Source: Deltaproteobacteria bacterium | Lineage (GTDB): Bacteria > Myxococcota_A > Polyangia > GCA-2747355 > JADLHG01 | Direction of reading: 5' to 3' | DNA: 64,000 bases | Assembly (NCBI GenBank): GCA_020848905.1 | Contig: JADLHG010000020.1 | Span: 8,230-72,229, forward strand | Shown: positions 1 to 64,000 of the stretch, in pieces | Numbering within the stretch: the first letter of the stretch is position 1 | Layout: each line of letters starts with the position of its first letter | The notes under the pieces: generated by a model | Told to the model about the DNA's origin: nothing | The model's database searches: none | The model's input: only the letters and a program-made list of their open reading frames with translations | Program-made: the position numbers and the translations under genes

Positions 1-92
1 GCGTTCTTCGAGTCCTGGGCGGAGCCTTCAAACGGACGGGGTACCTCTGCCGGGCCGCGGCCTCGGCGGTGCTCCTCGGGATCATCGAGACC

Positions 93-1226
93 ATGAGCAG
101 CCGGCGAGGGCGCATGGTCCTCGGGCTCCTCGCGCTGGTCGGGCTCGGCGTGGCCGTGACCCTGAGCCGGCCGGTGCGCACCATCGAGCCGGGGGAGGTA
201 GGCCTGCGCGTGAACCGCGTGACCGGGGGGGTCTCGCAGCTCCACGAAGGCTGGGCGCTCGTACTCCCCGGCGTGCACCAGCTCCGCCGCTACCCGCTGC
301 GCGACCAGATCTACCAGCCCGCCGGGAGCGCGCGGTCGAAGGGGCGCTCCCCCTTCCAGTCGGTGGAGGGGCTGTCGGTCGGCGTGGAGGTGACCGTGCG
401 CTACGCCCTCGACCCCGAGCGCGTGGAACGGGTCGCGCGCGCCCTCCCCGAGGACGTGAGCACGCAGCTCATCCGGCCGGTGATCGACGGCGTGCTGCAC
501 CGCACCTTCGCGCGTCACACCGTGCGCGAAATCTTCTCCGGCAAGCGGGCCGAGATCGAGCGCCACGTGCGCGGCGAGCTGACGGCGCTGCTCGGCAAGG
601 ACGGCGTGACGGTGAAGGACGTATTCCTCGGCAACGTGGACCTGCCGGCCGAGTACCGTCGCGGGCTCGAGGGGCTCCTCGGCGAGGGGCTGCGCGCCGA
701 GAAGATGCGCTACACGCTCGAGCTGAAGCAGAAGCAGCTCAAGCAGACGGAGATCGAGGCGCTCGGGGAGAAGCTCAAGCGCGAGAAGGCCGCGGAGGCC
801 GCCGGGCAGGAGCAGATCATCGCCGCGCGCGCGCGGGCCGAGGCGATGAAGCACGTGCTGCCGCTCAAGCAGAAGGAGATCGAGCAGCGGCGCCTCGAGG
901 CGGAGGCCTCGAAGGTCACGCGGCTCAAACAGGCCGAAGCGGACGCCGAGGCGCGGCGCATCGAATCGCGGGGCGAGGCCGACTCGCGCCGCCGGCTGGC
1001 CGACGCCGAGGCGTATCGCCTGGACGTGACGGGCAAGGCGCAGTCGGCGCAGCTCGCCCGCGACGGGGTGCTCATCGCCAAGAACCCGCTGCTCATCCAG
1101 AAGACCCTGGCCGACAAGCTGTCGGACAAGATCCAGGTGATCATCGCGCCGCCGAGCAAGGACTTCTTCGGCAACGACCTGCTCGGCCTCCCCTCCACGC
1201 GCACCGCGGCGAGGGGTGACAAATGA
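93..1226 (+). CDS. SPFH/band-7 (prohibitin/HflC-like) membrane protein
   Basis: ORF 69..1226. ATG at 93 gives the membrane anchor MSSRRGRMVLGLLALVGLGVAVTL. An SPFH-type core follows (EPGEVGLRVNRVTGG...GWALVLPGVHQLRRYPLRDQ...VEVTVRYAL), then a long Glu/Ala/Arg/Lys coiled-coil tail. GTG at 69 is an alternative start. Confidence 0.8.
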   Translation: MSSRRGRMVLGLLALVGLGVAVTLSRPVRTIEPGEVGLRVNRVTGGVSQLHEGWALVLPGVHQLRRYPLRDQIYQPAGSARSKGRSPFQSVEGLSVGVEVTVRYALDPERVERVARALPEDVSTQLIRPVIDGVLHRTFARHTVREIFSGKRAEIERHVRGELTALLGKDGVTVKDVFLGNVDLPAEYRRGLEGLLGEGLRAEKMRYTLELKQKQLKQTEIEALGEKLKREKAAEAAGQEQIIAARARAEAMKHVLPLKQKEIEQRRLEAEASKVTRLKQAEADAEARRIESRGEADSRRRLADAEAYRLDVTGKAQSAQLARDGVLIAKNPLLIQKTLADKLSDKIQVIIAPPSKDFFGNDLLGLPSTRTAARGDK

Positions 1227-2647
1227 CGTGGCTCGCGGTGCTCACGGTGGCGCTCGTCGCGCAGGATCAGACTCCGCTCCTCGCCGCCGCCGAGGAGCGG
1301 GCCCCGCGCCAGGCGACGCTCTGGCCCGGCGACTGGCTGGAGGTGCGCGGCGCGCGGCGCGACTATTTGCAGGTCTACGACCACCGGCACGAGCGTCCGG
1401 GGTACGTGCACCGCCGCTTGGTCAGGGCCTACGAGGCGACCGAGGCTGCCGCGCCGAGGCTGCGGGCGGTGATCGAGTTCCTCAGGGAGCAAGCGGGGGG
1501 CGAGGCGCTCGGGATCGGCTACGTCGCGCTCTACCTCAAGGTAGCGCCGCGGAGCGCGCTCGACGCGGAGGTCTTCTCGGCGCTCGGCACCTTCGCCCAG
1601 CGGCTCGCGTACCGGGCGTCGGCGGAGCGCACGAAACGCGGGCAGGACTCGCTCGGCGCGCACCTCGACGTGGCGCGGAGCTACGGCGTGCGTCTCGCGA
1701 GCTTCGAGAGCGACGGTCGCACGCGCACCTGCTACGACGGCGAGGCCTTCCGGCGGGTCCTGGCCTTCAAGGCCCCGCCCGAGCTGAAGGCGCGGGCGGC
1801 GCTCGCGGTGACCGACCCCGCGTGCGTGCACCCCGAGCTCGGGCCGCGCGAACGGCGCACGGTCCTCGAATGGTCGGCCGCGCTCCTCGATAAGGTGGAC
1901 CCGCTCGCGCTGCCGGCCTACCTCGGTAACCGGCTGCGATTGCGGAGCGCGCGCGTGGCCGCGGAGCTGGCCTTCGAGCTGGCCCGCGCGGGCGATCGCG
2001 CGGCAGGAGCCAAACGGGCTGAGGCGGCGCTCGCCTCGCTCTTGCGCGTGGATCGCCGCGAGCTCGCCGAGGCGGATCTCTTCGCGTACGAGGAGACCCG
2101 GGTGCAGGTGGGCACGAGCCGCTACCTGCGCGGGGCCAGGGCGTCGCGACCGGGGCGTGGGCTCGCGCTGCGGCTCGAGCCGCGGGGTCCCGGCGAGACC
2201 TGCGTCAGGCTCTACGCGCGCGGTCGGACGAACGCGAAGGCGGCCGCTCCGCTCGTCGAACGCTGCACGCACGGGCTCGTGCACGCGGCCTCGGCGCGGG
2301 TGGCTCCGCGCGGCGAGCGGTTGGTCCTGGCCGTGCAACCGCTCGCCGGCTGGCTCGAGCTCTGGGTCTTTCAGCGGGGCGAGAAGGGCTTCCAGGTGGA
2401 CGTGGTGGTCCCCGCGACGACCGAGCCGCGCCTCGGGTACGTGGAGCTGGCGGGCTTTTCCCCCGACGGTGGGCGGCTCCTCCTGGCGCGCGAGGTGGTG
2501 GCCGGCCGGAGGTGGGAGCGGCGCTTCGAGGTGCTCGAGGTGGCCACGTTGGCGGTCAAGGAGCAGGGGGCGATGCTTCGCCGCGTGCCGACCTTCCGCC
2601 GCTGGTTCAGCCCCGAGTGGCGCGGCCAGACCCTGGCGCTCCGGTGA
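1223..2647 (+). CDS. hypothetical exported protein, translationally coupled to the SPFH gene
   Basis: ORF 1223..2647. Its ATG overlaps the SPFH stop (ATGA at 1223-1226). The N-terminus MTWLAVLTVALVAQ is signal-like. It has an SH3-like segment (ATLWPGDWLEVRGARRDYLQVYD) and a C-terminal FSPDGGRLLLA (PD40/TolB-like). No family assigned with certainty. Confidence 0.6.
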   Translation: MTWLAVLTVALVAQDQTPLLAAAEERAPRQATLWPGDWLEVRGARRDYLQVYDHRHERPGYVHRRLVRAYEATEAAAPRLRAVIEFLREQAGGEALGIGYVALYLKVAPRSALDAEVFSALGTFAQRLAYRASAERTKRGQDSLGAHLDVARSYGVRLASFESDGRTRTCYDGEAFRRVLAFKAPPELKARAALAVTDPACVHPELGPRERRTVLEWSAALLDKVDPLALPAYLGNRLRLRSARVAAELAFELARAGDRAAGAKRAEAALASLLRVDRRELAEADLFAYEETRVQVGTSRYLRGARASRPGRGLALRLEPRGPGETCVRLYARGRTNAKAAAPLVERCTHGLVHAASARVAPRGERLVLAVQPLAGWLELWVFQRGEKGFQVDVVVPATTEPRLGYVELAGFSPDGGRLLLAREVVAGRRWERRFEVLEVATLAVKEQGAMLRRVPTFRRWFSPEWRGQTLALR

Positions 2648-2847
2648 GCGGCGGGCAAGCGGGCCTTCAGGGCGATCGCGTTCTCGGAAATGGAAGAGCC
2701 TGGGGAGGGCCTAGGGCGCTCGTGACGCGGGCCCTGGCGGACGCCGCCCCCCTCCATACCCCCATGTCCGAGATCTCGACCGCCCTGAGCGGGCCTTGCG
2801 GCGGACTGTGCAAGCGACGGACCCTGCGTTAACGTAGCGCGCAGCTC

Positions 2848-4968
2848 ATGCACGCTCGCCAGCGCGACGACGATCTCCGGCTCGCACGAGGGCTGTTTGC
2901 GGTGCGAGGCCTCTTTCCGTGGGTTCTCCTTCTTACACTCGGGGGCTGTTCGGCCACGACGAGTCCACCGACGCCGCCGACCCCGGGTCCCGCGCGCGCG
3001 CGGGCGCTGCTCGGGGGGCAGCCCGGGGATAGCCCGTGGCCGTCGGACCTCTTCCTCGTCTCGGGCCGGCTGCGGGTGGAACCGCTGCCCTTCAAGGGGA
3101 GCCCGGCGGCGCTGGAGCGGCTCTCGGCGGCGCTCGGCGAGCTGGACGGCGCGCCGGTCCGCACCTCGATCTTCTTCTCCACCGACGGGGCGGGGACCCT
3201 CGCGTCCGGCCCGCAGTCGGGCGCGGTGCGCCTCTACGACCTGACGAGCGAGGCCCCCGCGAGCCCGCGGGAGCTTCCCCTGCACTATCGGGCGGAGACC
3301 CGGGAGCTCGTGGGCGTGATGCCCGCCGACCTCGTGCTCGAGGAGGGGCACCGCTACGCCGGGGTCGTGGACGAGACCTGGCTCGAACCCTCGTCGGCGA
3401 TGGCGCAGGCGCTCGCGGGTCAGGGCCCCTACGCGGCGGTCTACGCGCCGCTGCGGGCTCGCGCGCAGGCGCTCGGTCTCGACCTGTCGCACGTCGGCGC
3501 CGCGACGGTCTTCACGGTCGGTACGCCGAGCGCGCGCCTCGTCGCCCTGCGCCAGCAGCTCGGCGCGACCCCGCTGCCGAAGGCTCGTGTCACGCGCGTC
3601 ATCAAGGGGGCCGAGCTGGACGACTTCTTCGGCACTCCGAGCACCGCGCGCTCGGGCCTCGGCGACCCGAAGGGCGTCGTGCACGAGGCGATCGCCGCGG
3701 TGGTCCTCGGGACCTTCGAGGCGCCCTGGTACCTCTCGCGCTCCACGACGCAGCTCGGACGCATCGTCTACGACGCGACCGGCGCGGCGAAGCAGAACGG
3801 CACGACGGTGATTCCGTTTCTGCTCACGATTCCGAGGCGCCCCCCCGGTAGCACCGAGAAGGTGCCGCTCCTCATCTACCAGCACGGCCTCAATTCCGGG
3901 CGCGTCCAGGCCGCCGTCGTGGCGAACGACTACGCGCGCGCCGGCTACGCGACGATCGGCGCGGACGCCCTCTGGCATAGCGACCGGGCCTCGGGCGCGA
4001 CGGACCTCCTGCACAACCTGAGCGGTGCGGAGGGGCCCGACGGTCTCGCGGACCTGGACCCGCTCGGCGCGCTGACCGTCTTCTTCACCATCAAGGGGGA
4101 CGAGGCGGCCGGGATCGGCGCCTTCGACGGCCGCTACGTGCAGGACAACTTCCGCCAGGCGGTGGTGGAGCTCGGGCAGCTCGTGCGGCTGGCCAAGCTC
4201 GGGGACCTCTCGGCCGTGGCCGCGGCCGACGCGTCGCTGAAGGGGCTCGAGCTCGACGGGCGCCGCGTGGTCTACACCAGCGAGTCCTTCGGCTCGATCC
4301 TGGGCTCGATGCTCACCGCCGTGGACCCCGACCTCGAGGCCGCCGTCCTCTCCGTCGGTGGGGCGGGCCTCTTCCTCCCCATCTTCAGCAACTCTCCCTT
4401 CTTCTCGTCGCTCCTCGAGCTGCTCCTGCGCGGGACCTTCGATGCCCGGATCGAGCTCGGTCGCCCGGATCTGGTCCCCGCGGCGGCGCAGCGCTCGCTG
4501 AACCTCCTGCAGGCGGCGCTCGAGCCGGGCGATCCGGTGGTGTACGTGCGGCGCATCGCCCGCGCGCCGGTCGGGGCGCCGAAGTCGGTGCTCCTCTTTC
4601 AGGCCTATTCCGACGAGATCCTGCCGAACCAGGCCGGCGAGCTCCTCGCGAGCGCCGTCGGGGCGCCGGTGGTCGAGGTCCTCGGCCGCACCATGCCGCT
4701 ACGCTACGTGACCCTGCCCACCGTGAAGCCCCCCCTCAAGGCCAACCTGAACGGCGCCACGGTGGGGGTGCTGAACGTCGCCCCTGCGACCCACACCATG
4801 TACGTCGGCTTCAAGGGAGAGCACGCCTTCGCCTACGGCTTTCCGCCGATCCGGGCCCTCTCCGCGCCCGTGCCGGTGGATAACCCTACCGAGTGGGTGC
4901 ACGACGTGGCCCTGCGCTTCGCCGACAGCTTCCGCCGAGACGGCCTACCGACGATCTCCATTCCGTGA
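2848..4968 (+). CDS. lipoprotein, putative alpha/beta-hydrolase (lipase/esterase-like)
   Basis: ORF 2848..4968. Lipobox LTLGGC|S after a charged N-region, then a Pro/Thr linker. The core has IYQHGLNSGR and a nucleophile-elbow-like YTSESFGS. Confidence 0.65.
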   Translation: MHARQRDDDLRLARGLFAVRGLFPWVLLLTLGGCSATTSPPTPPTPGPARARALLGGQPGDSPWPSDLFLVSGRLRVEPLPFKGSPAALERLSAALGELDGAPVRTSIFFSTDGAGTLASGPQSGAVRLYDLTSEAPASPRELPLHYRAETRELVGVMPADLVLEEGHRYAGVVDETWLEPSSAMAQALAGQGPYAAVYAPLRARAQALGLDLSHVGAATVFTVGTPSARLVALRQQLGATPLPKARVTRVIKGAELDDFFGTPSTARSGLGDPKGVVHEAIAAVVLGTFEAPWYLSRSTTQLGRIVYDATGAAKQNGTTVIPFLLTIPRRPPGSTEKVPLLIYQHGLNSGRVQAAVVANDYARAGYATIGADALWHSDRASGATDLLHNLSGAEGPDGLADLDPLGALTVFFTIKGDEAAGIGAFDGRYVQDNFRQAVVELGQLVRLAKLGDLSAVAAADASLKGLELDGRRVVYTSESFGSILGSMLTAVDPDLEAAVLSVGGAGLFLPIFSNSPFFSSLLELLLRGTFDARIELGRPDLVPAAAQRSLNLLQAALEPGDPVVYVRRIARAPVGAPKSVLLFQAYSDEILPNQAGELLASAVGAPVVEVLGRTMPLRYVTLPTVKPPLKANLNGATVGVLNVAPATHTMYVGFKGEHAFAYGFPPIRALSAPVPVDNPTEWVHDVALRFADSFRRDGLPTISIP

Positions 4969-6540
4969 GCCGCGCCGCTTCCCCGCGCCGCGAAGCGCCG
5001 CGCCGAGGAGCAGGGCCAGGAGGGCGGGGACGAGCCGCGCCTCCGGGTAGAGAGGGCCTCCGGGCGTCGTCGCGTCGCACCCGCAGCCTCCACCGGAGGC
5101 AGGGGAGCCAGCCCCCGCCTCGCCCGTCACGTGGTCGCCCCCTCCGCTGCTTGAGCCGCCGTCGGTGGGTCGAGGCGATCCATCGATATAGGCATCTCCG
5201 ACGGGTGCGCTCAGGTCAGCGGTAGGTCCCCCATCGGGAGTCCCCGCGGCGCCCGGCACGGTGATCATCATGATCGCGTTCGCCACCGGCCGCTCCGCGC
5301 CGTCCGACGGCACGTTCTTGACGGTCCCGTTCACCCACAGCGTGCTCGAGCCGCCGCCGTCCTGGTTGATGCCGTCCGTCGCCTGGAGCTCGTCTTTGCA
5401 GAACGCACCGAGCTCGGCCATGTTCATGCCCTTGCTGCGCGCCGAGCGGCCATCCACCACCACGAAGAAGACGTAGTCGGCGTTGTAGGCGATGGCGGTG
5501 CGCGGGTTCACGATCACGGCCCCTTGCTTGGCCGAGAGGTCCTGCACGACGCCGCCCTTGAGAAAGATCCAGTTGCCTCCCAGGCTGGCGTAGGCCTTGC
5601 TCCAGTCGACCCCGCCCGCTTGCTTGCAGCTCGGGTCGAAGGCGCTGACCTCCTGCGAGAGCTGGACCGTCTGTCCGACGGTGGCCTGGGCCAGCAGCGT
5701 GGTGGCGGCGTTGCCCGAGGCGGAGAGGACGACCTCGTTCGGCCCGAGCGGGGTGTTCCCCTGGTTCCGGCGCACCTCGAGCACCTTGCCGCTCACGCCG
5801 TTCGGCGACGGCACGATGAGGGCCGGCCGGTCCAGACGGACGCGCACCTCGGAGCCGGTGGCGGCGGTGCCCGTCGTGGTGGCCCAGTGCCGGGTGTAGA
5901 CCACGAGCTCGTTGTCCTTGCGCGCGCGGTTCAGGCCGGCGAGCGGCTGGGTCGGGCCCGTCGCGCCGTACCGCACGAGCTGCTTGTTCTTGTCGTGCTT
6001 GACGCACTCCCCGAGGAAGACGGTGCGGTCGAGCTTCCAGACGAAGCCCGAGTAGGCGGTGACGTCGTTGAAGCGCTTGGCGTACCAGCCGCCGACGATC
6101 TGGCCGCTCTCCGGCACGCCCGTGGTCAGGTCGAAGAAGTCCCCGTTGATCGCCGCGACCACCGTGTAGGGCTTGGCGTCGGACTCCCCCCAGTACCCGA
6201 CCGTGCCGTTCGTGCGCGCGGCCATGCTGGAGACCGTCTCGCGGCCGCTGGCGAGCGAGTCCTTGGCGATCGCCGTGTCCAGGATGGCGCGCGACTCCTT
6301 GCGGTCGAGGCGCGTGACGAAGGCGTCGTTCTCGCCGTTGACGCGGAAGGCGCGGTACTCGATCCCCACCCCCACCTTGGACCACTGCGCGAAGCTCGGG
6401 AAGGCGACGAGCGACGCGGCGAGAAAGCCCACCACGCGGAGGAAGGCGAGGGCGTTTCGCGGCGCCCGCTCCGCCCGGGCGGTCCCGGCGCGCGCCGCCC
6501 GGTTCGTGCCGCACTGCGGCGCTGGAGGGTCCTGGCTCAT
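4945..6540 (-). CDS. phosphodiester glycosidase family (DUF2233/NAGPA-like) protein with MYXO-CTERM-like tail
   Basis: ORF 4945..6540. Signal/anchor ALAFLRVVGFLAASLVAFPSFA. Motifs AAINGDFFD and GINQDGGGSSTLWVNG are typical of this family. The C-terminus GGGCGCDATTPGG...LVPALLALLLGAALRGAGKRRGSR matches the MYXO-CTERM pattern. Confidence 0.7.
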   Translation of the reverse strand: MSQDPPAPQCGTNRAARAGTARAERAPRNALAFLRVVGFLAASLVAFPSFAQWSKVGVGIEYRAFRVNGENDAFVTRLDRKESRAILDTAIAKDSLASGRETVSSMAARTNGTVGYWGESDAKPYTVVAAINGDFFDLTTGVPESGQIVGGWYAKRFNDVTAYSGFVWKLDRTVFLGECVKHDKNKQLVRYGATGPTQPLAGLNRARKDNELVVYTRHWATTTGTAATGSEVRVRLDRPALIVPSPNGVSGKVLEVRRNQGNTPLGPNEVVLSASGNAATTLLAQATVGQTVQLSQEVSAFDPSCKQAGGVDWSKAYASLGGNWIFLKGGVVQDLSAKQGAVIVNPRTAIAYNADYVFFVVVDGRSARSKGMNMAELGAFCKDELQATDGINQDGGGSSTLWVNGTVKNVPSDGAERPVANAIMMITVPGAAGTPDGGPTADLSAPVGDAYIDGSPRPTDGGSSSGGGDHVTGEAGAGSPASGGGCGCDATTPGGPLYPEARLVPALLALLLGAALRGAGKRRGSRNGDRR

Positions 6541-6626
6541 CCCGGTTCCTTTCGAGGCGAGAGGCGGGAGTCCTGAGACCGGACCCGCCTCTCGTGCGTT
6601 TCACCTGCCAACGGAGGATACGTCCC

Positions 6627-7271
6627 ATGAAACGCGCCGCGTGTCTCGCTCTTGCCTTCGCCCTGGCTCCGGTTGCGGCGGAGGCCAGTTCCTTCAAGGC
6701 CTTGCCCGCCCTCGAGGGGCAGGCGACCCCGCTCAAGCTGCGCGTGCTGCGCTACAGCGGCGGTACGAACGGGGAGCTCGCCGTCGAGGTGCAGAACCCG
6801 ACCGACCAGTCGCAGACCTTCGTGGCACGCGGCCTCTACTTCGTCCCCGAGGGGGACCCCGACAAGGCGCCGCAGCGACTCGGGGCCGCGGGTCCGTTCG
6901 AGTGGCAGGACGCGCAGCAGAAGGCGCACTCGGGCAGCGAGCTGAAGCTGCGGCCGAAGCAGACCCTGCGGCTCAAGCTGCAGGTCTTCTGCATCGACTC
7001 GCACCGCGCGAGCCCCACCGCCGAGCACAGCTTCCGGCTCGGCAGCGCGCGGCTGCCGCGCGAGCTCGCGCAGGACATCGACCGCAAGGCGAAGGAGGCC
7101 GTGACGCGCAACAGGGGCGACTTCAAGGCCGCGCCGGCCAAGTCCGAGATCCAGCAGGAGGTCTGGAGCACGCGCAACAAGAAGTGGGTGCCGCTAGAGG
7201 GCGAGCGCAAGAACGAGCGCCCCGCGCCGAGCAAGACCCACCCCGTCCGGCATCAGCGCATTACGGAGTAG
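6627..7271 (+). CDS. hypothetical secreted protein
   Basis: ORF 6594..7271. Internal ATG at 6627 gives the signal peptide MKRAACLALAFALAPVAAEA|SS. No family recognised. Confidence 0.55.
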   Translation: MKRAACLALAFALAPVAAEASSFKALPALEGQATPLKLRVLRYSGGTNGELAVEVQNPTDQSQTFVARGLYFVPEGDPDKAPQRLGAAGPFEWQDAQQKAHSGSELKLRPKQTLRLKLQVFCIDSHRASPTAEHSFRLGSARLPRELAQDIDRKAKEAVTRNRGDFKAAPAKSEIQQEVWSTRNKKWVPLEGERKNERPAPSKTHPVRHQRITE

Positions 7272-7326
7272 CGCGGGGCTCGCGCGCCGCTACCTCGACG
7301 CGCGCGAGTAGCGCGGGGCTCGCGCG
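7266..7326. terminator. duplicated 21-nt GC hairpin element between convergent genes (putative bidirectional terminator)
   Basis: GAGTAGCGCGGGGCTCGCGCG occurs at 7266-7286 and again at 7306-7326. Each copy holds the hairpin GCGCG-GGGCT-CGCGC. The first copy includes the TAG stop of the upstream gene. There is no U-tract, so terminator function is only inferred. Confidence 0.3.
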
Positions 7327-7327
7327 T

Positions 7328-8443
7328 CTACGGCGTCCCGTGCGCTCCCGCCATCGGGCCGCTGGGCTTGGGGGCGTAGAGGTCCGACGGGAAGGTTCCC
7401 TTCGGGTCCACGTGCAGGTTGCCGACGGCCCCCTTCGGCACGCGGAAGAGCGCGTGGTCGACCATGGTGTAGACCCCGGGCACGAGCGCGTCGAACTCGA
7501 AGACCGCGGCCGAGCCGGGCGGGACGAGCACCGTCTCTTCGTTGCGGAGAGGCGTTCCGAAGTGCCCCGTGAAGACCTGGTCGAAGATGGCCCCGATGAC
7601 GTGAAAGCTCGACGGGAGGTTCGGCCCCGCGTTGCCGAAGACGACGCGCACGCGCCCCCCTTGCGGGACGCGCATCCGCTCGCCGAAGAAGGCCGCGTCG
7701 GTGAGCGCGCTCTTGTGCCCGTTCCAGGTGAAGAGGAGCGGGTGCTCCGCGCTCGCCGCGGCCTCGTCGAGGACCAGCACGTCCTTCGGCATCGGAGCGT
7801 GCGCCGAGCTCCCCTCCTCCTCGTGCTCCTCCCCGCCGCCGCGCCCGAGGTACCACTCGCTCTGCACCACGTAGAGCTCGCGGTCCACCGAGGGTAGGCC
7901 CCCCGGCGGCTCGACGAGGATGGCCCCGTACATGCCGTACGCCAGGTGCTCCCAGGGCATCCCCTCGGCCGCGCAGTGATAGATGTAGGCCCCTTGCCGC
8001 GTGGCCTTGAAGCGCAGCTCGGCGGTCTTGCCGGGGGCCACCTCCGTGACCGCGTGCCCGCCGCCGGGGCCCACGACCGCGTGCAGGTCGATGCTGTGCG
8101 GCTCGCGACTGCCGGCCTCGTTCGTGAGGCGGAGGACGACGGTGTCGCCCTCCATCACGCGGATGAGGGGCCCGGGGATCTTGCCGTTGAAGGTCCAGAC
8201 CAGCGTCGGGCGGTCGGCACCCACGTCGGCGATGATCTCCTTGGTCACGAGGTCCACGTTCACCGTCGTGGGCGTCGTGCGCCGGATGACCGGCGGGAGC
8301 TCGAGCGGGTCTCTCATCACGCGCGCGGCCTGGCCGTGGGGCGCGTCGTAGCAGCCGGCGAATCCCGTCGCAACCAGCACGGCGCCCGCCAGCGCGTGAG
8401 CGAGGTGCGTCTTCCGATCGAAGGGGGTGTGACGTGCCGCCAT
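7328..8443 (-). CDS. nirK: copper-containing nitrite reductase, lipoprotein form (AniA-like)
   Basis: ORF 7328..8443. Cu-ligand motifs present: HSIDLHAV (cf. HNIDFHAA), YIYHCAAEGMPWEHLAYGMYGAILVEP (His-Cys...His...Met), SSFHVIGAIFD and YTMVDHALF. The N-terminus has lipobox GFAGC|Y. Confidence 0.85.
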   Translation of the reverse strand: MAARHTPFDRKTHLAHALAGAVLVATGFAGCYDAPHGQAARVMRDPLELPPVIRRTTPTTVNVDLVTKEIIADVGADRPTLVWTFNGKIPGPLIRVMEGDTVVLRLTNEAGSREPHSIDLHAVVGPGGGHAVTEVAPGKTAELRFKATRQGAYIYHCAAEGMPWEHLAYGMYGAILVEPPGGLPSVDRELYVVQSEWYLGRGGGEEHEEEGSSAHAPMPKDVLVLDEAAASAEHPLLFTWNGHKSALTDAAFFGERMRVPQGGRVRVVFGNAGPNLPSSFHVIGAIFDQVFTGHFGTPLRNEETVLVPPGSAAVFEFDALVPGVYTMVDHALFRVPKGAVGNLHVDPKGTFPSDLYAPKPSGPMAGAHGTP

Positions 8444-8644
8444 GGTCCGTTCTCCTGTTACTGGTTACTGGCGCGAGACGTTTCGTGTCAAGCCAGGCGG
8501 TCTTCGCGCTGCGGCTCGCGGGGCGCTGTTTGTGGGCCGAGAGCCAGGGGAGCCCAGTTTTCTCGGAACCACCTGCCGCACGCCGCGTGTAAGGGTGGCG
8601 GACAAGAACTCGGGCCGAGCTCGGCGCCGCGCGAAGGAGAGACG

Positions 8645-10144
8645 ATGCTGCGAACCCACGACGTCCCGAGGCGATCCCCGGCTGGCCTGGCGCTGCTCGG
8701 GCTGCTCTGTCTGAGCCTCACCCCCGGAACGCTGCGCGCCGCGCCCGAGCTCTCCCTCCGCACGAGCCCGACCCACGGCCTCTTCGTCTTCGTCGAGGCC
8801 CTGAGCGGCGTGCCGAACCACTCGCCGCTCTTCGCCGAGCTCTTCGCCAAGAGCCGCCACGACACGCCCGAGGCGCGCGCCCGCCTGCGCACCTATCGCG
8901 CGCTCCGGGACCGCTTCCTGCGCGGTGGCGGGCGCTACGCCGGCTACCCCGAAGAGCGCCGCGACATGGGGTGGGACGTGGCGCGCCTGGTGAAGCTGCA
9001 GAGTGCGCTGGCGCGGGACCTGCCGGACTTCGGCGGGCGCATCGCCACGCTTCTGCCGGTCGCGGAGCACCGCCAGTACCTGGAGCTCCTCGGCAGCTTC
9101 GAGCCCATCTATCGCGAGCTCGTCTGGAAGCCCAGCGAGCCGCGCCTGGCACGGTACCGGAAGGCGCTCGAGCAGCTCGCGCGGCGCATCCGCTTCCCGG
9201 AGCTCTTCGCGAAGCTCGCGCGCTTCTACGGCGCGGCCTGGCCCGAGGCGCAGCCCGTGGTCGTGGTGCTCCACCCGATCCCCGCGGCGCGAGGACGCAC
9301 GAACGCGACGATCCTCGGACCCGTGGCCAGCGTCGAGGCCTTGGTCGACGAGCGGGACCTGGTGGGCCGCTTCGGGGTGATCGTCCACGAGCTCTGCCAC
9401 GCGCTCTACCAGGCCCAGCCTCCCGAGAGACAGCGCGCGCTGCTCGGCGCCTTCCGTCGGTCGCCCTCGCCGTACGCGCCGCACGCCGCGGGGCTGCTCG
9501 ACGAGGCTCTCGCCACGGCGATCGGCAACGGCTGGGTGGAGCGCACGCTGCGCGGCACCGCGGACGAGAGCTGGTACGCCGACGAGGACATCGACCGCTT
9601 CGCCAAGCTCCTCGTCGGGCGCGTGGAGCGCTATCTGGAGGCGAAGAGGCCGCTCGACGAGGCCTTCGTGCGCGAGGCGATCGGGCGTGTGGCCGAGAAG
9701 ATGCCTGACGTGCGCGTGGCCTATCGGAGCCGCCTGAAGCGGGCCTTTCTCGCCACCGACGGCGAGACCTTCACCACCCAGGAGGGGGTGCGCCAGCTTC
9801 GCCGCGCCTTCACCGCGCAGTCGATCTTCCACAGCAGCCCGCTCGACCACGCGCAGACCGTGCAGGCCTTTCGAGAGGCGGGGCCCGAGGCGGCGGTGGT
9901 GCTCGTCGTGACGCCGCAGCGCCGCGCGCAGCTCCGGGGCCTGGCCGCCGCCGCGCCGCCGCTCGCGCGGTGGCTCAAGCAGCTCGAGGCGCAGCGCGGG
10001 TCCTTCGTCTTCGCCGCGGCCGACGAGAGGCAACGCCCCTGGGTGGTCGTCGTGGCGAGCAAGGTCGAGGAGCTCGAGCGGGCGCTGGCCGAGCTCAAGC
10101 GAGCGGGCAAGCCGGGGGCACGTCCTTGCATCACGGCGCTCTGA
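8645..10144 (+). CDS. hypothetical secreted protein with HExxH-like motif
   Basis: In-frame ATG at 8645 inside ORF 7946..10144; the upstream part is a shadow frame antisense to nirK. Signal peptide MLRTHDVPRRSPAGLALLGLLCLSLTPGTLRA|AP. VIVHELCHALYQ suggests a possible zinc-metallopeptidase-like site. Family not recognised. Confidence 0.6.
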   Translation: MLRTHDVPRRSPAGLALLGLLCLSLTPGTLRAAPELSLRTSPTHGLFVFVEALSGVPNHSPLFAELFAKSRHDTPEARARLRTYRALRDRFLRGGGRYAGYPEERRDMGWDVARLVKLQSALARDLPDFGGRIATLLPVAEHRQYLELLGSFEPIYRELVWKPSEPRLARYRKALEQLARRIRFPELFAKLARFYGAAWPEAQPVVVVLHPIPAARGRTNATILGPVASVEALVDERDLVGRFGVIVHELCHALYQAQPPERQRALLGAFRRSPSPYAPHAAGLLDEALATAIGNGWVERTLRGTADESWYADEDIDRFAKLLVGRVERYLEAKRPLDEAFVREAIGRVAEKMPDVRVAYRSRLKRAFLATDGETFTTQEGVRQLRRAFTAQSIFHSSPLDHAQTVQAFREAGPEAAVVLVVTPQRRAQLRGLAAAAPPLARWLKQLEAQRGSFVFAAADERQRPWVVVVASKVEELERALAELKRAGKPGARPCITAL

Positions 10145-10345
10145 GCGCCGGCCGAGGCCGCCCGCGCGGGGACCCACAGACGCGCCCTCGCCCCTGCGGC
10201 ATCCGTTCCAACAAGTGATGTATCTCCCCGGCTCTCGGCCAGTCTCTGTCCGTAACCTCTTGTAAATACTCCTCTGCGGGCTGGCCCAACGATTGCTGGA
10301 CGGCTCTCGCCGCGCCAGGGCGCGACGCGAGAGGAGGAGGAGAGC

Positions 10346-11677
10346 ATGAGGACCGGTCGATCGAAGGAGCGTGCGCGCTCGAATAGGTGCGGCAGTTCAC
10401 CGTGGGCGAGACGGGCTGCGTGCGTGACGGGGCTCGCGACGATGCTTGGCCTGGGGCTCGGCTGTGGCGGTCCGGACGAGGAGCTCGAGTCCGAGCGCGA
10501 GACCTCGGGGGTCAAGGCCGCGCCGTGCGTTTCAACCGACAGAGTGGTGCGGACCCCGCTCCTTTTGCGCGTGAGCCCGGCCGTCACGGGACGCGTGCTC
10601 GCAACCCTGCCCGCGAGCCAGCGCGGCACCGCGCTCGAGGAGGTCCTCCGCGGGGGAATCCGCTGGACGCACCTGCGCACCCTGGTAGGGGGCAGCGAGA
10701 AGGTCGGCTGGAGTCGCTCGGCCGGGCTTGCGTGCGCGTCGCAGCCGCCCCCGGCCCCCCTGCCGGCAGGCCCGGCCTGCCTGCGCCGTCCGCCGCTCTC
10801 GAAGATCGGCTTTCACGTCGGCCCGAACAACAACGATCAGTTCGACCCGAACGCGCGCTTCGGGCTCGGCGATTGGATGCGCGCCCTCGACGGGGCCTGC
10901 ATTCCGTTCTACCTCAAGTCCGCGGACAGCTACGGGCAGATCAACGACGGCGTGGCGCTCAAGCGCAAGAGCGGCGTCCCGCACGAGCTCGTCTTTCGCT
11001 TCAGCAACCGCGGGGACTACGAGTACGACGTTCCGCTCTACACGCTCCCGCCGCGCGATGCGGCGCGCCTGCACTGGGAGCGCACCAAGGCGATCCTGCC
11101 GCCGGAGTTCGTGGCCGGTGACCACAAGCGGGACGTCTGGCTGGAGGTGATCAACGAGGTCGACAAGAGCCACGCCACGCCCCAGAACGATTGGCTGGCG
11201 GAGTTCGCCGTGCACCTGGCCGAGCAGTCGCTCGCCGAGGGGTACAGGGTCGCCATGTTCGGCTGGTCGAGCGGCGAGCCCGAGCCGTCGAGCTGGACCA
11301 CGCCCTGGATGCGGCGCTTCCTCGCGCTCTGTGCGGCGAACCCCGAGAAGCTCGCCGTGTCGCTCCACGAGTACAGCTACAACAGCGACACGCTCTTCGC
11401 CGACTGGGGGAGCTTGCTCGGGCGCTTCCTCAAGCTCTTCGCCGCCTGCGACGCGATGGGGATCGCGCGGCCGACGGTGCACATCACCGAGTTCGGCTGG
11501 GGAGCGGGAGATTCGCCCGCCGCGACGGTTTCCCTGCCTCAGCTCGTCGAGGCCGCCGGGCGCTATGCCCCGTACCCCCAGCTGCGCGGCGCGGCGCTCT
11601 GGACCCTCGGCTGGGGCGGCTACAAGAACCTGAGCCAGGTCATGAAACCGCTCACCGAGGCGACCCTGGCGCAGTGA
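10346..11677 (+). CDS. lipoprotein with SH3-like domain and clan GH-A (TIM-barrel) glycoside-hydrolase-like domain
   Basis: ORF 10346..11677. A purine-rich SD (AGGAGGAGGAG) lies just upstream. Lipobox LGLGC|G. SH3-like segment RVSPAVTGRVLATLPASQRGTALEEV. LEVINEVD (acid/base Asn-Glu) and VHITEFGWG (nucleophile Glu) fit clan GH-A. Confidence 0.65.
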   Translation: MRTGRSKERARSNRCGSSPWARRAACVTGLATMLGLGLGCGGPDEELESERETSGVKAAPCVSTDRVVRTPLLLRVSPAVTGRVLATLPASQRGTALEEVLRGGIRWTHLRTLVGGSEKVGWSRSAGLACASQPPPAPLPAGPACLRRPPLSKIGFHVGPNNNDQFDPNARFGLGDWMRALDGACIPFYLKSADSYGQINDGVALKRKSGVPHELVFRFSNRGDYEYDVPLYTLPPRDAARLHWERTKAILPPEFVAGDHKRDVWLEVINEVDKSHATPQNDWLAEFAVHLAEQSLAEGYRVAMFGWSSGEPEPSSWTTPWMRRFLALCAANPEKLAVSLHEYSYNSDTLFADWGSLLGRFLKLFAACDAMGIARPTVHITEFGWGAGDSPAATVSLPQLVEAAGRYAPYPQLRGAALWTLGWGGYKNLSQVMKPLTEATLAQ

Positions 11678-11778
11678 GGCGCGGCCGTCCGGCACGTTCC
11701 CGCCTTCCCGCCTTCCCGCCCCGCCCCCGGCTCTGGTCCCCGCCCGTGCTACGCTGCCTGCCTTCTGCGGAGGAGCTG

Positions 11779-13314
11779 ATGCGTCGGACCAACGTTGCTG
11801 AGTGGTCGTTTGCCCTTTTAGGAAGCCTGGTGCTGAGCGTGCTCGCGGGCTGCAAAGCGTCCAAGGCGGGTCCCAGCCTCGGCCAGCTCGGCTCGCTGCA
11901 AGAGCCAGCCATGTACACGCAGCTCGGGCGACTGGCGTTCCCCCACCAGATCCGGCCCGCGGTGCGCGCGGTGGTGCCTGCGCTCGAGGGGCTCGACGAG
12001 TCGACGCTGCTCGCGCCCTTCGAGCTCGAGCCCACCTCCGAGGACGACATGCTGCTCGTCGTCGCCGCGCAGGGGCTCGAGCGGGCCGGCTCGCCGGCCG
12101 CCGTGGCGCGGCTCGAGACCTGGCTCGACGCGCAGCTCCTGGCGCCGACCTGGTGGAGCCAGCACGCCGTGACGCATACGCTCCGCGTGCTGACGGGCAA
12201 GCCCACCAATGCTCGCTACTACACCTACGGCATCGACGAGATGCTGCAGGTGCTGCCGACGCGCACGAGCTCCTCGACGAAGCGCACCGCTGCGCTCGTG
12301 GCCTGCCAGAAGGCCGGGAGCGACACGCTGCGCACGGTCACCTTCAGCGGTACCGATGCGCGCAGCGGCCAGCCAGCCCGGGTGGAGCTGTCGATCCGGC
12401 AGCCGGCCCGCGACTTCGACCTCACGCGCGCCGCCGTGGTGGACGCCGTCGCGCGGTACGAGCGCGGCGACGAGGAGAACTGGGGGGGCCCCGACGGCTA
12501 CGCGCCGATCACGCCGGCGGGTTGGCCCGCGGGCATGTCGCGTTTGAGCAACTGCGCGGGCACGGTGCTGCGCTGGATCTTGATGAAGCATCCGGGGCTG
12601 CCGTCGCACGAATCTCTCGACCCGTTCACCGCCACGGCGAGCGACGTGGACAAGCTCTGCCAGACCTTCAGCGCGGGCTCGGGCACGGCCGCCGAGGCCG
12701 AAGTGGGCACGATCATCATTCATCGCGCGAGCAAGGAGGCCGCCGACCACGTGGAGGTGGTCGTGGAGGTGCGCGCCGCGACGCGCGAGCTCGTCGTGTG
12801 GGGCAAGGACAACTTCGGCAAGCTGCGCGAGCACGTCGTGCGCATGGACGACCCGTATCCGGCGAGCGATCCCGCGAGACGCGTGCACAGCTACGCGCAG
12901 GACTACTGCAAGCTCAAGAACATCACCAAGGTCGAGGACCCCGACGTGTGTCACGCCCCGACGGCGGACGGCGGTGGGGCGGCGCGTGATGGCGGCGTGC
13001 GCGACGCTGCGCCGCCGCGCCGCGACGCGGCCCAGTGCCCGACGTACAAGCCCACCGTCGGAATGTGCGCCGGGCAAGGCGGCTGTCCCGCAGGCGGTGC
13101 GCCGTGTCCGTGCGGGCCGGGCGGGGAATTCTGCTGTGTGGAGGGCTTCTGCTGGGACCGCGGGCCCGTGGCGTGCAAGCAGGCCACCTGCCCGGCGCGC
13201 GCCGGCCGAACGTACACCGGCGATTGCTGCTGCAACTGCTGGGACGACCAGACCTACGTCAACGTCTACGACCCCTGTCGGCCGGGCTATCTGCTCCGCT
13301 GCGATCCTAAGTAG
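11779..13314 (+). CDS. lipoprotein with possible Cys/His hydrolase core and Cys-rich C-terminal module
   Basis: In-frame ATG at 11779 in ORF 11191..13314. Lipobox in MRRTNVAEWSFALLGSLVLSVLAGC|K. SNCAGTVLRW ... GTIIIHRASKEAADHVEVVV is a candidate papain-like Cys/His pair (unverified). The last ~93 aa contain 16 Cys (CPCGPGGEFCCVEGFCW...GDCCCNCW). Confidence 0.6.
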   Translation: MRRTNVAEWSFALLGSLVLSVLAGCKASKAGPSLGQLGSLQEPAMYTQLGRLAFPHQIRPAVRAVVPALEGLDESTLLAPFELEPTSEDDMLLVVAAQGLERAGSPAAVARLETWLDAQLLAPTWWSQHAVTHTLRVLTGKPTNARYYTYGIDEMLQVLPTRTSSSTKRTAALVACQKAGSDTLRTVTFSGTDARSGQPARVELSIRQPARDFDLTRAAVVDAVARYERGDEENWGGPDGYAPITPAGWPAGMSRLSNCAGTVLRWILMKHPGLPSHESLDPFTATASDVDKLCQTFSAGSGTAAEAEVGTIIIHRASKEAADHVEVVVEVRAATRELVVWGKDNFGKLREHVVRMDDPYPASDPARRVHSYAQDYCKLKNITKVEDPDVCHAPTADGGGAARDGGVRDAAPPRRDAAQCPTYKPTVGMCAGQGGCPAGGAPCPCGPGGEFCCVEGFCWDRGPVACKQATCPARAGRTYTGDCCCNCWDDQTYVNVYDPCRPGYLLRCDPK

Positions 13315-13322
13315 CGCTCTGA

Positions 13323-14819
13323 CTAGCGCCCCTGCAGGGCCTTCAGCAGCGCCAGCATCGTCAGCGGGTTCTTCTCGAAGGCGGCCTTGAGCGTGGCTTC
13401 GCTCTCGAACACAGCCAGGCCGAGCTTCTCCGGGTTACGCTCGGGGTGGGTCCCCGTGATGTTGGTGGCGTGGCCCAGAACCCATCCGTAGAGGTCGAGC
13501 GCCCGCGCGACGGTCAGATTGGTGCCGACCTGCATCCGGCCGGTGGTCCAGGCCGTGTTCTCGTTGATCCCATAGCCGTAGGCCTCGATCGTCAGCTTGG
13601 GCATCCGGGCCAGAACCTGCGGGTCGATAGTGCGCTCCAGAATCCCCCACGCCGTGTCGAGCGTCTCCTTGAGGCCGGCCAGGCCCTCGCCGCGGGACTT
13701 GACCGTGAGGTACGTCGAAGGACGTGCCCGCGTCGGCTGCTCCGGAGCACGCCGCGCCAGGGTCTGGCGCGCGACGGCCTGCGCTACTTCGGGCCGCCGG
13801 AGCTCCGCCGCGACGTAGCTTCGGAGGACCCGGGCGACGCCCGAGTGATCCGCGACGATCGAGGCCTCGAGGAGCGACGCGGTTCGCATGAGGAAGGCGA
13901 GCTGTCGGGCAGGCGTCGGCTCCTTGGCGGCCTCGCGGAAGATGGGCAGGGCGCGCTGCATGTTCAGCTCGTTCTCCCGGGCGCGCGAGTAGCCGGCGTT
14001 GTTCATGGTGACCAGCAGCCCGAACATGGTGCTGGAGACCTGTCGCTCCTTCGCGACCAGGGATTCGATGATCTTGTCCGACTCCTTGGGACCGGAGAGA
14101 TCGGGGATCACGAGCTGGCTGATCGGGAGCGGGTCGAAGTCCTTCGCGGGGGTCGCGGGCGAACGCAGCAGGGCGCGCGTGGCCTCCAGGGCGTGGCCGA
14201 CCACGTCGTGGGGCTCGACCCCGCCCTTGTACGCCGCGACGAGCTTCTCGAGCAGAGCCTTCCTACGGCTGGCGACCGTCGTCGGGCGGAGGGCCGCGCC
14301 GAGGACTTCCCGCGGGCGGCTGTCCTCGGGGAACACGCGCCGCACGAGCGACAGCAGGGCGTCCACCAGGGAAAAGGACTTCGACGGGGGCTTCAGAGCG
14401 GGAGTGCCGGAAAACGCCGGGTTTCCGGCCCGCGCGTGCTCTTCCGCGCGGGAGAGCCGGACATACGCCCCCTGGCTCGGGGCTGCGGTGTGAGAGGCCT
14501 GCACGTTGTCGAGCAGACGCTGCCCGAGCCGCGTGCGGCCCTTAGCGTCGTAGGGCTCCTCGAGCTCCTTGCGGAAGAGCTCCACTACCTTTGCGTCCGG
14601 TTCCGGCACGTGGACGCCGAGGCGCAGTGCCTGGAGTTGCTGCGCCTGCGCGCGCGTGATGTTGAGCGTGCGCGCGATGGTCACCGACTCGGACTCCGCG
14701 CGCGGTTTCGGCTGGACGCGAATGTGATCGCTGCCGCGGCGCTCGGCCAGGGCGGGAACGCTCGCGAGGCAGGCCGCGGTGACCACCAGGATCGATAGTT
14801 TTCGGGTCGTTCGTCTCAT
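13323..14819 (-). CDS. hypothetical secreted protein
   Basis: ORF 13323..14849. Internal ATG at 14819 gives the signal peptide MRRTTRKLSILVVTAACLASVPALA|E. No family recognised. Confidence 0.55.
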   Translation of the reverse strand: MRRTTRKLSILVVTAACLASVPALAERRGSDHIRVQPKPRAESESVTIARTLNITRAQAQQLQALRLGVHVPEPDAKVVELFRKELEEPYDAKGRTRLGQRLLDNVQASHTAAPSQGAYVRLSRAEEHARAGNPAFSGTPALKPPSKSFSLVDALLSLVRRVFPEDSRPREVLGAALRPTTVASRRKALLEKLVAAYKGGVEPHDVVGHALEATRALLRSPATPAKDFDPLPISQLVIPDLSGPKESDKIIESLVAKERQVSSTMFGLLVTMNNAGYSRARENELNMQRALPIFREAAKEPTPARQLAFLMRTASLLEASIVADHSGVARVLRSYVAAELRRPEVAQAVARQTLARRAPEQPTRARPSTYLTVKSRGEGLAGLKETLDTAWGILERTIDPQVLARMPKLTIEAYGYGINENTAWTTGRMQVGTNLTVARALDLYGWVLGHATNITGTHPERNPEKLGLAVFESEATLKAAFEKNPLTMLALLKALQGR

Positions 14820-14848
14820 GGCCAACGCCTGATGCAAGCGCAAGACCA

Positions 14849-14875
14849 ATAGATATAATAGATATTACAGGATGT
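14849..14875. promoter_or_regulatory. AT-rich patch with tandem AATAGATAT x2 and a TATAAT hexamer in a divergent intergenic region
   Basis: CAATAGATATAATAGATATTACAGG stands out in ~70% GC DNA. It contains TATAAT on the + strand and TATTAT/TAATAT on the - strand. It lies 30-55 nt upstream of the 14819 start codon on the - strand. Confidence 0.25.
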
Positions 14876-15121
14876 TAGGCGCGTGAGGGGCTGGCCGCCG
14901 GGCTAGCCGGCCGGGGAAGAAATGGATCGCGCTGATGCCATGCGTCGGCGTGGACTCCAGAGCCCCCACGGTGCGAGCCGGTCGCGCGCCGCGCTCCAAT
15001 ATATGAAGGCTCCGTCGGCGAGGCTCCGGCTCCGAGTCCAACAACCGTTGCAATATCGAAGCTATCTTCTGGATATTCGTTGCTTCGCGCGGGGCACGGA
15101 TCCTGCGTCGCTCAGTCCTCC

Positions 15122-15940
15122 ATGCGTGTGCGTGCCGTCTCCGTCCTGGCCTTCGCAGCCCTGATCCTCCAGTCCGGCGTCGCGCCGGCGAACCCCACCC
15201 TTCAGACCCGCGCGGCCACGCAATTCCTGGCCGGCGCCCCCCGCGAGGTCCGGCGCCTGCTCTGCAGCGACCCGGGGAGCCGTCCCGCCCTCGTCGCGCT
15301 CGGCGAGGTGCTCGAGCGCAACACCGTCTCGCGGCAGCTCCTCTTCGGGGCGGTCTCGAACATCCACAACCTTCCGTTCATCGTGCCGGCGCTCAAGGCC
15401 CTGCCGATCGTCGACCGCATCGAAGGGGTCGGCTTCGTGCTGGAGCGCCTCGCCTCCTCGGGTGGGGCGAGCGCGAGCTCGGGCCCGGCGTTCGAGCTCG
15501 TGGCGGGCGCCGCGCTCTCGCGGTGGGCCACCCGCCCCGAGCAGCGCCTCGTGGGCATCGGTACGACGGTGGGCGGCCACGAGCTGGATGGCCTCCTCAG
15601 CGACGGGACGCGGGTGGAGATGAAGCACGTGACTCCCGGCGCCGACCCTGCCGTGGGCGCCATCCGGCTGCGGCGCACCCTCGAGCGCGCGCAGGTCCAG
15701 CTCCAGCGGCGCTGCGAGCGGGGCCAGCCGGCGATGCTCGTGCTACCCGAGCTGCCCGGCGACGCTACGGGAGCCTTTGCCGCGCTGGCGCACGCGCTGC
15801 GCGGTCCGCTGACGGTCATGGCCGTGGACGTGGAGCGCTGCACGGCGAGGCAGGTCTTTCCCGCCCTGCGCCCGGCGCGGGACGCGGGCGAGCGCGCGCG
15901 GCTTCAGGCCCAGCCGCAGCCCGCCTTCGCCGCGCCGTAG
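15122..15940 (+). CDS. hypothetical secreted protein (possible PD-(D/E)xK-like motif)
   Basis: ORF 15080..15940. ATG at 15122 gives the signal peptide MRVRAVSVLAFAALILQSGVAPA|NP. GHELDGLLSDGTRVEMKH fits a D...E-x-K nuclease-type pattern, but this is weak evidence. Confidence 0.5.
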   Translation: MRVRAVSVLAFAALILQSGVAPANPTLQTRAATQFLAGAPREVRRLLCSDPGSRPALVALGEVLERNTVSRQLLFGAVSNIHNLPFIVPALKALPIVDRIEGVGFVLERLASSGGASASSGPAFELVAGAALSRWATRPEQRLVGIGTTVGGHELDGLLSDGTRVEMKHVTPGADPAVGAIRLRRTLERAQVQLQRRCERGQPAMLVLPELPGDATGAFAALAHALRGPLTVMAVDVERCTARQVFPALRPARDAGERARLQAQPQPAFAAP

Positions 15941-15963
15941 CCGACCTCCCTGAGTGGGCCCGC

Positions 15964-17292
15964 CTACCTGAGCGAGCCGCAGTCCGCGAGGTGGAAGAAC
16001 AGGTATTCGAGGATGCGCTCCTGCGGCACGAAGGGGGCGCTCGGCGACGAGTTGTACGGGACCGTGTGGTACGAGTTGTAGACCACCCGGCCGCACTTCT
16101 TGCCGCCGCCGAGGTCCGCGTCGAAGCTCACCGAGAGCGGCCGCGCGCCCGAGCCGCCCTTGAAGGACACGTTGCCTTCCACCCAGACCTTGGTCCCCGC
16201 GGCGGCGCCGTGCATCACGGCCCAGTTGCTGAGCCACCCGGTGATCGGGATCGTGCCGTCCGGCCGCAGCGTGTTCGGGAACTGACTGAGCCAGCGCTTC
16301 AGGTCGGGGTCGGGGATGTTGGCCGCGAGCGAGGCCGCGTACTCCCCCCGCTCGGCCGCGTTCGCCGGGCCCTGGGGCGTCCCTCCGGTGGCCGCCGCCG
16401 CCCCGGTCTCGAAGTCCACCGCCAGCGGGAAGCTCCACTCCACCACCTCGTAGGCCATGTCATCCACGAAGAGGCGTCCTCCGCTGCGCACGAAGGCCTC
16501 CAGGTTCTTGCCCCAGGTGCCGCTCTGGAGCGAGCCCTCGTAGCCGTTGCGGCAGTTGAAGAGCACGATGTTGTACTCCGCCAGCTTGGCCGGGTCGGAG
16601 AGGATCGCGCTCACCTTGGGCATCGCCGTGCCGCCGCTCGAGCTCCCTTCCTTGCCGTCGAAGAGATCGAACTCCTCGATACCGATCTTGCTCAGCACGT
16701 CCTGCATGCGGTCCACGATCCCCGTCGCCACCGCGATGCGCGGCAGGTCTCCCTCGGCACGCTTGCGCGGTAGCCGCGTGGCCTCGGGGGGCACCACCGT
16801 GTCCTTGCCGCAGCTCGCGGTCACGGTGGCGATGCGCCGGAAGTAGCCGTGCTGCACGACGAGCTTGATCTCACCCACCGGCGTCTGGCGCAGCGTGAAG
16901 CGCCCCTCCGCGTCCGTGCGCGCCACCGCCCACACGCCGGACGACGGCGTCTTGCAGAGCTCGCACTGGTTACCCTTGCCGAGGGCCTGCGGCTCGCCGT
17001 GCGGGACGTACACGAGCGCGCCCGCGACGGGATCCTGGCCGTTGGGGGCGAGCACGCGCCCCGAGAGCGCAGGCAGCGTTTGGTTCGCCGGGCACGGGTT
17101 CGGAATGCCGCTGTCCAGGTGGCCGAGATCCGCAAAGGGACTCGGCCCACCGTCGCTCGCGTTGCCACCGCCACCATCCCCCTGCGCCACGCTCGCGTCG
17201 CTATCGTTCCACTGCGACGGCCCGTTCGAGCAGCTCGCGAGGCTGCCGATTCCGAGGGCGAACGCCAGAGCACGACTGCGTGTCACGTGCAC
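15964..17292 (-). CDS. lipoprotein with carboxypeptidase-regulatory-like beta-sandwich segment
   Basis: ORF 15964..17364. In-frame GTG at 17292 or 17286 gives (M)HVTRSRALAFALGIGSLASC|S with a lipobox; the ATG at 17364 is an alternative start. LSGRVLAPNGQDPVAGALVYVPHG is CarboxypepD_reg-like. The rest is unassigned. Confidence 0.6.
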   Translation of the reverse strand: MHVTRSRALAFALGIGSLASCSNGPSQWNDSDASVAQGDGGGGNASDGGPSPFADLGHLDSGIPNPCPANQTLPALSGRVLAPNGQDPVAGALVYVPHGEPQALGKGNQCELCKTPSSGVWAVARTDAEGRFTLRQTPVGEIKLVVQHGYFRRIATVTASCGKDTVVPPEATRLPRKRAEGDLPRIAVATGIVDRMQDVLSKIGIEEFDLFDGKEGSSSGGTAMPKVSAILSDPAKLAEYNIVLFNCRNGYEGSLQSGTWGKNLEAFVRSGGRLFVDDMAYEVVEWSFPLAVDFETGAAAATGGTPQGPANAAERGEYAASLAANIPDPDLKRWLSQFPNTLRPDGTIPITGWLSNWAVMHGAAAGTKVWVEGNVSFKGGSGARPLSVSFDADLGGGKKCGRVVYNSYHTVPYNSSPSAPFVPQERILEYLFFHLADCGSLR

Positions 17293-17503
17293 TACGCACC
17301 TCCTTGCATGTGGGGTTGACAACGAGCGCACTATACGAAACGCGCTTCGAACCTCACAAGACACATTCGCGCGGATGGGGCGTTTGCGTGCGCTTTACGC
17401 GGCGCGATGGGGGTTTTGTCTCCGAGTCGGAGCTCTCGATCGGGGGGTTTACTCCCAGGCTCGTCGGACGCGAGGTGTGCGGTGCGCGAGCGCGCGCCGT
17501 CGG

Positions 17504-18286
17504 TCAGAGGCCGAAGACGGCCCGCAGCGCGGGAGCGATCTCGAGCGTCGCCTTCTCGTTGATCACGGGGAGGGCCATGCCCGTGCGCTCGCCCCGCCCG
17601 TGGTCCTGGTCCTGATCGCCGAGGCCCATGAAGCCGCCGAAGGCCTCGAGCGGGGCCGTCGGTACGGTGGTCAGCGCGCGCGTGGGCTTGACGTACCACT
17701 GCGGCGTGTGCCCGTCGAGCAGCGCCGCGGTGAGCGTCTCGAGGGTCGCGGGGTCGACGATGGTCGAGGTGCCCCGCCGGGTGTTCTTGGACGTGCTGCG
17801 CGTGAATCGGCCCTGGCCCAGGTTCTCGCCCTGCCGCGCGCGGCCGAAGAAGAAGGCCGTCGCGTTCTCGCCGAGGCCGCGCTGCACGCGCATCGCGCCG
17901 TAGCTGTTCTGCCCGTTTCCGCCGGCGCGCTGTGTGCGGTCGAGGATCACCGTGCTGGCCCCCTGCCCCGCGACGAGGCGGAGCTGCGGGCCGGTCAGGT
18001 AGTCCTGGGCCGAGAAGACCCGCAGCCCCTCGACGCCGGCGCGCGCGACCTCCTTGGCCACGGCCAGCGGCACGGTGAGGCTGAGCAGCTGATAGGAGCC
18101 TTCCTTGGCCATGCGCGCCGAGGCCCCGGAGCCGGTGTACACGAGGCCCCCGTAGTAGCCGTCGCGGATCTCGATCTTGACGGCCTTCTTCCCCGCGGGC
18201 GTCATCGTGACCACGGGCGCCGCGAAGGCACCGCTCGAGGCCAGCAGACAGAGCAGCGAAGACCCGAACCCGACACGCAGACGCAT
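17504..18286 (-). CDS. hypothetical secreted protein
   Basis: In ORF 17504..18496, the ATG at 18286 (or 18301) gives the signal peptide MRLRVGFGSSLLCLLASSGAFA|AP. The upstream part of the ORF is Arg/Pro-rich shadow. No family recognised. Confidence 0.55.
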   Translation of the reverse strand: MRLRVGFGSSLLCLLASSGAFAAPVVTMTPAGKKAVKIEIRDGYYGGLVYTGSGASARMAKEGSYQLLSLTVPLAVAKEVARAGVEGLRVFSAQDYLTGPQLRLVAGQGASTVILDRTQRAGGNGQNSYGAMRVQRGLGENATAFFFGRARQGENLGQGRFTRSTSKNTRRGTSTIVDPATLETLTAALLDGHTPQWYVKPTRALTTVPTAPLEAFGGFMGLGDQDQDHGRGERTGMALPVINEKATLEIAPALRAVFGL

Positions 18287-18447
18287 GGCTTTCGCCTCCA
18301 TCGTGGAATGCAGGCGCGCTGAACTGCAATCGGCGTTCCACGAAGTCTTGTTGCAGTCGCAGGGACTTGGGTGCGTCGGAGGCTGGCGGCAGGCGGAGCC
18401 AGGTGCCGACACGTTCCAGCCGCGTCGGCGGGGAGGCGAGGAGGGCG

Positions 18448-18957
18448 CTACTTCTTCTTGGGGCAGGGGTGGCGACGCGCGGACTCCTGCTCGCACGCGG
18501 CGGACGCGTCGAAATCAGTCCGCACGCCCGTGTCCCAGTCGCAGTCCGACTTCGGGCAGACGAGGTCCGTCGTGACGAGCTCCTCCACGTCGGCGCAGCC
18601 GTTTCGGTTCGTGTCGCGGAAGCTGACCGTGCAGGTGGCAACGTGATTCGTCCAGGGGTGCGGGAAGGTGTCGCTGATCTTCGGCGCCCCGATCCCGAGC
18701 CAGCCAAGCCAGGCGAGGGGGTTGAAGCCCTGCGTGCTGCGCTCGCCGACCACGCCGCCCTTGGCGACGTAGGAGCGGCAGAGGGCGAGGGCCTCTCGAT
18801 TGTCGACGCTCGGGTCCGCGGTGCGAACCTGCGAGGCGCAGCTCTCGATGCTGCCCGGATTCGGGTCGCCTCCCTCGTCACCGCAGGCCGCGAGGGTCGA
18901 CGCCATGCCGGCGAGGAGGCAGACCGCGATGAAAGATACAGATCGGCTGACGCGCAT
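18448..18957 (-). CDS. small lipoprotein, tandem paralogue 1
   Basis: ORF 18448..18957. Lipobox STLAAC|G. It shares GDPNPGSIESCASQVRTADPSV...LCRSYVAKGGV.GERS.QGFNP.AWLGWLGIG.PK with the neighbouring gene. Conserved Cys pattern. Confidence 0.7.
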   Translation of the reverse strand: MRVSRSVSFIAVCLLAGMASTLAACGDEGGDPNPGSIESCASQVRTADPSVDNREALALCRSYVAKGGVVGERSTQGFNPLAWLGWLGIGAPKISDTFPHPWTNHVATCTVSFRDTNRNGCADVEELVTTDLVCPKSDCDWDTGVRTDFDASAACEQESARRHPCPKKK

Positions 18958-18983
18958 CGTGGACTCCGTGGGTGCGTGGGGCG

Positions 18984-19502
18984 CTACTTCTTCGCGCAGC
19001 GGTAGAGCTCGGTGAACTTGTCGGTGCAGACCTCGACCGTCTCCGGAACCTTATCCATGTCGGGCTTGCCGTCCTTGAACCAGCTACAGGCCTGCGTGGG
19101 ACAGTCGACGACCGCGGACATGGCCTCCGGCGCGTCGTAGCAACCGTTGTTGTTCTTGTCGCGGAGCGTGACGGTGCAGGTCGCGGCCTCGGTGGTCGTC
19201 GGATACGAAAAGCTCTTCGTCACCTTCGGGGTGCCGATGCCGAGCCAGCCGAGCCAGGCGAACGGGTTGAAGCCCTGCGCGCTGCGCTCGCCGAGGACGC
19301 CGCCCTTCGCGACGTACGAGCGGCAGAGCTGGGCCGCCTCATCCGCTTCGACACTCGGGTCCGCGGTACGAACCTGCGAGGCGCAGCTCTCGATGCTGCC
19401 CGGATTCGGGTCTCCGACCTCGCTCCCGCACGCCGCGAGGGCCGGGAGGAGGCACGCGAACGTCGCGAGACGAACCCAACGCAAGGACGGCTTGGACGAC
19501 AT
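18984..19502 (-). CDS. small lipoprotein, tandem paralogue 2
   Basis: ORF 18984..19502. Lipobox PALAAC|G. The N-terminal half is near-identical to 18448..18957; the C-terminal half has diverged. Confidence 0.7.
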   Translation of the reverse strand: MSSKPSLRWVRLATFACLLPALAACGSEVGDPNPGSIESCASQVRTADPSVEADEAAQLCRSYVAKGGVLGERSAQGFNPFAWLGWLGIGTPKVTKSFSYPTTTEAATCTVTLRDKNNNGCYDAPEAMSAVVDCPTQACSWFKDGKPDMDKVPETVEVCTDKFTELYRCAKK

Positions 19503-19674
19503 CTTCGACTCCTGGGGCTCGAGGTCTGTCCGCGGCCTGTGCAGAGCATGTGCCAGGTTGTCGCGGTGATGCGGGCGTGCAACTTCGGCGGGTTGGCGGG
19601 AGCGAGGTCGGCGGTGAGCGGCGGGTGGAGTGACCGGTTAGGGGAAGCGAGGCGCCAGGTCGCGAGGCTCGCGG

Positions 19675-20862
19675 CTAGCCGCGCTTGCGACGCCGGCCGA
19701 AGCCGAAGGCCAGGGCAACGAAGGTGAGCAGGACGAGCGGCAGGCGCGCGTCCGAGCCACCGACGGTGCAGCCGGTGTCCGCCTCCTCGCCCGAGAACTT
19801 CGGTCCCGAGACGCGGGCGTCGCTGCCCGGTGCGGGCGAAGGCCCGGCGTCGGTGCGGCCGGCGTCCTTCTTCACGGGCCCGGCCTCGCCCGACGGACCC
19901 GCGTCGCACTTCACGTAGGTCGTCTCGTAGATCGTCTGGCGGAAGTCGGCCTGCGCGGGGTCCTTCTCGAGGCTGATGTCTCCGGTGAGCGCGCTCCCCC
20001 AGAACTGGAGGTCCAGCTTGGTCAGGCGATCCCCCGCGAGCGCCAGCTTCGCCAGCTCCGGGGTGCCGGCGAGCTGCGCGCTCGAGAGGCTGCCGGAGAA
20101 GCGGAGCTGGCCGGCCACGCCCTTCGTGAGCGTGCGCTGCTGCTCCGCCGCGAGCGTGAAGACGCGCCAGCCGAAGGGTTGGCTCGCCGAGCCGCCGAGC
20201 GCGGCGATGCGCGCCGGGATGACGGCGGTCCGGGTCTCGAAGGCGAGCGTGAGCGGCCCGAGGTCGCCGCAGAGCTGCGAGCCCGGGGGCGGCGCCTTGC
20301 TGTCGGCGGTGATCTTGAAGGCCACGAAGTACCAGCCCTGCGTCACGTAGTGGCCGAAGGTCGCGGCCGAGGCCTTGTCGTAGGGGAACTTGTTCGCGTC
20401 CAGCCAGTCGGTGAAGGCGGCCGCGGTGTCGGCCTTGAGCAGGACCCAGTCGAAGATGCCGACCTGGCCCTTGTTCACGACGGTGACCTGCGAGGCCCCG
20501 GCGTCGGGCCCCTTGCCCCCCCAGCCGCCCGGCTCGGGCACGCCGCGGTCACCGAGGCAGGCGGTGCGCTTCTCGATGCGCGGCGCGGAGAGCGCCTCGA
20601 GCTCGGCGAAGAGCTTCACGTCGGCCAGCGAGGGATTCGCGAGGAGCTTGCCCGGCACGGGGAGCACGAGCCCGAACTCGGCCGCCTGGCCGCAGAAGTG
20701 CGGGTTGAAGACGTAGGTCTCGCTGGTGCCGCGGAAGGCGATCAGGATGCGCTGCGAGGGATCGATGTGCAGGCCGTCGCCGAAGCCGCCGCCGCAGGGG
20801 AGCGCGACGCGCGGCACGAGCACCAGCGTGGAGAGCACGAGAGTCGTCAGGGTGCGCAGCAT
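19675..20862 (-). CDS. DUF2330-like secreted protein with MYXO-CTERM-like tail
   Basis: In-frame ATG at 20862 in ORF 19675..21162. The signal MLRTLTTLVLSTLVLVPRVALP runs straight into CGGGF, which is the DUF2330-type N-terminus as I recall it. The C-terminus is DTGCTVGGSDARLPLVLLTFVALAFGFGRRRKRG. The start lies 2 nt after the stop of the upstream gene. Confidence 0.65.
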   Translation of the reverse strand: MLRTLTTLVLSTLVLVPRVALPCGGGFGDGLHIDPSQRILIAFRGTSETYVFNPHFCGQAAEFGLVLPVPGKLLANPSLADVKLFAELEALSAPRIEKRTACLGDRGVPEPGGWGGKGPDAGASQVTVVNKGQVGIFDWVLLKADTAAAFTDWLDANKFPYDKASAATFGHYVTQGWYFVAFKITADSKAPPPGSQLCGDLGPLTLAFETRTAVIPARIAALGGSASQPFGWRVFTLAAEQQRTLTKGVAGQLRFSGSLSSAQLAGTPELAKLALAGDRLTKLDLQFWGSALTGDISLEKDPAQADFRQTIYETTYVKCDAGPSGEAGPVKKDAGRTDAGPSPAPGSDARVSGPKFSGEEADTGCTVGGSDARLPLVLLTFVALAFGFGRRRKRG

Positions 20863-20864
20863 GG

Positions 20865-21899
20865 CTAGCTCCTCTCCGGGTAGGCGCAACGGAAGCCCAC
20901 GTTGTAGGCCCAGCTCGACGGCAGCTCGGCCTTGCGGCACGAGACGCGCAGCGAGTCGGCACCCGCGGCCCAGCAGCCGCCGCGCATCACCTTCAGGCGG
21001 CCCGAGGCCGGTCCCTGCGGGTCCTTCGTGTCGCTCGTGGCGTAGTAGCCCGCCGCGTACCAGTCCGCGGTCCACTCCCAGACGTTGCCCGCCAGGTCGT
21101 GCGCGCCATAGAGGCTCGCGCCGGCCGGGCGGCGTCCTACGCGGTCCGTATCGCCCACGCACGAACCGGGGCCGCCGTGGTTCGCCTTCAGACAGTCGGG
21201 GGCCGAGTCACCCCAGGGGTAGACGCGCTTCGACGGAGCCGGGCCGCGCGCGGCCTTCTCCCATTCGGCTTCCGTCGGAAGCCTTCCGCCGGCGAAGCGG
21301 CAGAAGGCCTGGGCCTGGTGCCAGTCGACGAAGATCACCGGGTAGTCGGCGAAGCGCGGGTCCCCGTAGTACTCGGCGCGGCGGTGCGAGCCGAGGAGCG
21401 CCGGGCGCGTGCACTGCTTCGCGGCGACGCAGGCCTCGTAGCGGCGGTTCGTGACCTCGTGGCGGTCGAGGCGCAGCCCCGAGACCACCACGCGGTGTTC
21501 CGGGCGCTCGTCGGGGGCGCCCACGCCGGCGGGGCTGCCCATCAGGAAGGCGCCGGCGGGGACGGAGACGGAGCGGCGATCGATCGTGGGCGCAGCGCAG
21601 CTCGCGAGGCCCTCGTCCACCAGCGTGTCGCAGTTGTCGTCGCGCCCGTTGCACTGCTCGGGTCGGCCCGGATGCACGGCCGCATCGCGGTCGTTGCAGT
21701 CGGGGCCCTTGGCGCAGCCGGGACCGTAGCCGTCTCCGTCCTGATCCGAGGCGCAGGAAGCCGCGGCGCCCGGCGCAGCCGAAGCAGCGCGCGCGCGAGC
21801 GGCCCCGGGCTTCTCGCCGGCCCGCGGCGTCGGAGCGAAGGCCCAGAGCGCGCCGACGGCGGCGCATAGGCCCAGGCTAAAGGTAATGGACGTGCGCAT
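20865..21899 (-). CDS. FGE-sulfatase (SUMF1/formylglycine-generating-enzyme-like) domain protein with Cys-rich metal-binding-type N-terminal module
   Basis: ATG at 21899 in ORF 20865..21989 gives the signal MRTSITFSLGLCAAVGALWA. A DQDGDGYGPGCAKGPDCNDRDAAVHPG..EQCNGRDDNCD repeat follows. The FGE-type core has HRVVVSGLRLDRHEVTN, RLPTEAEWEKAARG, GNVWEWTADWY and MRGGCW. Confidence 0.8.
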   Translation of the reverse strand: MRTSITFSLGLCAAVGALWAFAPTPRAGEKPGAARARAASAAPGAAASCASDQDGDGYGPGCAKGPDCNDRDAAVHPGRPEQCNGRDDNCDTLVDEGLASCAAPTIDRRSVSVPAGAFLMGSPAGVGAPDERPEHRVVVSGLRLDRHEVTNRRYEACVAAKQCTRPALLGSHRRAEYYGDPRFADYPVIFVDWHQAQAFCRFAGGRLPTEAEWEKAARGPAPSKRVYPWGDSAPDCLKANHGGPGSCVGDTDRVGRRPAGASLYGAHDLAGNVWEWTADWYAAGYYATSDTKDPQGPASGRLKVMRGGCWAAGADSLRVSCRKAELPSSWAYNVGFRCAYPERS

Positions 21900-22149
21900 G
21901 AGGTCCCTCCTCGTGAGTGTGCCGAGTCGCGCCAGCTTCCTGTGCGGCGCGGATCCCTCGGTTAGCAGGCCGCGTGCCAGACGCCGCACGCCTTCTACCT
22001 ACAATGATCGCAATGGCTTGAATCAGCGTTGGCGCAGCGGGCTGTGCGCCAGCCTGTGCCAAGGTCCCGGGCACAGGGCACGAAATTTCGTGCCGGGCCC
22101 TTCGTGCTGGGCCCTTCGTGCCGCGGGGCCTGGCCGTGCCGCGCCCTGC

Positions 22150-24375
22150 CTACCGGCACTCGTAGCGGTAGTAGGTCTGACCCTCGGGGCTCGTGAGGTC
22201 GATGGGGCAGCAGCGCTGGCTCGGGTCGCAGACGCGGAATTTCATCGAGGGTCCGTAGTAGTGCAGGTCGCAGATGCTCGCCTCGCTCGGGTGGCGGCAG
22301 GCTCCTTCGTAGCAGTACTCGCCGCGGCGGCAGAGTCGGCCGCAGGCCCCGCAGTGGATGGGGCCCTGCGTCGGGCCGCCCGTGCCGACCTTGAGATCCA
22401 CGCAGGCCTTGACGCAGGCGTTCCCGTGCCAGCTCGGGAAGGGGCAGAGCGTCTCGTTCGACTTGCACGGTGTGTACGGCTCGAGGTTCGCCTTGCAGGT
22501 GGCCTCCCGGCCCGGCGCACAGCACGAGCCCCCGATGCAGCTCCAGGTACCCGTGGGCGAGAGCGCCGTGCAGTCCGAGGCGCCCGACGGCGGCGGAATC
22601 CACCAGGCCGGCGGATGCGCTTCCGCCCAGTAGCGCGCGCACGCTTTCGCGTCCGAACAGAAGCTCGCGTCCCCCGTGTAGAACGGCTTGCAGGTGCCGT
22701 CGCTGTCGCAGTACTCGCCGAGCGTGCAGGCGTGGCCGCAGCTCCCGCAGTAGATGGTCTGCGCCTGGTCGTCCGGGTTGGTGTTCGGCTTCTTCGGCTT
22801 CAGCTCGAGGCAGCGCCCAGAGCAGCAGGTGAAGCCCTCCGTGCACGAGGGCGAGCAGGCGACGGTCGGGCACTCCTTCGGTGCGCTGCAGGTGTCGCAG
22901 CGCGCGCTGCAGCTCGCGCCGGCCGCGCAGCCGTTCGGGCTCGCGGTGGGGTCGCAGCGTTCACCGGGGCTCGCCTTGCCATCCCCGCAGCAGACGCACT
23001 CGCCTGGCCGCTGGCTTTGCGTGGGGCGATCCGAGACCCGCCGTCCGAAGGTCAGGTCCGCGGCGGCCGCGCTCGTCCCGTCACGTTCCACGAACGGGCT
23101 TTCCTTCGTGCCGGCCGCCCACGCCGCGGCGAGTGCCGCTCCGAGGTCCGGCTTCGCGCCCGTGACGGAGAAGTTCTTGAGCAGGTAGTGCGTGGCGGGG
23201 CAGGCGGGGAGCGCCAGGCTGGCCTCGCTGGCCTCGTCGCTCGACGCGGAGGTGAAGACGCGCTCCACCCCGGGCACCGCGGCGAGGGCGATCTGAAAGC
23301 CGCCGCTGAAGCAGGCCTCGAGGACGACGGTGATGTGGCAGGCCTTGAGCTGCTTGAGCGCGTCCGCGAGCTCGGCCTCGGAGATGAAGCGCTTGCCGAG
23401 CCGGACGTCCCAGCTCAGCGCTTCGCCCGGTCGCGCTGCGGCGACGAGCTGCCCATTGTCGTAGACCTGACCGTCCTCGCCGTAGAAGAGAAAATCATCG
23501 ACGCCGGCGGCGTTCTTGCGCGTCACCCGTCGCGCGCCGTGGGCGTTCACGAAGACCACCACCTCGTCGCAGCACTCGACCTGCGAGGCGAGGCCCGCGA
23601 GCGCCTGCAGGAAGGTGTCTCCCGCGCCGGGGTCCTTCGCGCCCCAGGCTCCGAGGAGCACGTCGAAGCCGAGCGCGCTCAGGGTGACCCACATCGCGTG
23701 CCCCGTGGCGAGGAGCAGGTCCTCGCCCGTGCCGTTGCCGGTGCCGATCACGCCGTAGCGGCGCGGCGCGCGGCCCGAGGCGCAGGTGACGTGCCGCTGC
23801 GAGGTGCGTAGCAGCACGTCCTTGGGCGGCTCGACGGTCGGCGGCGGGACGACTCGCCCACGGTAGGTGCTGTAGACCGTGAGGGCCTCGCTCGCGAGCT
23901 CGCCGAGGCGGGTCGGAAAGGCCGCGCGCCCGTCGAGGAGCGGCCAGTTCGAGGCGTGCCGGACGCTGACCGCCCCCGAGCTCTCGGAGACCAGCACGTG
24001 CCGCAGCGGGTGCTCGAGCAGCCGATGCGGCGCGTCGTCGATGACGAAGAGAAAGGAGGCCTCGCCGAGCGTCAGGCTATCCCGCCGCCCGTCCACGCCC
24101 AGGCGCGCGCCGGCCGCCGCCACCTGCGGCAGGGCGTAGACGATCACGTCGTGGTCGAGCGTCTTCCAGCCCAGCACCTCGTCGAGCACGCGCCGCTGCA
24201 CGGCGCTGAGCCCGGCCCGCGGTTCGGGCGCGGAACCGGAGGGTGGAGGGCTCTCGCTCGGGCTCTTGCAGGCGCCGCTGACGCCGACGGCCACGGCGCA
24301 GACCAGCAGGCCGAGCCAGGCGGCGGCGCGGCGGCGGGCAGGTTCGAAGCCCTCTTCTCGTTCGCGGCTCGGCAT
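22150..24375 (-). CDS. lipoprotein with clan-CD (legumain C13 / caspase-like) cysteine peptidase core and ~280-aa Cys-rich C-terminal region
   Basis: ORF 22150..24375. Lipobox GVSGAC|K. VVVFVNAHGARR (His-Gly, about codon 279) and ITVVLEACFSGGF (Cys, about codon 355) resemble the legumain/caspase catalytic dyad context. The C-terminal part (23001..22150) has repeated CGSCGHACTLGEYCDSDGTC / CGACGRLCRRGEYCYEGAC modules. Confidence 0.65.
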   Translation of the reverse strand: MPSREREEGFEPARRRAAAWLGLLVCAVAVGVSGACKSPSESPPPSGSAPEPRAGLSAVQRRVLDEVLGWKTLDHDVIVYALPQVAAAGARLGVDGRRDSLTLGEASFLFVIDDAPHRLLEHPLRHVLVSESSGAVSVRHASNWPLLDGRAAFPTRLGELASEALTVYSTYRGRVVPPPTVEPPKDVLLRTSQRHVTCASGRAPRRYGVIGTGNGTGEDLLLATGHAMWVTLSALGFDVLLGAWGAKDPGAGDTFLQALAGLASQVECCDEVVVFVNAHGARRVTRKNAAGVDDFLFYGEDGQVYDNGQLVAAARPGEALSWDVRLGKRFISEAELADALKQLKACHITVVLEACFSGGFQIALAAVPGVERVFTSASSDEASEASLALPACPATHYLLKNFSVTGAKPDLGAALAAAWAAGTKESPFVERDGTSAAAADLTFGRRVSDRPTQSQRPGECVCCGDGKASPGERCDPTASPNGCAAGASCSARCDTCSAPKECPTVACSPSCTEGFTCCSGRCLELKPKKPNTNPDDQAQTIYCGSCGHACTLGEYCDSDGTCKPFYTGDASFCSDAKACARYWAEAHPPAWWIPPPSGASDCTALSPTGTWSCIGGSCCAPGREATCKANLEPYTPCKSNETLCPFPSWHGNACVKACVDLKVGTGGPTQGPIHCGACGRLCRRGEYCYEGACRHPSEASICDLHYYGPSMKFRVCDPSQRCCPIDLTSPEGQTYYRYECR

Positions 24376-24464
24376 GGCGGCTCTCCCCGTGCACGGGCGA
24401 GTCTACCGAAGGGCGCGGAGGCGCGCGCGGGGTGCGAATCGGCGGTCGGGAGGCGGGCTCGAGG

Positions 24465-24908
24465 TTAACCCTTCATCATCTCCGCCAGGCGGCGGACGAT
24501 CTCCTCGCGCGAGACGAGCTCCACCACGGCGCAGATCGTCCAGCGGTTGCCGCCGCTGTCCTTCACCGTGGCCGAGCGATAGCCCCAGGCCTGATTCTTC
24601 GGCGGCTCCACGGAGGTCGCCCCCGCTTCGAGCGCGCGCCCGTAGGAAGCATCCACGGCCTTGGCGTCCGCCACGTAGTAGGAGAACGCGGCGGGCATCG
24701 CTTCCATCCCCATCATGGGCTCGCCGCACATCACGACGCTGTCGCCGAGGAGGAGCTCGGCGTGCATCAGCGCGCCGTTCGGGCCGTCGTAGCGATCCAC
24801 CACCTTCGCGCCGAAGGCCTGCTCGAGAAAGCGCACCACCTTGCCCGCTCCCTGGACGACGAAGGCCGGCGTGATGGTGTGATGACCGTAGGGACGAAGA
24901 TGGGACAT
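24465..24908 (-). CDS. VOC family (glyoxalase/bleomycin-resistance/PhnB-like) protein
   Basis: ORF 24465..24908. [26 protein letters not shown]...[18 protein letters not shown] and [17 protein letters not shown] match the VOC/PhnB-type pattern. No signal peptide. Confidence 0.8.
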
Positions 24909-24989
24909 GGGGTCCTCCTCTGGGGTGAAGGGTTTGCCGTGAAAAGCTGTCGGGGCGGGCCGCGGCCCGTGACGGACAGAGTACGCCCG

Positions 24990-26915
24990 CTAGAAGGTAC
25001 CGGTTACCCCCACCATCCCGCCCCCCGGTGCGGGGCCGAAGGCCAGGTTCAGGTTGAGGTCCGGGTCCTCGCGGTAGAGACGCAGCATGCGTTCCATGGG
25101 GGTCTCCATGTAGCGCAGCGAGACGCCGAGGCCGAAGAGGAGCGCGCTCATGGCTCCGCCCATGACGTAGATCGCGGCGGGGAGGTTGGTGCTCGACAAG
25201 CGGGCGTCCACGATGCCGATCGCCACGGTGGCACCGAGGAGCAGGCCCCCCTCGACGAAGGCCAGCGCGGAGACGAGGCGCCGGCGGCGGGCCTCGCGTT
25301 CGGCGAGCTCGAGGAGGTGCGCTTCGGTGCGGGCCACGACGGACTCGAAGCTCGCCCCGGGGCGTCGGAGCTCGTCTTCGAAGGCGGCGTAGGCCTTCTC
25401 CCCCTCCGAGCGCGCGAAGAGCCGCAGGAGGCCGGTGGCCGCGAGGGCGCCGCCCCCGCCGAGGAGCACGATCGCGGAGATCTTGGTCGTCTGGTCGAGC
25501 TCGCCGCTCTTCATGCCGAGGATCACGCCCCCCGAGGCGGCCACGACCAGGCCCCCGAGGGCGCTCGTGCCGGCGAGGGTCAGCCGGTCGGCGCGGTCGG
25601 CGCGGGCGAGCGCCGCCAGGTAGTGCCGCATGCGCACCTCGTCGCGCCAGGAGATGCCGAAGACCTCTTCGGCCGCCGGGTGCCGTCGTTCGCGCGCGTA
25701 GGCTTCGGGGCCGAAGGGCTCGGCGAAGAACTCCTCGTAGAGCGCGTCGTCCCCGCGGGCGAGGAGTGGCGTCGGGCGCGGGGTGAGCATCACCGAGGCG
25801 GTCGAGGTGGGCAGGCGGATCTCGCGCAGCGTGGGGCGCCCCCCTTTGCCGCGGGCCGCGACGAGCTCTTGCACGATGGCGCCCTCGGTCACGGGCATGG
25901 GCAAGACCAGCGTCAGCTCGCGCCCCCGCTCCTTGTGGACGTCGAGGAGGCGCGTCCCCTGGAGGTCCCGCACCCAGACCCGCTGCGCCGGCGGGCCGAG
26001 CACGAGCTTGCGCCCCACCGCGCGGTCCACGGCGAACAGCGAGGCGCCTCCGTTCTGGTAGGGCCCGCGTGCGAAGACCTTGGGGCGGAAGTGCTCGTTC
26101 TTGATGCGGCGATTCGCTATCGCCACGAAGGCCGCGAGCTCGTCGTACGAGACGCGCCCGTCGCCGTTCGCGTCCGCGGCGCCGGAGAGGCCCGAGCGCA
26201 CCTCGTGGCTGAAGATCCCCGACTGCAGCTCCGACCATTCGTAGACCTCGCCGGCCGCGCTCGTGGAGAGGAAGACCCCGACCTGCGGAAAGCGCTCCAC
26301 GAAGCCGAGCTTCAGGTCCTTCGGGGTGGCCCAGCGGCGGCCGCCGGCCTTGCGCGGGCTGATCACGAAGAAGGAGTTGCAGCTGTCGAGGATCAGGTGC
26401 GCGCGGTGGGCGGGGACCTTTCCCAGCACCTCCCGCTCCAGCTCCTCGGGCCCGAGCCGGCCGTCCTCGAGCTCGAGGTAGCCCTTGCCGCGGTCCACTT
26501 GCCCGTGGCCGGCGAAGACGAAGTAGAAGACCGTGTGCAGTCCCTTTGCACGGGCCGCGCGCACCGCGTCGGCGAGCTCGCGCACGGCCTGACGCAGCTC
26601 GGCGCGCCGAGGGGCCCGCGCGGTGGCCCCGAGCCCCGGATAGAGCGCGGCCGTGGGACGATCGAAGCGCGTGAGCAGGCGCAGGTGCCCGGGTTCGGTG
26701 ATGGTGCGGAAGACCTGCACGTAGCGCGCCCCGTCGTCGTCGGCGTACTGCAGGTTCGGTCGGTGCGGCAGGAGGCTCCGGTTGTTCGTCACCACGAGCG
26801 TGAAGCCGACCTCGGAGGCGGCTTCGACGGGCGACACACTGGCGAGGAGCAGGGCGGCCAGACCCGCCAGCACACCGAACGGTCTGGAACCCGTCGCGAG
26901 CCGACGCCTCCTCAT
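24990..26915 (-). CDS. exported caspase-family (peptidase C14-like) protein with Ca-binding-type loop and four C-terminal TM helices
   Basis: ATG at 26915 in ORF 24990..27422. Signal MRRRRLATGSRPFGVLAGLAALLLASVSPVEA|AS. Catalytic contexts YFVFAGHGQ (His137) and HLILDSCNS (Cys179). ADANGDGRVSYDELAAFV loop. Four hydrophobic helices near the C-terminus (for example LGGLVVAASGGVILGM and AIVLLGGGGALAATGLLRLF). The start overlaps the anti-sigma stop (ATGA). Confidence 0.75.
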   Translation of the reverse strand: MRRRRLATGSRPFGVLAGLAALLLASVSPVEAASEVGFTLVVTNNRSLLPHRPNLQYADDDGARYVQVFRTITEPGHLRLLTRFDRPTAALYPGLGATARAPRRAELRQAVRELADAVRAARAKGLHTVFYFVFAGHGQVDRGKGYLELEDGRLGPEELEREVLGKVPAHRAHLILDSCNSFFVISPRKAGGRRWATPKDLKLGFVERFPQVGVFLSTSAAGEVYEWSELQSGIFSHEVRSGLSGAADANGDGRVSYDELAAFVAIANRRIKNEHFRPKVFARGPYQNGGASLFAVDRAVGRKLVLGPPAQRVWVRDLQGTRLLDVHKERGRELTLVLPMPVTEGAIVQELVAARGKGGRPTLREIRLPTSTASVMLTPRPTPLLARGDDALYEEFFAEPFGPEAYARERRHPAAEEVFGISWRDEVRMRHYLAALARADRADRLTLAGTSALGGLVVAASGGVILGMKSGELDQTTKISAIVLLGGGGALAATGLLRLFARSEGEKAYAAFEDELRRPGASFESVVARTEAHLLELAEREARRRRLVSALAFVEGGLLLGATVAIGIVDARLSSTNLPAAIYVMGGAMSALLFGLGVSLRYMETPMERMLRLYREDPDLNLNLAFGPAPGGGMVGVTGTF

Positions 26916-27745
26916 CGCGCACCTCGCAGCGTCAGGGACCACTCCTGCACGTGCGCCTCGGGAAAGAGCCGCGCGAGCGAGGGGGCCTTCCCGGCGTCGC
27001 GCAGGAGCGCCTCCACCTGCTTCACCGAGCGGCGCTGCCGCGAGACGACCGAGACGGCGCGCAGGAGGCCGGGCTTCGCGTCGGGGGCGAAGACCTCGTG
27101 GAGCATCACGCGGCGCCCCCGCGGCAGGTCGAGCGCGAGCGGAGCCTTCGCCGGGTCGTCCCAGCGGGGGGCCGCCCAGTGCACCTCTCCCCCGGCCTCG
27201 ACGACGAAGACCAGCAGATAGAGCGGCGTGGGGGTGAGCCGGCTCACCTCGACCGCGAGACCCTCGTCGGCCGCGAGCAGATCGTGCGCGTTCAGGCGCC
27301 GGGGAGCGCCGTGCCGCTTTGCCGCGTAGAGCTCGACCCCCGTCAGCTCCTTCAGGCTCTCGGCCGTCGGACCGCCGCCGCGGGCCTGAAAGGTCTCCGC
27401 GCGACCGCCGGTGTGGCGCCACAGATAGACGCAGAGCGGAACGGTCACCGCGAGCACCGTGGCCGCGAGCGCGTAGGGGAGCCAGGAGGCGCGCGACGTC
27501 GCGGTGGGCGAGGGGTCGAGCCGGGCCATCGTGCGCGCCACGAAGGCCGCGGTGTCGGGCGAGGCGTCAGACGACACGCCTGGGGCCGGCGAGGCGATGG
27601 CCGCGAGCGTGACCTCGAGCCGAGAGGCGCGCGACCGGCACTCGCCGCATTCACCGAGGTGCGCCTCGAGGGCGCGAGCGCGCGCCACGGCCACCTGCTC
27701 CTCGCGCAGCGCAAGCAACTCGTCGTCGCTGGGGCAGCTCGTCAT
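26912..27745 (-). CDS. anti-sigma factor (zf-HC2 type), single-pass membrane protein
   Basis: ATG at 27745 in ORF 26912..28852. The N-terminus MTSCPSDDELLALREEQ...HLGECGECRSR has the H-x3-C-x2-C zinc motif. TM segment WLPYALAATVLAVTVPLCVYLW. Extracytoplasmic domain of ~170 aa. The start overlaps the sigma-factor stop (ATGA). Confidence 0.7.
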   Translation of the reverse strand: MTSCPSDDELLALREEQVAVARARALEAHLGECGECRSRASRLEVTLAAIASPAPGVSSDASPDTAAFVARTMARLDPSPTATSRASWLPYALAATVLAVTVPLCVYLWRHTGGRAETFQARGGGPTAESLKELTGVELYAAKRHGAPRRLNAHDLLAADEGLAVEVSRLTPTPLYLLVFVVEAGGEVHWAAPRWDDPAKAPLALDLPRGRRVMLHEVFAPDAKPGLLRAVSVVSRQRRSVKQVEALLRDAGKAPSLARLFPEAHVQEWSLTLRGAR

Positions 27746-28338
27746 GCGGAAACCTCCAGTCGGGCGCGTAGCGCGCGCAGACCCAAAAAGACGCGGGAGC
27801 GCACGGTGGCCTCGGGCGCGTCGACGATCGCTCCCACCTCGGCGTACGAGAGCCCTTCGCCGAAGCGCAGCAGCACGGCCTCGCGTAGCTTGGGGGAGAG
27901 ACCCCGGAGCTCGCGGTGCACACGTTCCGTGCGTTCGCGCCGGAGGAGCGCGTCGAGCTGCTCGGCGCGGTGCGACGGCTCGTTTGCCGCCGGGGCGTCC
28001 TGGAGCACGCGCTCGCGGCGAAAGAACCCGCGACGCGCGTTGCGGCAGACGTTGCGCACGATGGTGAAGAGGTACACGGCAAACTGCCCGTCCGGCCGAT
28101 AGCGCGCCCGGGCCTGCCAGAGCCGCAGAAACGCCTCCTGGGCCAGGTCCTCGCTGCGCGCGCCGTCCCACTTGGCGCAGAAGCTCCGCACCCGTCGCTC
28201 GTGTCGCGCGACGAGCGCGGCGAAGGCCTCGCGCAACCCGGCCGCCGCGAGCTCCATCAGCTCGTCGTCGGAGCGTGCCGCGAGCCCGCCCGGTTCGGGG
28301 CGCGGAAACGGCAGCACCTTGGGCTCGAAGCCGGGCAT
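27742..28338 (-). CDS. ECF (sigma-70 family, group 4) RNA polymerase sigma factor
   Basis: ORF 27742..28338. Region 2 (DLAQEAFLRLWQARARYRPDGQFAVYLFTIVRNVCRN) and region 4 (LSPKLREAVLLRFGEGLSYAEVGAIVDAPEATVRSRVFLGLRALR) are both recognisable. Confidence 0.9.
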   Translation of the reverse strand: MPGFEPKVLPFPRPEPGGLAARSDDELMELAAAGLREAFAALVARHERRVRSFCAKWDGARSEDLAQEAFLRLWQARARYRPDGQFAVYLFTIVRNVCRNARRGFFRRERVLQDAPAANEPSHRAEQLDALLRRERTERVHRELRGLSPKLREAVLLRFGEGLSYAEVGAIVDAPEATVRSRVFLGLRALRARLEVSA

Positions 28339-28361
28339 CTAGGTACCAGAACCCCCCTAGG

Positions 28362-28392
28362 CCGGTTTCGTTTAGCAGGGGCGGCGTTCTTT
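28362..28392 (-). promoter_or_regulatory. weak ECF-type promoter candidate upstream of the sigma gene
   Basis: The minus strand reads AAGAAC-N15-CGAAAC about 27 nt upstream of the ATG at 28338, loosely like the ECF GGAAC...CGT pattern. It is flanked by two CCTAGG palindromes (28356-28361 and 28394-28399). Pattern match only. Confidence 0.2.
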
Positions 28393-28611
28393 TCCTAGGC
28401 AGGCCGCCCCGCCGGGTGTCTCGCCGCCGCCCCGTAGCCCGCACGACCCCCCGGCGCCCCTCGCCCGTCCTGGCCAGCGGCCCAGCCAGCTCCCGCCCTG
28501 CGGGTCCTCCCACGAGCCCCGCGAACTGCCTATCCTTTTCACGCCCGCCGGCCGTCGTCGGTTGGTCCAGATGTTGCTGTCTCTTGTTTGCACAGGACGC
28601 TGGCCCCACCC

Positions 28612-30285
28612 ATGCCCCGACGGTACAGACTGTTCGTACGTCTCTCCGTGGCCCTCGCGCTGCTTCTGGCGGCCGCGGTGGGTCTCGAGCGACCCAGCGC
28701 CGCCGCGGGGCCAGGCGCGCTCGCGCGACGGTTCTTCGCGGGGCTCGCCAAAGGGCGGGTGAAAGGCTCGCGCGAGCCCGGCCTCGTGCTCGCGGCCAGC
28801 CCCAGCCAGCCGGTCGTGACGTCGCTCTTCGCCGTCGCGCGCAAGGTCGCACGTGGCGGGGCGCTCCATCCGGTCGGGATCGAGCCTTTCTCGAACGACG
28901 AGCTCAGCCTGCGCGTCCCGGCCGCTGTCCAGGGACGATCGATCGTGGTGGCGCAGCCCGCGGAGGCGCGCGAGCCCTCGACGGCGCTCTTCCGCACCCT
29001 GCTCGCGGTGGCGGCGAGCCAGAGCAACCTCGCCTCCTCGGTCCACGTGGTCCTCGATCGCGGCCTCGCGAAGCGCTTCGACCCGGCCTTCGTGGCCACG
29101 CTCTTCTCCGCGCTACACGCGGACTCGCTGCGCTACGCCGATGCGCACGGCGGCCCGCTCGAGCGACTTCTGCGCCCGCTCCGCGGTTCCGCCCTGGCCC
29201 AACGCTTGGGCGTCGACGGACCCCTCGTTCCTCGGCCGGTGCACCTGCCCCGCGAGGGACGCCGTTCCAAGCGCTCGGGCAGCGCCGCTCCGCCGCTGCT
29301 CTGGAGCGGTCACGGCTACCCCGAGCTGGCGCGGGGCGTGGGCGAGGCGATGGGGCTCGCGCCGCGCTTTCTGCCGACGGAGAAGGCCTTCCAGGGCCGC
29401 CAGATCCTCCCCGAGGACCCGGCCGGCCGACGCGTCTATCTCCTGCAGACCAAGCGCCTCGGCGATCCCGAGGCCCTGCACCGGGACCTCTTCGAGGTGC
29501 TCTACGCCGCCTGGCAGGCCAAGCAGCGCGGGGCCGCCGAGGTCACTCTCGTCATGCCCTATCTGCCCTACTCGCGCTCCGATCGCATGGATACCGCCGG
29601 CACCACCGTGGGCGCCGCGGTGCTACCGCAGCTCGCGCGCGCCGTCGGCGTGGACCGCGTGGCCTTCTACTCGGTGCATCAACCCCAAGAGGTCGGCTTC
29701 TTCCTCGGGCAGAAGATCCAGGTGCTGCACGCCTCGGGGGAGGCGGTCCTCGCCCCGGCGGTGGCGCGCCATCTGAAGGCCAAGCTCACGCCGAAGGAGC
29801 TCGCCAAGCACGTACGGGTGCTCGCGCCGGATCCGGGGGCACGCAAGCGCGCGCTGGTCTTCGCGCGCCTGCTCGCCGCCGAGCTCGGCCTGCCGGAGGT
29901 CAAGGTCGTCGTGGCCGAGAAGGAGCGGCACGGCCGCGACGTGAAGACCCGCTTCACCGCGAACGTGCGCAAGGCGGTGCTCGTAGCTATCGACGACGAG
30001 ACGGCGAGCGGCAAGACCCTCGCGCAGCTCGTCGAGCCGGCGCTCGCGAAGGGTGCGACCTCGATGCTCGCCGCGGTGAGCCACCTCACGGGGCCGGCCT
30101 ACCGCCTGCTCGACAGCTCGCGGCTCGAGCGGCTCTTCGCCCTCGACACCGTGCCGCAGCCGCGCGAGCACCACGACAACGCCAAGATCGAGATCGTGAG
30201 CGTGGCCCAGGCCGTGGGCCGGCTGCTCACCACCCTGGATGGGAGAGGGGACCTCTCGAAACAGCTCTTCTGGGAGCACGAATAA
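28612..30285 (+). CDS. ribose-phosphate pyrophosphokinase (PRPP synthetase)-like protein with signal peptide and an extra degenerate N-domain
   Basis: ATG at 28612 in ORF 28588..30285. Signal MPRRYRLFVRLSVALALLLAAAVGLERPSAAA|G. The C-terminal ~310 aa are Prs-like (VTLVMPYLPYSRSDR, VLAPDPGARKRA, LVAIDDETASGKTL). They are preceded by a degenerate copy of the Prs N-domain (VGIEPFSNDELSLRVPAAVQGRSIVVAQP...LFRTLLAVAASQS). Confidence 0.7.
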   Translation: MPRRYRLFVRLSVALALLLAAAVGLERPSAAAGPGALARRFFAGLAKGRVKGSREPGLVLAASPSQPVVTSLFAVARKVARGGALHPVGIEPFSNDELSLRVPAAVQGRSIVVAQPAEAREPSTALFRTLLAVAASQSNLASSVHVVLDRGLAKRFDPAFVATLFSALHADSLRYADAHGGPLERLLRPLRGSALAQRLGVDGPLVPRPVHLPREGRRSKRSGSAAPPLLWSGHGYPELARGVGEAMGLAPRFLPTEKAFQGRQILPEDPAGRRVYLLQTKRLGDPEALHRDLFEVLYAAWQAKQRGAAEVTLVMPYLPYSRSDRMDTAGTTVGAAVLPQLARAVGVDRVAFYSVHQPQEVGFFLGQKIQVLHASGEAVLAPAVARHLKAKLTPKELAKHVRVLAPDPGARKRALVFARLLAAELGLPEVKVVVAEKERHGRDVKTRFTANVRKAVLVAIDDETASGKTLAQLVEPALAKGATSMLAAVSHLTGPAYRLLDSSRLERLFALDTVPQPREHHDNAKIEIVSVAQAVGRLLTTLDGRGDLSKQLFWEHE

Positions 30286-30311
30286 GGACGGGATCGAGGG
30301 AAAGGGAAAGG

Positions 30312-31349
30312 ATGAGGGAGATGAGACGCACGCGCTGCACCACTTCGATCGTCGCCGGGTTGCTCGCCGCGACGCTCTTCGCCGCACTGCCCGCCGGCGC
30401 GACCAAGCGCACGGGCAAGCAACCCACCGACCGTATCCTTCTGCCGCGCGTGAGCTCGGAGCGGGCGGTGCGCGAGATCGGCCAGGCGATCGTGCGCAAG
30501 GTCCTCGCCATGGGCAAATCGGGGGTGGTCCTCGGGCTCTCGGGTGGCTCGGACTCCACCGTGGTCGCCGGCATCACCAAGCGCGCCTTCGACGCCTACA
30601 ACCGGCAGAACCCGGACAAGCCGCAGCTCGAGGTGGTGGGGATGATCCTCCCCTCGAAGACCAATACGGCGCAGGACACCGCGGACGGCGTCCTCGTGGC
30701 CAAGACGCTGGGCATCCGCTACGAGGTGGCGAGCATCGAGCCGCTCGTGCGCGCCTTCAAGAAGGTCAACCGCGCGGCCATGAAGAACTCCTTCACCAAG
30801 GGGAACACCATGTCCGAGCTTCGCGCCGTGGTGCTGCACACCAAGGCGGCCTCGGACACCGACGCGCAGGGACGTAACAAGTTCGTGATCGGGACCGGCA
30901 ACCGCGACGAGGACGTGGAGACGGGCTTCTACACCCTCTTCGGGGACGGGGCCGTGCACTTCAGCCCGATCGGCAACCTCTCCAAGCGGCACGTCTTCCA
31001 GCTCGCGCGGTGGTTCGGCTTCATGGACATCGCGCGCAAGGAGCCCTGGGCGGGCCTCGAGGCGGGGCAGACGGCCTTCAAGGCGCTCGGCTATCACTAC
31101 GCCCTCGCCGAGCTCGTGAACCGCGGCGTAGAGCAGGGCTTCACCGCCGAGGTCCTTGCGCGGCAGCCCCAGGTGCTGCGCCGGGCGGGCAAGGACCTGG
31201 GCGACTACCAGAGGCTCTTTGGCGCGCCGAAGTACGCGACGGTTCGCGAGCTCGTGGACGCCATCATCTGGCGCAAGGAGCATATCGCCAAGCCCAAGGG
31301 CGAGCTCGTTCGCCCCGAGGTGGCCGGCGTCACCCTGACCTATAGGTAG
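30312..31349 (+). CDS. nadE: NH3-dependent NAD+ synthetase with N-terminal signal peptide
   Basis: ATG at 30312 (or 30321) in the frame of ORF 28275..31349. MREMRRTRCTTSIVAGLLAATLFAALPAGA|T. PP-loop VVLGLSGGSDS. FVIGTGNRDEDVETGFYTLFGDGAVHFSPIGNLSKRHV is NadE-like. Confidence 0.8.
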   Translation: MREMRRTRCTTSIVAGLLAATLFAALPAGATKRTGKQPTDRILLPRVSSERAVREIGQAIVRKVLAMGKSGVVLGLSGGSDSTVVAGITKRAFDAYNRQNPDKPQLEVVGMILPSKTNTAQDTADGVLVAKTLGIRYEVASIEPLVRAFKKVNRAAMKNSFTKGNTMSELRAVVLHTKAASDTDAQGRNKFVIGTGNRDEDVETGFYTLFGDGAVHFSPIGNLSKRHVFQLARWFGFMDIARKEPWAGLEAGQTAFKALGYHYALAELVNRGVEQGFTAEVLARQPQVLRRAGKDLGDYQRLFGAPKYATVRELVDAIIWRKEHIAKPKGELVRPEVAGVTLTYR

Positions 31350-31358
31350 GATCGGACC

Positions 31359-32231
31359 GTGCGGCTCAGGCGTCTCACCCTCCTCGTCGCGCTGCTCCTT
31401 TGCAGCGGCTCGCCCGCCTGGGCCAAGCTCCCGGCGGGGGCCGACGCGACGGTGCTCGTCGAGGGGGACCCGCGTACGCGCTTTCGGGTGGCGGGCCTCG
31501 ACCTCGCCTCCGGGCTGAAGCCCGGCACGCGCATCGCCCTGCTCGGGGCCTCCGTAGATCCCATCTCGCTCGCGCATCTGGTCCTCGCCGCGCTGCCGCT
31601 CGTCGATCCGGCGGTGCGCGCCCAGCTCGGCGTGGACCAGGTCTGGATCGTTCCCTCGCCGCCGCGACCGGACAAGGCCCAGCGCGTGCCGAACGGCCGG
31701 CGCTTCGCCTGGACGCGGCTCGCCGCGCGCTACCTGCGCAAGAAAGGCCTTCCGGTCTACGCCACCGACGTGGAGCTGAGGCTCGCGAAAGGCGGCTTTC
31801 GTGGCACCTATCAGCTCCTGAAGGCCCTCGAGCGGCGCTTCCCCGGGGTCGAGCTGAGCGTGATCGTGGGCGAGGACGTCTGGAACGACCTGCCCACGAG
31901 CAAGTGGCGCAACGGCCTCGGTGTGGTGCGCGAGCATTCGCTCTTCGTGGCCCTGCGGGGCGATCACGCGGACCCGAAGAAGGCCAAGGCGCGCGTGGTG
32001 AAGGAGGCGCTCGAGCGGCAGGCCCGGCAGGTGATCCTGCTCCCCGACGCCCAGGAACCGGGTCTGCGCGAGCGACTGACCCGGCTCCTGCCGCGGGGCT
32101 TCGACCTCAAGCTGCTGCCGACCCTCAGCAGCACTGCCCTGCGTGAGGCCTTCGCCCGTGGGGAGCGCTCGCCCGTCGGCGTGCTCCCCGCCGTGGCGAG
32201 AGCCATCCTGCGCGCTGGCTCCTACCGCTAG
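31359..32231 (+). CDS. nadD: nicotinate-nucleotide adenylyltransferase-like protein with N-terminal signal peptide
   Basis: ORF 31359..32231 with a GTG start 9 nt after the nadE stop. MRLRRLTLLVALLLCSGSPAWA|K. IALLGASVDPISLAHL corresponds to GGSFDPxHxGH, with the first His replaced. LSSTALRE corresponds to the ISSTxIR motif. Confidence 0.65.
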   Translation: MRLRRLTLLVALLLCSGSPAWAKLPAGADATVLVEGDPRTRFRVAGLDLASGLKPGTRIALLGASVDPISLAHLVLAALPLVDPAVRAQLGVDQVWIVPSPPRPDKAQRVPNGRRFAWTRLAARYLRKKGLPVYATDVELRLAKGGFRGTYQLLKALERRFPGVELSVIVGEDVWNDLPTSKWRNGLGVVREHSLFVALRGDHADPKKAKARVVKEALERQARQVILLPDAQEPGLRERLTRLLPRGFDLKLLPTLSSTALREAFARGERSPVGVLPAVARAILRAGSYR

Positions 32232-32364
32232 TCTGGCCAGGGCGAGGGCCGCCCGGCACCGGCCCATCTGCTGGAAATCCATGGGCCCGAGGCCGCGCCG
32301 GAGCGGCACGGATCCTGCTGTCTATCGTGGGCAGCATCCGAACCGTGTCCTCGGGAGAAGGCCC

Positions 32365-33225
32365 ATGAAGGCTGCTCTGACCTCTGCATCGCTCTGGCTG
32401 GCCGCGCTCGCCGCGCTGCTGCCGTCGCCCGCCGTCGCGGCGCGCGAGCCGAAGCAGGGCTCGAACCGGGGCAAGCAGAGCTCGGTGGTCTCCATGCTCG
32501 GCGGCCGCTGTCCGACGAAGAACGGCGTCGTCGCGCTGCGCGAGCCGAAGCGCCACGGGAAGCGCGCGCTCCTCATCGTCGATCCCCAGAATGCCTTCAT
32601 GCCCGGGGGCGCCCTCGCCGTGAAGCACGGGGACCGCATCGTCCCGGTGGCGAACCGCCTGATGGGGCTCTTCGACCTGGTGGTGGTCTCGCTCGACTGG
32701 CACCCGGCGAACCACGGCAGCTTCGTCACCCAGCACCCCGGCAAGCAGGTCTTCGACGTGATCGATCTGCACGGCATCCAGCAGGTCCTCTGGCCCAAGC
32801 ACGCCCCGCGCGGTCGCAAAGGGTCGGACATCCACCCCGGGCTCGACCGGAAGCGCATCACGCACCTCGTGCTCAAGGGCAACGACAAGCGCGTGGACAG
32901 CTACAGCGCCTTCTACGACAACGGCCGGCGGAGCTCGACCGGGCTCGCCGCGTACCTGCGCTCGAAGGGGATCGAGGAGCTCTACGTGATGGGGCTCGCC
33001 ACCGACTACTGCGTGAAGTTCACCGTGCTCGACGCGGTGAAGGAAGGGTTCACCACGCACGTGATCAAGGCCGGCTGCCGCGGTGTGAATGCGCGGCGGG
33101 GCGACAGTGGGCGCGCGGTGAAGGCCATGAAGAAGGCCGGCGCGAAGATCCTCGGTGATGCGGCGCTCGAGGCCCTCCTCGGCGGCGCTCCGCAGGCCGC
33201 CCGAGGGAAGCGAGGTCAGCCGTGA
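32365..33225 (+). CDS. pncA: nicotinamidase (isochorismatase family) with N-terminal signal peptide and linker
   Basis: ATG at 32365 in ORF 32143..33225. MKAALTSASLWLAALAALLPSPAVAA|R. Catalytic and metal motifs ALLIVDPQNAF, SLDWHPANHGSF and MGLATDYCVKFT. Confidence 0.8.
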   Translation: MKAALTSASLWLAALAALLPSPAVAAREPKQGSNRGKQSSVVSMLGGRCPTKNGVVALREPKRHGKRALLIVDPQNAFMPGGALAVKHGDRIVPVANRLMGLFDLVVVSLDWHPANHGSFVTQHPGKQVFDVIDLHGIQQVLWPKHAPRGRKGSDIHPGLDRKRITHLVLKGNDKRVDSYSAFYDNGRRSSTGLAAYLRSKGIEELYVMGLATDYCVKFTVLDAVKEGFTTHVIKAGCRGVNARRGDSGRAVKAMKKAGAKILGDAALEALLGGAPQAARGKRGQP

Positions 33226-34841
33226 AGCGTACCGTTCGAAGCTCCCGCTTCTCCGTGCTCCTGGCCGCGCTCGCGCTCGTGCTCGCGCCCCTCGCTCCGG
33301 CGCAGGCGGCGCCCAAGCCCACGAACCCGACCACCGTGGGCCTCTACAAGAAGGGGGCGCTCGGGCTGCTCACCGACATGTACCAGCTCACCATGGGCTT
33401 CGGCTTCTGGAAGACGGGGCACGCCGACGACGAGGTGGTCTTCAACCTCTATTTCCGCAAGAACCCTTTCAAGGGGGGCTACGCCGTCGCCGCGGGTCTC
33501 GATACGGCGATCGATCTGGTGAAGAACTTCCGCATCACCGACAAGAACGTGGCCTACCTCTCCACGCTCAAGGGGAACGACGGCCGCCCGCTCTTCGACC
33601 GCGGCTACCTCCAGACCCTGCGCACCATGCGCTTCAACTGCGACATCGACGCTGTCCCCGAGGGGACGGTGGTCTTCCCGAACGAGCCGCTCCTGCGCAT
33701 CCGGGGCCCGCTCCTGCAGGTGCAGCTCCTCGAGACCGTGCTGCTCAACATCCTCAACTTCCAGACGCTGATCGCCACCAAGGCCTCGCGCGTCGTGCAG
33801 TCCGCCAAGGGGGACCCGGTCCTCGACTTCGGCCTGCGGCGCGCGCAGGGCTTCGACGGGTCGCTCTCCGCCTCGCGCGCCTGCTACCTCGCGGGCGCGG
33901 CCGGCACCTCGAACGTCGCCGCCGGCGAGCTCTTCGGCATCCCCGTCAAGGGCACGCACGCGCACAGCTGGGTCATGTTCCATCCGACCGAGGTGGAGGC
34001 CTTCGAGAACTACTCCCGCGTGATGCCCAATAACTCGGTCTTCCTGGTCGACACCTACGACACGCTGAACGGGGTGAAGAACGCGATCACCGTGGCCAAG
34101 CGCCTGCGCAAGCGCGGGCACGAGGCCCTCGGCATTCGCCTCGATTCGGGAGACCTCGCGAAGCTGAGCAAGAAGAGCCGCACCATGCTGGACGAGGCGG
34201 GCTTCCCGCAGGCCTTCGTCTCGGCCTCGAACGACCTCGACGAGCATGAGATCGCCGCGCTCAAGAAGCGCGGGGCGAAGGTCAACGTCTGGGGTGTGGG
34301 CACGAAGATGATCACCGCCTTCGACCAGCCCGCGCTCGGCGGCGTCTACAAGCTCGCCGCCGTGCGCCGCCCCGACGGCACCTGGGAGCGCAAGATCAAG
34401 CTCTCCGAGACGCCCGAGAAGACCTCCACCCCCGGCATCCTGCAGGTGCGCCGCTTCATGAAGGACGGCAAGTTCCTCGGCGACATGATCTGGGACCTCC
34501 TGAGCCCGCCCAAGGACCAGGGCCGGATGGTGAGCTACGCCGATGCGAGCCGCGTGACCCGCTTTGCCGGCGCCACGCACCAGGACCTGCTCGTCCCCGT
34601 CTTCCGGCGGGGCAAGAACGCCGCGCGCTTCGTGATGCGGCAGCTCCCGCTCGAGCAGGAGCGCGCCTACTGCCGCACGCAGCTCGAGGCGCTCCGCCCC
34701 GGGGTGAAGCGCCTGACCAAGCCGACCCCGTACAAGGTGGGCATGGAGCTCGGCCTGAATCAGGTGCGGCAGGAGCTCATGGCCAACGCGCGGTCCACGC
34801 AGGGTGCGAGCAGCCCGCGCACGCCGCGTCGCGTGAAGTAG
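33222..34841 (+). CDS. pncB: nicotinate phosphoribosyltransferase with N-terminal signal peptide
   Basis: ORF 33222..34841. The GTG start overlaps the pncA stop (GTGA). MKRTVRSSRFSVLLAALALVLAPLAPAQA|A. LLTDMYQLTMGFGFW and VKGTHAHSWVM are NAPRTase hallmarks. Confidence 0.85.
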   Translation: MKRTVRSSRFSVLLAALALVLAPLAPAQAAPKPTNPTTVGLYKKGALGLLTDMYQLTMGFGFWKTGHADDEVVFNLYFRKNPFKGGYAVAAGLDTAIDLVKNFRITDKNVAYLSTLKGNDGRPLFDRGYLQTLRTMRFNCDIDAVPEGTVVFPNEPLLRIRGPLLQVQLLETVLLNILNFQTLIATKASRVVQSAKGDPVLDFGLRRAQGFDGSLSASRACYLAGAAGTSNVAAGELFGIPVKGTHAHSWVMFHPTEVEAFENYSRVMPNNSVFLVDTYDTLNGVKNAITVAKRLRKRGHEALGIRLDSGDLAKLSKKSRTMLDEAGFPQAFVSASNDLDEHEIAALKKRGAKVNVWGVGTKMITAFDQPALGGVYKLAAVRRPDGTWERKIKLSETPEKTSTPGILQVRRFMKDGKFLGDMIWDLLSPPKDQGRMVSYADASRVTRFAGATHQDLLVPVFRRGKNAARFVMRQLPLEQERAYCRTQLEALRPGVKRLTKPTPYKVGMELGLNQVRQELMANARSTQGASSPRTPRRVK

Positions 34842-34842
34842 T

Positions 34843-37665
34843 CTACGGCCCGCAGGTGAGCAGGAACGGCCTCTGCGCGCCGCCCATCGTTCCCATGCCG
34901 ACGATGTGCCCTTTCTTGTTGATGGCGAGGGCACGGACGAGGGACCAGCCCGCGCCGGCGGGGAGCAGGCCGTTGAGGTCTTCGAGCTTTCCGTCCTTCC
35001 AGCGTACGGCCCGCTTCACCGATTCTCCGACGATCACCCCCGCGTCGTTGACGCCGTGGGCAATGCTGATGTCACCGCCGGGGAGCACCGTCATGCCGCC
35101 GCCCGACCAAGAGGCTGCACGTCCCTCCCCGGAGAAGTTGCTCACGACGCCCACGACGAGCCCTGACGCGTTGATGCCGTTGGCGCTGCTGAGCCTCCAG
35201 TCTCCAGATCCCGCACCCAGATCCTGAACCCCTCCGCCGCTGAAGAGGCACGCGTGCGCGTCGGGGCCGACACCGGGCGCCGCCGGCAGATTGGCCTGTC
35301 CCACCACCTGATCCGCCTCGTTCAGCGCGTGGCCCTGGCTGTTGTCGCTGAGCGTGCCCAGGTCCGTGACGCTGCCGCCGGTCCAGAGAACGGCGTGCGA
35401 GAAGCCCGTGCTCAGCGCGGCCCGGCCGGCTACATGGCCCGCTTGGTTGATGGCGTAGGCCACGGCCACGTTTCCGCCGAGCGTCCCGAGGTCCTGCATC
35501 GCCCCGTTGTGCCATATGAACGCGCGCTGCGTTCCGCTGCTCGACGTCGACGTACCCACCACGTCCTTGGCGTCGTTGATGCCTAGGGCTCGGCTGGTCG
35601 ATCCACCGAGGGTGCCCAGGTCCCGCATCGTGCCGTTGTCCCAGAGGAAGGCGTGCTCGTTACTCCCGCTGCTCGCGTAGCACCAGCCGGCGACCTGTCC
35701 GGTGTTGTTGAGCGCCTGGGCGGTGCAATCCCCGCCGAGCGTGCCCAGGTCCTTGATCACGCACGAGGAGCCCTTGCCGAGCTCGAGCGCCAGGTTGTCG
35801 AAGGGCAGGAGCCGCGTCATGACGAAGGCCGAGAAGTCGCTCGTCTGCCCGACGTCGGTCGCGGTGAACGGGAGGGCGAAGCTCGTCTGCCCCGCCGTGG
35901 CGGTCGCGCGGCCCGCCTCGACGAAGGAGGAGGTGCCGACCTTGCGCACCAGGATGATGTCCTTCACGTTGTAAGGCCCCACCGTGGGCGGAAACGTGAC
36001 CGTCGCGGGGTCGAGCTCGACGGTGAAGGTGACCTTGTCTCCGGCGACGAAGCTGCCCCGATCGGCGGTCAGCGTGCCCTTGGGAGACTCCGCGAGCGGC
36101 CTCGACGACTGGAGCTCGAGGATCGTGATGTCCGTGATGCCGAACTGGCCGAGCATCTTGGGCAGGTCCACGCCCACGCTCCCCTTGCTCACCAGGGACA
36201 GTTTGTAGGACGACGCGTAGGCGGGGTCCGCGAGCTGGTCGCCCCACGGCGCGAAGCTGCCCTCGAGCGTCGGCCCGTAGCGCAGGGAGAACGGGGTAAG
36301 GCGCAGCCGCTTGAAGATCGGGTTGCCGAGGCCGACCTTGGCCAGACCGAACACGGCGAAGCTGGCATCTACCCGCAGGTCGTTGGTCGTGGGTTTCTTC
36401 CAGACCGGCTCGGCGCTGGCGCTCGCCGTCAGGCTGCGTACGAACTCGCAGTTGGTTCCTTTCGGACAGGCGACGCCGAGCTCCGCCTGCGCCTTGGCCT
36501 CCGCCTTGGCGCCCACGACCAGGTTCGTCAGCGCCACCTTGCCGCCGAGCTCGACGCCGACGCTGAGGGGGATCACCACGGACACCACCCAGGAGAGCGC
36601 CCCCGCGATGGGAATGCGGAGCTCGAAGAACTCCCGCGTGCACGACACGGTGCCCTGAAAGCCGAGCGCCACGGTGAGGCTGCCGTCCAAGGTCGCGCCG
36701 AGGTCTCCCTTGGCGACCAGCCGTTCGAGGCCCACGCCGGAGGTGTAGACGAAGTCGAGGCTGAGGTTGCGGTTGATGCTGACCGCGGGGGCCGTGCCGA
36801 GCGTGACCGGCCACTGGCTCACCCCCGTGGCGTCGAGCTCGCACTCGTCGAAGGGCGGCATCTTGAAGGAGAGCTTCGTGGCCTGCCGCTCGCCGGTCGC
36901 CCCGCTCGAGGCGGCGTCCGCCTTGGGCCGAGGCTTGAAGCGGATCGTGGACCCCTCGCGCGTGATCTCGTAGGCGTCCTTGAGGTCCGAGGCGATCTCG
37001 GGCTCGACGGTCGAGAGGTCGAAGACCTCCTTGATGCTCAGGTGAGGCAGGAGCTCCTTGACGGGCACGACCGCGAGCGTGACTCGCACCTGGTCGCCGT
37101 CCCGCTGCGCGGAGACGACCTTGCCGCCGACGGGCTTGGCCTCGAGACCGATCACCAGAGTGCCCGGCGGCGGCGCGTCCACGCCGGCGAGTACGACCTC
37201 GTAGGTGGCGCCGGTCACGGGTGCGGCGCTGGGGTCGATCGCCCTCGGGTCCCCGACGAGCTGGGCGTCCGTCACCGCGAGCGCGCCCGGGGGCAACGCC
37301 GTGACGGCCACCAGGAGCGGCGGGGAGGTCACGCCCTGGGCCTCGGCGACGAGCTGACTCGCGCCGTTCTGCACCTGGGCCGTGATCATTCCCTGCCCGT
37401 CGACGGCGATGCTGGCCGGTGTGGTCGAGCGCCACGAGATGGGCGGCGCGGCCACAACGCGACCTTCGGCGTCGTACGCGTTCACCGCGAGCTGTCGCTT
37501 CGCCCCCGCGGCCGTGAGGAGCAGCCCCTTAGGGACGATCTCGAGGCGCGCGACCGGACCCGCGGGTCCCGTCGAAGCGTCCTTGCAGCCGACGAGCCCG
37601 GCGACAAGCCCGAGCGAAGACAGGTTGACTACGACCCACCACTGCCACGTCCCCCGGATGCGCAT
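34843..37665 (-). CDS. large lipoprotein with Big_2-like Ig domain and C-terminal HAF-family extracellular repeats
   Basis: ORF 34843..37665. Lipobox LVAGLVGC|K. LEIVPKGLLLTAAGAKRQLAVNAYDAEG is Big_2-like. The C-terminal repeats are HAFLWDNGTMRDLGTLGG, RAFIWHNGAMQDLGTLGG and HAVLWTGGSVTDLGTL. Confidence 0.75.
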   Translation of the reverse strand: MRIRGTWQWWVVVNLSSLGLVAGLVGCKDASTGPAGPVARLEIVPKGLLLTAAGAKRQLAVNAYDAEGRVVAAPPISWRSTTPASIAVDGQGMITAQVQNGASQLVAEAQGVTSPPLLVAVTALPPGALAVTDAQLVGDPRAIDPSAAPVTGATYEVVLAGVDAPPPGTLVIGLEAKPVGGKVVSAQRDGDQVRVTLAVVPVKELLPHLSIKEVFDLSTVEPEIASDLKDAYEITREGSTIRFKPRPKADAASSGATGERQATKLSFKMPPFDECELDATGVSQWPVTLGTAPAVSINRNLSLDFVYTSGVGLERLVAKGDLGATLDGSLTVALGFQGTVSCTREFFELRIPIAGALSWVVSVVIPLSVGVELGGKVALTNLVVGAKAEAKAQAELGVACPKGTNCEFVRSLTASASAEPVWKKPTTNDLRVDASFAVFGLAKVGLGNPIFKRLRLTPFSLRYGPTLEGSFAPWGDQLADPAYASSYKLSLVSKGSVGVDLPKMLGQFGITDITILELQSSRPLAESPKGTLTADRGSFVAGDKVTFTVELDPATVTFPPTVGPYNVKDIILVRKVGTSSFVEAGRATATAGQTSFALPFTATDVGQTSDFSAFVMTRLLPFDNLALELGKGSSCVIKDLGTLGGDCTAQALNNTGQVAGWCYASSGSNEHAFLWDNGTMRDLGTLGGSTSRALGINDAKDVVGTSTSSSGTQRAFIWHNGAMQDLGTLGGNVAVAYAINQAGHVAGRAALSTGFSHAVLWTGGSVTDLGTLSDNSQGHALNEADQVVGQANLPAAPGVGPDAHACLFSGGGVQDLGAGSGDWRLSSANGINASGLVVGVVSNFSGEGRAASWSGGGMTVLPGGDISIAHGVNDAGVIVGESVKRAVRWKDGKLEDLNGLLPAGAGWSLVRALAINKKGHIVGMGTMGGAQRPFLLTCGP

Positions 37666-37696
37666 CCGGCAAAGGTCGTATACCGTGCGGGACGGG

Positions 37697-38038
37697 TCAA
37701 GGGGCGATGAAGGCGTCCTGACCCGGGGACGACACCCCTCCGTCGCCCGGCTTCCCCTTGGGCTTCGACCCCGGCGGCACGTGCGGGTCCTTCTGGCTCC
37801 CCGGATTCACGCGGGAGTCCGGGGCCGGCGGCGGCGGGCTCGACGGGATCGTCCCCGGGGAGGACGGGTCGGTGGCCGGGTCGGTCGCTACGCCTGCCTC
37901 GCACGGGGCTTCCGGCGTGCATTCCACGACGCGGGTGCGGCTCCCGCGCGGCGCCGGGTCGGGCAGGTCCCCGGCGCACCCACCCGTCGAGACTCCCAAA
38001 GCGAGCGCGGCAATACGGAACCAGGAGGAAAAGACCAT
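37697..38038 (-). CDS. small Pro-rich lipoprotein (hypothetical)
   Basis: ATG at 38038 in ORF 37697..38248 gives MVFSSWFRIAALALGVSTGGC|A with a lipobox. The remainder is Pro/Gly/Ser-rich. The call is tentative because high GC inflates ORFs. Confidence 0.45.
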   Translation of the reverse strand: MVFSSWFRIAALALGVSTGGCAGDLPDPAPRGSRTRVVECTPEAPCEAGVATDPATDPSSPGTIPSSPPPPAPDSRVNPGSQKDPHVPPGSKPKGKPGDGGVSSPGQDAFIAP

Positions 38039-38180
38039 GCGGCGCCATGGAGGTGCAAACCATGTGCCCCCGGCCCTCGGCAGCTCGGAGCTCGCGATCC
38101 CGATAGGTTGGCGTTCACCTTCCCGTCGACCGGCACCCCCGCGTCGCGCCACGGGCGGCGCCTGCGCGCCGGATCTGGCG

Positions 38181-38220
38181 TGACGGGGGCTGGCGGGGGC
38201 TGGCGGGGGCTGGCGGGGGC
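38181..38220 (+). repeat. 10-nt tandem repeat (TGGCGGGGGC x3 perfect + 1 imperfect) forming a canonical G-quadruplex motif
   Basis: TGACGGGGGC TGGCGGGGGC TGGCGGGGGC TGGCGGGGGC gives four G5 tracts separated by CTGGC loops. It lies in the divergent intergenic region, 91-130 nt upstream of the OmpA-like gene start at 38311. Confidence 0.85.
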
Positions 38221-38310
38221 TTCGCAGAGCCGCTGGGCGGCGCGACACGCACTACCCCGACGCGCGCGCTCGGCGTATGCTCCGCGCGCCTTAGCCAAAG
38301 GAGCCCTAGC

Positions 38311-39102
38311 ATGTCCCGTCGCACATCTATCTCGTTTCTTCCCGTGCTCGCTGCAGCGCTCGCCGTGGGCTGCGGCATCCCCGAGGAGGAGCACAACAAG
38401 ACGCTCGATCAGCTCAAGAACCTGCGAGCCAACCTGGCCGCCGAGCAGAAGTCCTGCGCCGAGGCCAAGAGCGAGCTCGAGACGAAGCACAAGAAGCTGG
38501 ACGAGCAGGCGCGGAAGATGCGCGCCAAGCTCATCTCGCTCGGGCAGGACCTCACGGCCAGCGGGGTGGCGATCACGCAGAAGGAGCAGCAGATCGCCGA
38601 GCTCCTCAAGGCGCAGGAGCAGGCCAAGCAGCGCGCTGCCTTCTACGCCGGCCTCGTGGCCAAGTTCAAGCAGATGATCGACTCGGGCAAGCTCAAGGTG
38701 GAGGTGCGCTCGGGCAAGATGATCGTGAAGATGAGCGACCAGATCCTCTTCGACCCGGGCAAGGCCAAGCTGAAGAAGGAGGGCTCCGTCGCGCTGCTCG
38801 AGGTCGCGCGCATCCTGGGCACGATCCCCGATCGCGCGTTCCAGGTGGCCGGCCACACCGACAACGTGCCGATCAAGACGGCGCAGTTCGCCTCGAACTG
38901 GGAGCTCTCCACCGCGCGCGCCGCGAACGTGGTCAAGTTCATGTCCGACAACGGGCTCGACCCGAAGCGCCTCTCCGCGGCGGGCTACGCCGAGCACGAC
39001 CCGGTGGCGGGCAACGACACGCCGGCGGGGCGGCAGCTCAATCGCCGCATCGAGATCACGCTCATGCCGAACCTGGACGAGCTGCCCAAGATCGGGGAGT
39101 AG
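38311..39102 (+). CDS. OmpA/MotB-family peptidoglycan-binding lipoprotein with coiled-coil
   Basis: ORF 38311..39102. Lipobox ALAVGC|G. A Lys/Glu/Gln coiled coil is followed by an OmpA_C-type domain (ILFDPGKAKLKKEG, FQVAGHTDNVPI, NWELSTARAANVV, NRRIEITL). Confidence 0.85.
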   Translation: MSRRTSISFLPVLAAALAVGCGIPEEEHNKTLDQLKNLRANLAAEQKSCAEAKSELETKHKKLDEQARKMRAKLISLGQDLTASGVAITQKEQQIAELLKAQEQAKQRAAFYAGLVAKFKQMIDSGKLKVEVRSGKMIVKMSDQILFDPGKAKLKKEGSVALLEVARILGTIPDRAFQVAGHTDNVPIKTAQFASNWELSTARAANVVKFMSDNGLDPKRLSAAGYAEHDPVAGNDTPAGRQLNRRIEITLMPNLDELPKIGE

Positions 39103-39147
39103 CTCGGTGCGCGCCGCTCGGTCGTCGGTGGTGCCACGACACCGGAG

Positions 39148-39561
39148 CTAGAACCGAGAATGGGGGCGGCTGGCGACGATCCAGCCGATGCGGGCGGCGG
39201 CGATAGATGCCATGAGGAACGTGATGCCTCCGAAGAGGTACAGCTCGCCGGTAGTGCTAGCCTCGTAGGCGTGCTTCGTCGCGCTGGCGAACAACCACCC
39301 GTACGCTCCCACTCCGATCGTCTTCAGCCACCACGGCGTCTGCGCCGTCGTGCCGAGCCGAGCCGGCCGGCTCTCGGCGCGGCCGAGGGCGCCCGTCGCG
39401 AGACGTCCCACGAACTGCTGACCGCGCTGCACGAGGCCCGACACGATCGGCGTCGGCCCGCCCCGCTGTTGCCCCTTGATCGCGTACGCGGGCGGCGCGA
39501 GAAACCCACCGATGAGCAGCGCGCAAACGGCCGCGGAACCGACGGACGCCGAACGAGTCAT
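39148..39561 (-). CDS. small hydrophobic membrane/secreted protein, paralogue A
   Basis: ATG at 39561 in ORF 39148..39942. MTRSASVGSAAVCALLIGGFLAPPAYA|IKG. C-terminal hydrophobic helices. Paralogous to 41008..41388. Confidence 0.55.
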   Translation of the reverse strand: MTRSASVGSAAVCALLIGGFLAPPAYAIKGQQRGGPTPIVSGLVQRGQQFVGRLATGALGRAESRPARLGTTAQTPWWLKTIGVGAYGWLFASATKHAYEASTTGELYLFGGITFLMASIAAARIGWIVASRPHSRF

Positions 39562-39760
39562 GACCAACCTCCAGGGTCTGACGGGTGAGCTGCAAACCGG
39601 GTAACCACTGTCCCTGATGCAACGGGCGATCCAGAGCCACGAGGGGCTCGGGAGCCCGCGCTTGCGCGGTGTTGGCCCTGGTGGTGCGCCTCGAGGTGGC
39701 GGGCCGCCCCGCCGGCTGCTGGCTACCCGTCTCGTCGATCGGTCGTGCTCGCGCGCTCGA
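39148..39760 (-). repeat. duplicated module copy A (small membrane protein gene + ~190-nt conserved leader)
   Basis: Aligns by eye with 41008..41600. It includes the identical stretch GAGTCATGACCAACCTCCAGGGTCTGACGGGTG around the start codon and SD. Further blocks (TCCAGAG.CACGAGG, GCGCCTCGAGGTGG, GCTGGCTACC) are shared upstream. Confidence 0.7.
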
Positions 39761-39898
39761 GAGCGCGGGCGGCTTCCGGCGGCCATCCAGGCCACGGCCA
39801 ACATCTGATGGCATTCATGCGTTCTCACGGCCTTGCGCGGGCCGGAGGCTGGCCCCGGGCTTGCTATAGGTCCTCCGTACAGACCTCGGAGAACGATC

Positions 39899-40450
39899 AT
39901 GGTACGGACGCTCGTCCTCGGCGCCGCGTGTGCGCTCTTCATCAGCTCGTCGGCGCTCGCGGCCGAGACGAGCTCCTCGCCGCGGCGTTACACCGTGTTT
40001 TCCGTGCTGCGCGGCTTCACGCGCCTGCCGCGCCATCTCCCCGGGCCGGTGAAGGTGGCCGCGCGCTGGGGGACGGGTCTGCTGGCCTATAGCTATCTCA
40101 CCGCGCAGGGCGTCCATCCCGCCGTGGCAGGAGGCGGCTCGTATCTCGCGGGCGAGGTGGTCCATCAGCTGACGAAGAAGGCCCCGCGCTCTTCCACGGC
40201 GCATGCTGGGCACGAGCTCGCCGCGGTGGGGATCGCGACCCTCTTCACGGGGGCGCTCTCCGGCCTCATCGATGCAGTGGGGAGCCTCGGCTCGGGAGGC
40301 GATCCGATGGTCATGCTGCAGTCCAGCACGGCCTTCGTCTCCGGCCTCGTCTCGAAGTTCATCGCCAAGGCGTATATCGACTACCACCTCGGTCCGAAGG
40401 GGGCGGAGCGTCGGGCCGAGAGAGCGCGGAAGCGCCGCTTCGGCATCTGA
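39899..40450 (+). CDS. hypothetical secreted/membrane protein
   Basis: ATG at 39899 in ORF 39833..40450. Signal MVRTLVLGAACALFISSSALA|AE. Gly/Ala-rich hydrophobic segments and a basic tail (RRAERARKRRFGI). Confidence 0.5.
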   Translation: MVRTLVLGAACALFISSSALAAETSSSPRRYTVFSVLRGFTRLPRHLPGPVKVAARWGTGLLAYSYLTAQGVHPAVAGGGSYLAGEVVHQLTKKAPRSSTAHAGHELAAVGIATLFTGALSGLIDAVGSLGSGGDPMVMLQSSTAFVSGLVSKFIAKAYIDYHLGPKGAERRAERARKRRFGI

Positions 40451-40466
40451 CGGTCAGGAGGGGGCG

Positions 40467-40829
40467 CTACCGACGGCCCCCGGTCCAGAAGCTGCTCCAG
40501 GCCTGCATCGCCGCGATGGACCACTGCACGTTGGCCACGTACATGGCGGCGTAGCTCTGCGCCAGATCCCCGAGCCCGCCGAAGTGCACCGTGTTCTCGT
40601 TCACGTTCACGTTGCTCCCCACGATGACCGCACCTCGCAGGGTGCTCGGTGCGCCGAGCCGCCGGTTCTGCGGCCGCTGCCCGAAGGTGACGTGGTTGCG
40701 GTTCACGTTGAGATTCGCGCCCACGACGGTGATCCCGAGCTGGGCCTTCTTGCCTTCGTTGGCGTGCGCCACCGCCGGTCCGACGGTGAACCCAAGACCA
40801 ACGAGCAGAACGAGAAAGTGTCTTCGCAT
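40467..40829 (-). CDS. small secreted protein with internal duplicated VG-N-NVN-N-V-FG repeat
   Basis: ORF 40467..40829. Signal MRRHFLVLLVGLGFTVGPAVAHA|NE. Internal repeat ITVVGANLNVNRNHVTFG / AVIVGSNVNVNENTVHFG. Confidence 0.5.
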   Translation of the reverse strand: MRRHFLVLLVGLGFTVGPAVAHANEGKKAQLGITVVGANLNVNRNHVTFGQRPQNRRLGAPSTLRGAVIVGSNVNVNENTVHFGGLGDLAQSYAAMYVANVQWSIAAMQAWSSFWTGGRR

Positions 40830-40960
40830 GACAGAGCGTGCCTCCCGGAGGTTCCTGGCCCCCGGAGGGGCAAGGCCCGCGCCAGTACCGCGTTGCGTAA
40901 TTTCGACGACTTAGGGAGGGACGGGTCTCCGAAGGTCTACGCCTTCGACCCGTGATGCGC

Positions 40961-41003
40961 GCGATCTCGGACCGCGATCTCGGACGGACCGCGATCTCGG
41001 ACC
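40961..41003. repeat. three copies of a 13-nt unit GCGATCTCGGACC (each with GATC)
   Basis: Copies at 40961-40973, 40974-40985 and 40991-41003. They lie immediately downstream of the stop at 41008 and 130-175 nt upstream of the start at 40829 on the - strand. Confidence 0.75.
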
Positions 41004-41007
41004 GCGC

Positions 41008-41388
41008 CTAATGCCGGAGCTTCGAGGCGAGGTAGGCGAAGAGGACGCCCGACCCGAAGAGACCGGAGAAGATCATCCCGCCGTCATGGAGCACGAGCCC
41101 GTTCTTCAGGGTGCTCCCCGCGAGCCAAGCCCAAAGACCCATCCCGGCGATCTTGAGGAGCGGGTGCACCTGCGCCGTCGTGCCGAGGCGGGCCGACCTG
41201 CTCTCGGCCCCCGCGAGGGACCGCATCGCGAGGCGGTCGACCGCCTGGCGCCCGCGCTGCGCGAGGCTCCCGACCATCTGGGTGATGCCCCCCTTCGTCC
41301 CGCCCAGCGCGTAGGCGGGGGGTGCGAGGAAGCAGCCGATGAGCAGGGCGCACACGGCCACGGAACCGAGAGACGACGGACGAGTCAT
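41008..41388 (-). CDS. small hydrophobic membrane/secreted protein, paralogue B
   Basis: ORF 41008..41394 with the likely ATG at 41388. MTRPSSLGSVAVCALLIGCFLAPPAYA|LGG. Shared SRSARLGTTAQ block and hydrophobic C-terminus. Confidence 0.55.
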   Translation of the reverse strand: MTRPSSLGSVAVCALLIGCFLAPPAYALGGTKGGITQMVGSLAQRGRQAVDRLAMRSLAGAESRSARLGTTAQVHPLLKIAGMGLWAWLAGSTLKNGLVLHDGGMIFSGLFGSGVLFAYLASKLRH

Positions 41389-41600
41389 GACCAACCTCCA
41401 GGGTCTGACGGGTGGAACACAAGGTCGTTAGCGACCGCCTCCTGTGCAACTGGCATTCCAGAGACACGAGGGTCGCGGGATCTCGCGCTGGCGCGGAGTT
41501 GGCTGTTGCGGCGCGCCTCGAGGTGGCCGCCAGCCATGCTGGCAGCTGGCTACCGGCGTCGGGGATCGACCGCCGTCGGACGACGGCCGGGCCGGATCTC
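41008..41600 (-). repeat. duplicated module copy B (small membrane protein gene + conserved leader)
   Basis: See copy A. Shared coding similarity and shared upstream non-coding blocks. Confidence 0.7.
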
Positions 41601-41729
41601 TTGCGATACGCTTCTCGTAGCGGCTACCCGAGCCACCCTGCCCGATCCCCCTCGCGTGCTGCATCAAAGGCTTGGGCCTGGCGTGAGGGTTGCACCCGGC
41701 CCGCGCGAACCTCAGAAAGGACGTGAGCG

Positions 41730-42221
41730 ATGCGACGACCGTTGTCGGCGTTGGTGCTGGGCTTGAGCTTGTTCTCCGTGGCGACCGCTTACGCGAAGAC
41801 CCCCGCGCAGCAGGCGCCAGGAGGCCGGGGGGCGTGGCTCGTCCGGCCCGTCACCGCCGTGAAGCGCTTCGTCTCCAACCACGAGAGGCCGTTGCGCCGC
41901 ACGGTCGCCCTCGGTGGATTGGTGCTCACGGCGCTCGGGATCGGCGCCGCGGCGCACGAGCTGAACCCGCTCATCAGCGCGCCGATGGCCGTAGGGGGCG
42001 CTAACCTCGCCCTTCTCGCTACGAACAGCGACCTCGGGACCAAGGCGGGACGCACGGCCATCGGGCTCGGTGTGGCCTCCACGCTGCTCGCGACGGCCAC
42101 GGCGGGCCTCGTTCAGCTCCACCAGTGGTATACCGACGGTCTTGCTCTTCTCACGGGCATCTTCTCCTTCGGCACCTTCATGGGTAACTTCCACGCTCCC
42201 GGCACGATGATGCGGCTCTAG
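41730..42221 (+). CDS. hypothetical secreted/membrane protein
   Basis: ORF 41730..42221. Signal MRRPLSALVLGLSLFSVATAYA|KT. Several Gly/Ala/Leu-rich hydrophobic segments. Same position and orientation as 39899..40450 relative to the duplicated module. Confidence 0.5.
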   Translation: MRRPLSALVLGLSLFSVATAYAKTPAQQAPGGRGAWLVRPVTAVKRFVSNHERPLRRTVALGGLVLTALGIGAAAHELNPLISAPMAVGGANLALLATNSDLGTKAGRTAIGLGVASTLLATATAGLVQLHQWYTDGLALLTGIFSFGTFMGNFHAPGTMMRL

Positions 42222-42278
42222 AGCGCCGGCCCGCTCCTACCTCTTGTGAGCGTCGCTCGCTCGGGCGAGACTGCCGGC

Positions 42279-42584
42279 ATGCGGACGCTCCTCCTGGTGC
42301 TTGCTCTCTGCGGCACGCTTGCGGCGTGCGGTAGCTCGAACCCGACCGATGGGGGCAGTACGAGCGGGGATGGGCACGCGCAGCGCGACGGCCTCCTCGT
42401 GCCCGATGGGACCGGTGGCGCCGACACCGGCGGCTCGGGCTCGTGCGGTCCGGGGTCCTGCGCCGGCTGCTGTCAGGACGGGATCTGTGTCGACGGCACC
42501 CGCCTCTCGTCCTGCGGGAGCGGCGGCGTGAAGTGCTCGCTCTGCGCGCCGCCGAAGAAGTGCGGCACCGGCACCTGCCGCTAA
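42279..42584 (+). CDS. small Cys-rich lipoprotein
   Basis: ATG at 42279 in ORF 42246..42584. Lipobox in MRTLLLVLALCGTLAAC|G. C-terminal module GSCGPGSCAGCCQDGICVDGTRLSSCGSGGVKCSLCAPPKKCGTGTC, a pattern common in myxobacterial Cys-rich proteins. Confidence 0.55.
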   Translation: MRTLLLVLALCGTLAACGSSNPTDGGSTSGDGHAQRDGLLVPDGTGGADTGGSGSCGPGSCAGCCQDGICVDGTRLSSCGSGGVKCSLCAPPKKCGTGTCR

Positions 42585-43996
42585 GCGTCGTCACCTCGGC
42601 TGCGATGCAGCTCGTCCGAAGGGATCGCCCGTGCGCGTCGCTGCCCCGAGCGGCGCATCGCGGCGATGAGCAGAGCTCCCCAGAGGAGCAGGAGGGCCTG
42701 CGAGGTCGGCGGCGCTGACGGGGTCACCGCGCAGCCGCCCACCTCTTCCTCTGGGTCCCCGCCCACTACGCGCAGGGTGAAGGACACCTCGCGTGCCCGG
42801 CCGAGGTCGTCCGCTGCGCGGATCTTCAGGGTGTGCGGCCCAGGGGTGAGGTTCCACAGCTCGACCCCCCAGGCGCCGGGAAGCTCCTCGGGCCCCGTCT
42901 GCCAGACGAGCCGCCCGTCGCGGAGCACCTGCAGGCTGCGGAGGTGGGCGCTGCCGCGAATGCGGAACCGCACCGTGTACGCGGGGTCGAGCGAGAGGTC
43001 GGTCGAGGTGACGGAGATCTCCGGTCCCTCCGAGGCCGCGGCGCCGGGCTGGCCCTGCGGTGGCGCCGGTGTCGTGGGCGGCTCGGGTGCGACGGGAGGG
43101 ACCCGCGTCAGCTGGTCGCCGATCCAGCCCCGGGCCACGTCGATTCGCGCGTCGAAGCCGGTGCTGAGGTCCGTCTGCCCGAGAGGCAGAATCCAGAGCT
43201 TCTTCTCCTGCAGCAGGGTGCAGGTGCCAAGGGAGTGCACCCCCACCAGGCGGTCCTTCCCGTCCACGGTGGAGAGCGTCGGTCCCCCCGAGTCGCCGTC
43301 GCAGGTCGTGCCGTCCTTCTGCGTCGCCCCGACGAAGTGGAAGGTGTTCGTCCCCACGCCCTCGATCGTGTTCCGAGCCGCGCGCAGCGTGTCGCCGTCG
43401 CGGCGCTCCTTCTCCGTCACCCCCGTGCCGTAGATCGTCACCGGCTGGCCGGCCAGCGGCGCGACGGGCGAGAGAGGGACGGGCTCGGCACCGCCCTCCT
43501 CGGCCCGCGCCAGATGCGCCACCGCGAGGTCGAAGGCGCTCACGCGAAAGGGAAACGTCTGGCCGTCGATGGTCACGTTCTCGAGGAGCGCACCGGCTTC
43601 GTCCCGAGCGCGGAACTGCGGGTGCACCGCCATCGCCACCACGGGGTTCAGCTCCGCCGGCGAGCCGGCCACGCCGTCGCGGTTCCAGAAGAAGGCCTGC
43701 ACCCCGTCGAGGGGGTCCTTGCTGCTCCGCGCCAGGCAGTGCGCGGCGGTCAGGAGCGTGCGGGGACCGAGCAGGCTCGCCGTGCAAGTGGTGACGACGC
43801 CCAGCCGCTTCACCACGAGAGTCCCGACGGCGGGGTGCTGGACGGCGCTGCCTCCGGTGATGGCCTGCTCCGCCGAGCCGAGGCCGTCGGAGGCGGTGCA
43901 ACCTCCCGTTCCCACCGTTGCGACCGCCAGTCCGAGCAGGACCAGACGCCGCGGCCTCTGCCGCCCTGCCGTGGTCGTCGAGGAATCGTTCCGCAT
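42581..43996 (-). CDS. trypsin-like (S1) serine protease lipoprotein with MYXO-CTERM-like tail
   Basis: ATG at 43996 in ORF 42581..44194. Lipobox ATVGTGGC|T. LLTAAHC and CDGDSGGPTL motifs. C-terminal beta-rich domain, then VGGCAVTPSAPPTSQALLLLWGALLIAAMRRSGQRR. Confidence 0.8.
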   Translation of the reverse strand: MRNDSSTTTAGRQRPRRLVLLGLAVATVGTGGCTASDGLGSAEQAITGGSAVQHPAVGTLVVKRLGVVTTCTASLLGPRTLLTAAHCLARSSKDPLDGVQAFFWNRDGVAGSPAELNPVVAMAVHPQFRARDEAGALLENVTIDGQTFPFRVSAFDLAVAHLARAEEGGAEPVPLSPVAPLAGQPVTIYGTGVTEKERRDGDTLRAARNTIEGVGTNTFHFVGATQKDGTTCDGDSGGPTLSTVDGKDRLVGVHSLGTCTLLQEKKLWILPLGQTDLSTGFDARIDVARGWIGDQLTRVPPVAPEPPTTPAPPQGQPGAAASEGPEISVTSTDLSLDPAYTVRFRIRGSAHLRSLQVLRDGRLVWQTGPEELPGAWGVELWNLTPGPHTLKIRAADDLGRAREVSFTLRVVGGDPEEEVGGCAVTPSAPPTSQALLLLWGALLIAAMRRSGQRRARAIPSDELHRSRGDDA

Positions 43997-44211
43997 TCCG
44001 GGCCCTCCGCTGCGAGCTGCGACCTGGCGCGGGCACGGCCCAGGTCTCGCCGCGAGACGCAGTGCAAGGGGCGCACCCTCCCTCGGCCCCGCTTCCACGA
44101 TTGGCGTTGCTGCGCCGCGCCGGCGATGGCAGATTCGGCGCCGGCTCCGCGCCCGCAGGCCATGGTTCGCGGCGCATAGCCGGCACGCATCCAACCTCCG
44201 GAGAGGCGCTC

Positions 44212-45102
44212 ATGGGCTTTGATTCCCTCGTGCTCGTCAAGCAGGTGCCGGACACGGCCGAGATCACCGGGCAGGTGATGCGCGCCGACGGCACGGTGAA
44301 CCGCGCCAAGCTCCCGGCGATCTTCAATCCGGAGGACCGCGTGGCGCTCGAGCTGGCGCTACGGGTGCGCGACCAGCACGGCGGGAAGGTCACGGCCCTG
44401 ACCATGGGCCCGAGCAAGGCCTCGGACCTGCTGCGCGAGTGCCTCTTCATGGGGGCCGACGAGGTGTTTCTGGTGACGGACCGCAAGTTCGCGGGCGCCG
44501 ACACCCTCGCCACCTCGTACGTGCTCTCGAAGGCGGTGGAGAAGCTCGGGGCCTTCGACCTGATCTTCGCCGGCCGCCAGGCCATCGACGGGGACACGGC
44601 GCAGGTCGGCCCCCAGACGGCGGAGAAGCTCGGACTGCCCCAGATCACCTGCGTCGAGGAGCTCCTGGCCCTGCCGCCGGGCGAGGTGATCGCGAAGCGG
44701 CGCATCGACGGCGGACACGAGGTCCTGCGGGCGCGCCTCCCCGTGCTGCTCACGGTGATCAAGGAGGCCGCCGTGCCGCGCCCCTTCAAGGCCACGCGCG
44801 TGATGGCCTACAAGAACGCACGTTCGCTTTCGGAGCTGGAGAAGCTGGCGGAGGCCAACCCGCTGCTCTACGTGGACGCGCTGACCCAGGAGTATATGGA
44901 ACGAAAGCTCTATATCCCCACGCTGAGCGCCGATGACCTGGGGGTGGAGCTCGACCGCTGCGGCCTGATGGGCTCGCCCACCAAGGTCAAGAGCGTGGAC
45001 TCGGTAGTCCTGACCGGGGGCGAGCACGAACACTTTCCGCCGACGAAGGATGGTCTGGGTCGGCTGATCGACCGCTTGATGCACGACCACCTCTTCGGGT
45101 AG
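44212..45102 (+). CDS. etfB: electron transfer flavoprotein beta subunit
   Basis: ATG at 44212 in ORF 43918..45102. MGFDSLVLVKQVPDTAE..., TALTMGP, ADTLATSYVLSKA and DLIFAGRQAIDGDTAQVGP are EtfB hallmarks. Confidence 0.85.
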   Translation: MGFDSLVLVKQVPDTAEITGQVMRADGTVNRAKLPAIFNPEDRVALELALRVRDQHGGKVTALTMGPSKASDLLRECLFMGADEVFLVTDRKFAGADTLATSYVLSKAVEKLGAFDLIFAGRQAIDGDTAQVGPQTAEKLGLPQITCVEELLALPPGEVIAKRRIDGGHEVLRARLPVLLTVIKEAAVPRPFKATRVMAYKNARSLSELEKLAEANPLLYVDALTQEYMERKLYIPTLSADDLGVELDRCGLMGSPTKVKSVDSVVLTGGEHEHFPPTKDGLGRLIDRLMHDHLFG

Positions 45103-45108
45103 GGGCCT

Positions 45109-46131
45109 GTGATGGACGCGCCAGCCAACGACGTTTGGGTCTTTGTCGAGCAACGGGGCGGTAGGCCCCACGCCGTGAGCTTCGAGCTCCTCTCCAAGGG
45201 GCGCAAGCTCGCCGAGCAGCTCGGGGGCACGCTCAAGGCCGTGCTCCTCGGACACGGGGTGCGCGAGGCCGCGCGCGAGCTCTTTCGCTTTGGCGCGCGC
45301 GAGGTGCTGCTGGTGGATCACGCGGCCCTCGCGGACTACCGCACGATGCCCTACGCGCGCATCGTGGGGGAGCTGGTCGGCGCTCGTCAGCCGCGGATTG
45401 TGCTCTTCGGCGCGACGGTGGTGGGTCGGGACCTGGCGCCGCGGGTGGCTTCGCAGACCCGCAGCGGGCTCACGGCGGACTGCACGGACCTGCAGATCGG
45501 CGACGTGAGCTATCTGCGCAAGGAGTACAAGAACCTGCTCCTGCAGATCCGGCCGGCCCTCGGCGGGAACATCATCGCCACGATCATCACGCCTGACGTG
45601 CCGGTGCAGATGGCCACCGTGCGCGAGGGGGTGATGGAGGCCTCGGCGGCCGAGGGCGCGGTCGAGGGGCGCGTGGTGGAGCTCCCCTACGTGGCCGCTC
45701 CCGCCGACGAGCTGGTGCAGGTCGTGGAGCGGCACCAGGAGGAGAGCCCGTCGAACCTGAAGCACGCGCCGATCGTGGTGGCCGGCGGCTACGGCATGGG
45801 CACGCGCGAGAACTTCGGCCTGCTGCACAAGCTGGCCGAGCTCCTCGGCGGGGACGTGGCCGCCACGCGCGCGGCGGTGGACGCGGGGTTCGCCACCTCG
45901 GACCGTCAGGTGGGGCAGACGGGGCTGACCGTGCGGCCGAAGCTCTACATCGCGTGCGGCATCTCGGGGGCGATCCAGCACCGAGCCGGGATGGAGAAGT
46001 CGGGGCGCATCGTGGCCATCAACACCGACCCTGCGGCGCCGATCTTCGACATCTGCCACCACGCCATCGTGGGCGACGTGGCGACGGTCATCCACACCTT
46101 CATCGAGGCCTATCGCGAGCGCCTCCGCTAG
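45109..46131 (+). CDS. etfA: electron transfer flavoprotein alpha subunit
   Basis: ORF 45109..46131. [25 protein letters not shown] and [19 protein letters not shown] are EtfA FAD-domain motifs. Confidence 0.85.
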
Positions 46132-46139
46132 GAAGACCC

Positions 46140-47861
46140 ATGTCGAACTTCTTCACCGACAACAGCGACCTGCAGTTCCAGTTCAACCAGCTCGGTCTCG
46201 AGGACGTGATCGCGATCCGCGAGGAGGAGTACCGCGAGGCGGCCCGCTATCCGTGGGCTCCGACGGACTACGCCGACGCGCTCGACAACTACCGGCGCGT
46301 GCTGGAGATCGTGGGCGACCTGACGGCGAACTTCGTTGCGCCGCGCGCGGCCGAGGTGGACGTGGAGGGCAATACCCTCGAGGACGGCAAGGTACGCTAC
46401 GCGAGGGGGACCCGCGAGGCGCTCGACCGGCTGGCCCAGGCGGAGCTGATGGGGGTCACGCTGCCGCGGCAGTACGGCGGCCTGAACTTTCCCATCACCG
46501 TCTACATCATGGCCATCGAGATGATCTCGCGGGGGGACGCCTCGCTGATGAACATCTACGGGCTGCAGGACGTGGCCGAGACGATCCACCGCTTCGGCGA
46601 CGAGGCCCAGCGGGAGGAGTTCCTGCCCCGCTTTGCGAACGGCGACGTCACCGGCGCGATGGTGCTCACCGAGCCCGACGCCGGCTCGGACCTGCAAGCG
46701 GTCAAGCTCCAGGCCTACCAGGACGCAGAGGGGCGCTGGCGCCTGCGAGGGGTGAAGCGCTTCATCACCAACGGCTGCGGCGAGGTCCTGCTCGTCCTCG
46801 CCCGCTCGGAGCCGGGGACCAAGGACGGCCGCGGACTCTCGCTCTTCGTCTGCTACGGCGACGAGACGGTGAAGGTGCGACGCATCGAGCACAAGCTCGG
46901 CATCCACGGCTCGCCCACCTGCGAGCTCCAGTTCAACGACACGCCGGCGCAGCTGGTGGGCAAGCGAAAGCTCGGGCTCATCCGCTACGTGATGGACCTG
47001 ATGAACGCCGCGCGGCTCGGCGTCTCGGCGCAGGCTCTCGGCATCGCGCAGGCGGCCTACGAGGAGGCGCTCTCCTACGCGCGAGCCCGGCAGCAGTTCG
47101 GTCAGGCGATCGTGCACCTGCCGCCGGTCACGAACATGCTCATCGACATGCGCGTCGCGCTCGAGGCCAACCGCTCGCTCCTCTACGCCACGGCCAAATG
47201 GGTCGACCGGCGCGAGGCCCTGACCACGCGGGCCGAGGCGCTGAAGGCGCGCGGCGAGTCCTCCGGCGAGGCGGGTGAGAAGTCGAAGGAGGCGAGCCAG
47301 ATCTCGGGCCTGCTCACGCCGCTGACCAAATACGTCCTCTCCGAGTCGGCCAACCAGATCGCCTACGACGCGCTGCAGATCCACGGCGGCGCGGGCTACA
47401 TGAAGGAATTTCCGGTCGAGCGGCTGGCGCGGGACGCGCGCATCACCAACATCTACGAGGGGACCTCGCAGATGCAGGTGGTCGCGGCCAGCGGCGGCGT
47501 GATGAAGGACCTCCTCGGGGCGCACTTCGCGGCCGAAGAGGAGCGCCCGCGCAAGGGGACGCTCGTCCGGCTCTGCGACGCGCTGAAGGAGATGCGGCGC
47601 CTCTTCCTCGAAGGCCTGAAGACCGTCACCGAGCGAGGCGACAAGGCCTTCGCCGACGTGGCGGCCAAGGAACTGGTGGACATCTACGGGCACCTTTACG
47701 TGGGCTACCTCTTGCTCGACGAGGCCGAGCGCGACGAGCACAAGGTCTTCATCGCGCAGCGCTACATCGTGAGCGCGCTCTCCAAGTGCCGCCGCGCCGC
47801 CGGCTCGATCCTGCACGAGCAGTTCGCCGACCTCATCCACGTGGACAAGATCCTGGTCTGA
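46140..47861 (+). CDS. acyl-CoA dehydrogenase (long, ~573 aa form)
   Basis: ATG at 46140 in ORF 45954..47861. GAMVLTEPDAGSDL, FITNG, IHGSPTCEL and ITNIYEGTSQMQ are ACAD motifs. Extended C-terminal domain. Confidence 0.85.
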   Translation: MSNFFTDNSDLQFQFNQLGLEDVIAIREEEYREAARYPWAPTDYADALDNYRRVLEIVGDLTANFVAPRAAEVDVEGNTLEDGKVRYARGTREALDRLAQAELMGVTLPRQYGGLNFPITVYIMAIEMISRGDASLMNIYGLQDVAETIHRFGDEAQREEFLPRFANGDVTGAMVLTEPDAGSDLQAVKLQAYQDAEGRWRLRGVKRFITNGCGEVLLVLARSEPGTKDGRGLSLFVCYGDETVKVRRIEHKLGIHGSPTCELQFNDTPAQLVGKRKLGLIRYVMDLMNAARLGVSAQALGIAQAAYEEALSYARARQQFGQAIVHLPPVTNMLIDMRVALEANRSLLYATAKWVDRREALTTRAEALKARGESSGEAGEKSKEASQISGLLTPLTKYVLSESANQIAYDALQIHGGAGYMKEFPVERLARDARITNIYEGTSQMQVVAASGGVMKDLLGAHFAAEEERPRKGTLVRLCDALKEMRRLFLEGLKTVTERGDKAFADVAAKELVDIYGHLYVGYLLLDEAERDEHKVFIAQRYIVSALSKCRRAAGSILHEQFADLIHVDKILV

Positions 47862-47875
47862 GGGCTCGGTGCGGA

Positions 47876-48688
47876 ATGACCCCCGTCCAGCAGACGGTCG
47901 TACTCGGAACGAAGCTCCGCCTCTCGTACGTCGACCTCGGAGACTCGCGGTCGAAGGAGGTCCTCGTTCTCCTCCCCGGCCTGTCGGATTCGTGGCGGAG
48001 CTGGGAGCTGGTGCTCCGCCATCTCCCCACGTCGCTTCGCGTGATCGCTGTCTCGCAGCGCGGTCACGGTGAGTCGGACAAGCCCGACGCGGGATATTCG
48101 GTACGTGACTACGCGCGAGACCTCGAGGCATTGCTCGAGGCGCTCGGTCTCGCGAGAGTCGTGGTCGCGGGTCACTCCTCGGCGTCCCTCGTGGCACGGC
48201 GCTTCGCGATGGAGCATCGCGAGCGCGTCGCCGGCGTCGTCCTCGAGGGCTCGTTCGTCCGGCTGGCGGGTCCAGCGGTAGAGGCTGCAGGACGACGTAT
48301 CAGGGACCTCACCGACCCCATCGATCCTGCCTTCGTGCGAGACTTCGCCGCGGGGACGTTCGCGCGCCCCGTCGACCAGACGTTCGTGGAGGCGATGATT
48401 GCCGAGAGCCTGAAGGTCCCGGCGCGCGTCTGGAGCCAGACCTTCAGGTCGCTCCTCGACGACGATGATTTGGCCGAGCTCGCAACCCTCGAAGCCCCGA
48501 CACTGATCGTCTGGGGCGACCAGGATGCGATCGTCGACCGGGCGGCGACCGATGCCCTGGTGCGCGCGGTGCGCTCGTCGAGGCTGGTTCAGTACCACGG
48601 CGTTGGGCATACCGCGCACTGGGAGGTGCCGGAGCAGTTTGCGCGCGACGTGGCCGCGTTCGTCGTGGAGTGCGGGCGACCCCGCTGA
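47876..48688 (+). CDS. alpha/beta hydrolase
   Basis: ATG at 47876 in ORF 47786..48688. VLLPGLSDSWRSW, nucleophile elbow VVAGHSSASLVA, and C-terminal YHGVGHTAHWE (catalytic His). Confidence 0.8.
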   Translation: MTPVQQTVVLGTKLRLSYVDLGDSRSKEVLVLLPGLSDSWRSWELVLRHLPTSLRVIAVSQRGHGESDKPDAGYSVRDYARDLEALLEALGLARVVVAGHSSASLVARRFAMEHRERVAGVVLEGSFVRLAGPAVEAAGRRIRDLTDPIDPAFVRDFAAGTFARPVDQTFVEAMIAESLKVPARVWSQTFRSLLDDDDLAELATLEAPTLIVWGDQDAIVDRAATDALVRAVRSSRLVQYHGVGHTAHWEVPEQFARDVAAFVVECGRPR

Positions 48689-48874
48689 GCGTCGTCGCGC
48701 TCGCCAGCAGGCGAAGGAGACGACCGGATCTCGTCGCCGGCCTCGTCGCTACGGCGTGCCGCCGGTGGAAACGCGAACCGATCTCAGTTGCAACAGCCGT
48801 CGAGGAGCATCTGGGCGCGCCGTGAGGCGAGGTGCCGTCAAATGCGACACGTCCGTCGGTGAGCGCGCTTCGGC

Positions 48875-49357
48875 TCAGCGGCTCCAGCCGTGGCGCTCAG
48901 CGAGCTGTTCGATGACCTCGGCCTGGTGACGCGCCTCGGGGTGCTCGTTGTGCATCATCGGGTCGGCGCGGCGGCCGAGAAACTGCATGATCAGGCCCGC
49001 GGCCCAGCGGCCGATCCCCGGCGCGTGGTCTCGACGCCCGTACCCCTCGACGAGCAGCCCTTCCTCGTCTTGCGAGACCTGCACCTCCTCGTTGCCGCGC
49101 CGCCAGCGCACGTTGAAGCCGCTGGTGGAGAGGGTCGCCATCACGAGGGCGGCCCCAGTCAGGGTCAGGATGCGCGGGGCCCACCGCCTGAAGGCGCCCG
49201 AGCTCTCGCCACCTGGGGCGCGTCGGGTGGTCGTGTCGCGACCCGGCCAGCCGCCGGAGCGCGCGTGCGCTGAGCTCGCCAGCGCGAGCCCGAGCAGGAG
49301 GGCGAGGGCCGCGTGGCGTGGACGAGCGAACGAGAGAGCGCGACGGCGATGGGACAT
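48875..49357 (-). CDS. hypothetical secreted/membrane protein
   Basis: ATG at 49357 in ORF 48875..49489. Signal-like MSHRRRALSFARPRHAALALLLGLALASSAHA|R, then a second hydrophobic segment. No family recognised. Tentative. Confidence 0.4.
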   Translation of the reverse strand: MSHRRRALSFARPRHAALALLLGLALASSAHARSGGWPGRDTTTRRAPGGESSGAFRRWAPRILTLTGAALVMATLSTSGFNVRWRRGNEEVQVSQDEEGLLVEGYGRRDHAPGIGRWAAGLIMQFLGRRADPMMHNEHPEARHQAEVIEQLAERHGWSR

Positions 49358-49651
49358 CCATTCCTCCCTGGGTGACTCCAGGCAGGAACTACGCAAGGTC
49401 CGCGCCACGCACCGATTGCGGCCGGTCGTGGGCAGGTCGGAGTCCTCGGAGGACGAACGGCGTGGTGGCCGCGGGAGGTCGAGCGGCACGAGCGCGGCTA
49501 GTTGCGTGAAAGGCTTCGACCGGTGGTGCAGCGGTGGGCGTGCTTCGTCGGGGACGGCGGCTCGGCCGCGTGCCCCTGCGGCAGCGGCGGTTTCAGCCAG
49601 GCTAGGAGGGGAGAAGAAGGGGCCGGGTCGCCTGTCGGGTGGAGCCCCGGG

Positions 49652-50710
49652 CTACTCGCCCGCCATGAGCAGGTCCCAGAACTTCTCCACCGAGCGGAAG
49701 ATCTTGCCGTGGACCGCGACGCGCGCGGGGAGGGCGTGCCGGACCGGCGTCTCGGGGACGATCACGCTGCGCGCGGCGGGCTTGGGCACGACCTTGCCGT
49801 CCAGCACCACGCGGTCCCGGGCCGCCAGGTCCTCGAGCGACCGGTCGCCGAGGTTGGAGACGACGCCGTTCACGATCGTCTCGCCGAAGCGCGTCTTGCC
49901 GCTGCGCTGCGAGGGGAAGCCGGCCCGGCCGAGGATCTTGCGCAGCGCCTGGGCCACGGGGTCCTTGGCGCCCGTCGCGGTCTGCGAGTAGACGTACGAG
50001 TAGGTCCCCTTGTTGCGTTCGTCCTCGTGGGAGTCGAGCCAAAGCACCGGCTGGTACGCCGTGGACATCTTCGCGATCCAGGTGGTCACGTCGCGCGAGA
50101 GCGGGCTGATGGCCTTCGCGCGGATGGTCTTCGTCGGGTCCTGTCCCGCCTCCGCCAGGCCGAGGACCAGGTGGTCCACGTCCGAGACGCTCTTGCCCTT
50201 GCGCCAGTTGCGCCGGATGTTCTGGTAGCGCCAGTTCTTGCGGTAGCCGGCGGGGTTCAGAAGAGGCATGACCACCATCGGGATGCCGCGCTCCTTGGCG
50301 ATCTTCGCCAGCCGGTCCACGTTCTTCTTCTGCGCCAGCGCGTTCGGCCCGGCGGGCTCCTCGCCGTGGACGCCGGACACGATCCAGATCGCCTTGCCCT
50401 GCTGGGGCGTGCGGTAGGCCACCACGGGCAGGCGCACGCGCTTGCCGTCGACGGTGGTACGCGCCACGTAGACCACCTCACGAATCCAGCCGTGCTCCTG
50501 GGCCAGGCGATCGTAGGCGGCGTAGAGGTCGTTGAGCGAGGCGCGGCCGTCGCGCGAGTAGGTCTTCACCGGCGTGCGGGGGCCGATCTTGCCGACCGCG
50601 CGCGACCCCTCGAGGGCCGAAGCCGAGGAGGCGCCGCAGAGCACGCACGTGGCGACGAGAGCGGCGAGGGCCTGGAGACGTCCCGTGGCGTGGGTCGTCG
50701 AGGAGTTCAT
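49652..50710 (-). CDS. secreted M14 / AstE-AspA-type zinc carboxypeptidase-like protein, tandem paralogue A
   Basis: ATG at 50710 in the frame of ORF 49652..51883. Signal LQALAALVATCVLCGASSASA. IWIVSGVHGEEPAG (H-x-x-E zinc motif) and WLDSHEDE (third His). The start overlaps the stop of paralogue B (ATGA). Confidence 0.65.
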   Translation of the reverse strand: MNSSTTHATGRLQALAALVATCVLCGASSASALEGSRAVGKIGPRTPVKTYSRDGRASLNDLYAAYDRLAQEHGWIREVVYVARTTVDGKRVRLPVVAYRTPQQGKAIWIVSGVHGEEPAGPNALAQKKNVDRLAKIAKERGIPMVVMPLLNPAGYRKNWRYQNIRRNWRKGKSVSDVDHLVLGLAEAGQDPTKTIRAKAISPLSRDVTTWIAKMSTAYQPVLWLDSHEDERNKGTYSYVYSQTATGAKDPVAQALRKILGRAGFPSQRSGKTRFGETIVNGVVSNLGDRSLEDLAARDRVVLDGKVVPKPAARSVIVPETPVRHALPARVAVHGKIFRSVEKFWDLLMAGE

Positions 50711-51858
50711 GAGGTCTTCCCCTTGCGCGCCGGCTTGCGTGGCGCGGGTCGGTTCAGGAGGTCCCAGATCTTCTCCACCGAGAAGAGGATGCGCGTGTGG
50801 GTCTCGATCGGATTCTTGCCACCCGGGCGCCCCTGCAGCGCGAGATCGGGGATGACCACGCTCTTGGCGCCGCGCTTTCGCACCACCTTGCCGTCGAGGA
50901 TGACCCGCGTGGCGGCCATCAGATCGTTGATCGACCCGTCGTTGACGGTGGGCACGATGCCCCGGACGATCTTCTCGCCGAAGCGCGTGACGCCGGTGAC
51001 GGTGGGGAGGCCGTTCGCGGCGAGCGCGGGGACGTTGCGTCCGTCCACCGTGGGGAAGCCGCTCTGGCGCACCAGGGTGCGGAGCATCTTGGCCACGGGG
51101 TCGTTGGCCCCGGCCTTGGTCTGCGAGTAGAGGTACGAGGTGCCCGGGGCGAGCAGGTCGTCCTGATGGAGATCGAGATGGTCGAAGGTCGGGTACCGGG
51201 CCGACATGCGGGCGATCCAGGTGGTGATCGCGTGTGCGCCGGCGCTGCTCGGCTTGGCCGCCCGCGGCCGCATGGGGTCCTGACCCTCCTTCGGCAGGCC
51301 GGCCAGCACGCCCCACGCATCGGAGACGCTCTGGCTCTTGTCCTCGTTGCGCGGCGTGTTCGGGTGCCGCCAGTTCTTGCGGTAGCCGGCGGGGTTGATG
51401 AGCGGCATGAGAACCATCGGGATGTGGCGGTCCTTCGCGACCTGCGCCAGCTTCTCCAGCGTCGTAGCCTGGGCCAGCGCGTTCGGCCCCGAGGGCTCTT
51501 CGCCGTGGATGCCCGCGGTGATCCACATGGCCTTGCCGGTCCACGGGGTACGGTAGGTCACGACGGGGAGGCGATAGCGCTTGCCGTCGACGGTGACGCC
51601 CTGCCGGTAGATCACCTCGCGGATCCAGCCGTGGTCCCGGGCCATCTTGTCGTAGGCGGCGTAGAGGTCGTTCAGAGGGGCGCGTCCATCCGCGGAGTAG
51701 GTCGGCACGGGACTGCGCGGGCCGATGCTGCGGACGCGCTGCGGGCTCACGAGCTGACGGGGCGAGCCCTTCGTCGCCTGCGCGGGGCCGGCACAGAGCA
51801 GAATGGACGCGACCAGCAGGCCGGCTACGGCCTGGGGGGACTGCCTGCAGGCTTTCAT
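50707..51858 (-). CDS. secreted M14 / AstE-AspA-type zinc carboxypeptidase-like protein, tandem paralogue B
   Basis: ORF 50707..51876 with the likely ATG at 51858. MKACRQSPQAVAGLLVASILLCAGPAQA|T. MWITAGIHGEEPSG and HLDLHQDD. Collinear similarity to paralogue A throughout. Confidence 0.65.
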   Translation of the reverse strand: MKACRQSPQAVAGLLVASILLCAGPAQATKGSPRQLVSPQRVRSIGPRSPVPTYSADGRAPLNDLYAAYDKMARDHGWIREVIYRQGVTVDGKRYRLPVVTYRTPWTGKAMWITAGIHGEEPSGPNALAQATTLEKLAQVAKDRHIPMVLMPLINPAGYRKNWRHPNTPRNEDKSQSVSDAWGVLAGLPKEGQDPMRPRAAKPSSAGAHAITTWIARMSARYPTFDHLDLHQDDLLAPGTSYLYSQTKAGANDPVAKMLRTLVRQSGFPTVDGRNVPALAANGLPTVTGVTRFGEKIVRGIVPTVNDGSINDLMAATRVILDGKVVRKRGAKSVVIPDLALQGRPGGKNPIETHTRILFSVEKIWDLLNRPAPRKPARKGKTS

Positions 51859-52000
51859 GCCCACGGGCGTTTGCACGGCACATGCCAGCCGGGTGCGTGG
51901 AATCGGCGTGGAATTGGCGTGGAATTACAGCGGGGAGCGCCAGCGGGGGGTGACAGTTGGCACCACCTGCCGGCCACTCGGCGGTCCAGGCCTCGCGCCC

Positions 52001-53008
52001 TTACGGAAAGGCGAAGCGCACGCCGCCGCCGAGGGTGGCCTCTTCGGTGAAGACCGCCAGGCCCTTGCGGTGCCCCACGGTCCCGTCCGCGAACAGGTAG
52101 ATGTCCCCGACCCGGGAGGGGACGGCCACGCCGAGCAGGCTCCGCACGAGATACGCGTCGGGAAAGCCGCGCGTGCCGTACTGCGTCCGGCGGTCTGCGG
52201 GGACGGTGCGCACGCCGACCAGGTACTCGGCGAAGAACGAGACGAAGGGGTGCAGGTAGCGGAAGCGACGCCAGCGCGCGATGAGCTCCACCCCCGGGCC
52301 GTGGCTGTAGCTGCTGCGACCGGGGAGGAAGAACTTGTGGCGCAGAGAGGCCGTGAACTCGAAGCGGCCGAGCGGATAGCGGGCCGCCGCGTCCAGCATG
52401 ATGCAGTCGCCCACCTGGGAGGAGGTGAGGTACTCGGTCGTCCCCTCGCCCGAGGAGTTCGAGGCGGTCAGGTGATCGCTCTCGTGCCGAAACGAGACGG
52501 AGGCCTCGAGCGCGCACCCGCGATCGCACCACCTTCGCGCCAGGCGGTCGAACGCGATGGCCACCGAGTAGCCGAAGAGGCCGCGCCAGAAGCGCACGTC
52601 GCCGTTGAACCAGGGGAAGCCGACGGTGGTGGAGTTGTTGCCGTCCAGCTCGACCATGCCGTAGATGCCGAGCCGGGAGGTGAGGCCCGCCGCGCGCAGC
52701 GTGAAGACGCTGAACTGGCCTCCGGCGCTGAGCACGGTGCGGGGGAGGAAGACCACTCCCACGGCGGGGGTGTCCCGCGAGGCGGAGGCATTGAGCGAGA
52801 TCGAGCGGAAGGGGGCGAGAAACTCGAAGCGCGGCTCGGTCGCGCCCGAGCTCCGGGGCGGCGCGGCCTCGGCGGCGCGGGGCGTGCCGTTCGCCAGCGT
52901 GGGCGCGACGGTGGCGGTCACGCTCGCGCACAGCAGTGCGACGAGGGTCCGCGAGGCGAGGCGAGTGGGGCGCGGGCGGCTCGCGTACGTCCCGGACGAA
53001 GCGCTCAT
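52001..53008 (-). CDS. putative outer-membrane beta-barrel protein
   Basis: ATG at 53008 in ORF 52001..53947. Signal LVALLCASVTATVAPTLA. Alternating hydrophobic and aromatic-rich strands. The terminal ...GGGVRFAFP is OMP-like. The start overlaps the upstream stop (ATGA). Fold is inferred only. Confidence 0.5.
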   Translation of the reverse strand: MSASSGTYASRPRPTRLASRTLVALLCASVTATVAPTLANGTPRAAEAAPPRSSGATEPRFEFLAPFRSISLNASASRDTPAVGVVFLPRTVLSAGGQFSVFTLRAAGLTSRLGIYGMVELDGNNSTTVGFPWFNGDVRFWRGLFGYSVAIAFDRLARRWCDRGCALEASVSFRHESDHLTASNSSGEGTTEYLTSSQVGDCIMLDAAARYPLGRFEFTASLRHKFFLPGRSSYSHGPGVELIARWRRFRYLHPFVSFFAEYLVGVRTVPADRRTQYGTRGFPDAYLVRSLLGVAVPSRVGDIYLFADGTVGHRKGLAVFTEEATLGGGVRFAFP

Positions 53009-54147
53009 CGCCGGTAGTCCTCGTCGAAGCGGAAGGACACGAGGTGCAGCCCCGTGGCCGCCCCTGCGTTGCCCACGTGGTAGCTCACCGCGACGGTGCG
53101 TCCGTCCTCGCGTCGCAGGGCGGCGTGCTCGCGTCCTCCCTGCACGAACCACTCGGTAGGCTTCACCGCGTCGAAGAGGCGCAGCGGGTCGGAAAACGCG
53201 CTTTCGGGCCGGTCGCTCACCCGAACCTCGACGCGCTCGCCCAGATACGCGAGACCCACCATCGTGTACCGTCGGAGAAAGGCGTTGTAGCCGGCCGTCA
53301 CGAGCGGCGGCCCCGAGGCCAGAAGGCCCGCGCCCGTTGCGCTCTCCTTCCAGCTCGCGCCGAGGCCGTCGTAGTAGCGGTACGCGGCGGGGTTTGCGGC
53401 CTCCTCGGGTTTCACGCGCGCCACGCTGCAGCGGTGGTCGAACGCTCCCACCTGCTGGCAGCCGTGCAGATACGCGAAGCCGTCGCGATCCACGAAGGCG
53501 CTCGCCCCAAAGCTCGGTCCGGGGCGCAGCCAGAGCAGAAACGGTTCGTGCCGGGCCCGCGCCGGGCGGACCCGTTCGCACGGGCGATCGGGCGCCGCTT
53601 GCGTGCAGAGCCCCGTGCCCAGCACCTCCGCGTCGAAGACGCCGGGGCCGAGGAGGAGCTTGTCGTAGTAGATCGTGGCTTGCCCGCCGTGCACGAAGCC
53701 CCCGACGGCGCGCAGCGCGACGCGCTTCCCGTCGGTGCGTGCGGCGTTTTCCGCGAGCTCTTCGGGGTCGAGGGCGAGGAGCGAGAGGAGCTGACCGCCA
53801 GGTCCGCGCAGCAGGCTCACGCCCTGGGAGCACGCGAGGCCTGCGTCGCCGACCATAGCGGCAGCCGCCGGTACGCGCCGTTCGGGCTCGGTGGGCGTGG
53901 CCTTCAGCGTCAGCTCTTCCCACAGCCAGAGCGACCGTCCGGGCCACTCCACCGAGACAGGAGCGCCGAGGCCCGTCACGTTCGGGGGCACGGGCACGAG
54001 GCAGTCGCGCTCCACCTGCCCGACCCCGATGGCCAGGCTCTCGTCACCGAGGTGCTTGATGCACGACGCGAGGGGCAGCAGGCAGGCGAGGAGCCAGGGG
54101 GCCTGCCGGAGGCGCGTCGTGCCTCTCGAGCGCGTCTCGCGGCCCAC
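53005..54147 (-). CDS. hypothetical lipoprotein
   Basis: ORF 53005..54147. Lipobox LLPLASC|I. No family recognised with confidence. Lies 3 nt downstream of the lipid-kinase gene. Confidence 0.55.
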   Translation of the reverse strand: MGRETRSRGTTRLRQAPWLLACLLPLASCIKHLGDESLAIGVGQVERDCLVPVPPNVTGLGAPVSVEWPGRSLWLWEELTLKATPTEPERRVPAAAAMVGDAGLACSQGVSLLRGPGGQLLSLLALDPEELAENAARTDGKRVALRAVGGFVHGGQATIYYDKLLLGPGVFDAEVLGTGLCTQAAPDRPCERVRPARARHEPFLLWLRPGPSFGASAFVDRDGFAYLHGCQQVGAFDHRCSVARVKPEEAANPAAYRYYDGLGASWKESATGAGLLASGPPLVTAGYNAFLRRYTMVGLAYLGERVEVRVSDRPESAFSDPLRLFDAVKPTEWFVQGGREHAALRREDGRTVAVSYHVGNAGAATGLHLVSFRFDEDYRR

Positions 54148-54150
54148 GAC

Positions 54151-55269
54151 CTACATCCCGCGCCGGAGCGTGCCGAGCGCGAGGTCCGTGGCGCTGCGCG
54201 CGATCCGTGCCGCCAGCCGGATGCCCGGGACCACGTCGACCGTCGAGCTCATGGCCAGCTCGATCGCGGGCCCGAGCTCGACGGAGATCGGCTCACCGTC
54301 GCTCTCCAGCACCTCGCCGTCCAACGTGAAGATCCTCTCGGGGCTGTCGAGCTCGAGGTGCGAGGCGGGCCGGTTCACGTAGCGCGGGTCGGTCGGGAAC
54401 TGCCCCCGCCCGAAGAAGGAGAGCGCGGCCTGGGTCCAGGCGGAGACCGGCGAGCGCAGCGCGTGCGGATCGATGGGCAAGAGCCCCCGCGCGAGCAGCG
54501 GCATCATCAACGAGAACTCGCGCGGCGTGATGGCGTACGCGGCGACGTGGAAGGTGTCGCGGGTCCGCGGCTCGACGAAGGGGTCGGTCCCCACGAAGAG
54601 CCGGCCGGTGGTGTTGCAGAAGACCAGCGTGAAGCGGTCGGCCGGAAGCGTCTCCCCGTCGATCTGCACCCGGGCCTGCATCGGCTCGACGAGGGCCGCG
54701 TAATCGGCCGGGCGCTTGCTCCAGACGGCGGAGAGCGAGCGGACCGCGGTGTTCGCCACCTGCACCAGGCTCTTACTGCTCTTCTCGAACTGCGAGAGCA
54801 GGCGGACCAGCGGGCCGCTGCCGAAGGTGAAGCCGTGGTGGAGCTCGGCGCCGTGGCGGACGGCGAGGAGCGGCACCGACTTGAAGAGGAGCTGTCCCGC
54901 GCGGTGCGCCCGCACCACGCTGCGGAAATTCTGCGCCGGGGTGTCGCTCAGCCCGCACCAGCGCGCCACGACGTTCATCGTGCCGCCCCCGATGAAGGCG
55001 AAGCGCGGCCGGCGGGCGCGGGCCTGGCGGCAAACGCGGTCGAGCACGCGCTGGATCGTGCCGTCTCCGCCGTAGATGCAGACCAGCTCGGTGCGCTTGC
55101 CGAGCTCCTCGAGCGCGGGGCCCAGATCGTCGATCGAGTCGGTGACGATGCGCCGCGCGTGCTGCGCCTCCTCGGAGTCGAGGATCTCCGCCAGGGCCTT
55201 CCAGTGGCCGCCGGCCTGCGGGTTGCACAGCAAGACGATGTCTCGCGAGGAGCTACTCATCGGCGTCAC
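54151..55269 (-). CDS. diacylglycerol/lipid kinase catalytic-domain protein (YegS/BmrU-like)
   Basis: ORF 54151..55269. IVLLCNPQAGG... and LVCIYGGDGTIQRVLD (the GGDGT motif) are typical of the DAGK_cat family. Confidence 0.75.
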   Translation of the reverse strand: MTPMSSSSRDIVLLCNPQAGGHWKALAEILDSEEAQHARRIVTDSIDDLGPALEELGKRTELVCIYGGDGTIQRVLDRVCRQARARRPRFAFIGGGTMNVVARWCGLSDTPAQNFRSVVRAHRAGQLLFKSVPLLAVRHGAELHHGFTFGSGPLVRLLSQFEKSSKSLVQVANTAVRSLSAVWSKRPADYAALVEPMQARVQIDGETLPADRFTLVFCNTTGRLFVGTDPFVEPRTRDTFHVAAYAITPREFSLMMPLLARGLLPIDPHALRSPVSAWTQAALSFFGRGQFPTDPRYVNRPASHLELDSPERIFTLDGEVLESDGEPISVELGPAIELAMSSTVDVVPGIRLAARIARSATDLALGTLRRGM

Positions 55270-55302
55270 CCTCCGCGTTCGAGACGAAGCCCGGTCACGC
55301 GC

Positions 55303-58300
55303 TCAACTGGCGCGTACCGTAGCAGGGGGGCCCTCGGCGGCGGAAGGGCCGAAGCGCACCTCGACGGTGTGGTCCCGGCGGTCGTCGGCGAGCGGGAGCA
55401 CGTTCCCCGCGAGCGTCGCGCCGTCGAGCGTCAGGGTCGGCGGACCGGCGTGCAGCGGGTCCTGCGTGAAGAGCAGGTGGTAGAAGGTCGCGTAGTAGCG
55501 GTAGTGCACCTTGAAGCTCGTCCACGCCGCCGGGACCCGCGGCTGGACGTGCAGCCGGTCGACCCGCCGCTCGAGGCCCAGGATGACCTCATGGAGCAGG
55601 CGATAGAACCAGGCGGCCGAGCCGGTGTACCAGGTCCAGCCGCCGCGACCGGCCCACGCCGGATGGCTGTAGACGTCAGCGGCGAGCACGTAGGGCTCGA
55701 CCTTGTAGCGGTCGACTCCCGCGGGGTCGAGCGCGTGGTTGATCGGGTTCAGGAGCGAGACGAGAGCCGCGGCTTGCTCGCTCCGTCCGGCGAGCGCGAA
55801 GGCGAGAGCGGCCCACACGGCCCCGTGCGTGTACTGCCCGCCGTTCTCGCGCACGCCCGCCGGATAGCCCTTGATGTAGCCCGGCTCCTGGGCGGAGCGT
55901 TCGAAGGGGGGCGCGAAGAGCTTCACGAGCGGCGGCTCCTGGCACACGAGCTCGGACCAGACCGCGTCGAGGGCCAGCCGGCGGCGCCCGGGCGCGCCCA
56001 CCTCCGCGATGGTGGCCCAGGCCTGCGGCAGCGCGTCGATGCGGCACTCCGCGCTCCCCGCCGAGCCGAGAGGTTCCCCATCGTCGAAGTAGGCCCGCCG
56101 GTACCACTCCCCATCCCAGGCGTGCGTCTCGAGCGCGGCCTCGAGCGCGCCGGCCGCTTCCCCGCAGCGCCGCGCGAAGGGCTCGTCCCCCCGCGCTGCC
56201 GCTAGCGTCGCGAACTGCGAGAGCACGTGGTGCAGGAAGAAGCCGAGCCAGACGCTCTCCCCCTTGCCCCGGTGGCCCACCCGGTTCATGCCGTCGTTCC
56301 AGTCGCCGCTCCCCATCAGGGGCAGGCCGTGCGCCCCCACGCGCAGGCCGTTGAGGAGCGCTCGCGCGCAATGCTCGTAGAGCGTCCCGCTCTGATCGGA
56401 GCGGCTCGGCAGATCGTAGTAGCTCTCCTCCCCGTCGGTGAGCTGTCGGCCCGCGAGGAAGGGCACCTGCTCGTCGAGCACCCCCGTGTCGCCGGTGAAG
56501 GCCACGTAGCGGCAGACGGCGTAGGGGAGCCACAGGTAGTCGTCCGAACAGCTCGTGCGGACGCCGCGCCCCTTCGGTGGGTGCCACCAGTGGTGCACGT
56601 CTCCCTCGACGAACTGCCGGGCCGCCGAACGCAAAAGGTGTTCCCGCGAGAGCTCGGGCGTCTGATGGAGCAGGGCCACGCAGTCCTGGAGCTGGTCGCG
56701 AAAGCCGTAGGCCCCGCCGGACTGATAGAAGCCGCTCCGGCCCCACATGCGGCAGGAGAGCACCTGGTAGGGGAGCCACCCGTTCAAGAGCACGTTGACC
56801 GCGGCGTCGGGGGTCTCAGCGTGCAGCACGCCGAGCTTGTCGTTCCAGTAGCGCCAGACCTCCTCGAGCGCCACGCGCGCGACGCGCCTGCCGCGGTGGC
56901 GCTGGACCAGCGCGACGGCCTCGGCGGCGCTCGGCGCGGCGCCCAGGATGAAGACGACCTCGCGCTCGGCCCCCTCGGGGAGCTCGAGCCGCGTCTGCAT
57001 CGCGGCGCACGGGTCGAGCCCCGGGCCGAGTCGCCCGCTCAGCCGCCGCAGCCGCAGCGCGGCCGGGCTCGACGGATCGCCGTTGCGTCCCAAGAACTCG
57101 GCGCGGTCGCCGCTCACGCTGCGGACCGTCTCGCTGCAGTCGAAGAAGGCGACGGTCTCGGGGAAGTCGCTGCTGTAGCTGTTGCGCGCCAGGATGGCGC
57201 CCGTGAGCGGATCGAGCTCGGTGATGACGTGCATGGCCTGCCGCGAACGCAGGTCCCCGAGGACGAGGTCCACCGCGGCGAAGACGCTGACGCTCCGGCT
57301 GCGGCCGCTCAGGTTCCGGATCTTGAGCGCCCAGAACTTCACCGGCGCCTCGATGGCCACGTAGGTCGTCAGCTCGGTCTGCAGCCCGTCGTGCTGGTGC
57401 TCGAAGACGCTGTAGCCGAAGCCGTGACGGCAGGCGTACGGGCCCTCGCCGGGCCTTGGTCCGGGCGTGGGACTGAAGGTCTGCCCCCCCTCGTCGTCGC
57501 GGAGGTAGATCGCCTCGCCGCTCGGGTCGCTGACCGCGTCGTTGCTCCAGGGGGTGAGGCGGTAGAGCTGCGAGTTGCCGTACCAGGTGTAGGCGCTGCC
57601 GCTCTCGCTGACCACCGTGCCGAGCTGCGCATTGGCGATGACGTTGACCCAGGGGGCGGGGGTCTGCCGGCCGGGCGGGAGGTCCACGATGTACTCGCGC
57701 CCGTCCTGCGTGAAGCCGCCCGTGCCGTTCGAGAAGATCAGGTCCCGCCGCACGGACCCCGAGGGCTCGGCCGGCGGAGGCGACGGGGCGGGGCGCGCGA
57801 GGGCCAGCATCGGGGGGCGCGACGTGAGAGACGCCTCCCTCCAGCGCTCGAGCTGCTGTTCGAGCGGTCCTTCGCCGTCGCGAATCACGATGCGGGCCAC
57901 GGCCTGCAGAAGCACGCGGTCCTCCTCGGGGAAGGTGTCGAGGTGCCGGACGAAGACGCCGCCCGGGCGGTCCACGAGCTGGGCCTCGGTCCCCGAGGCG
58001 ATGAGTCCCATGATCTGATCGTTCAGCACCCGCCGGTAGCCGGAGGCGTCCTCGTTCCAGATCACGAGGTCGGTGAGCAGGCCGCGCGTGCGCCAGTAGG
58101 CGTGCGCCCCGAGGAGCGTGCGCACGAGGTGGAGGTTCTCCGCGTCGCTCACGCGGAGCAGCACGATCGGGAGGTCGCCGGAGATCGTGTGGCCCCAGAG
58201 CCCCGATTGGCCCTTCCTGTTGCGCAGGAGAATGCTGCCGGGGGCCCGGTAGGCGCCCACCGGGAAGATCACGGCCGAGGCGAGCTGGGCGTACTGCAGA

Positions 58301-61300
58301 GCCTCACGTTCGCTGGCTCCGAGGTGCCCGAGCGCGGCGCGGCTGTGCGTTCCCGCGGCTTCGAAGACCCGGTCCGCCATGCGGTGGTCCTGGTACTTCA
58401 GGACGAGCGCCAGGGCCGCCTCGCGCGTCGCGGCCGCGCCGATCACCAGGTCGAGCTGGACCTTGCCGTCCACCGCGAGCTCCACGGCGCGACGGGCGGC
58501 GACGCACGGGTCGAGCAGCGCCCCGGCTTGTCCGGAGAGCGGGCCGAAGTCGTCGAGAAAGGCGGGTCGACGAAGGCTCCGGCCACGACCGATGGCGCGC
58601 ACGCGTTCCAGCTCGTAGCTGCACGGGCCCGCGTCGGCGGAGCGCGCCTGGAGCATGCAGAACATCCAGGGCGGGCGCTCCTCGGCGGAGCGCGGGCGCC
58701 GCGTCATCAGGAGGGCGCCGTGCTCGGGGACGAGCTCCGCGTGCACGAACAGGTTGCTGAAGGCGCGGTGAAGCTCGTCGGCCACGCCCGGAGCGAGCAC
58801 GACCTCCGCGTAGGCGGTGACCTGGAGCGCGCGCGGGGACGCCGAGCGGTTGGTCAGACGGAGGCGGCGGATTTCGAGGTCGTCCTCGGCGGAGACCGCG
58901 ATCTCGGTGTGCGTCTCGATCTGATCGTCCTGGCGGCGGAACTCGGCCCGCCCCGGCGTGAAGATCGCCTCGTAGTGTCGGCCGGCGTGGAGCAGCGGCT
59001 GATAGGCGCTGGACCAGCTCCGGTGCGTCGCCCGGTCGCCGACGAAGCAGAAGACGCCGAAGGTCTCCGAGGTGGGGTCCTCGCGCCAGCGCGTCACGGC
59101 CAGGTCGTTCCAGCGGCTGTAGCCGGCGCCGGCGGCCGAGACCATCACGTGGTAGCGACCGTTCGAGAGGAGCTGCACCTCGGGGATGGGGGTGTTCGGG
59201 TTTGTGAGCACGCGGTTCACCGTCTCCGGGCCTCTGCGGACCACGCGCCGCGACACCTGCGCCTCGCGGGCGTGCGGGTGGATCAGCGCGTGGACCTTGG
59301 GGATGCGCTCCTGCAGGAGGAGCGTAGCCGCCCGCAGCTCCGGGTTGCTCAGGAAGCGACGCTGCATCTCGGGGCCCAGCACCGCCTGGCCGAGCGCGAG
59401 CAAGCTCATGCCGTGGTGGTGGACCATGTAGGAGCGGACGAGCGTGCTCCTTTGCCCCTCGGGCACGCGCGTGGGCGTGAAGTCTACCGCCTCGTAGAAG
59501 CCGTACGCTCCCACGCACGCCTCGTCCGACAAGCGGCGCAGGTTGGCGCAGGCCCGCTCGGGGTCCACGAGGAGCGCCAGGGTCGAGGCGTACGGCGAGA
59601 TGACGAGGTCGTCGCCGAGCCCGCGCTGCAGGCCGAGGCCGGGGACGCCAAAGGCGCGGTACTGGTAGGTCCCCTCGACGTCGGTCAGGCCGAAGCAGGA
59701 CTCGGAGACGCCCCAGGGCACGCCGCGCTGGCGGCCGTAGGCGATCTGGTGGGCCACCGCCGCGGCGCAGGTCTCGTGCAGGAGCGTCCCCTCGTAGGCG
59801 GGCATCACGAGGAGCGGCATCAGGTACTCGAACATCGAGCCGCTCCAGCTCAGCAGCGCCTGCTTCCCGCGCGCGGTGGTCAGGCGGCGGCCTAGGGCGA
59901 ACCAGTGTTCGAAGGGGAGCTCGCCCGAGGCGATGGCCAGGTAGCTCGCGAGGCGGGCCTCCGACGCCAAGAGATCGTAGAAGCTCTTGTCCAGCCGGCG
60001 CTCGGTGACCCAGTAGCCGATGGCCAAGAGCTTGCGCTGCCGATCGAAGAGGAACGAGAACTCCGCGTCGGCCAGGCCCAGGCAGCGTTGCCCGAGCGTC
60101 TCGAGTTGCTGCAGGCGCGCGAAGACAGCCTCGGCGCCGAGGCGCAGGGCCTCGAGCAGCGCGGCACGTGGATTCTCGGGACGGACGGACCCCAGCGCGC
60201 CATCAGCCCCCAGCGTTTCGGCCGCCTGTTGCGCGAGGCGGCCGAGCGCTTCGAGGGTGGCGGCGCCGTCGAGCTCCGCGAGACACCGCGCCGTATCCGC
60301 GTCGCGCGGGTCGGGGGGGAGCGCGAGCCAGGGGGCCAGCTCGGTCAGGTCGGCCAGAAAGGCCCGCGCGTGCCGATCGAAGGCGCTGGCCCACCAGGAG
60401 GCCTCGGGGTGGCGCTGCCGATCGCACGACTCGGCGAGGCGCGCGGAGGCCGCGCTCAGCACTTCCAGCCAGCTCCGCGTGGCGGAGAGTCCGTGCGCGC
60501 GCGTCTCGAGGAGCCGCGAGCAGGTCGCGAACGCCTCGGGGTCGCAGCGCGCTTGCGGCTCGTCGCGCCCGCCGAGCTGCGCGGTCAGGACCCCGAACGT
60601 GTCGCGCAGGCCGTCGAGCGCCCTTGCGGGCAACGCCGGGGCCGTCGCGAGCTCGAGGAGCCCGCTGCGCAGCACGCGCACGTGCCCCACGAGGTTGCCG
60701 CTGTCGACGGAGGAGACGTAGAGCGGGGCGAGGGGCTTGCGCGTCTCCGTCTCGTACCAGTTGAAGAAGTGCCCCCGGTGACGCTCGAGCGTCTCCATCG
60801 ATTCGATGGAGCGGGCGGTGCGGTCGAGGAGCTGCCCGCCGCTCAGGTACCCGAGGTCGTGCGCCGCCAGGTTGGAGAGCAGCGAGAGGCCCAGGTCGGT
60901 GGGGCTGGTGCGATGCGCCACGCGCAGCCCGGGGAGCTCCTGGACGTTGTCCGGGGGGAGCCAGTTGTCGCGAGGGCCGACGAAGACCTCGAAGTAGCGC
61001 CAGGTGAGTCGGGCCACCTGCCGCAGAAAGCCCACCTCCTCGGCGGCGAGCCGGCTCGAGGGGGGTCGCACCGGCCGGCTGACCCACCATGCGATGAGGG
61101 GGGAGAGGAGCCAGAGCACGAGGACCAGACTCGCGGAGACGCCCGCTTTCGCAGGGGCCCTCGTGGCCAGGAAGGCCGCGGTGGCGATTGCCACGGCCGG
61201 TGCGACCCACATCCGCTGCAGCACCGGGCCGAAGCGCGACGCCGCTCCGCTCTCGGCGGCGGCGGCGGTCTGCCACTCGAGCAGGCGTTTGTGGCTGAAG

Positions 61301-64000
61301 AACATGCGCCAGAGCGAGCGCAGCGCCGCGTCCAGGGCGACCACGGCCTCGAAGGGGAGAAAGGCCACCCAGAGCGTCATCTTGCTCAGGCGGCGCGCGG
61401 TGGAGCGGGCCACGGTCGCGAGGTGCAAGCGCCAGGGGAGCTTCGCCGGGCGCTGGGTCAGCTCGGCCAGCCCCGGAAGGAGCTCGGGGCCGAGGAGCAG
61501 GGCCAGGACCCCGAGCGTCCAGGAGACGGGCGCGGGGAGCACGAGCCAGCCGAGCAGGAACAAGAGCACGTAGGCCGGCGCGAGAAAGGCGCGACGCAGG
61601 TTGTCGAAGATCTTCCACCAGCCGAGCGCCGCGAGCCACGGCCTCAGGCGCTGTCCCGCGGCGTCGCTGGTGCGGGTGCCCAGCCAGGGGGCGATCTGCC
61701 AGTCGCCGCGCATCCAGCGGTGGCGACGGCTCACGTCCGTCAGGTAGCGCGAGGGAGAGTCTTCGAGCAGCTCCACGTCGCTGCACTGCCCGGTTCGGGC
61801 ATAGCAGGACTCGAGCAGGTCGTGGCTCAGCACCGTGTTGTCGGGGAAGCGCCCGTCGAGCAGCCGGCGAAAGGCCCCCACGTCGTAGATCCCCTTGCCG
61901 ATGAAGGAGGCCTCCCCGAAGAGGTCCTGGTAGAGGTCGGAGACCACGCGCGTGTAGGGGTCGAGGCCCACCTCGCCGGCGAGGAGCCGCGCGTAGTGGC
62001 TCTGCTGGGAGCTTTGCAGCGAGCTGGCCACGCGGGGCTGAAGGATGGCGTAGCCGCGGAGGAGGCGTCGCTTCGCGAGGTCGAGCCGCGGGCGATGCAG
62101 AGGATGCGCGGCGGCGCCCACGAGGCGCCACCCGGCCCCCCACGGCAGGTTCGTATCGGTGTCGAGCGTGATGACGTAGCGGACGGAGTCGAGCTCCGAG
62201 GCGTCCCCCACGATGCGACTGAAGCACTGCCGGTCCTCCCCACAGAGGAGGGCGTTCAGGTCCTCGAGCTTGCCCCGCTTCCGCTCCCGGCCCATCCAGC
62301 ACCCTTCTTGCTGGTTGAAGAGGCGGGGGCGGTGAAAGAGGAAGAAGCGTCCCGGTGCGGCGCCGCCGTAGCGGTCGTTCAGCCCGCGGATGTCGCCCGA
62401 GGCGCGCTCGAGCAGCTCCTCGTCGCCCGGGAGGTGCTCGGTCTTGGCGTCGCCGAAGTCGGTGAGGAGGCCGAACCAGAGGTTCGGGTCGCGGTTGGCG
62501 AGGTACCGCAGCTCGAGTCCTTCGATGAGCTCGGCGATGCGCTCCGGCCGGGTCAACAGCGTGGGGACGATCACCAGCGTGCGGCACGCGTCGGGGATGC
62601 CGTGTTCGAAGTCCAGGCGGGGCAGACCGCGAGGCCGCCAGGTGACCGAGGCCACCCAGTTCACGAGAGCGATTGCGCACTGCGAGGCGGCCACCGCGGC
62701 GGCGAGCGCCAGAGCCACTCTCGCGGACAGCGCGGCGGTCGCGGAGCGGTGCACGACCCACGCGAAAGCCGCGGCGGTGAAAAGCGCGACGGGGCCGAGG
62801 TAGGCCAGGAGCTTCAGGTTGCGCACCAGCCGCGGTCGTAGGAGGCGCGGGCGCACCTCGTCGCGGAGAGCCCGTTCGAGCTGCGGCCTCCCCTCGTCCA
62901 CGAGGAGATACCCCACGTGCGCCCCGACGCCGTCGCTGTCCCGGGCGTGCGCCTCGGCGGCCAGCGCCACCGCGGTGCGGGCCACCTCCTCCTCGTCGAT
63001 GCGGCGCCGCCGTGCGAGGGCCTCGACGACGTGCCGGTAGCTGTCGCGGGTCGCGAAGTCCATCGCGCCGTACACCCCGGATGGCTCGCCCCGCAGGATC
63101 TGCTCGGTCGCGCTCTGCGCTTCGACGAAGGTGTGCCACTCGGTGGCGTTCACGAAGCGCAGGCTAGCAATACTGTTCGCCATCGACGCCTGGTCCGCGG
63201 CCTGACTGCGGCTCTCGCAGCGCACGACCTCCTCGATGGTCTGGCCCCGCTCGGCCAGGCGGTGCTCGAGCCAGGCCGTGACGAAGCCGGTGGGTGCCCC
63301 GCCGCCGCCCTGCAGCGCCTGCGTGAACTGCGCGACGAAGGCCGTCGAGAAGGGAGGGTCCTCGCGCACCATGTCCGCCAGCACGAGCAGGGCGCTCTCG
63401 TGCCCCTCGCCCGGTGAGTTGATCCGCTGGGCCCACGCCAGCGCGCTATCGCGGTGCGCGCGCTGCCAGCTCACGCTCTGCGCGACGCGTCGCAGGTTCT
63501 CGACCAGCGCCAGGCGCAGCATGATCGGCACCGACCAGAGCTCGCCCAGCGTCAGGTGCGTCACCGACTGGTATGCTGCTAAATAGCGAGATAGTGCGTC
63601 GTCGTCAACGCGACCGTCGACGTGGGAGATGAGCTCCTGGATCAGGTCGTAGACGCGGGGCAACCCGGGCGACTCGCCCCCCGCCAGGCGCGGGAGCTGG
63701 CGGCTGTAGCCCGGGGGGCAGTGCTTGCGCGCCAGGTGGATCTGCTCCTCGATCAGATAGTGGTTGTCGAGCAGCCATTCGGCGGCCGGCGTCAGGCGGC
63801 GCCCCCCCGCGTGGGCCTCCGACATGAGCGCGTGACACTGGAGGATCACCTGCTCCGAGTCGGTGAGCCGCTTCAGGAGGCGCCCGCTGCCTCGGCGAGG
63901 CGCCACGCGGTGGGTGGCGGCCAGCGTCCTGGCGTGCAGCTCGAGCTGCTCGATGGTGAGGATCGCCCCGCGCAAGGGAGGCTCGGAGGCGCTGGCGCTG
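55303..64000 (-). CDS. ndvB: cyclic beta-1,2-glucan synthase (Cgs/NdvB/ChvB type; GT84 + GH94-like domains), 5' end probably outside the window
   Basis: ORF 55303..63975 (2890 aa), with the frame open to the window edge. N-terminal TM helices. GT84-type region (PRLDFEHGIPDACRTLVIVPTLLT...FGLLTDFGDAKTEHLPGDEELL...LNDRYG). C-terminal GH94/cellobiose-phosphorylase-like region (GGAYGFRDQLQD, GSGDWNDGMN). Size matches known ~2800-2900-aa synthases. Confidence 0.85.
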   Translation of the reverse strand, partial: SASASEPPLRGAILTIEQLELHARTLAATHRVAPRRGSGRLLKRLTDSEQVILQCHALMSEAHAGGRRLTPAAEWLLDNHYLIEEQIHLARKHCPPGYSRQLPRLAGGESPGLPRVYDLIQELISHVDGRVDDDALSRYLAAYQSVTHLTLGELWSVPIMLRLALVENLRRVAQSVSWQRAHRDSALAWAQRINSPGEGHESALLVLADMVREDPPFSTAFVAQFTQALQGGGGAPTGFVTAWLEHRLAERGQTIEEVVRCESRSQAADQASMANSIASLRFVNATEWHTFVEAQSATEQILRGEPSGVYGAMDFATRDSYRHVVEALARRRRIDEEEVARTAVALAAEAHARDSDGVGAHVGYLLVDEGRPQLERALRDEVRPRLLRPRLVRNLKLLAYLGPVALFTAAAFAWVVHRSATAALSARVALALAAAVAASQCAIALVNWVASVTWRPRGLPRLDFEHGIPDACRTLVIVPTLLTRPERIAELIEGLELRYLANRDPNLWFGLLTDFGDAKTEHLPGDEELLERASGDIRGLNDRYGGAAPGRFFLFHRPRLFNQQEGCWMGRERKRGKLEDLNALLCGEDRQCFSRIVGDASELDSVRYVITLDTDTNLPWGAGWRLVGAAAHPLHRPRLDLAKRRLLRGYAILQPRVASSLQSSQQSHYARLLAGEVGLDPYTRVVSDLYQDLFGEASFIGKGIYDVGAFRRLLDGRFPDNTVLSHDLLESCYARTGQCSDVELLEDSPSRYLTDVSRRHRWMRGDWQIAPWLGTRTSDAAGQRLRPWLAALGWWKIFDNLRRAFLAPAYVLLFLLGWLVLPAPVSWTLGVLALLLGPELLPGLAELTQRPAKLPWRLHLATVARSTARRLSKMTLWVAFLPFEAVVALDAALRSLWRMFFSHKRLLEWQTAAAAESGAASRFGPVLQRMWVAPAVAIATAAFLATRAPAKAGVSASLVLVLWLLSPLIAWWVSRPVRPPSSRLAAEEVGFLRQVARLTWRYFEVFVGPRDNWLPPDNVQELPGLRVAHRTSPTDLGLSLLSNLAAHDLGYLSGGQLLDRTARSIESMETLERHRGHFFNWYETETRKPLAPLYVSSVDSGNLVGHVRVLRSGLLELATAPALPARALDGLRDTFGVLTAQLGGRDEPQARCDPEAFATCSRLLETRAHGLSATRSWLEVLSAASARLAESCDRQRHPEASWWASAFDRHARAFLADLTELAPWLALPPDPRDADTARCLAELDGAATLEALGRLAQQAAETLGADGALGSVRPENPRAALLEALRLGAEAVFARLQQLETLGQRCLGLADAEFSFLFDRQRKLLAIGYWVTERRLDKSFYDLLASEARLASYLAIASGELPFEHWFALGRRLTTARGKQALLSWSGSMFEYLMPLLVMPAYEGTLLHETCAAAVAHQIAYGRQRGVPWGVSESCFGLTDVEGTYQYRAFGVPGLGLQRGLGDDLVISPYASTLALLVDPERACANLRRLSDEACVGAYGFYEAVDFTPTRVPEGQRSTLVRSYMVHHHGMSLLALGQAVLGPEMQRRFLSNPELRAATLLLQERIPKVHALIHPHAREAQVSRRVVRRGPETVNRVLTNPNTPIPEVQLLSNGRYHVMVSAAGAGYSRWNDLAVTRWREDPTSETFGVFCFVGDRATHRSWSSAYQPLLHAGRHYEAIFTPGRAEFRRQDDQIETHTEIAVSAEDDLEIRRLRLTNRSASPRALQVTAYAEVVLAPGVADELHRAFSNLFVHAELVPEHGALLMTRRPRSAEERPPWMFCMLQARSADAGPCSYELERVRAIGRGRSLRRPAFLDDFGPLSGQAGALLDPCVAARRAVELAVDGKVQLDLVIGAAATREAALALVLKYQDHRMADRVFEAAGTHSRAALGHLGASEREALQYAQLASAVIFPVGAYRAPGSILLRNRKGQSGLWGHTISGDLPIVLLRVSDAENLHLVRTLLGAHAYWRTRGLLTDLVIWNEDASGYRRVLNDQIMGLIASGTEAQLVDRPGGVFVRHLDTFPEEDRVLLQAVARIVIRDGEGPLEQQLERWREASLTSRPPMLALARPAPSPPPAEPSGSVRRDLIFSNGTGGFTQDGREYIVDLPPGRQTPAPWVNVIANAQLGTVVSESGSAYTWYGNSQLYRLTPWSNDAVSDPSGEAIYLRDDEGGQTFSPTPGPRPGEGPYACRHGFGYSVFEHQHDGLQTELTTYVAIEAPVKFWALKIRNLSGRSRSVSVFAAVDLVLGDLRSRQAMHVITELDPLTGAILARNSYSSDFPETVAFFDCSETVRSVSGDRAEFLGRNGDPSSPAALRLRRLSGRLGPGLDPCAAMQTRLELPEGAEREVVFILGAAPSAAEAVALVQRHRGRRVARVALEEVWRYWNDKLGVLHAETPDAAVNVLLNGWLPYQVLSCRMWGRSGFYQSGGAYGFRDQLQDCVALLHQTPELSREHLLRSAARQFVEGDVHHWWHPPKGRGVRTSCSDDYLWLPYAVCRYVAFTGDTGVLDEQVPFLAGRQLTDGEESYYDLPSRSDQSGTLYEHCARALLNGLRVGAHGLPLMGSGDWNDGMNRVGHRGKGESVWLGFFLHHVLSQFATLAAARGDEPFARRCGEAAGALEAALETHAWDGEWYRRAYFDDGEPLGSAGSAECRIDALPQAWATIAEVGAPGRRRLALDAVWSELVCQEPPLVKLFAPPFERSAQEPGYIKGYPAGVRENGGQYTHGAVWAALAFALAGRSEQAAALVSLLNPINHALDPAGVDRYKVEPYVLAADVYSHPAWAGRGGWTWYTGSAAWFYRLLHEVILGLERRVDRLHVQPRVPAAWTSFKVHYRYYATFYHLLFTQDPLHAGPPTLTLDGATLAGNVLPLADDRRDHTVEVRFGPSAAEGPPATVRAS

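Follow-up and report, generated by a model that had tools for sequence, protein, structure and literature searches.

The gene at 28612 to 30285 on the forward strand is predicted to encode an exported, single-chain PRPP synthase, which would mimic the 'bent dimer' of Prs by supplying the FLAG hairpin in cis and would make PRPP for PncB, encoded in the same operon. We give this reading a probability of about 0.5. The sequence analysis shows the domain architecture, the homology of the extra domain, the pattern of motifs, the leaders and the operon; the docking of the FLAG hairpin in cis, the substrate, whether the protein really is exported and where it acts are the parts of the reading that we infer.

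The original prediction was of a Prs-like protein of about 557 residues, almost twice the normal length. The gene is a single uninterrupted ORF of 557 amino acids counted from the ATG (an alternative TTG start at 28588 would add 8 residues). That it might really be two separate ORFs is answered by the codon-position GC signature, which is that of coding sequence along the whole ORF, and by some 25 homologues that keep the architecture in a single ORF. The product is identical (100%) to P0001, labelled 'MAG: ribose-phosphate pyrophosphokinase [Deltaproteobacteria bacterium]'. The motifs on which the prediction was based are all located within it: VMPYLPYSRSDR at residues 314–325, VAIDDETASGKT at residues 458–469, and also LVLAASPSQPV, VGIEPFSNDELSLRVPAAVQGRSIVVAQP and STALFRTLLAVAASQSN. 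The features of the gene are as follows.

28612..30285, forward: Prs-like ORF, 557 aa, consisting of leader, pseudo-Prs-N domain, linker and complete Prs
28612..28710, forward: signal-peptide-like leader, residues 1–33, MPRRYRLFVR-LSVALALLLAAAVGL-ERPSAAA, assigned from sequence features
28777..29154, forward: pseudo-Prs N-type domain, residues 56–181, with no PYxxYxRxDR loop; matched by hhalign, Foldseek and PDB profile
28888..28902, forward: FLAG-hairpin motif F93-S-N-D-E97 in the pseudo-domain, aligning to F35-S-N-Q-E39 of human PRPS2
29155..29289, forward: linker, residues 182–226, low confidence and probably disordered (pLDDT below 50 at residues 182–223)
29290..29691, forward: true Prs N domain, residues 227–360 (PF13793, 62 bits), with a degenerate FLAG (KAFQGRQ)
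29557–29586, forward: RF loop PYLPYSRSDR, residues 316–325, intact within the true N domain, as is H356
29692..30285, forward: Prs C (type I PRT) domain and stop codon, with the PP, catalytic and R5P loops present
29992–30018, forward: R5P loop DDETASGKT, residues 461–469, in the Prs C domain

The C-terminal 310 or so residues had been described as having the usual Prs layout, and residues 227–557 do indeed correspond to a full-length Prs, with two tandem PRT-type domains (N and C) of Prs fold. This region matches Thermus Prs (PDB 7pn0) by sequence with an E value of 3e-24. The C domain contains a PP loop (APDPGARKRA, residues 405–414) and a catalytic loop (K437-E-R439). In alignment A1, residues P316, Y317, Y320, R322, D324, R325, H356, P406, D407, G409, K437, R439, D461, D462, G467 and T469 show no variation. 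The larger alignment has 25 members, of which all or nearly all keep these residues, covering the RF, PP, K-x-R and R5P loops and the histidine, in the form of the motifs PYLPY(S/A)RSD(R/K), H-x-(P/A)-Q, PD-G, K-x-R and DDETA(S/T)G-T. The protein scores 130.7 bits against TIGR01251 (cut-off 113); the equivalog-level Prs models all score far below their cut-offs. The predicted activity is the synthesis of PRPP from ATP and ribose-5-phosphate.

Ahead of this Prs the protein has an extra domain. A plain BLASTP comparison of residues 34–230 with residues 231–557 gave no significant match, and profile and fold methods were therefore needed. Using hhalign, the extra domain aligns with the true N domain with a probability of 90.6% (E 1.3e-6) from 10 sequences, and 96.5% (E 7.7e-10) from 25. 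The two domains align in register; the extra domain lacks about 10 residues exactly at the position of the PYxxYxRxDR loop. An AlphaFold2 model of residues 55–190 by itself has a pLDDT of 82, and when this was submitted to Foldseek the top 50 matches were all Prs or PRPSAP (best E 3e-5, TM 0.61–0.68, about 22% identity), which bears out the fold similarity proposed for residues ~60–200. A profile of the domain run against the PDB matched 26 sequences, again all Prs or PRPSAP, the best being PRPSAP2 (2ji4, E 8e-4), which is also among the Foldseek matches. In a search of 1.84e9 representatives, the weaker matches, checked by Pfam, were canonical Prs proteins of about 310–330 residues, matched at their N domains. 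The claim of a tandem, degenerate Prs N domain without the Y-x-R-x-D-R loop is thus confirmed by three methods (hhalign, Foldseek and PDB profile). Residues 56–181 are a degenerate copy of the Prs N domain, predicted to be catalytically dead because the PYxxYxRxDR loop is absent.

The linker that follows differs in length and sequence among family members. The AlphaFold2 model of the full-length protein has a pTM of 0.78 despite containing around 100 disordered residues, which suggests, as indirect evidence, that the three folded domains are confidently placed relative to one another. It is on this value that the putative association of the pseudo-domain, an N-type fold without RF loop and half a protein fused in cis, with the catalytic module is based.

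Prs is a textbook obligate oligomer, with an ATP site common to subunits. The adenine pocket of the canonical enzyme spans a 'bent dimer', in which one subunit provides the FLAG hairpin and the other the RF loop. Adenine is bound jointly by E39 from one subunit and R96 from its neighbour (bioRxiv 10.64898/2026.06.01.728777). Nearly every one of the 25 family members conserves the FLAG sequence F-x-N-(D/G)-(E/N)-x-x-V in its pseudo-domain. The canonical hairpin (F35-x-D/N37-x-E39) is missing from the true N domain, where the sequence is KAFQGRQ here and variable or shortened in the relatives; the phenylalanine is retained in this protein, and the loss is therefore less complete than in its relatives. 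In P0011, a protein of 340 aa and the nearest relative with a single module, F-D-L-G-E stands where the motif would be expected near the N-terminus, in a register set by eye and not by alignment. At the level of sequence, therefore, the loss is complementary: the catalytic module has an RF loop without a FLAG, and the pseudo-domain has a FLAG without a PYxxYxRxDR loop.

On the basis of this pattern, we propose that the pseudo-domain would dock on the catalytic N domain in the manner of a partner subunit and contribute its FLAG in cis, giving one complete active site per chain. A single-chain enzyme of this kind would not depend on forming a homo-oligomer once exported, and the protein is unlikely to be a homohexamer of bent dimers. 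The dead N domain fused to it could then be seen as an adaptation that lets an exported Prs work without first assembling into a hexamer. The original prediction had suggested that the extra domain could replace an inter-subunit contact. The reciprocal FLAG pattern favours that idea; the contact itself is a predicted one. Compared to canonical Prs, of which the closest solved structure is Thermus thermophilus Prs II (7pn0/5t3o), the differences are the extra pseudo-N domain, the signal peptide and the degenerate FLAG.

The alternative that survives best, which we nevertheless consider unlikely, is that the pseudo-domain is not a FLAG donor but a regulatory or assembly module, like a PRPSAP (PAP39/41) fused in cis. 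It would tune oligomerisation or allostery, or bind a nucleotide ligand, and a second chain would still be the partner of the catalytic module. PRPSAP1 and 2 (PAP39/PAP41; 2c4k, 2ji4) are paralogues of Prs that lack catalytic activity and associate with the active enzyme, and the pseudo-domain resembles them, PRPSAP2 being its best match in the PDB as noted above. In addition, the Myxococcota members have a C-terminal tail of the S-x-x-L-F type found in class I allosteric sites (LSKQLFWEH). PRPSAPs are full-length, separate eukaryotic polypeptides, whereas here an N-type half-domain is fused in cis within a bacterial protein predicted to be exported. A regulatory role leaves unexplained why the FLAG should be the best conserved motif of a dead domain, and why the catalytic module, in members from both phyla in which the family occurs, should have lost this one functional region and no other.

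The single-chain PRPP synthase that we favour also fits its genetic setting. The gene is the first of a five-gene operon encoding, in order, the Prs-like protein, a NadE-like protein, a NadD-like protein, PncA and PncB. The genes downstream and upstream are as follows.

30312..31349, forward: NadE-like NAD synthetase, with SGGSDS P-loop and leader (PF02540, 145 bits; TIGR00552, 132 bits)
31359..32231, forward: NadD-like adenylyltransferase, divergent in sequence, whose leader ends in AWA-K; weak NCBIfam NadD matches
32365..33225, forward: PncA nicotinamidase (NF008623 at 249 bits, cut-off 174, match from residue 66)
33222..34841, forward: PncB nicotinate phosphoribosyltransferase (NF006695 at 564 bits, cut-off 469)
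27742..28338, reverse: ECF-type sigma factor, divergently transcribed (Sigma70_r2 and r4_2 matches)
~26912–27745, reverse: zf-HC2-like anti-sigma ORF, from a reading of the sequence only; no Pfam match

The spacing is tight: the NadE-like gene begins 26 nt past the Prs-like stop codon, the next gap is 9 nt, and the start of PncB overlaps the stop of PncA by 4 nt. The stretch 32143–32364, upstream of PncA, looks non-coding by GC. The NadD-like protein reaches at best 52 bits with the NCBIfam NadD models, below cut-off, and among 5.8e9 proteins the only homologue found was the query itself, making it an orphan. It keeps an ISST-type motif (LSSTALR); its HxGH motif reads S-L-A-H, and because of this degeneracy the protein may be inactive. 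PncB, judged by its profile match, is a bona fide NAPRT. NAPRT uses PRPP, and the Prs-like enzyme would feed PRPP, made from ribose-5-phosphate and ATP, to the co-exported PncB. The enzyme set and pathway logic are those of Preiss-Handler operons (pncA-pncB-nadD-nadE), with strong matches for PncA, PncB and NadE. The differences from these operons are the leaders on all five proteins, the dedicated Prs, and the highly divergent NadD-like protein with its S-L-A-H sequence.

It is possible that the ECF sigma/anti-sigma pair regulates the operon. Reading the 273-bp intergenic region by eye for an ECF-type promoter showed a GAAC...CGTC pair whose spacing (about 26 nt) is wrong, and no promoter is claimed. 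An Rfam scan of the window (the whole stretch of DNA analysed, 64 kb) found no riboswitch or other RNA family.

Signal peptides were judged using a home-made rule, which looks for a basic n-region, an uncharged h-region of at least 10 residues and a small-x-small c-region. All five operon proteins pass, against a background of 1.2–2.4% of candidate starts in the window. In the leader of the Prs-like protein, a basic n-region is followed by an h-region of 15 uncharged residues and a c-region of AxA type; this leader appears to be a Sec/Tat-type signal peptide, and export is predicted. Within the family, many of the Myxococcota leaders contain RR, as in a twin-arginine (Tat) motif, which is absent from the Bdellovibrionota ones. 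Given that every operon product carries such a leader, the Preiss-Handler pathway would run outside the cytoplasm of the producer, whether in its periplasm, in vesicles or inside prey. This is physiologically puzzling, because three steps of the NAD-salvage pathway need ATP, which the periplasm is generally considered not to contain.

There are around 25 relatives with the same architecture, each in one ORF, and all of them come from MAGs of Myxococcota or Bdellovibrionota. A signal peptide is present on every member with an intact N-terminus, in the two phyla. The signal peptide, the four further NAD-salvage genes with leaders, and the confinement of the family to these two phyla all go beyond the original prediction. 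In other genomes, the gene adjoins secreted LOG-type proteins with the motif PGGxGTxxE, in clusters of secreted proteins that comprise LOG/SLOG, alpha/beta hydrolase, phosphatase, kinase-like and unknown families. LOG proteins free ribose-5-phosphate from nucleoside monophosphates, and ribose-5-phosphate is the substrate of Prs. A tblastn search of 21 homologue loci found no NAD-salvage genes nearby, which makes the NAD-salvage context specific to this MAG. One conserved secreted family of neighbours carries the motifs LGR[SD] and D..S.G. It was considered as a PRT-like user of PRPP and rejected: it has no Pfam or meaningful PDB match, and its hhalign probability when compared with the Prs domains is only about 1%. 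A survey of 35,000 PRPS sequences makes no mention of Bdellovibrio, Myxococcota, signal peptides, tandem domains or N-terminal extensions, and a search of the literature for Prs that is exported or periplasmic, for signal peptides on NAD-salvage enzymes, and for LOG proteins of Bdellovibrio found nothing relevant.

The distribution of the family raises a second alternative, that the protein is a secreted effector or toxin, burning ATP and ribose-5-phosphate in prey with PRPP as a by-product, and draining nucleotide pools where it is paired with secreted LOG-type nucleosidases. The confinement to these two groups of MAGs, the signal peptides on all members with intact N-termini, and the clusters of secreted proteins in other genomes would all agree with this. 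We consider it improbable. In this genome the gene shares an operon with NAD-salvage genes that form a complete and ordered pathway, and the PncB of that pathway needs PRPP, so that supply fits better than depletion, and neither an immunity gene nor a recognised delivery domain is present.

The leaders might also be start-codon artefacts or uncleaved membrane anchors, in which case this would be an ordinary cytoplasmic NAD-salvage operon. The 52-residue leader of PncB (…APLAPAQA-APK) is absent from its closest relatives (60% identity, about 490 aa), and the NCBI pipeline placed the start at M53, giving a normal protein of 487 residues. The leader of the Prs-like gene, with a GC3 of 0.79–0.82 (0.80 when set beside the other four leaders), is also less clearly coding than the rest of that gene. 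However, the leaders of the other four genes have coding-type composition, with GC3 of 0.87–0.92 and GC2 of 0.54–0.62, in contrast to 0.65/0.77/0.77 for GC1/2/3 in a non-coding neighbouring stretch. Individually, GC3 is 0.87 for NadE-like, 0.92 for NadD-like and 0.92 for PncA, where the leader lies in an N-terminal extension of about 60 residues; the full profile for PncB is 0.71/0.54/0.92. The starts that include the leaders give the tight operon spacing, all five pass the signal-peptide rule at the low background noted above, and the Prs-like leader is conserved in two phyla. As for membrane anchors, the basic residues before the h-region predict an outward C-terminus. We therefore regard this alternative as very improbable.

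Finally, the original prediction had raised a substrate other than ribose-5-phosphate, such as the ADP-ribose used by phage Adps. Adps enzymes are Prs homologues that pair with an enzyme of the nicotinamide phosphoribosyltransferase family (bioRxiv 10.1101/2024.02.11.579819). The likeness to Adps of phage NARP1 is that a Prs-family enzyme is genetically coupled to a phosphoribosyltransferase that rebuilds NAD, here a nicotinate phosphoribosyltransferase in the same operon. In a NARP1-like shortcut, PncB would join nicotinate to ADPR-PP and NadE would complete NAD, which would account for the degenerate HxGH of the NadD-like gene. Against this, Adps in phage 4MG is a phage-borne protein of 266 residues with no extra domain, no signal peptide and a Nampt-type Namat partner, the Nampt gene being two genes downstream. 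No Nampt-type Namat neighbour is found beside the Prs-like gene, where the neighbour is the NAPRT-type PncB, above its equivalog cut-off. There is no phage context, and a search of phage proteins gave distant matches only, with identities of 28% or less. By BLASTP the catalytic module is nearer to cellular Prs (103 bits, 33% over 300 aa against Thermus Prs) than to the Adps-type protein of phage 4MG (61.6 bits, 27% over 183 aa), these being pairwise scores and not a tree. By these comparisons the protein is not Adps-like, and of all the alternatives an ADP-ribose substrate is the one to which we attach least weight.

More broadly, and tentatively, it may be that bacteria from two phyla with known predators among their members export a PRPP synthase that is self-sufficient as a single chain, along with enzymes linked to PRPP, and so carry out ATP-dependent nucleotide and cofactor chemistry outside the cytoplasm. 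The partners of the exported synthase would be the NAD-salvage pathway in this genome and LOG-type nucleotide nucleosidases elsewhere, and possible sites for the chemistry are the inside of prey, the bdelloplast or vesicles. Current annotation misses this architecture, labelling the protein as a plain ribose-phosphate pyrophosphokinase and trimming the leader of PncB. A natural single-chain Prs, if true, would show how an inter-subunit ATP-site interface becomes internalised, and a half-subunit reduced to a FLAG donor would offer a clean system in which to dissect the role of the FLAG region. Export signals on Prs and on a full Preiss-Handler pathway run against the usual assumption that biosynthesis relying on ATP and PRPP is confined to the cytoplasm, and the restriction of the family to phyla with known predators suggests an unnoticed class of secreted metabolic enzymes that act on prey-derived nucleotides and niacin.

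The Prs-like gene is an uninterrupted ORF (28612..30285, forward strand) encoding 557 residues from an ATG; starting instead at the TTG at 28588 would lengthen it by 8. The translation is identical to database entry P0001, annotated as a ribose-phosphate pyrophosphokinase, and contains all the motifs cited in the original prediction. The window has a G+C content of about 71%, and codon-position GC is coding-like across the pseudo-domain (GC3 0.92) and weaker yet present in the linker (0.78). About 25 homologues have the same single-ORF layout, which rules out the alternative that two separate ORFs are involved.

Domain organisation of the Prs-like protein
Residues 1–33: leader; its basic n-region is MPRRYRLFVR, followed by 15 hydrophobic residues without charge and by ERPSAAA
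Residues 56–181: pseudo-N domain (the pseudo-domain), confidently modelled (pLDDT 84–93)
Residues 182–223: linker, pLDDT <50, variable across the family
Residues 227–360: true N domain, from Pfam and the family alignment
Residues 361–557: C domain, from similarity to Prs

Residues 227–557, the catalytic module, form a complete Prs, matched by phmmer to residues 2–291 of Thermus thermophilus Prs II (7pn0) at E 3e-24. The Prs model TIGR01251 scores it at 130.7 bits (cut-off 113), and Pfam Pribosyltran_N matches two stretches of the protein. The full-length AF2 model has a pTM of 0.78 despite about 100 disordered residues, an indirect sign that the mutual arrangement of the three folded domains is predicted with confidence.

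BLASTP of the two halves against each other gave no significant similarity. Profile-profile comparison of the pseudo-domain with the true N domain gave a probability of 90.6% (E 1.3e-6) with 10 family sequences and 96.5% (E 7.7e-10) with 25, over 82–88 columns in register. When residues 55–190 were modelled alone with AF2 (pLDDT 82, pTM 0.78), the element order was β-α-hairpin-β-α-β-α-β, as in the Prs N domain, and the top 50 Foldseek matches in the PDB were all Prs or PRPS-associated protein (PRPSAP; best E 3e-5, TM 0.61–0.68, about 22% identity). A pseudo-domain HMM found 26 PDB sequences, again confined to Prs and PRPSAP (best E 8e-4), aligning Prs residues 29–89. Against 1.84 billion representatives the profile matched family members strongly, and its matches at E 1e-5 to 1e-3 include Prs of normal length (about 310–330 residues), at their N domains, six of them verified with Pfam. 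The predicted tandem, degenerate duplication of the Prs N domain is thus confirmed by profile-profile comparison, Foldseek and the PDB profile search. The predicted absence of the Y-x-R-x-D-R loop was also borne out, as a gap of about 10 residues exactly opposite PYLPYSRSDRMD of the true domain.

In class I PRPS the ATP pocket is dimeric: E39 from the FLAG hairpin of one subunit contacts adenine N6, and R96 from the neighbouring subunit's RF loop contacts adenine N1 (bioRxiv 10.64898/2026.06.01.728777). In an alignment of 25 family members, all or nearly all catalytic modules have the RF loop PYLPY(S/A)RSD(R/K), H-x-(P/A)-Q, the PP loop (A/S)PD-G, K-x-R of the catalytic loop, the R5P loop DDETA(S/T)G-T, and (S/T)HL. 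Their FLAG segment (canonical F35-S-N/D-x-E39) is variable in Myxococcota (KAFQGRQ in the window copy), and shortened and unrecognisable in Bdellovibrionota. The pseudo-domain has lost the RF loop, and the motif that it conserves best is FLAG, F-x-N-(D/G)-(E/N)-x-x-V; in a profile search F93-S-N-D-E97 of the window copy aligns with F35-S-N-Q-E39 of human PRPS2. The nearest single-module relative, P0011 (340 residues), has F-D-L-G-E near its N-terminus, in a register judged by eye. Given the two-subunit site, the two halves have therefore lost complementary parts of it. Every catalytic motif checked against canonical Prs is present, but a canonical subunit carries FLAG in its own N domain, which the catalytic module does not. 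The protein also carries a dead half-paralogue and a predicted export signal.

On the basis of this complementarity and the pTM, the simplest interpretation is that the pseudo-domain takes the place of the second subunit in the bent dimer and supplies FLAG in cis. It would thereby complete the ATP pocket within one chain, which would itself be the functional unit, making hexamer assembly after translocation unnecessary. A PRPSAP-like regulatory or assembly module is possible, though we think it unlikely. PRPSAP2 is the best PDB sequence match of the pseudo-domain profile, and the non-catalytic PRPSAP is the nearest known concept; however, PRPSAP is a stand-alone eukaryotic polypeptide of full length, and such a role leaves the FLAG-specific conservation unexplained.

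Downstream of the Prs-like gene are four tightly spaced genes on the same strand, with a sigma factor diverging upstream:

30312–31349 (+): NadE-like; PF02540 145 bits, SGGSDS P-loop; 26 nt after the previous gene
31359–32231 (+): NadD-like; weak NCBIfam NadD matches, HxGH replaced by S-L-A-H, LSSTALR (ISST-type) kept; 9 nt after the previous gene
32365–33225 (+): PncA; 249 bits (cut-off 174); 133 nt after the previous gene
33222–34841 (+): PncB; 564 bits (cut-off 469); overlaps the previous gene by 4 nt
27742–28338 (-): ECF sigma factor

Together with Prs, the four downstream enzymes cover every step of the Preiss-Handler route to NAD, starting from nicotinamide, ribose-5-phosphate and ATP. 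The NadD-like protein may be inactive or of altered function. Among 5.8e9 proteins it found only itself, and tblastn found no NAD-salvage genes at 21 homologous loci, which makes the operon particular to this MAG. Beside the sigma factor, sequence reading places a probable zf-HC2 anti-sigma gene with one TM helix, and 24990–28338 (-) also encodes a large secreted protein (about 640–810 residues; sole match EF-hand-like). A role for these three as operon regulators is speculative. No Rfam families were found in the window. Two further observations concern other parts of it:

18448–18957 (-) and 18984–19502 (-): tandem paralogous small lipoprotein-like genes with near-identical stretches (…GDPNPGSIESCASQVRTADPSV…)
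55303–63975 (-): very large ORF, 2890 residues, strong coding GC3 (0.93)

Only 10 proteins of this length and architecture turned up among 5.8 billion, and searching a single genome for each GTDB species gave 16 loci. The carriers are MAGs of Myxococcota (Polyangia, Myxococcales, "Deltaproteobacteria") and Bdellovibrionota (Bdellovibrio, Bdellovibrionales, Pseudobdellovibrionaceae, Oligoflexia). Complete ORFs encode about 470–560 residues, and all copies with an intact N-terminus start with a signal-peptide-like leader, after which comes the pseudo-domain.

In both phyla the gene lies within clusters encoding signal-peptide proteins. Its most constant neighbour is a LOG/SLOG-family protein (PF18306/PF03641): one or two secreted copies of 450–750 residues usually adjoin it, with the signature PGGxGTxxE in Bdellovibrionota. 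LOG enzymes hydrolyse nucleoside 5'-monophosphates to base and ribose-5-phosphate, the Prs substrate. Also recurrent are alpha/beta hydrolases, PTP-type phosphatases, kinase-like proteins and, in both phyla and often in several copies, a secreted LGR[SD] family (motifs Y-P-x..LGR(S/D), ..AS.., hhhhD..S.G) with no Pfam or PDB match. Myxococcota clusters further encode PI3/PI4-kinase-like, Ser/Thr-kinase, PTP-type phosphatase, trehalose-phosphatase-like and alpha/beta-hydrolase proteins, and most neighbours whose N-termini were examined have signal-peptide-like leaders.

Recurrent neighbours at homologous loci (L numbers) in other genomes
Secreted LOG/SLOG: L001 8302–9954; L002 3480–4853; L011 2525–4762; L012 4640–8422; L014 8670–10805; L018 10406–12154; and others
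Secreted LGR[SD] family: L001 6171–7079; L002 5068–6066; L003 8807–9838; L009 10750–14765; L014 10819–11898; L015 10662–12290; L018 12151–13719
Myxococcota kinase/phosphatase/hydrolase set: L001 1738–3195; L002 1–2044; L003 6972–8800 and 14137–15180

The adjacency of Prs and LOG suggests an exported route from NMP through ribose-5-phosphate to PRPP, and the common theme would be an exported Prs accompanied by exported enzymes that supply its substrate or consume its product. The Myxococcota set resembles an effector arsenal. That the protein is itself a prey-directed effector, draining ATP or nucleotides, agrees with the taxonomy and the secreted gene clusters, but fits the NAD operon less well, and we regard it as improbable.

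All five operon proteins have N-terminal extensions of 30–60 residues before the homologous catalytic domains. These extensions are built alike: a basic n-region comes first, then a run of uncharged hydrophobic residues and a small-x-small site (AGA-T, AWA-K, VAA-R, AQA-A). All five pass a crude signal-peptide pattern rule that fires at 1.2–2.4% of candidate start codons in the window. The NadE, NadD, PncA and PncB leaders are coding-like (GC3 0.87–0.92, GC2 0.54–0.62), unlike the intergenic 32143–32364 (0.65/0.77/0.77 by codon position). The closest relatives of PncB (60% identity, about 490 residues) have no leader, and NCBI starts the window PncB at M53, trimming its leader; the codon statistics argue that this leader is translated. 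That these leaders reflect annotation errors or act as anchors is very improbable, since codon statistics, operon spacing and conservation across the two phyla speak against it. Least probable is Adps-like use of ADP-ribose, a possibility raised in the original prediction. The catalytic module matches Thermus Prs with 103 bits (33% over 300 residues) and the phage 4MG protein of Adps type with only 61.6 bits (27% over 183 residues). In the phage, a Nampt gene lies two genes further downstream; the window partner PncB is a standard NAPRT. The protein is not an Adps.

We infer that the Prs-like protein is exported and would convert ribose-5-phosphate and ATP to PRPP, which in this MAG would pass to co-exported PncB for extracytoplasmic NAD salvage. 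The weak point of this export model is physiological, namely the ATP supply. The periplasm is generally held to be without ATP, and the site of action would therefore have to be one that has it, for example the bdelloplast or cytoplasm of prey, vesicles, or lysate. All functional proposals here are in silico, and the NAD operon comes from a single MAG.

In an incomplete literature set we came across no report of a Prs that has three domains or a signal peptide, none of NAD-salvage operons whose products are exported, and none of a pairing between Prs and LOG. The three-domain architecture leads to a sharply defined structural hypothesis that can be tested, and it would be unexpected for ATP-dependent biosynthetic enzymes to be exported.

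Follow-up and report, generated by a model that had tools for sequence, protein, structure and literature searches.

Two paralogous genes on the minus strand of a Deltaproteobacteria contig are each preceded by closely similar non-coding DNA, and the question raised by this locus is what function, if any, maintains that DNA. A sequence-only reading of the 64-kb window (the whole stretch of DNA that was analysed) had offered three answers: the DNA might be transcribed as a 5' leader RNA with a defined structure, act as an operator or promoter common to the copies, or contain a small open reading frame. The second answer is the one favoured here. The conserved "leader" is quite probably a duplicated control region for both transcription and translation, consisting of a sigma-54-type promoter with a candidate upstream activator site and a strong ribosome-binding site.

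The duplicated unit and its protein family

The first gene, paralog A (39148..39561, minus strand; NCBI tag IT371_09665), codes for a protein of 137 amino acids, with a GC3 of 0.86-0.90 in the coding frame. The exact protein is present in NCBI, where it is annotated as a hypothetical protein. The protein is basic and by hydropathy is predicted to carry a Sec-type signal peptide ending in AYA and a hydrophobic segment at the C-terminus, and its AlphaFold model has a pLDDT of 46. Paralog B (41008..41388, minus strand) codes for 126 amino acids and was identified by GC3 and by its amino acid identity of 53% to A (E=4e-33). On the DNA level, both copies share an ungapped repeat of 282 nt (39460-39741 versus 41287-41568, offset 1827 nt) which is 76% identical. 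Upstream of the start codon, the identity over 39562-39751 is 74%, and no indels were found between the two upstream regions; beyond about 39751, identity drops to the random level of 29-37%. The conserved range of about 190 nt reported before was thus recovered for copy A, but in copy B the conservation ends near 41578-41587 rather than at 41600. The listed sequence blocks do recur in the same order, and promoter, upstream blocks and start region are 71-100% identical. The overall conservation is uneven, however, since a stretch of 31 nt (39588..39618, minus strand, in copy A) is just 42% identical, which is the random level.

A duplicated pair of divergent genes had also been claimed, and this description fits the minus-strand paralogs with their upstream DNA but not the plus-strand partners. 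The plus-strand gene next to A (39899..40450) codes for 183 amino acids, which include a signal peptide and a Gly/Ala-rich hydrophobic stretch, the one next to B (41730..42221) for 163 amino acids with a signal peptide and several hydrophobic segments. No similarity between the two was detectable (BLASTP E=14), and the intergenic half adjoining each of them is unrelated between the copies. Because the plus-strand partners are not homologous, the duplicated unit is a gene with its control region, not a gene pair. Between the copies, a non-duplicated gene for a signal-peptide protein of 120 amino acids was identified (40467..40829, minus strand, GC3 0.88-0.96). GC3 periodicity supported all five small open reading frames of the cluster as coding. 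The idea of a toxin/immunity or bacteriocin cassette found no support in Pfam, NCBIfam or PADLOC, where the five cluster proteins and a third paralog gave zero matches; none was recognized as a toxin, immunity protein, leader peptide or export component, and by hydropathy their N-termini resemble ordinary Sec signal peptides. A MYXO-CTERM-like sorting signal was suspected at the C-terminus of the neighbouring protease, but NCBIfam gave no confirmation.

The third paralog is located on another contig of the same genome, and its protein is 36-41% identical to A and B. In a word-indexed protein search, the query itself was the sole match. When 1.84 billion representatives were searched exhaustively with a profile, three clusters only were identified, and a profile search of 5.8 billion proteins recovered the same three, two of them tagged with the genome prefix IT371. 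Among GTDB genomes, nothing was found by peptide pattern or by 20-mer, and the one 20-mer match in JGI metagenomes was judged to be chance; it is located inside an acetyltransferase-like gene on the opposite strand. By these searches, the family is an orphan of three paralogs in one metagenome-assembled genome. A strain variant of paralog B (L003) differs by six synonymous changes and by three nucleotide changes leading to two amino acid exchanges; none of the strain-level differences falls within the promoter cores or the start-region block described below.

Probable sigma-54-type promoters in the cluster and in the window

The consensus for sigma-54 promoters is TGGCACG-N4-TTGC(T/A) (PMC9765219). 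For gene A, a sigma-54-type promoter was identified at 39619..39633 on the minus strand (TGGATCGCCCGTTGC(A), with GG at -24 and GC at -12), which together with the following A reads TGGATCGCCCGTTGCA. The corresponding element of gene B (41446..41460, minus strand; TGGAATGCCAGTTGC(A)) reads TGGAATGCCAGTTGCA. In the third paralog the promoter is TGGAACGGCAGTTGCA (L001 2310-2325), one mismatch from TGGCACG-N4-TTGCW, and a site close to the consensus, TGGCAAGCGACTTGC, belongs to the divergent neighbour gene of this paralog as well. The -12 C is located 58 nt from the ATG in genes A and B and 59 nt in the third paralog. The -24/-12 spacing is exact in all three, whereas the remaining consensus positions are partly matched in A and B, where the bases after the -24 GG deviate (TGGATC and TGGAAT, respectively, versus TGGCAC).

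The other three genes of the cluster have such elements at a shorter distance, with the -12 C 35-41 nt before the ATG: the plus-strand gene next to A at 39850..39864 (plus strand, TGGCCCCGGGCTTGC(T), 35 nt), the plus-strand gene next to B at 41679..41693 (plus strand, TGGCGTGAGGGTTGC(A), 37 nt) and the gene for the 120-amino-acid protein at 40870..40884 (minus strand, TGGCGCGGGCCTTGC, 41 nt). All five small genes therefore have a correctly placed TGG-N8-TTGC site. This motif occurs 17 times in the window versus 4.1 expected, a count reached in 0 of 100 shuffles, and the stricter TGG-N8-TTGCW occurs 10 times versus 1.4 expected. When the spacer length was varied, the counts gave a sharp peak at 8 nt, and other spacers gave 1-9 occurrences. 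Ten of the 17 sites, including those of all five cluster genes, are found 15-58 nt before the start codons of GC3-supported genes for signal-peptide proteins and share the orientation of these genes. The occurrence and enrichment of the motifs, their position before genes and their conservation at constant distances are direct observations.

Genes controlled by sigma-54 typically have to do with the exterior of the cell (PMC3162934). The five small proteins of the cluster, which are secreted or membrane proteins, might form one co-regulated sigma-54 group, and the window indicates sigma-54-type promoters before many small exported proteins in a poorly sampled GC-rich lineage. This lineage is poorly placed taxonomically, the nearest ETF-alpha relative being just 72% identical. 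Within the 64-kb window, neither a sigma-54 gene nor an activator gene with a GAFTGA motif was found, so that we infer the presence of this machinery solely from the enrichment of the motif. An alternative assignment to an ECF sigma factor (GGAAC…CGTC) was dropped, because it fits some copies only and leaves the conserved TTGCA unexplained.

The start region and the readings as RNA or protein

From the usual distance of about 12 nt past the -12 GC, transcription would start at about 39607 in copy A and 41434 in copy B, which predicts a 5'UTR of about 46 nt. In copy A, both this predicted start and the beginning of the 5'UTR fall within the non-conserved stretch 39588..39618. At the end of the 5'UTR, an invariant block was identified, which contains the Shine-Dalgarno sequence GGAGGT, a 6-nt spacer, the ATG and the first codons (39555..39587 in A and 41382..41414 in B, both on the minus strand). 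The earlier observation that these 33 nt are identical was confirmed, with zero matches in shuffles. The third paralog shares 23 nt of the block. The block is predicted to be unstructured, and a 5'UTR that lacks structure and has a strong Shine-Dalgarno sequence would allow efficient translation.

The block is identical among paralogs whose proteins are only 36-53% identical, while the flanking 5'UTR is random. Furthermore, it contains a palindrome, GTCATGAC, and an inverted repeat, TGACC-N9-GGTCA, the arms of which enclose the GGA-containing Shine-Dalgarno sequence. Both features would suit a regulatory site of 23-33 nt through which the three paralogs are co-controlled, either as an operator or as the target of a small RNA or an RNA-binding protein. 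Such a site would add to the sigma-54 model and not replace it. However, GACC-N9-GGTC occurs in the window about as often as expected (3 versus 2.75), the hairpin is weak and mismatched in A and B with unstable predicted folds, and the complement of the block was not found elsewhere in the window. A strong ribosome-binding site and gene conversion could also account for part of the invariance, so that a regulatory site is regarded as possible but rather unlikely. The more specific version, in which one factor, a protein or small RNA, co-controls the orphan secreted family on top of sigma-54 by way of a site dedicated to this purpose (post-transcriptional or operator), is considered unlikely. 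Gene conversion may have produced the identical block, and all comparisons were made among three paralogs of one species.

A structured RNA was considered for the whole region. Transcription of the 190 nt as a cis-regulatory leader, similar to a riboswitch or attenuator, would agree with an upstream conservation at least as high as that of synonymous sites and with the lack of indels between A and B, and in each paralog a short GC-rich inverted repeat of differing sequence follows just downstream of a GGTnGCCAG block. These repeats are, however, out of register among the paralogs. Rfam gave only noise, both at the gathering threshold and in a permissive search, where no family reached E<0.4. 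The upstream 138 nt had z-scores of 0.17 and -1.42 against shuffles, the minimum-energy structures of A and B are unlike each other, and folding of the predicted 5'UTRs at best equals that of shuffles (z = +2.7, +0.1, +1.8). With RNAalifold, many pairs were broken and the covariation term was unfavourable at +2.5. The z-scores thus range from -1.4 to +2.7 overall, and with three independent sequences the statistical power is low. The position of the conserved elements also speaks against a leader RNA: TGG-N8-TTGCA would fall within it, a scan gave no sigma-70-like promoter upstream, and the third paralog keeps discrete blocks at fixed distances only, with unrelated DNA between them. Known leader RNAs of the Rfam families likewise form a conserved non-coding stretch directly before a gene and are co-duplicated with it; here, in contrast, a stable or shared fold and covariation are absent, and most of the conserved DNA precedes the position at which transcription is predicted to start. 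The structured leader, which is unsupported by Rfam, fold z-scores and alignment folding alike, is therefore highly improbable, and what had looked like a novel regulatory RNA is best interpreted as an ordinary promoter of the sigma-54 type, accompanied by an enhancer and a ribosome-binding site.

For a small protein encoded within the region, plus-strand frames at 39617-39808 and 41444-41620 are open in both copies and would give similar peptides (MQRAIQSHEG… and MQLAFQRHEG…). This similarity follows from the gap-free similarity of the DNA. The substitutions are distributed evenly over the codon positions (14/14/17, and 14-17 across all six frames), synonymous codon changes number 5-6 versus 25-27 non-synonymous ones in every frame, and GC3 periodicity revealed no coding frame within the leader. 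A conserved small protein is thus scarcely credible.

Upstream DNA and a candidate activator site

Upstream of the -24/-12 element, about 118 nt are conserved as a candidate activator (enhancer) site. The central part (39634..39717 in A and 41461..41544 in B, both on the minus strand) is 77% identical between A and B and not conserved in the third paralog; the copy in A carries two palindromes, CCTCGAGG and CGCGC-NN-GCGCG. The composition-corrected divergence of the central block is 0.28, half of that at third codon positions (0.56). In raw identity, the upstream blocks reach 75% versus 64% for third codon positions, a difference which is not significant (Fisher p=0.10).

This last comparison, together with the fact that only two close copies exist, would be compatible with a functionless remnant, in which flanking DNA was duplicated and has not yet decayed. 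The pattern of decay argues against it. The 31-nt stretch and the DNA past 39751 are already random, while the adjacent blocks are 77-100% identical, and the far more distant third paralog retains the promoter, the distal block described next and the start block at equal spacings, with intervening DNA unrelated to A and B. A neutral remnant is therefore very unlikely. The shared operator or promoter, by contrast, is the option that gained support, since all three paralogs keep a sigma-54-type element together with an upstream block, and the distances are conserved.

The distal block is the candidate for binding of an activator. In copy B (41545..41578, minus strand), it consists of GACGGCGGT-N8-GACGCCGGT followed by AGCCAG, and thereby contains two 9-mers 17 nt apart (GACGSCGGT repeats). 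At an equal distance from the promoter, 27 of 34 positions match the third paralog. The block of copy A (39718..39751, minus strand; …CGATCGACGAGACGGGTAGCCAGC) is more degenerate than the other two and has 22 of 33 positions in common with B. The distance from the distal block to the TGG is 85, 85 and 86 nt in A, B and the third paralog, respectively. No match to known activator sites was found for the distal block.

In the sense of the gene, the proposed order comprises the distal block, a spacer of about 85 nt, TGG-N8-TTGCA, the 5'UTR of about 46 nt and the start block. The sigma-54 RNA polymerase would form a closed complex on the -24/-12 element and wait there until a bacterial enhancer-binding protein, bound at the distal block, loops over and opens the promoter in an ATP-driven step. 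This action of sigma-54 and an activator is predicted from the sequence. In both copies, the divergent plus-strand gene has its promoter about 98-100 nt away from the distal block (about 98 nt in A). This places the block near the middle between two sigma-54-type promoters of opposite direction, from where it could serve both genes.

Divergent pairs of sigma-54 promoters sharing one intergenic region are known, for example for nifJ-nifH of Klebsiella. The arrangement here resembles this pair, with two outward -24/-12 promoters about 216 nt apart and conserved DNA between them. It differs in that conservation between the copies is confined to the half adjoining the minus-strand gene, and the service of one block to both promoters is a prediction.

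Tandem activator half-sites have been described upstream of sigma-54 promoters, and a comparison is offered by the Nla28-regulated promoters of Myxococcus xanthus (PMC9765219). Both sets have the -24 GG and -12 GC in canonical spacing and repeated short GC-rich sites about 85-120 nt upstream, and in both the target genes code for exported or envelope proteins. In contrast to the Nla28 promoters, those described here have no adjacent activator gene and deviate from the consensus after the -24 GG in A and B. The Nla28 half-site CT(C/G)CG(C/G)AG is unlike the GACGSCGGT repeats, which represent a candidate activator site that could be matched to an enhancer-binding protein.

Extent of the duplication

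In the window (71% G+C), two minus-strand genes, A (39148-39561, 137 aa) and B (41008-41388, 126 aa), encode proteins of 53% identity (E=4e-33), and third-position G+C is 0.86-1.00 in the proposed frames. A repeat finder identified a gap-free 282-nt repeat of 76% identity (39460-39741 versus 41287-41568, offset 1827 nt) and a second coding segment at offset 1830. The DNA ahead of the start codon is 74% identical across 39562-39751, and past 39751 just 29-37%, as is typical of unrelated G+C-rich sequence. The sequence-only reading had described a duplicated divergent gene pair, which holds for the minus-strand genes and their upstream DNA, but not for the plus-strand genes at 39899-40450 (183 aa) and 41730-42221 (163 aa), between which no similarity was detected (E=14). 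Since the intergenic halves adjoining these two genes are also unrelated between the copies, and the 120-aa minus-strand gene between A and B (40467-40829) has no duplicate, the duplicated unit is one gene with ~190 nt of upstream DNA.

Conservation upstream of A and B is uneven. In copy A (minus strand), identity to B is 71% in a distal block (39718-39751), 77% in a central block (39634-39717), 80% in a TGG-N8-TTGC element (39619-39633), 42% in a decayed stretch (39588-39618) and 100% in the start block (39555-39587). Between TGGATCGCCCGTTGCA, the element in A, and TGGAATGCCAGTTGCA, that in B, only the 8-nt spacer differs. The start block is the 33-mer over Shine-Dalgarno and start codon already noted as identical; it recurs at 41382-41414 and was matched in 0/100 shuffles.

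A putative sigma-54 promoter and upstream activator site

The GG-N10-GC geometry of the element is that of sigma-54 promoters, the consensus of which is TGGCACG-N4-TTGC(T/A) (PMC9765219). TGG-N8-TTGC occurs at 17 sites in the window versus 4.1 expected (sd 2.0), a number reached in 0/100 shuffles, and with a terminal W at 10 sites versus 1.4 expected. When the spacer was varied from 4 to 13 nt, the maximum was found at 8 nt, other lengths giving 1-9 sites. The motif is thus beyond a chance match. Ten of the 17 sites precede a GC3-supported gene in the same orientation, 15-58 nt from its start codon, and each of these genes encodes a protein with an N-terminal signal peptide. Five precede all genes of the small-gene cluster, at 39633(-), 39850(+), 40884(-), 41460(-) and 41679(+), so that both intergenic regions carry two divergent sigma-54-type promoters each; the conserved block sits in between, at a distance of 85 nt to the minus-strand and ~98-100 nt to the plus-strand promoter. 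The other five, 15-50 nt upstream of start codons, precede signal-peptide genes of 443 aa (10282-10296, +), 498 aa (14834-14848, -), 260 aa (18326-18340, -), 557 aa (28563-28577, +) and 160 aa (49393-49407, -), which suggests that the organism may use sigma-54-type promoters widely for exported proteins.

The comparative evidence covers three paralogs of one species. The third (L001, on another contig of the same genome; 36-41% protein identity to A and B) is alignable upstream in three places only: TGGAACGGCAGTTGCA, with one mismatch to the sigma-54 consensus; TGACCCTGGAGGTTGGTCATGAC, which is 23 nt of the start block; and the distal block, GACGGCGGTCGA-N5-GACGCCGGT-N-GCCAG, with 27/34 positions as in copy B and two 9-mers 17 nt apart. 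The distance from the distal block to TGG is 85, 85 and 86 nt in the three paralogs, and that from the -12 C to the ATG is 58, 58 and 59 nt, while the DNA between the elements is unrelated in the third. Separate blocks at fixed spacing with free sequence between them form the pattern of a promoter with an upstream activator site, unlike that of a folded RNA. A near-consensus site, TGGCAAGCGACTTGC, is also present at the divergent neighbour of the third paralog.

A structured 5' leader RNA, as proposed from the sequence alone, gained no support. At gathering thresholds Rfam matched nothing anywhere in the window, and its hits in this region did not rise above noise (E ≥ 0.47). Dinucleotide shuffles folded as well as the predicted 5'UTRs or better (z = +2.68, +0.14, +1.78 for the 5'UTRs), consistent with an open ribosome-binding site. 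For the upstream 138 nt, z was 0.17 and -1.42 and the structures differed between A and B. RNAalifold gave an unfavourable covariation term (+2.5) with many broken pairs, three independent sequences giving this comparison little power. An unannotated small ORF fared no better: A/B substitutions are even over the codon positions in all six frames (14-17 each), synonymous changes (5-6) are far below non-synonymous ones (25-27), and GC3 periodicity is absent. A neutral residue of the duplication would agree with the raw counts, by which the upstream blocks do not differ significantly from third codon positions (p=0.10); however, the composition-corrected divergence of the central block, 0.28, is half of the 0.56 at third codon positions, and the 31-nt inner stretch and the flank past 39751 have already reached random identity. 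Of the earlier proposals for this stretch, it is the shared promoter or operator that is supported.

A sigma-54 promoter with an upstream activator is therefore the probable reading, the action of sigma-54 being inferred from the presence of the motif. RNA polymerase with sigma-54 would bind the -24/-12 element, and an enhancer-binding protein would bind the distal block, possibly also the A/B-specific central-block sites CCTCGAGG and CGCGC-NN-GCGCG, reach the polymerase via DNA looping and drive open-complex formation. Transcription is predicted to start near 39607 (A) and 41434 (B), giving a 5'UTR of ~46 nt with a strong Shine-Dalgarno sequence (GGAGGT) at its end, 6 nt ahead of the ATG. Within the 64-kb window, neither rpoN nor a gene for an activator was found. 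The five cluster genes, all for signal-peptide proteins, would be co-regulated, in line with the general tendency of sigma-54 regulons to concern the cell exterior (PMC3162934). The control region is of a well-known type, here in a new instance before an orphan paralog family.

At two sites, L001 2113-2145(-) and window 14834-14848(-), the first in-frame ATG with a good signal peptide follows the -12 C by just 15-16 nt, implying a nearly leaderless mRNA or another start codon. Directly after the stop codon of gene B, CGCGATCTCGGACCG occurs as three direct repeats at 40960-41006, with spacings of 13 and 17 nt. Relative to the 120-aa gene, the repeats lie 76-122 nt upstream of its sigma-54-type promoter, and they may form a second, different candidate activator-binding array.

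The invariant start block

Copies A and B share all 33 nt of the start block, and the third paralog shares 23 nt of it without change. Next to it the 5'UTR has diverged to random, and protein identity is no more than 36-53%. Part of this invariance, but not every position, is accounted for by a strong ribosome-binding site. An inverted repeat, TGACC-N9-GGTCA, surrounds the Shine-Dalgarno sequence, and a palindrome, GTCATGAC, spans the ATG. The block might serve as an operator, or be recognised by an RNA-binding protein or a small RNA. Such a dedicated site is unlikely: its hairpin is weak, GACC-N9-GGTC was not found enriched in the window, and no complementary sequence occurs elsewhere in it. 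Local gene conversion is a possible cause of the identity.

The small proteins and their surroundings

The family is an orphan: 1.84 billion representative proteins, searched exhaustively with a profile, contained only three clusters of it, and a profile search of 5.8 billion proteins found the same three. Protein A and P0003 both have the locus-tag prefix IT371, assigned to a single 'Deltaproteobacteria bacterium' metagenome-assembled genome; L003 and L004 represent strain variants of the window at 99.0-99.6% identity. GTDB genomes and JGI metagenomes gave no homologue; their single match, L005, was rejected as a chance 20-mer inside an unrelated gene. The closest relatives of the ETF-alpha encoded nearby (45115-46128, +) are only ~72% identical and come from mixed phyla, which marks the lineage as poorly sampled. 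Other flanking genes encode a 940-aa HAF-repeat protein (34843-37665, -) and an OmpA/MotB-like peptidoglycan-binding lipoprotein (38311-39102, +).

All five cluster proteins are small and basic (net charge +8 to +13) and have a signal peptide; in most, a hydrophobic segment lies at the C-terminus. An AlphaFold model is all-helical at low confidence (pLDDT 46). Searches of Pfam, NCBIfam and PADLOC gave no match, leaving the suggested bacteriocin or toxin-immunity function without support. Between strains, gene B shows 6 synonymous differences versus 3 nucleotide differences giving 2 amino-acid changes; it is thus under purifying selection, and the small genes are therefore real.

The window shows 30 differences from L003 (99.6% identical), 23 of them inside the 2.9-kb cluster (39346-42221), a rate of 0.8% versus 0.14% in the other 5.2 kb; 9 lie in paralog B alone and none in promoter cores or the start block. 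NCBI locus tags are attached to protein A and the third paralog, whereas the protein collection yielded no exact copy of protein B, just a 2-residue variant from ENA/Logan assemblies; gene B may therefore lack annotation in the NCBI record. Within the 120-aa secreted protein, VVGANLNVNRNHVTFG / IVGSNVNVNENTVHFG form an internal repeat; no family matched this protein. At 49652-51883(-), the products of two adjacent ~390-aa genes are signal-peptide proteins with clear similarity to each other (…LNDLYAAYD.(L/M)A..HGWIREV…GEEP.GPNALAQ…), apparently the outcome of a tandem duplication, and the C-terminus of the small protein at 48875-49354 is a related …ERHGW motif.
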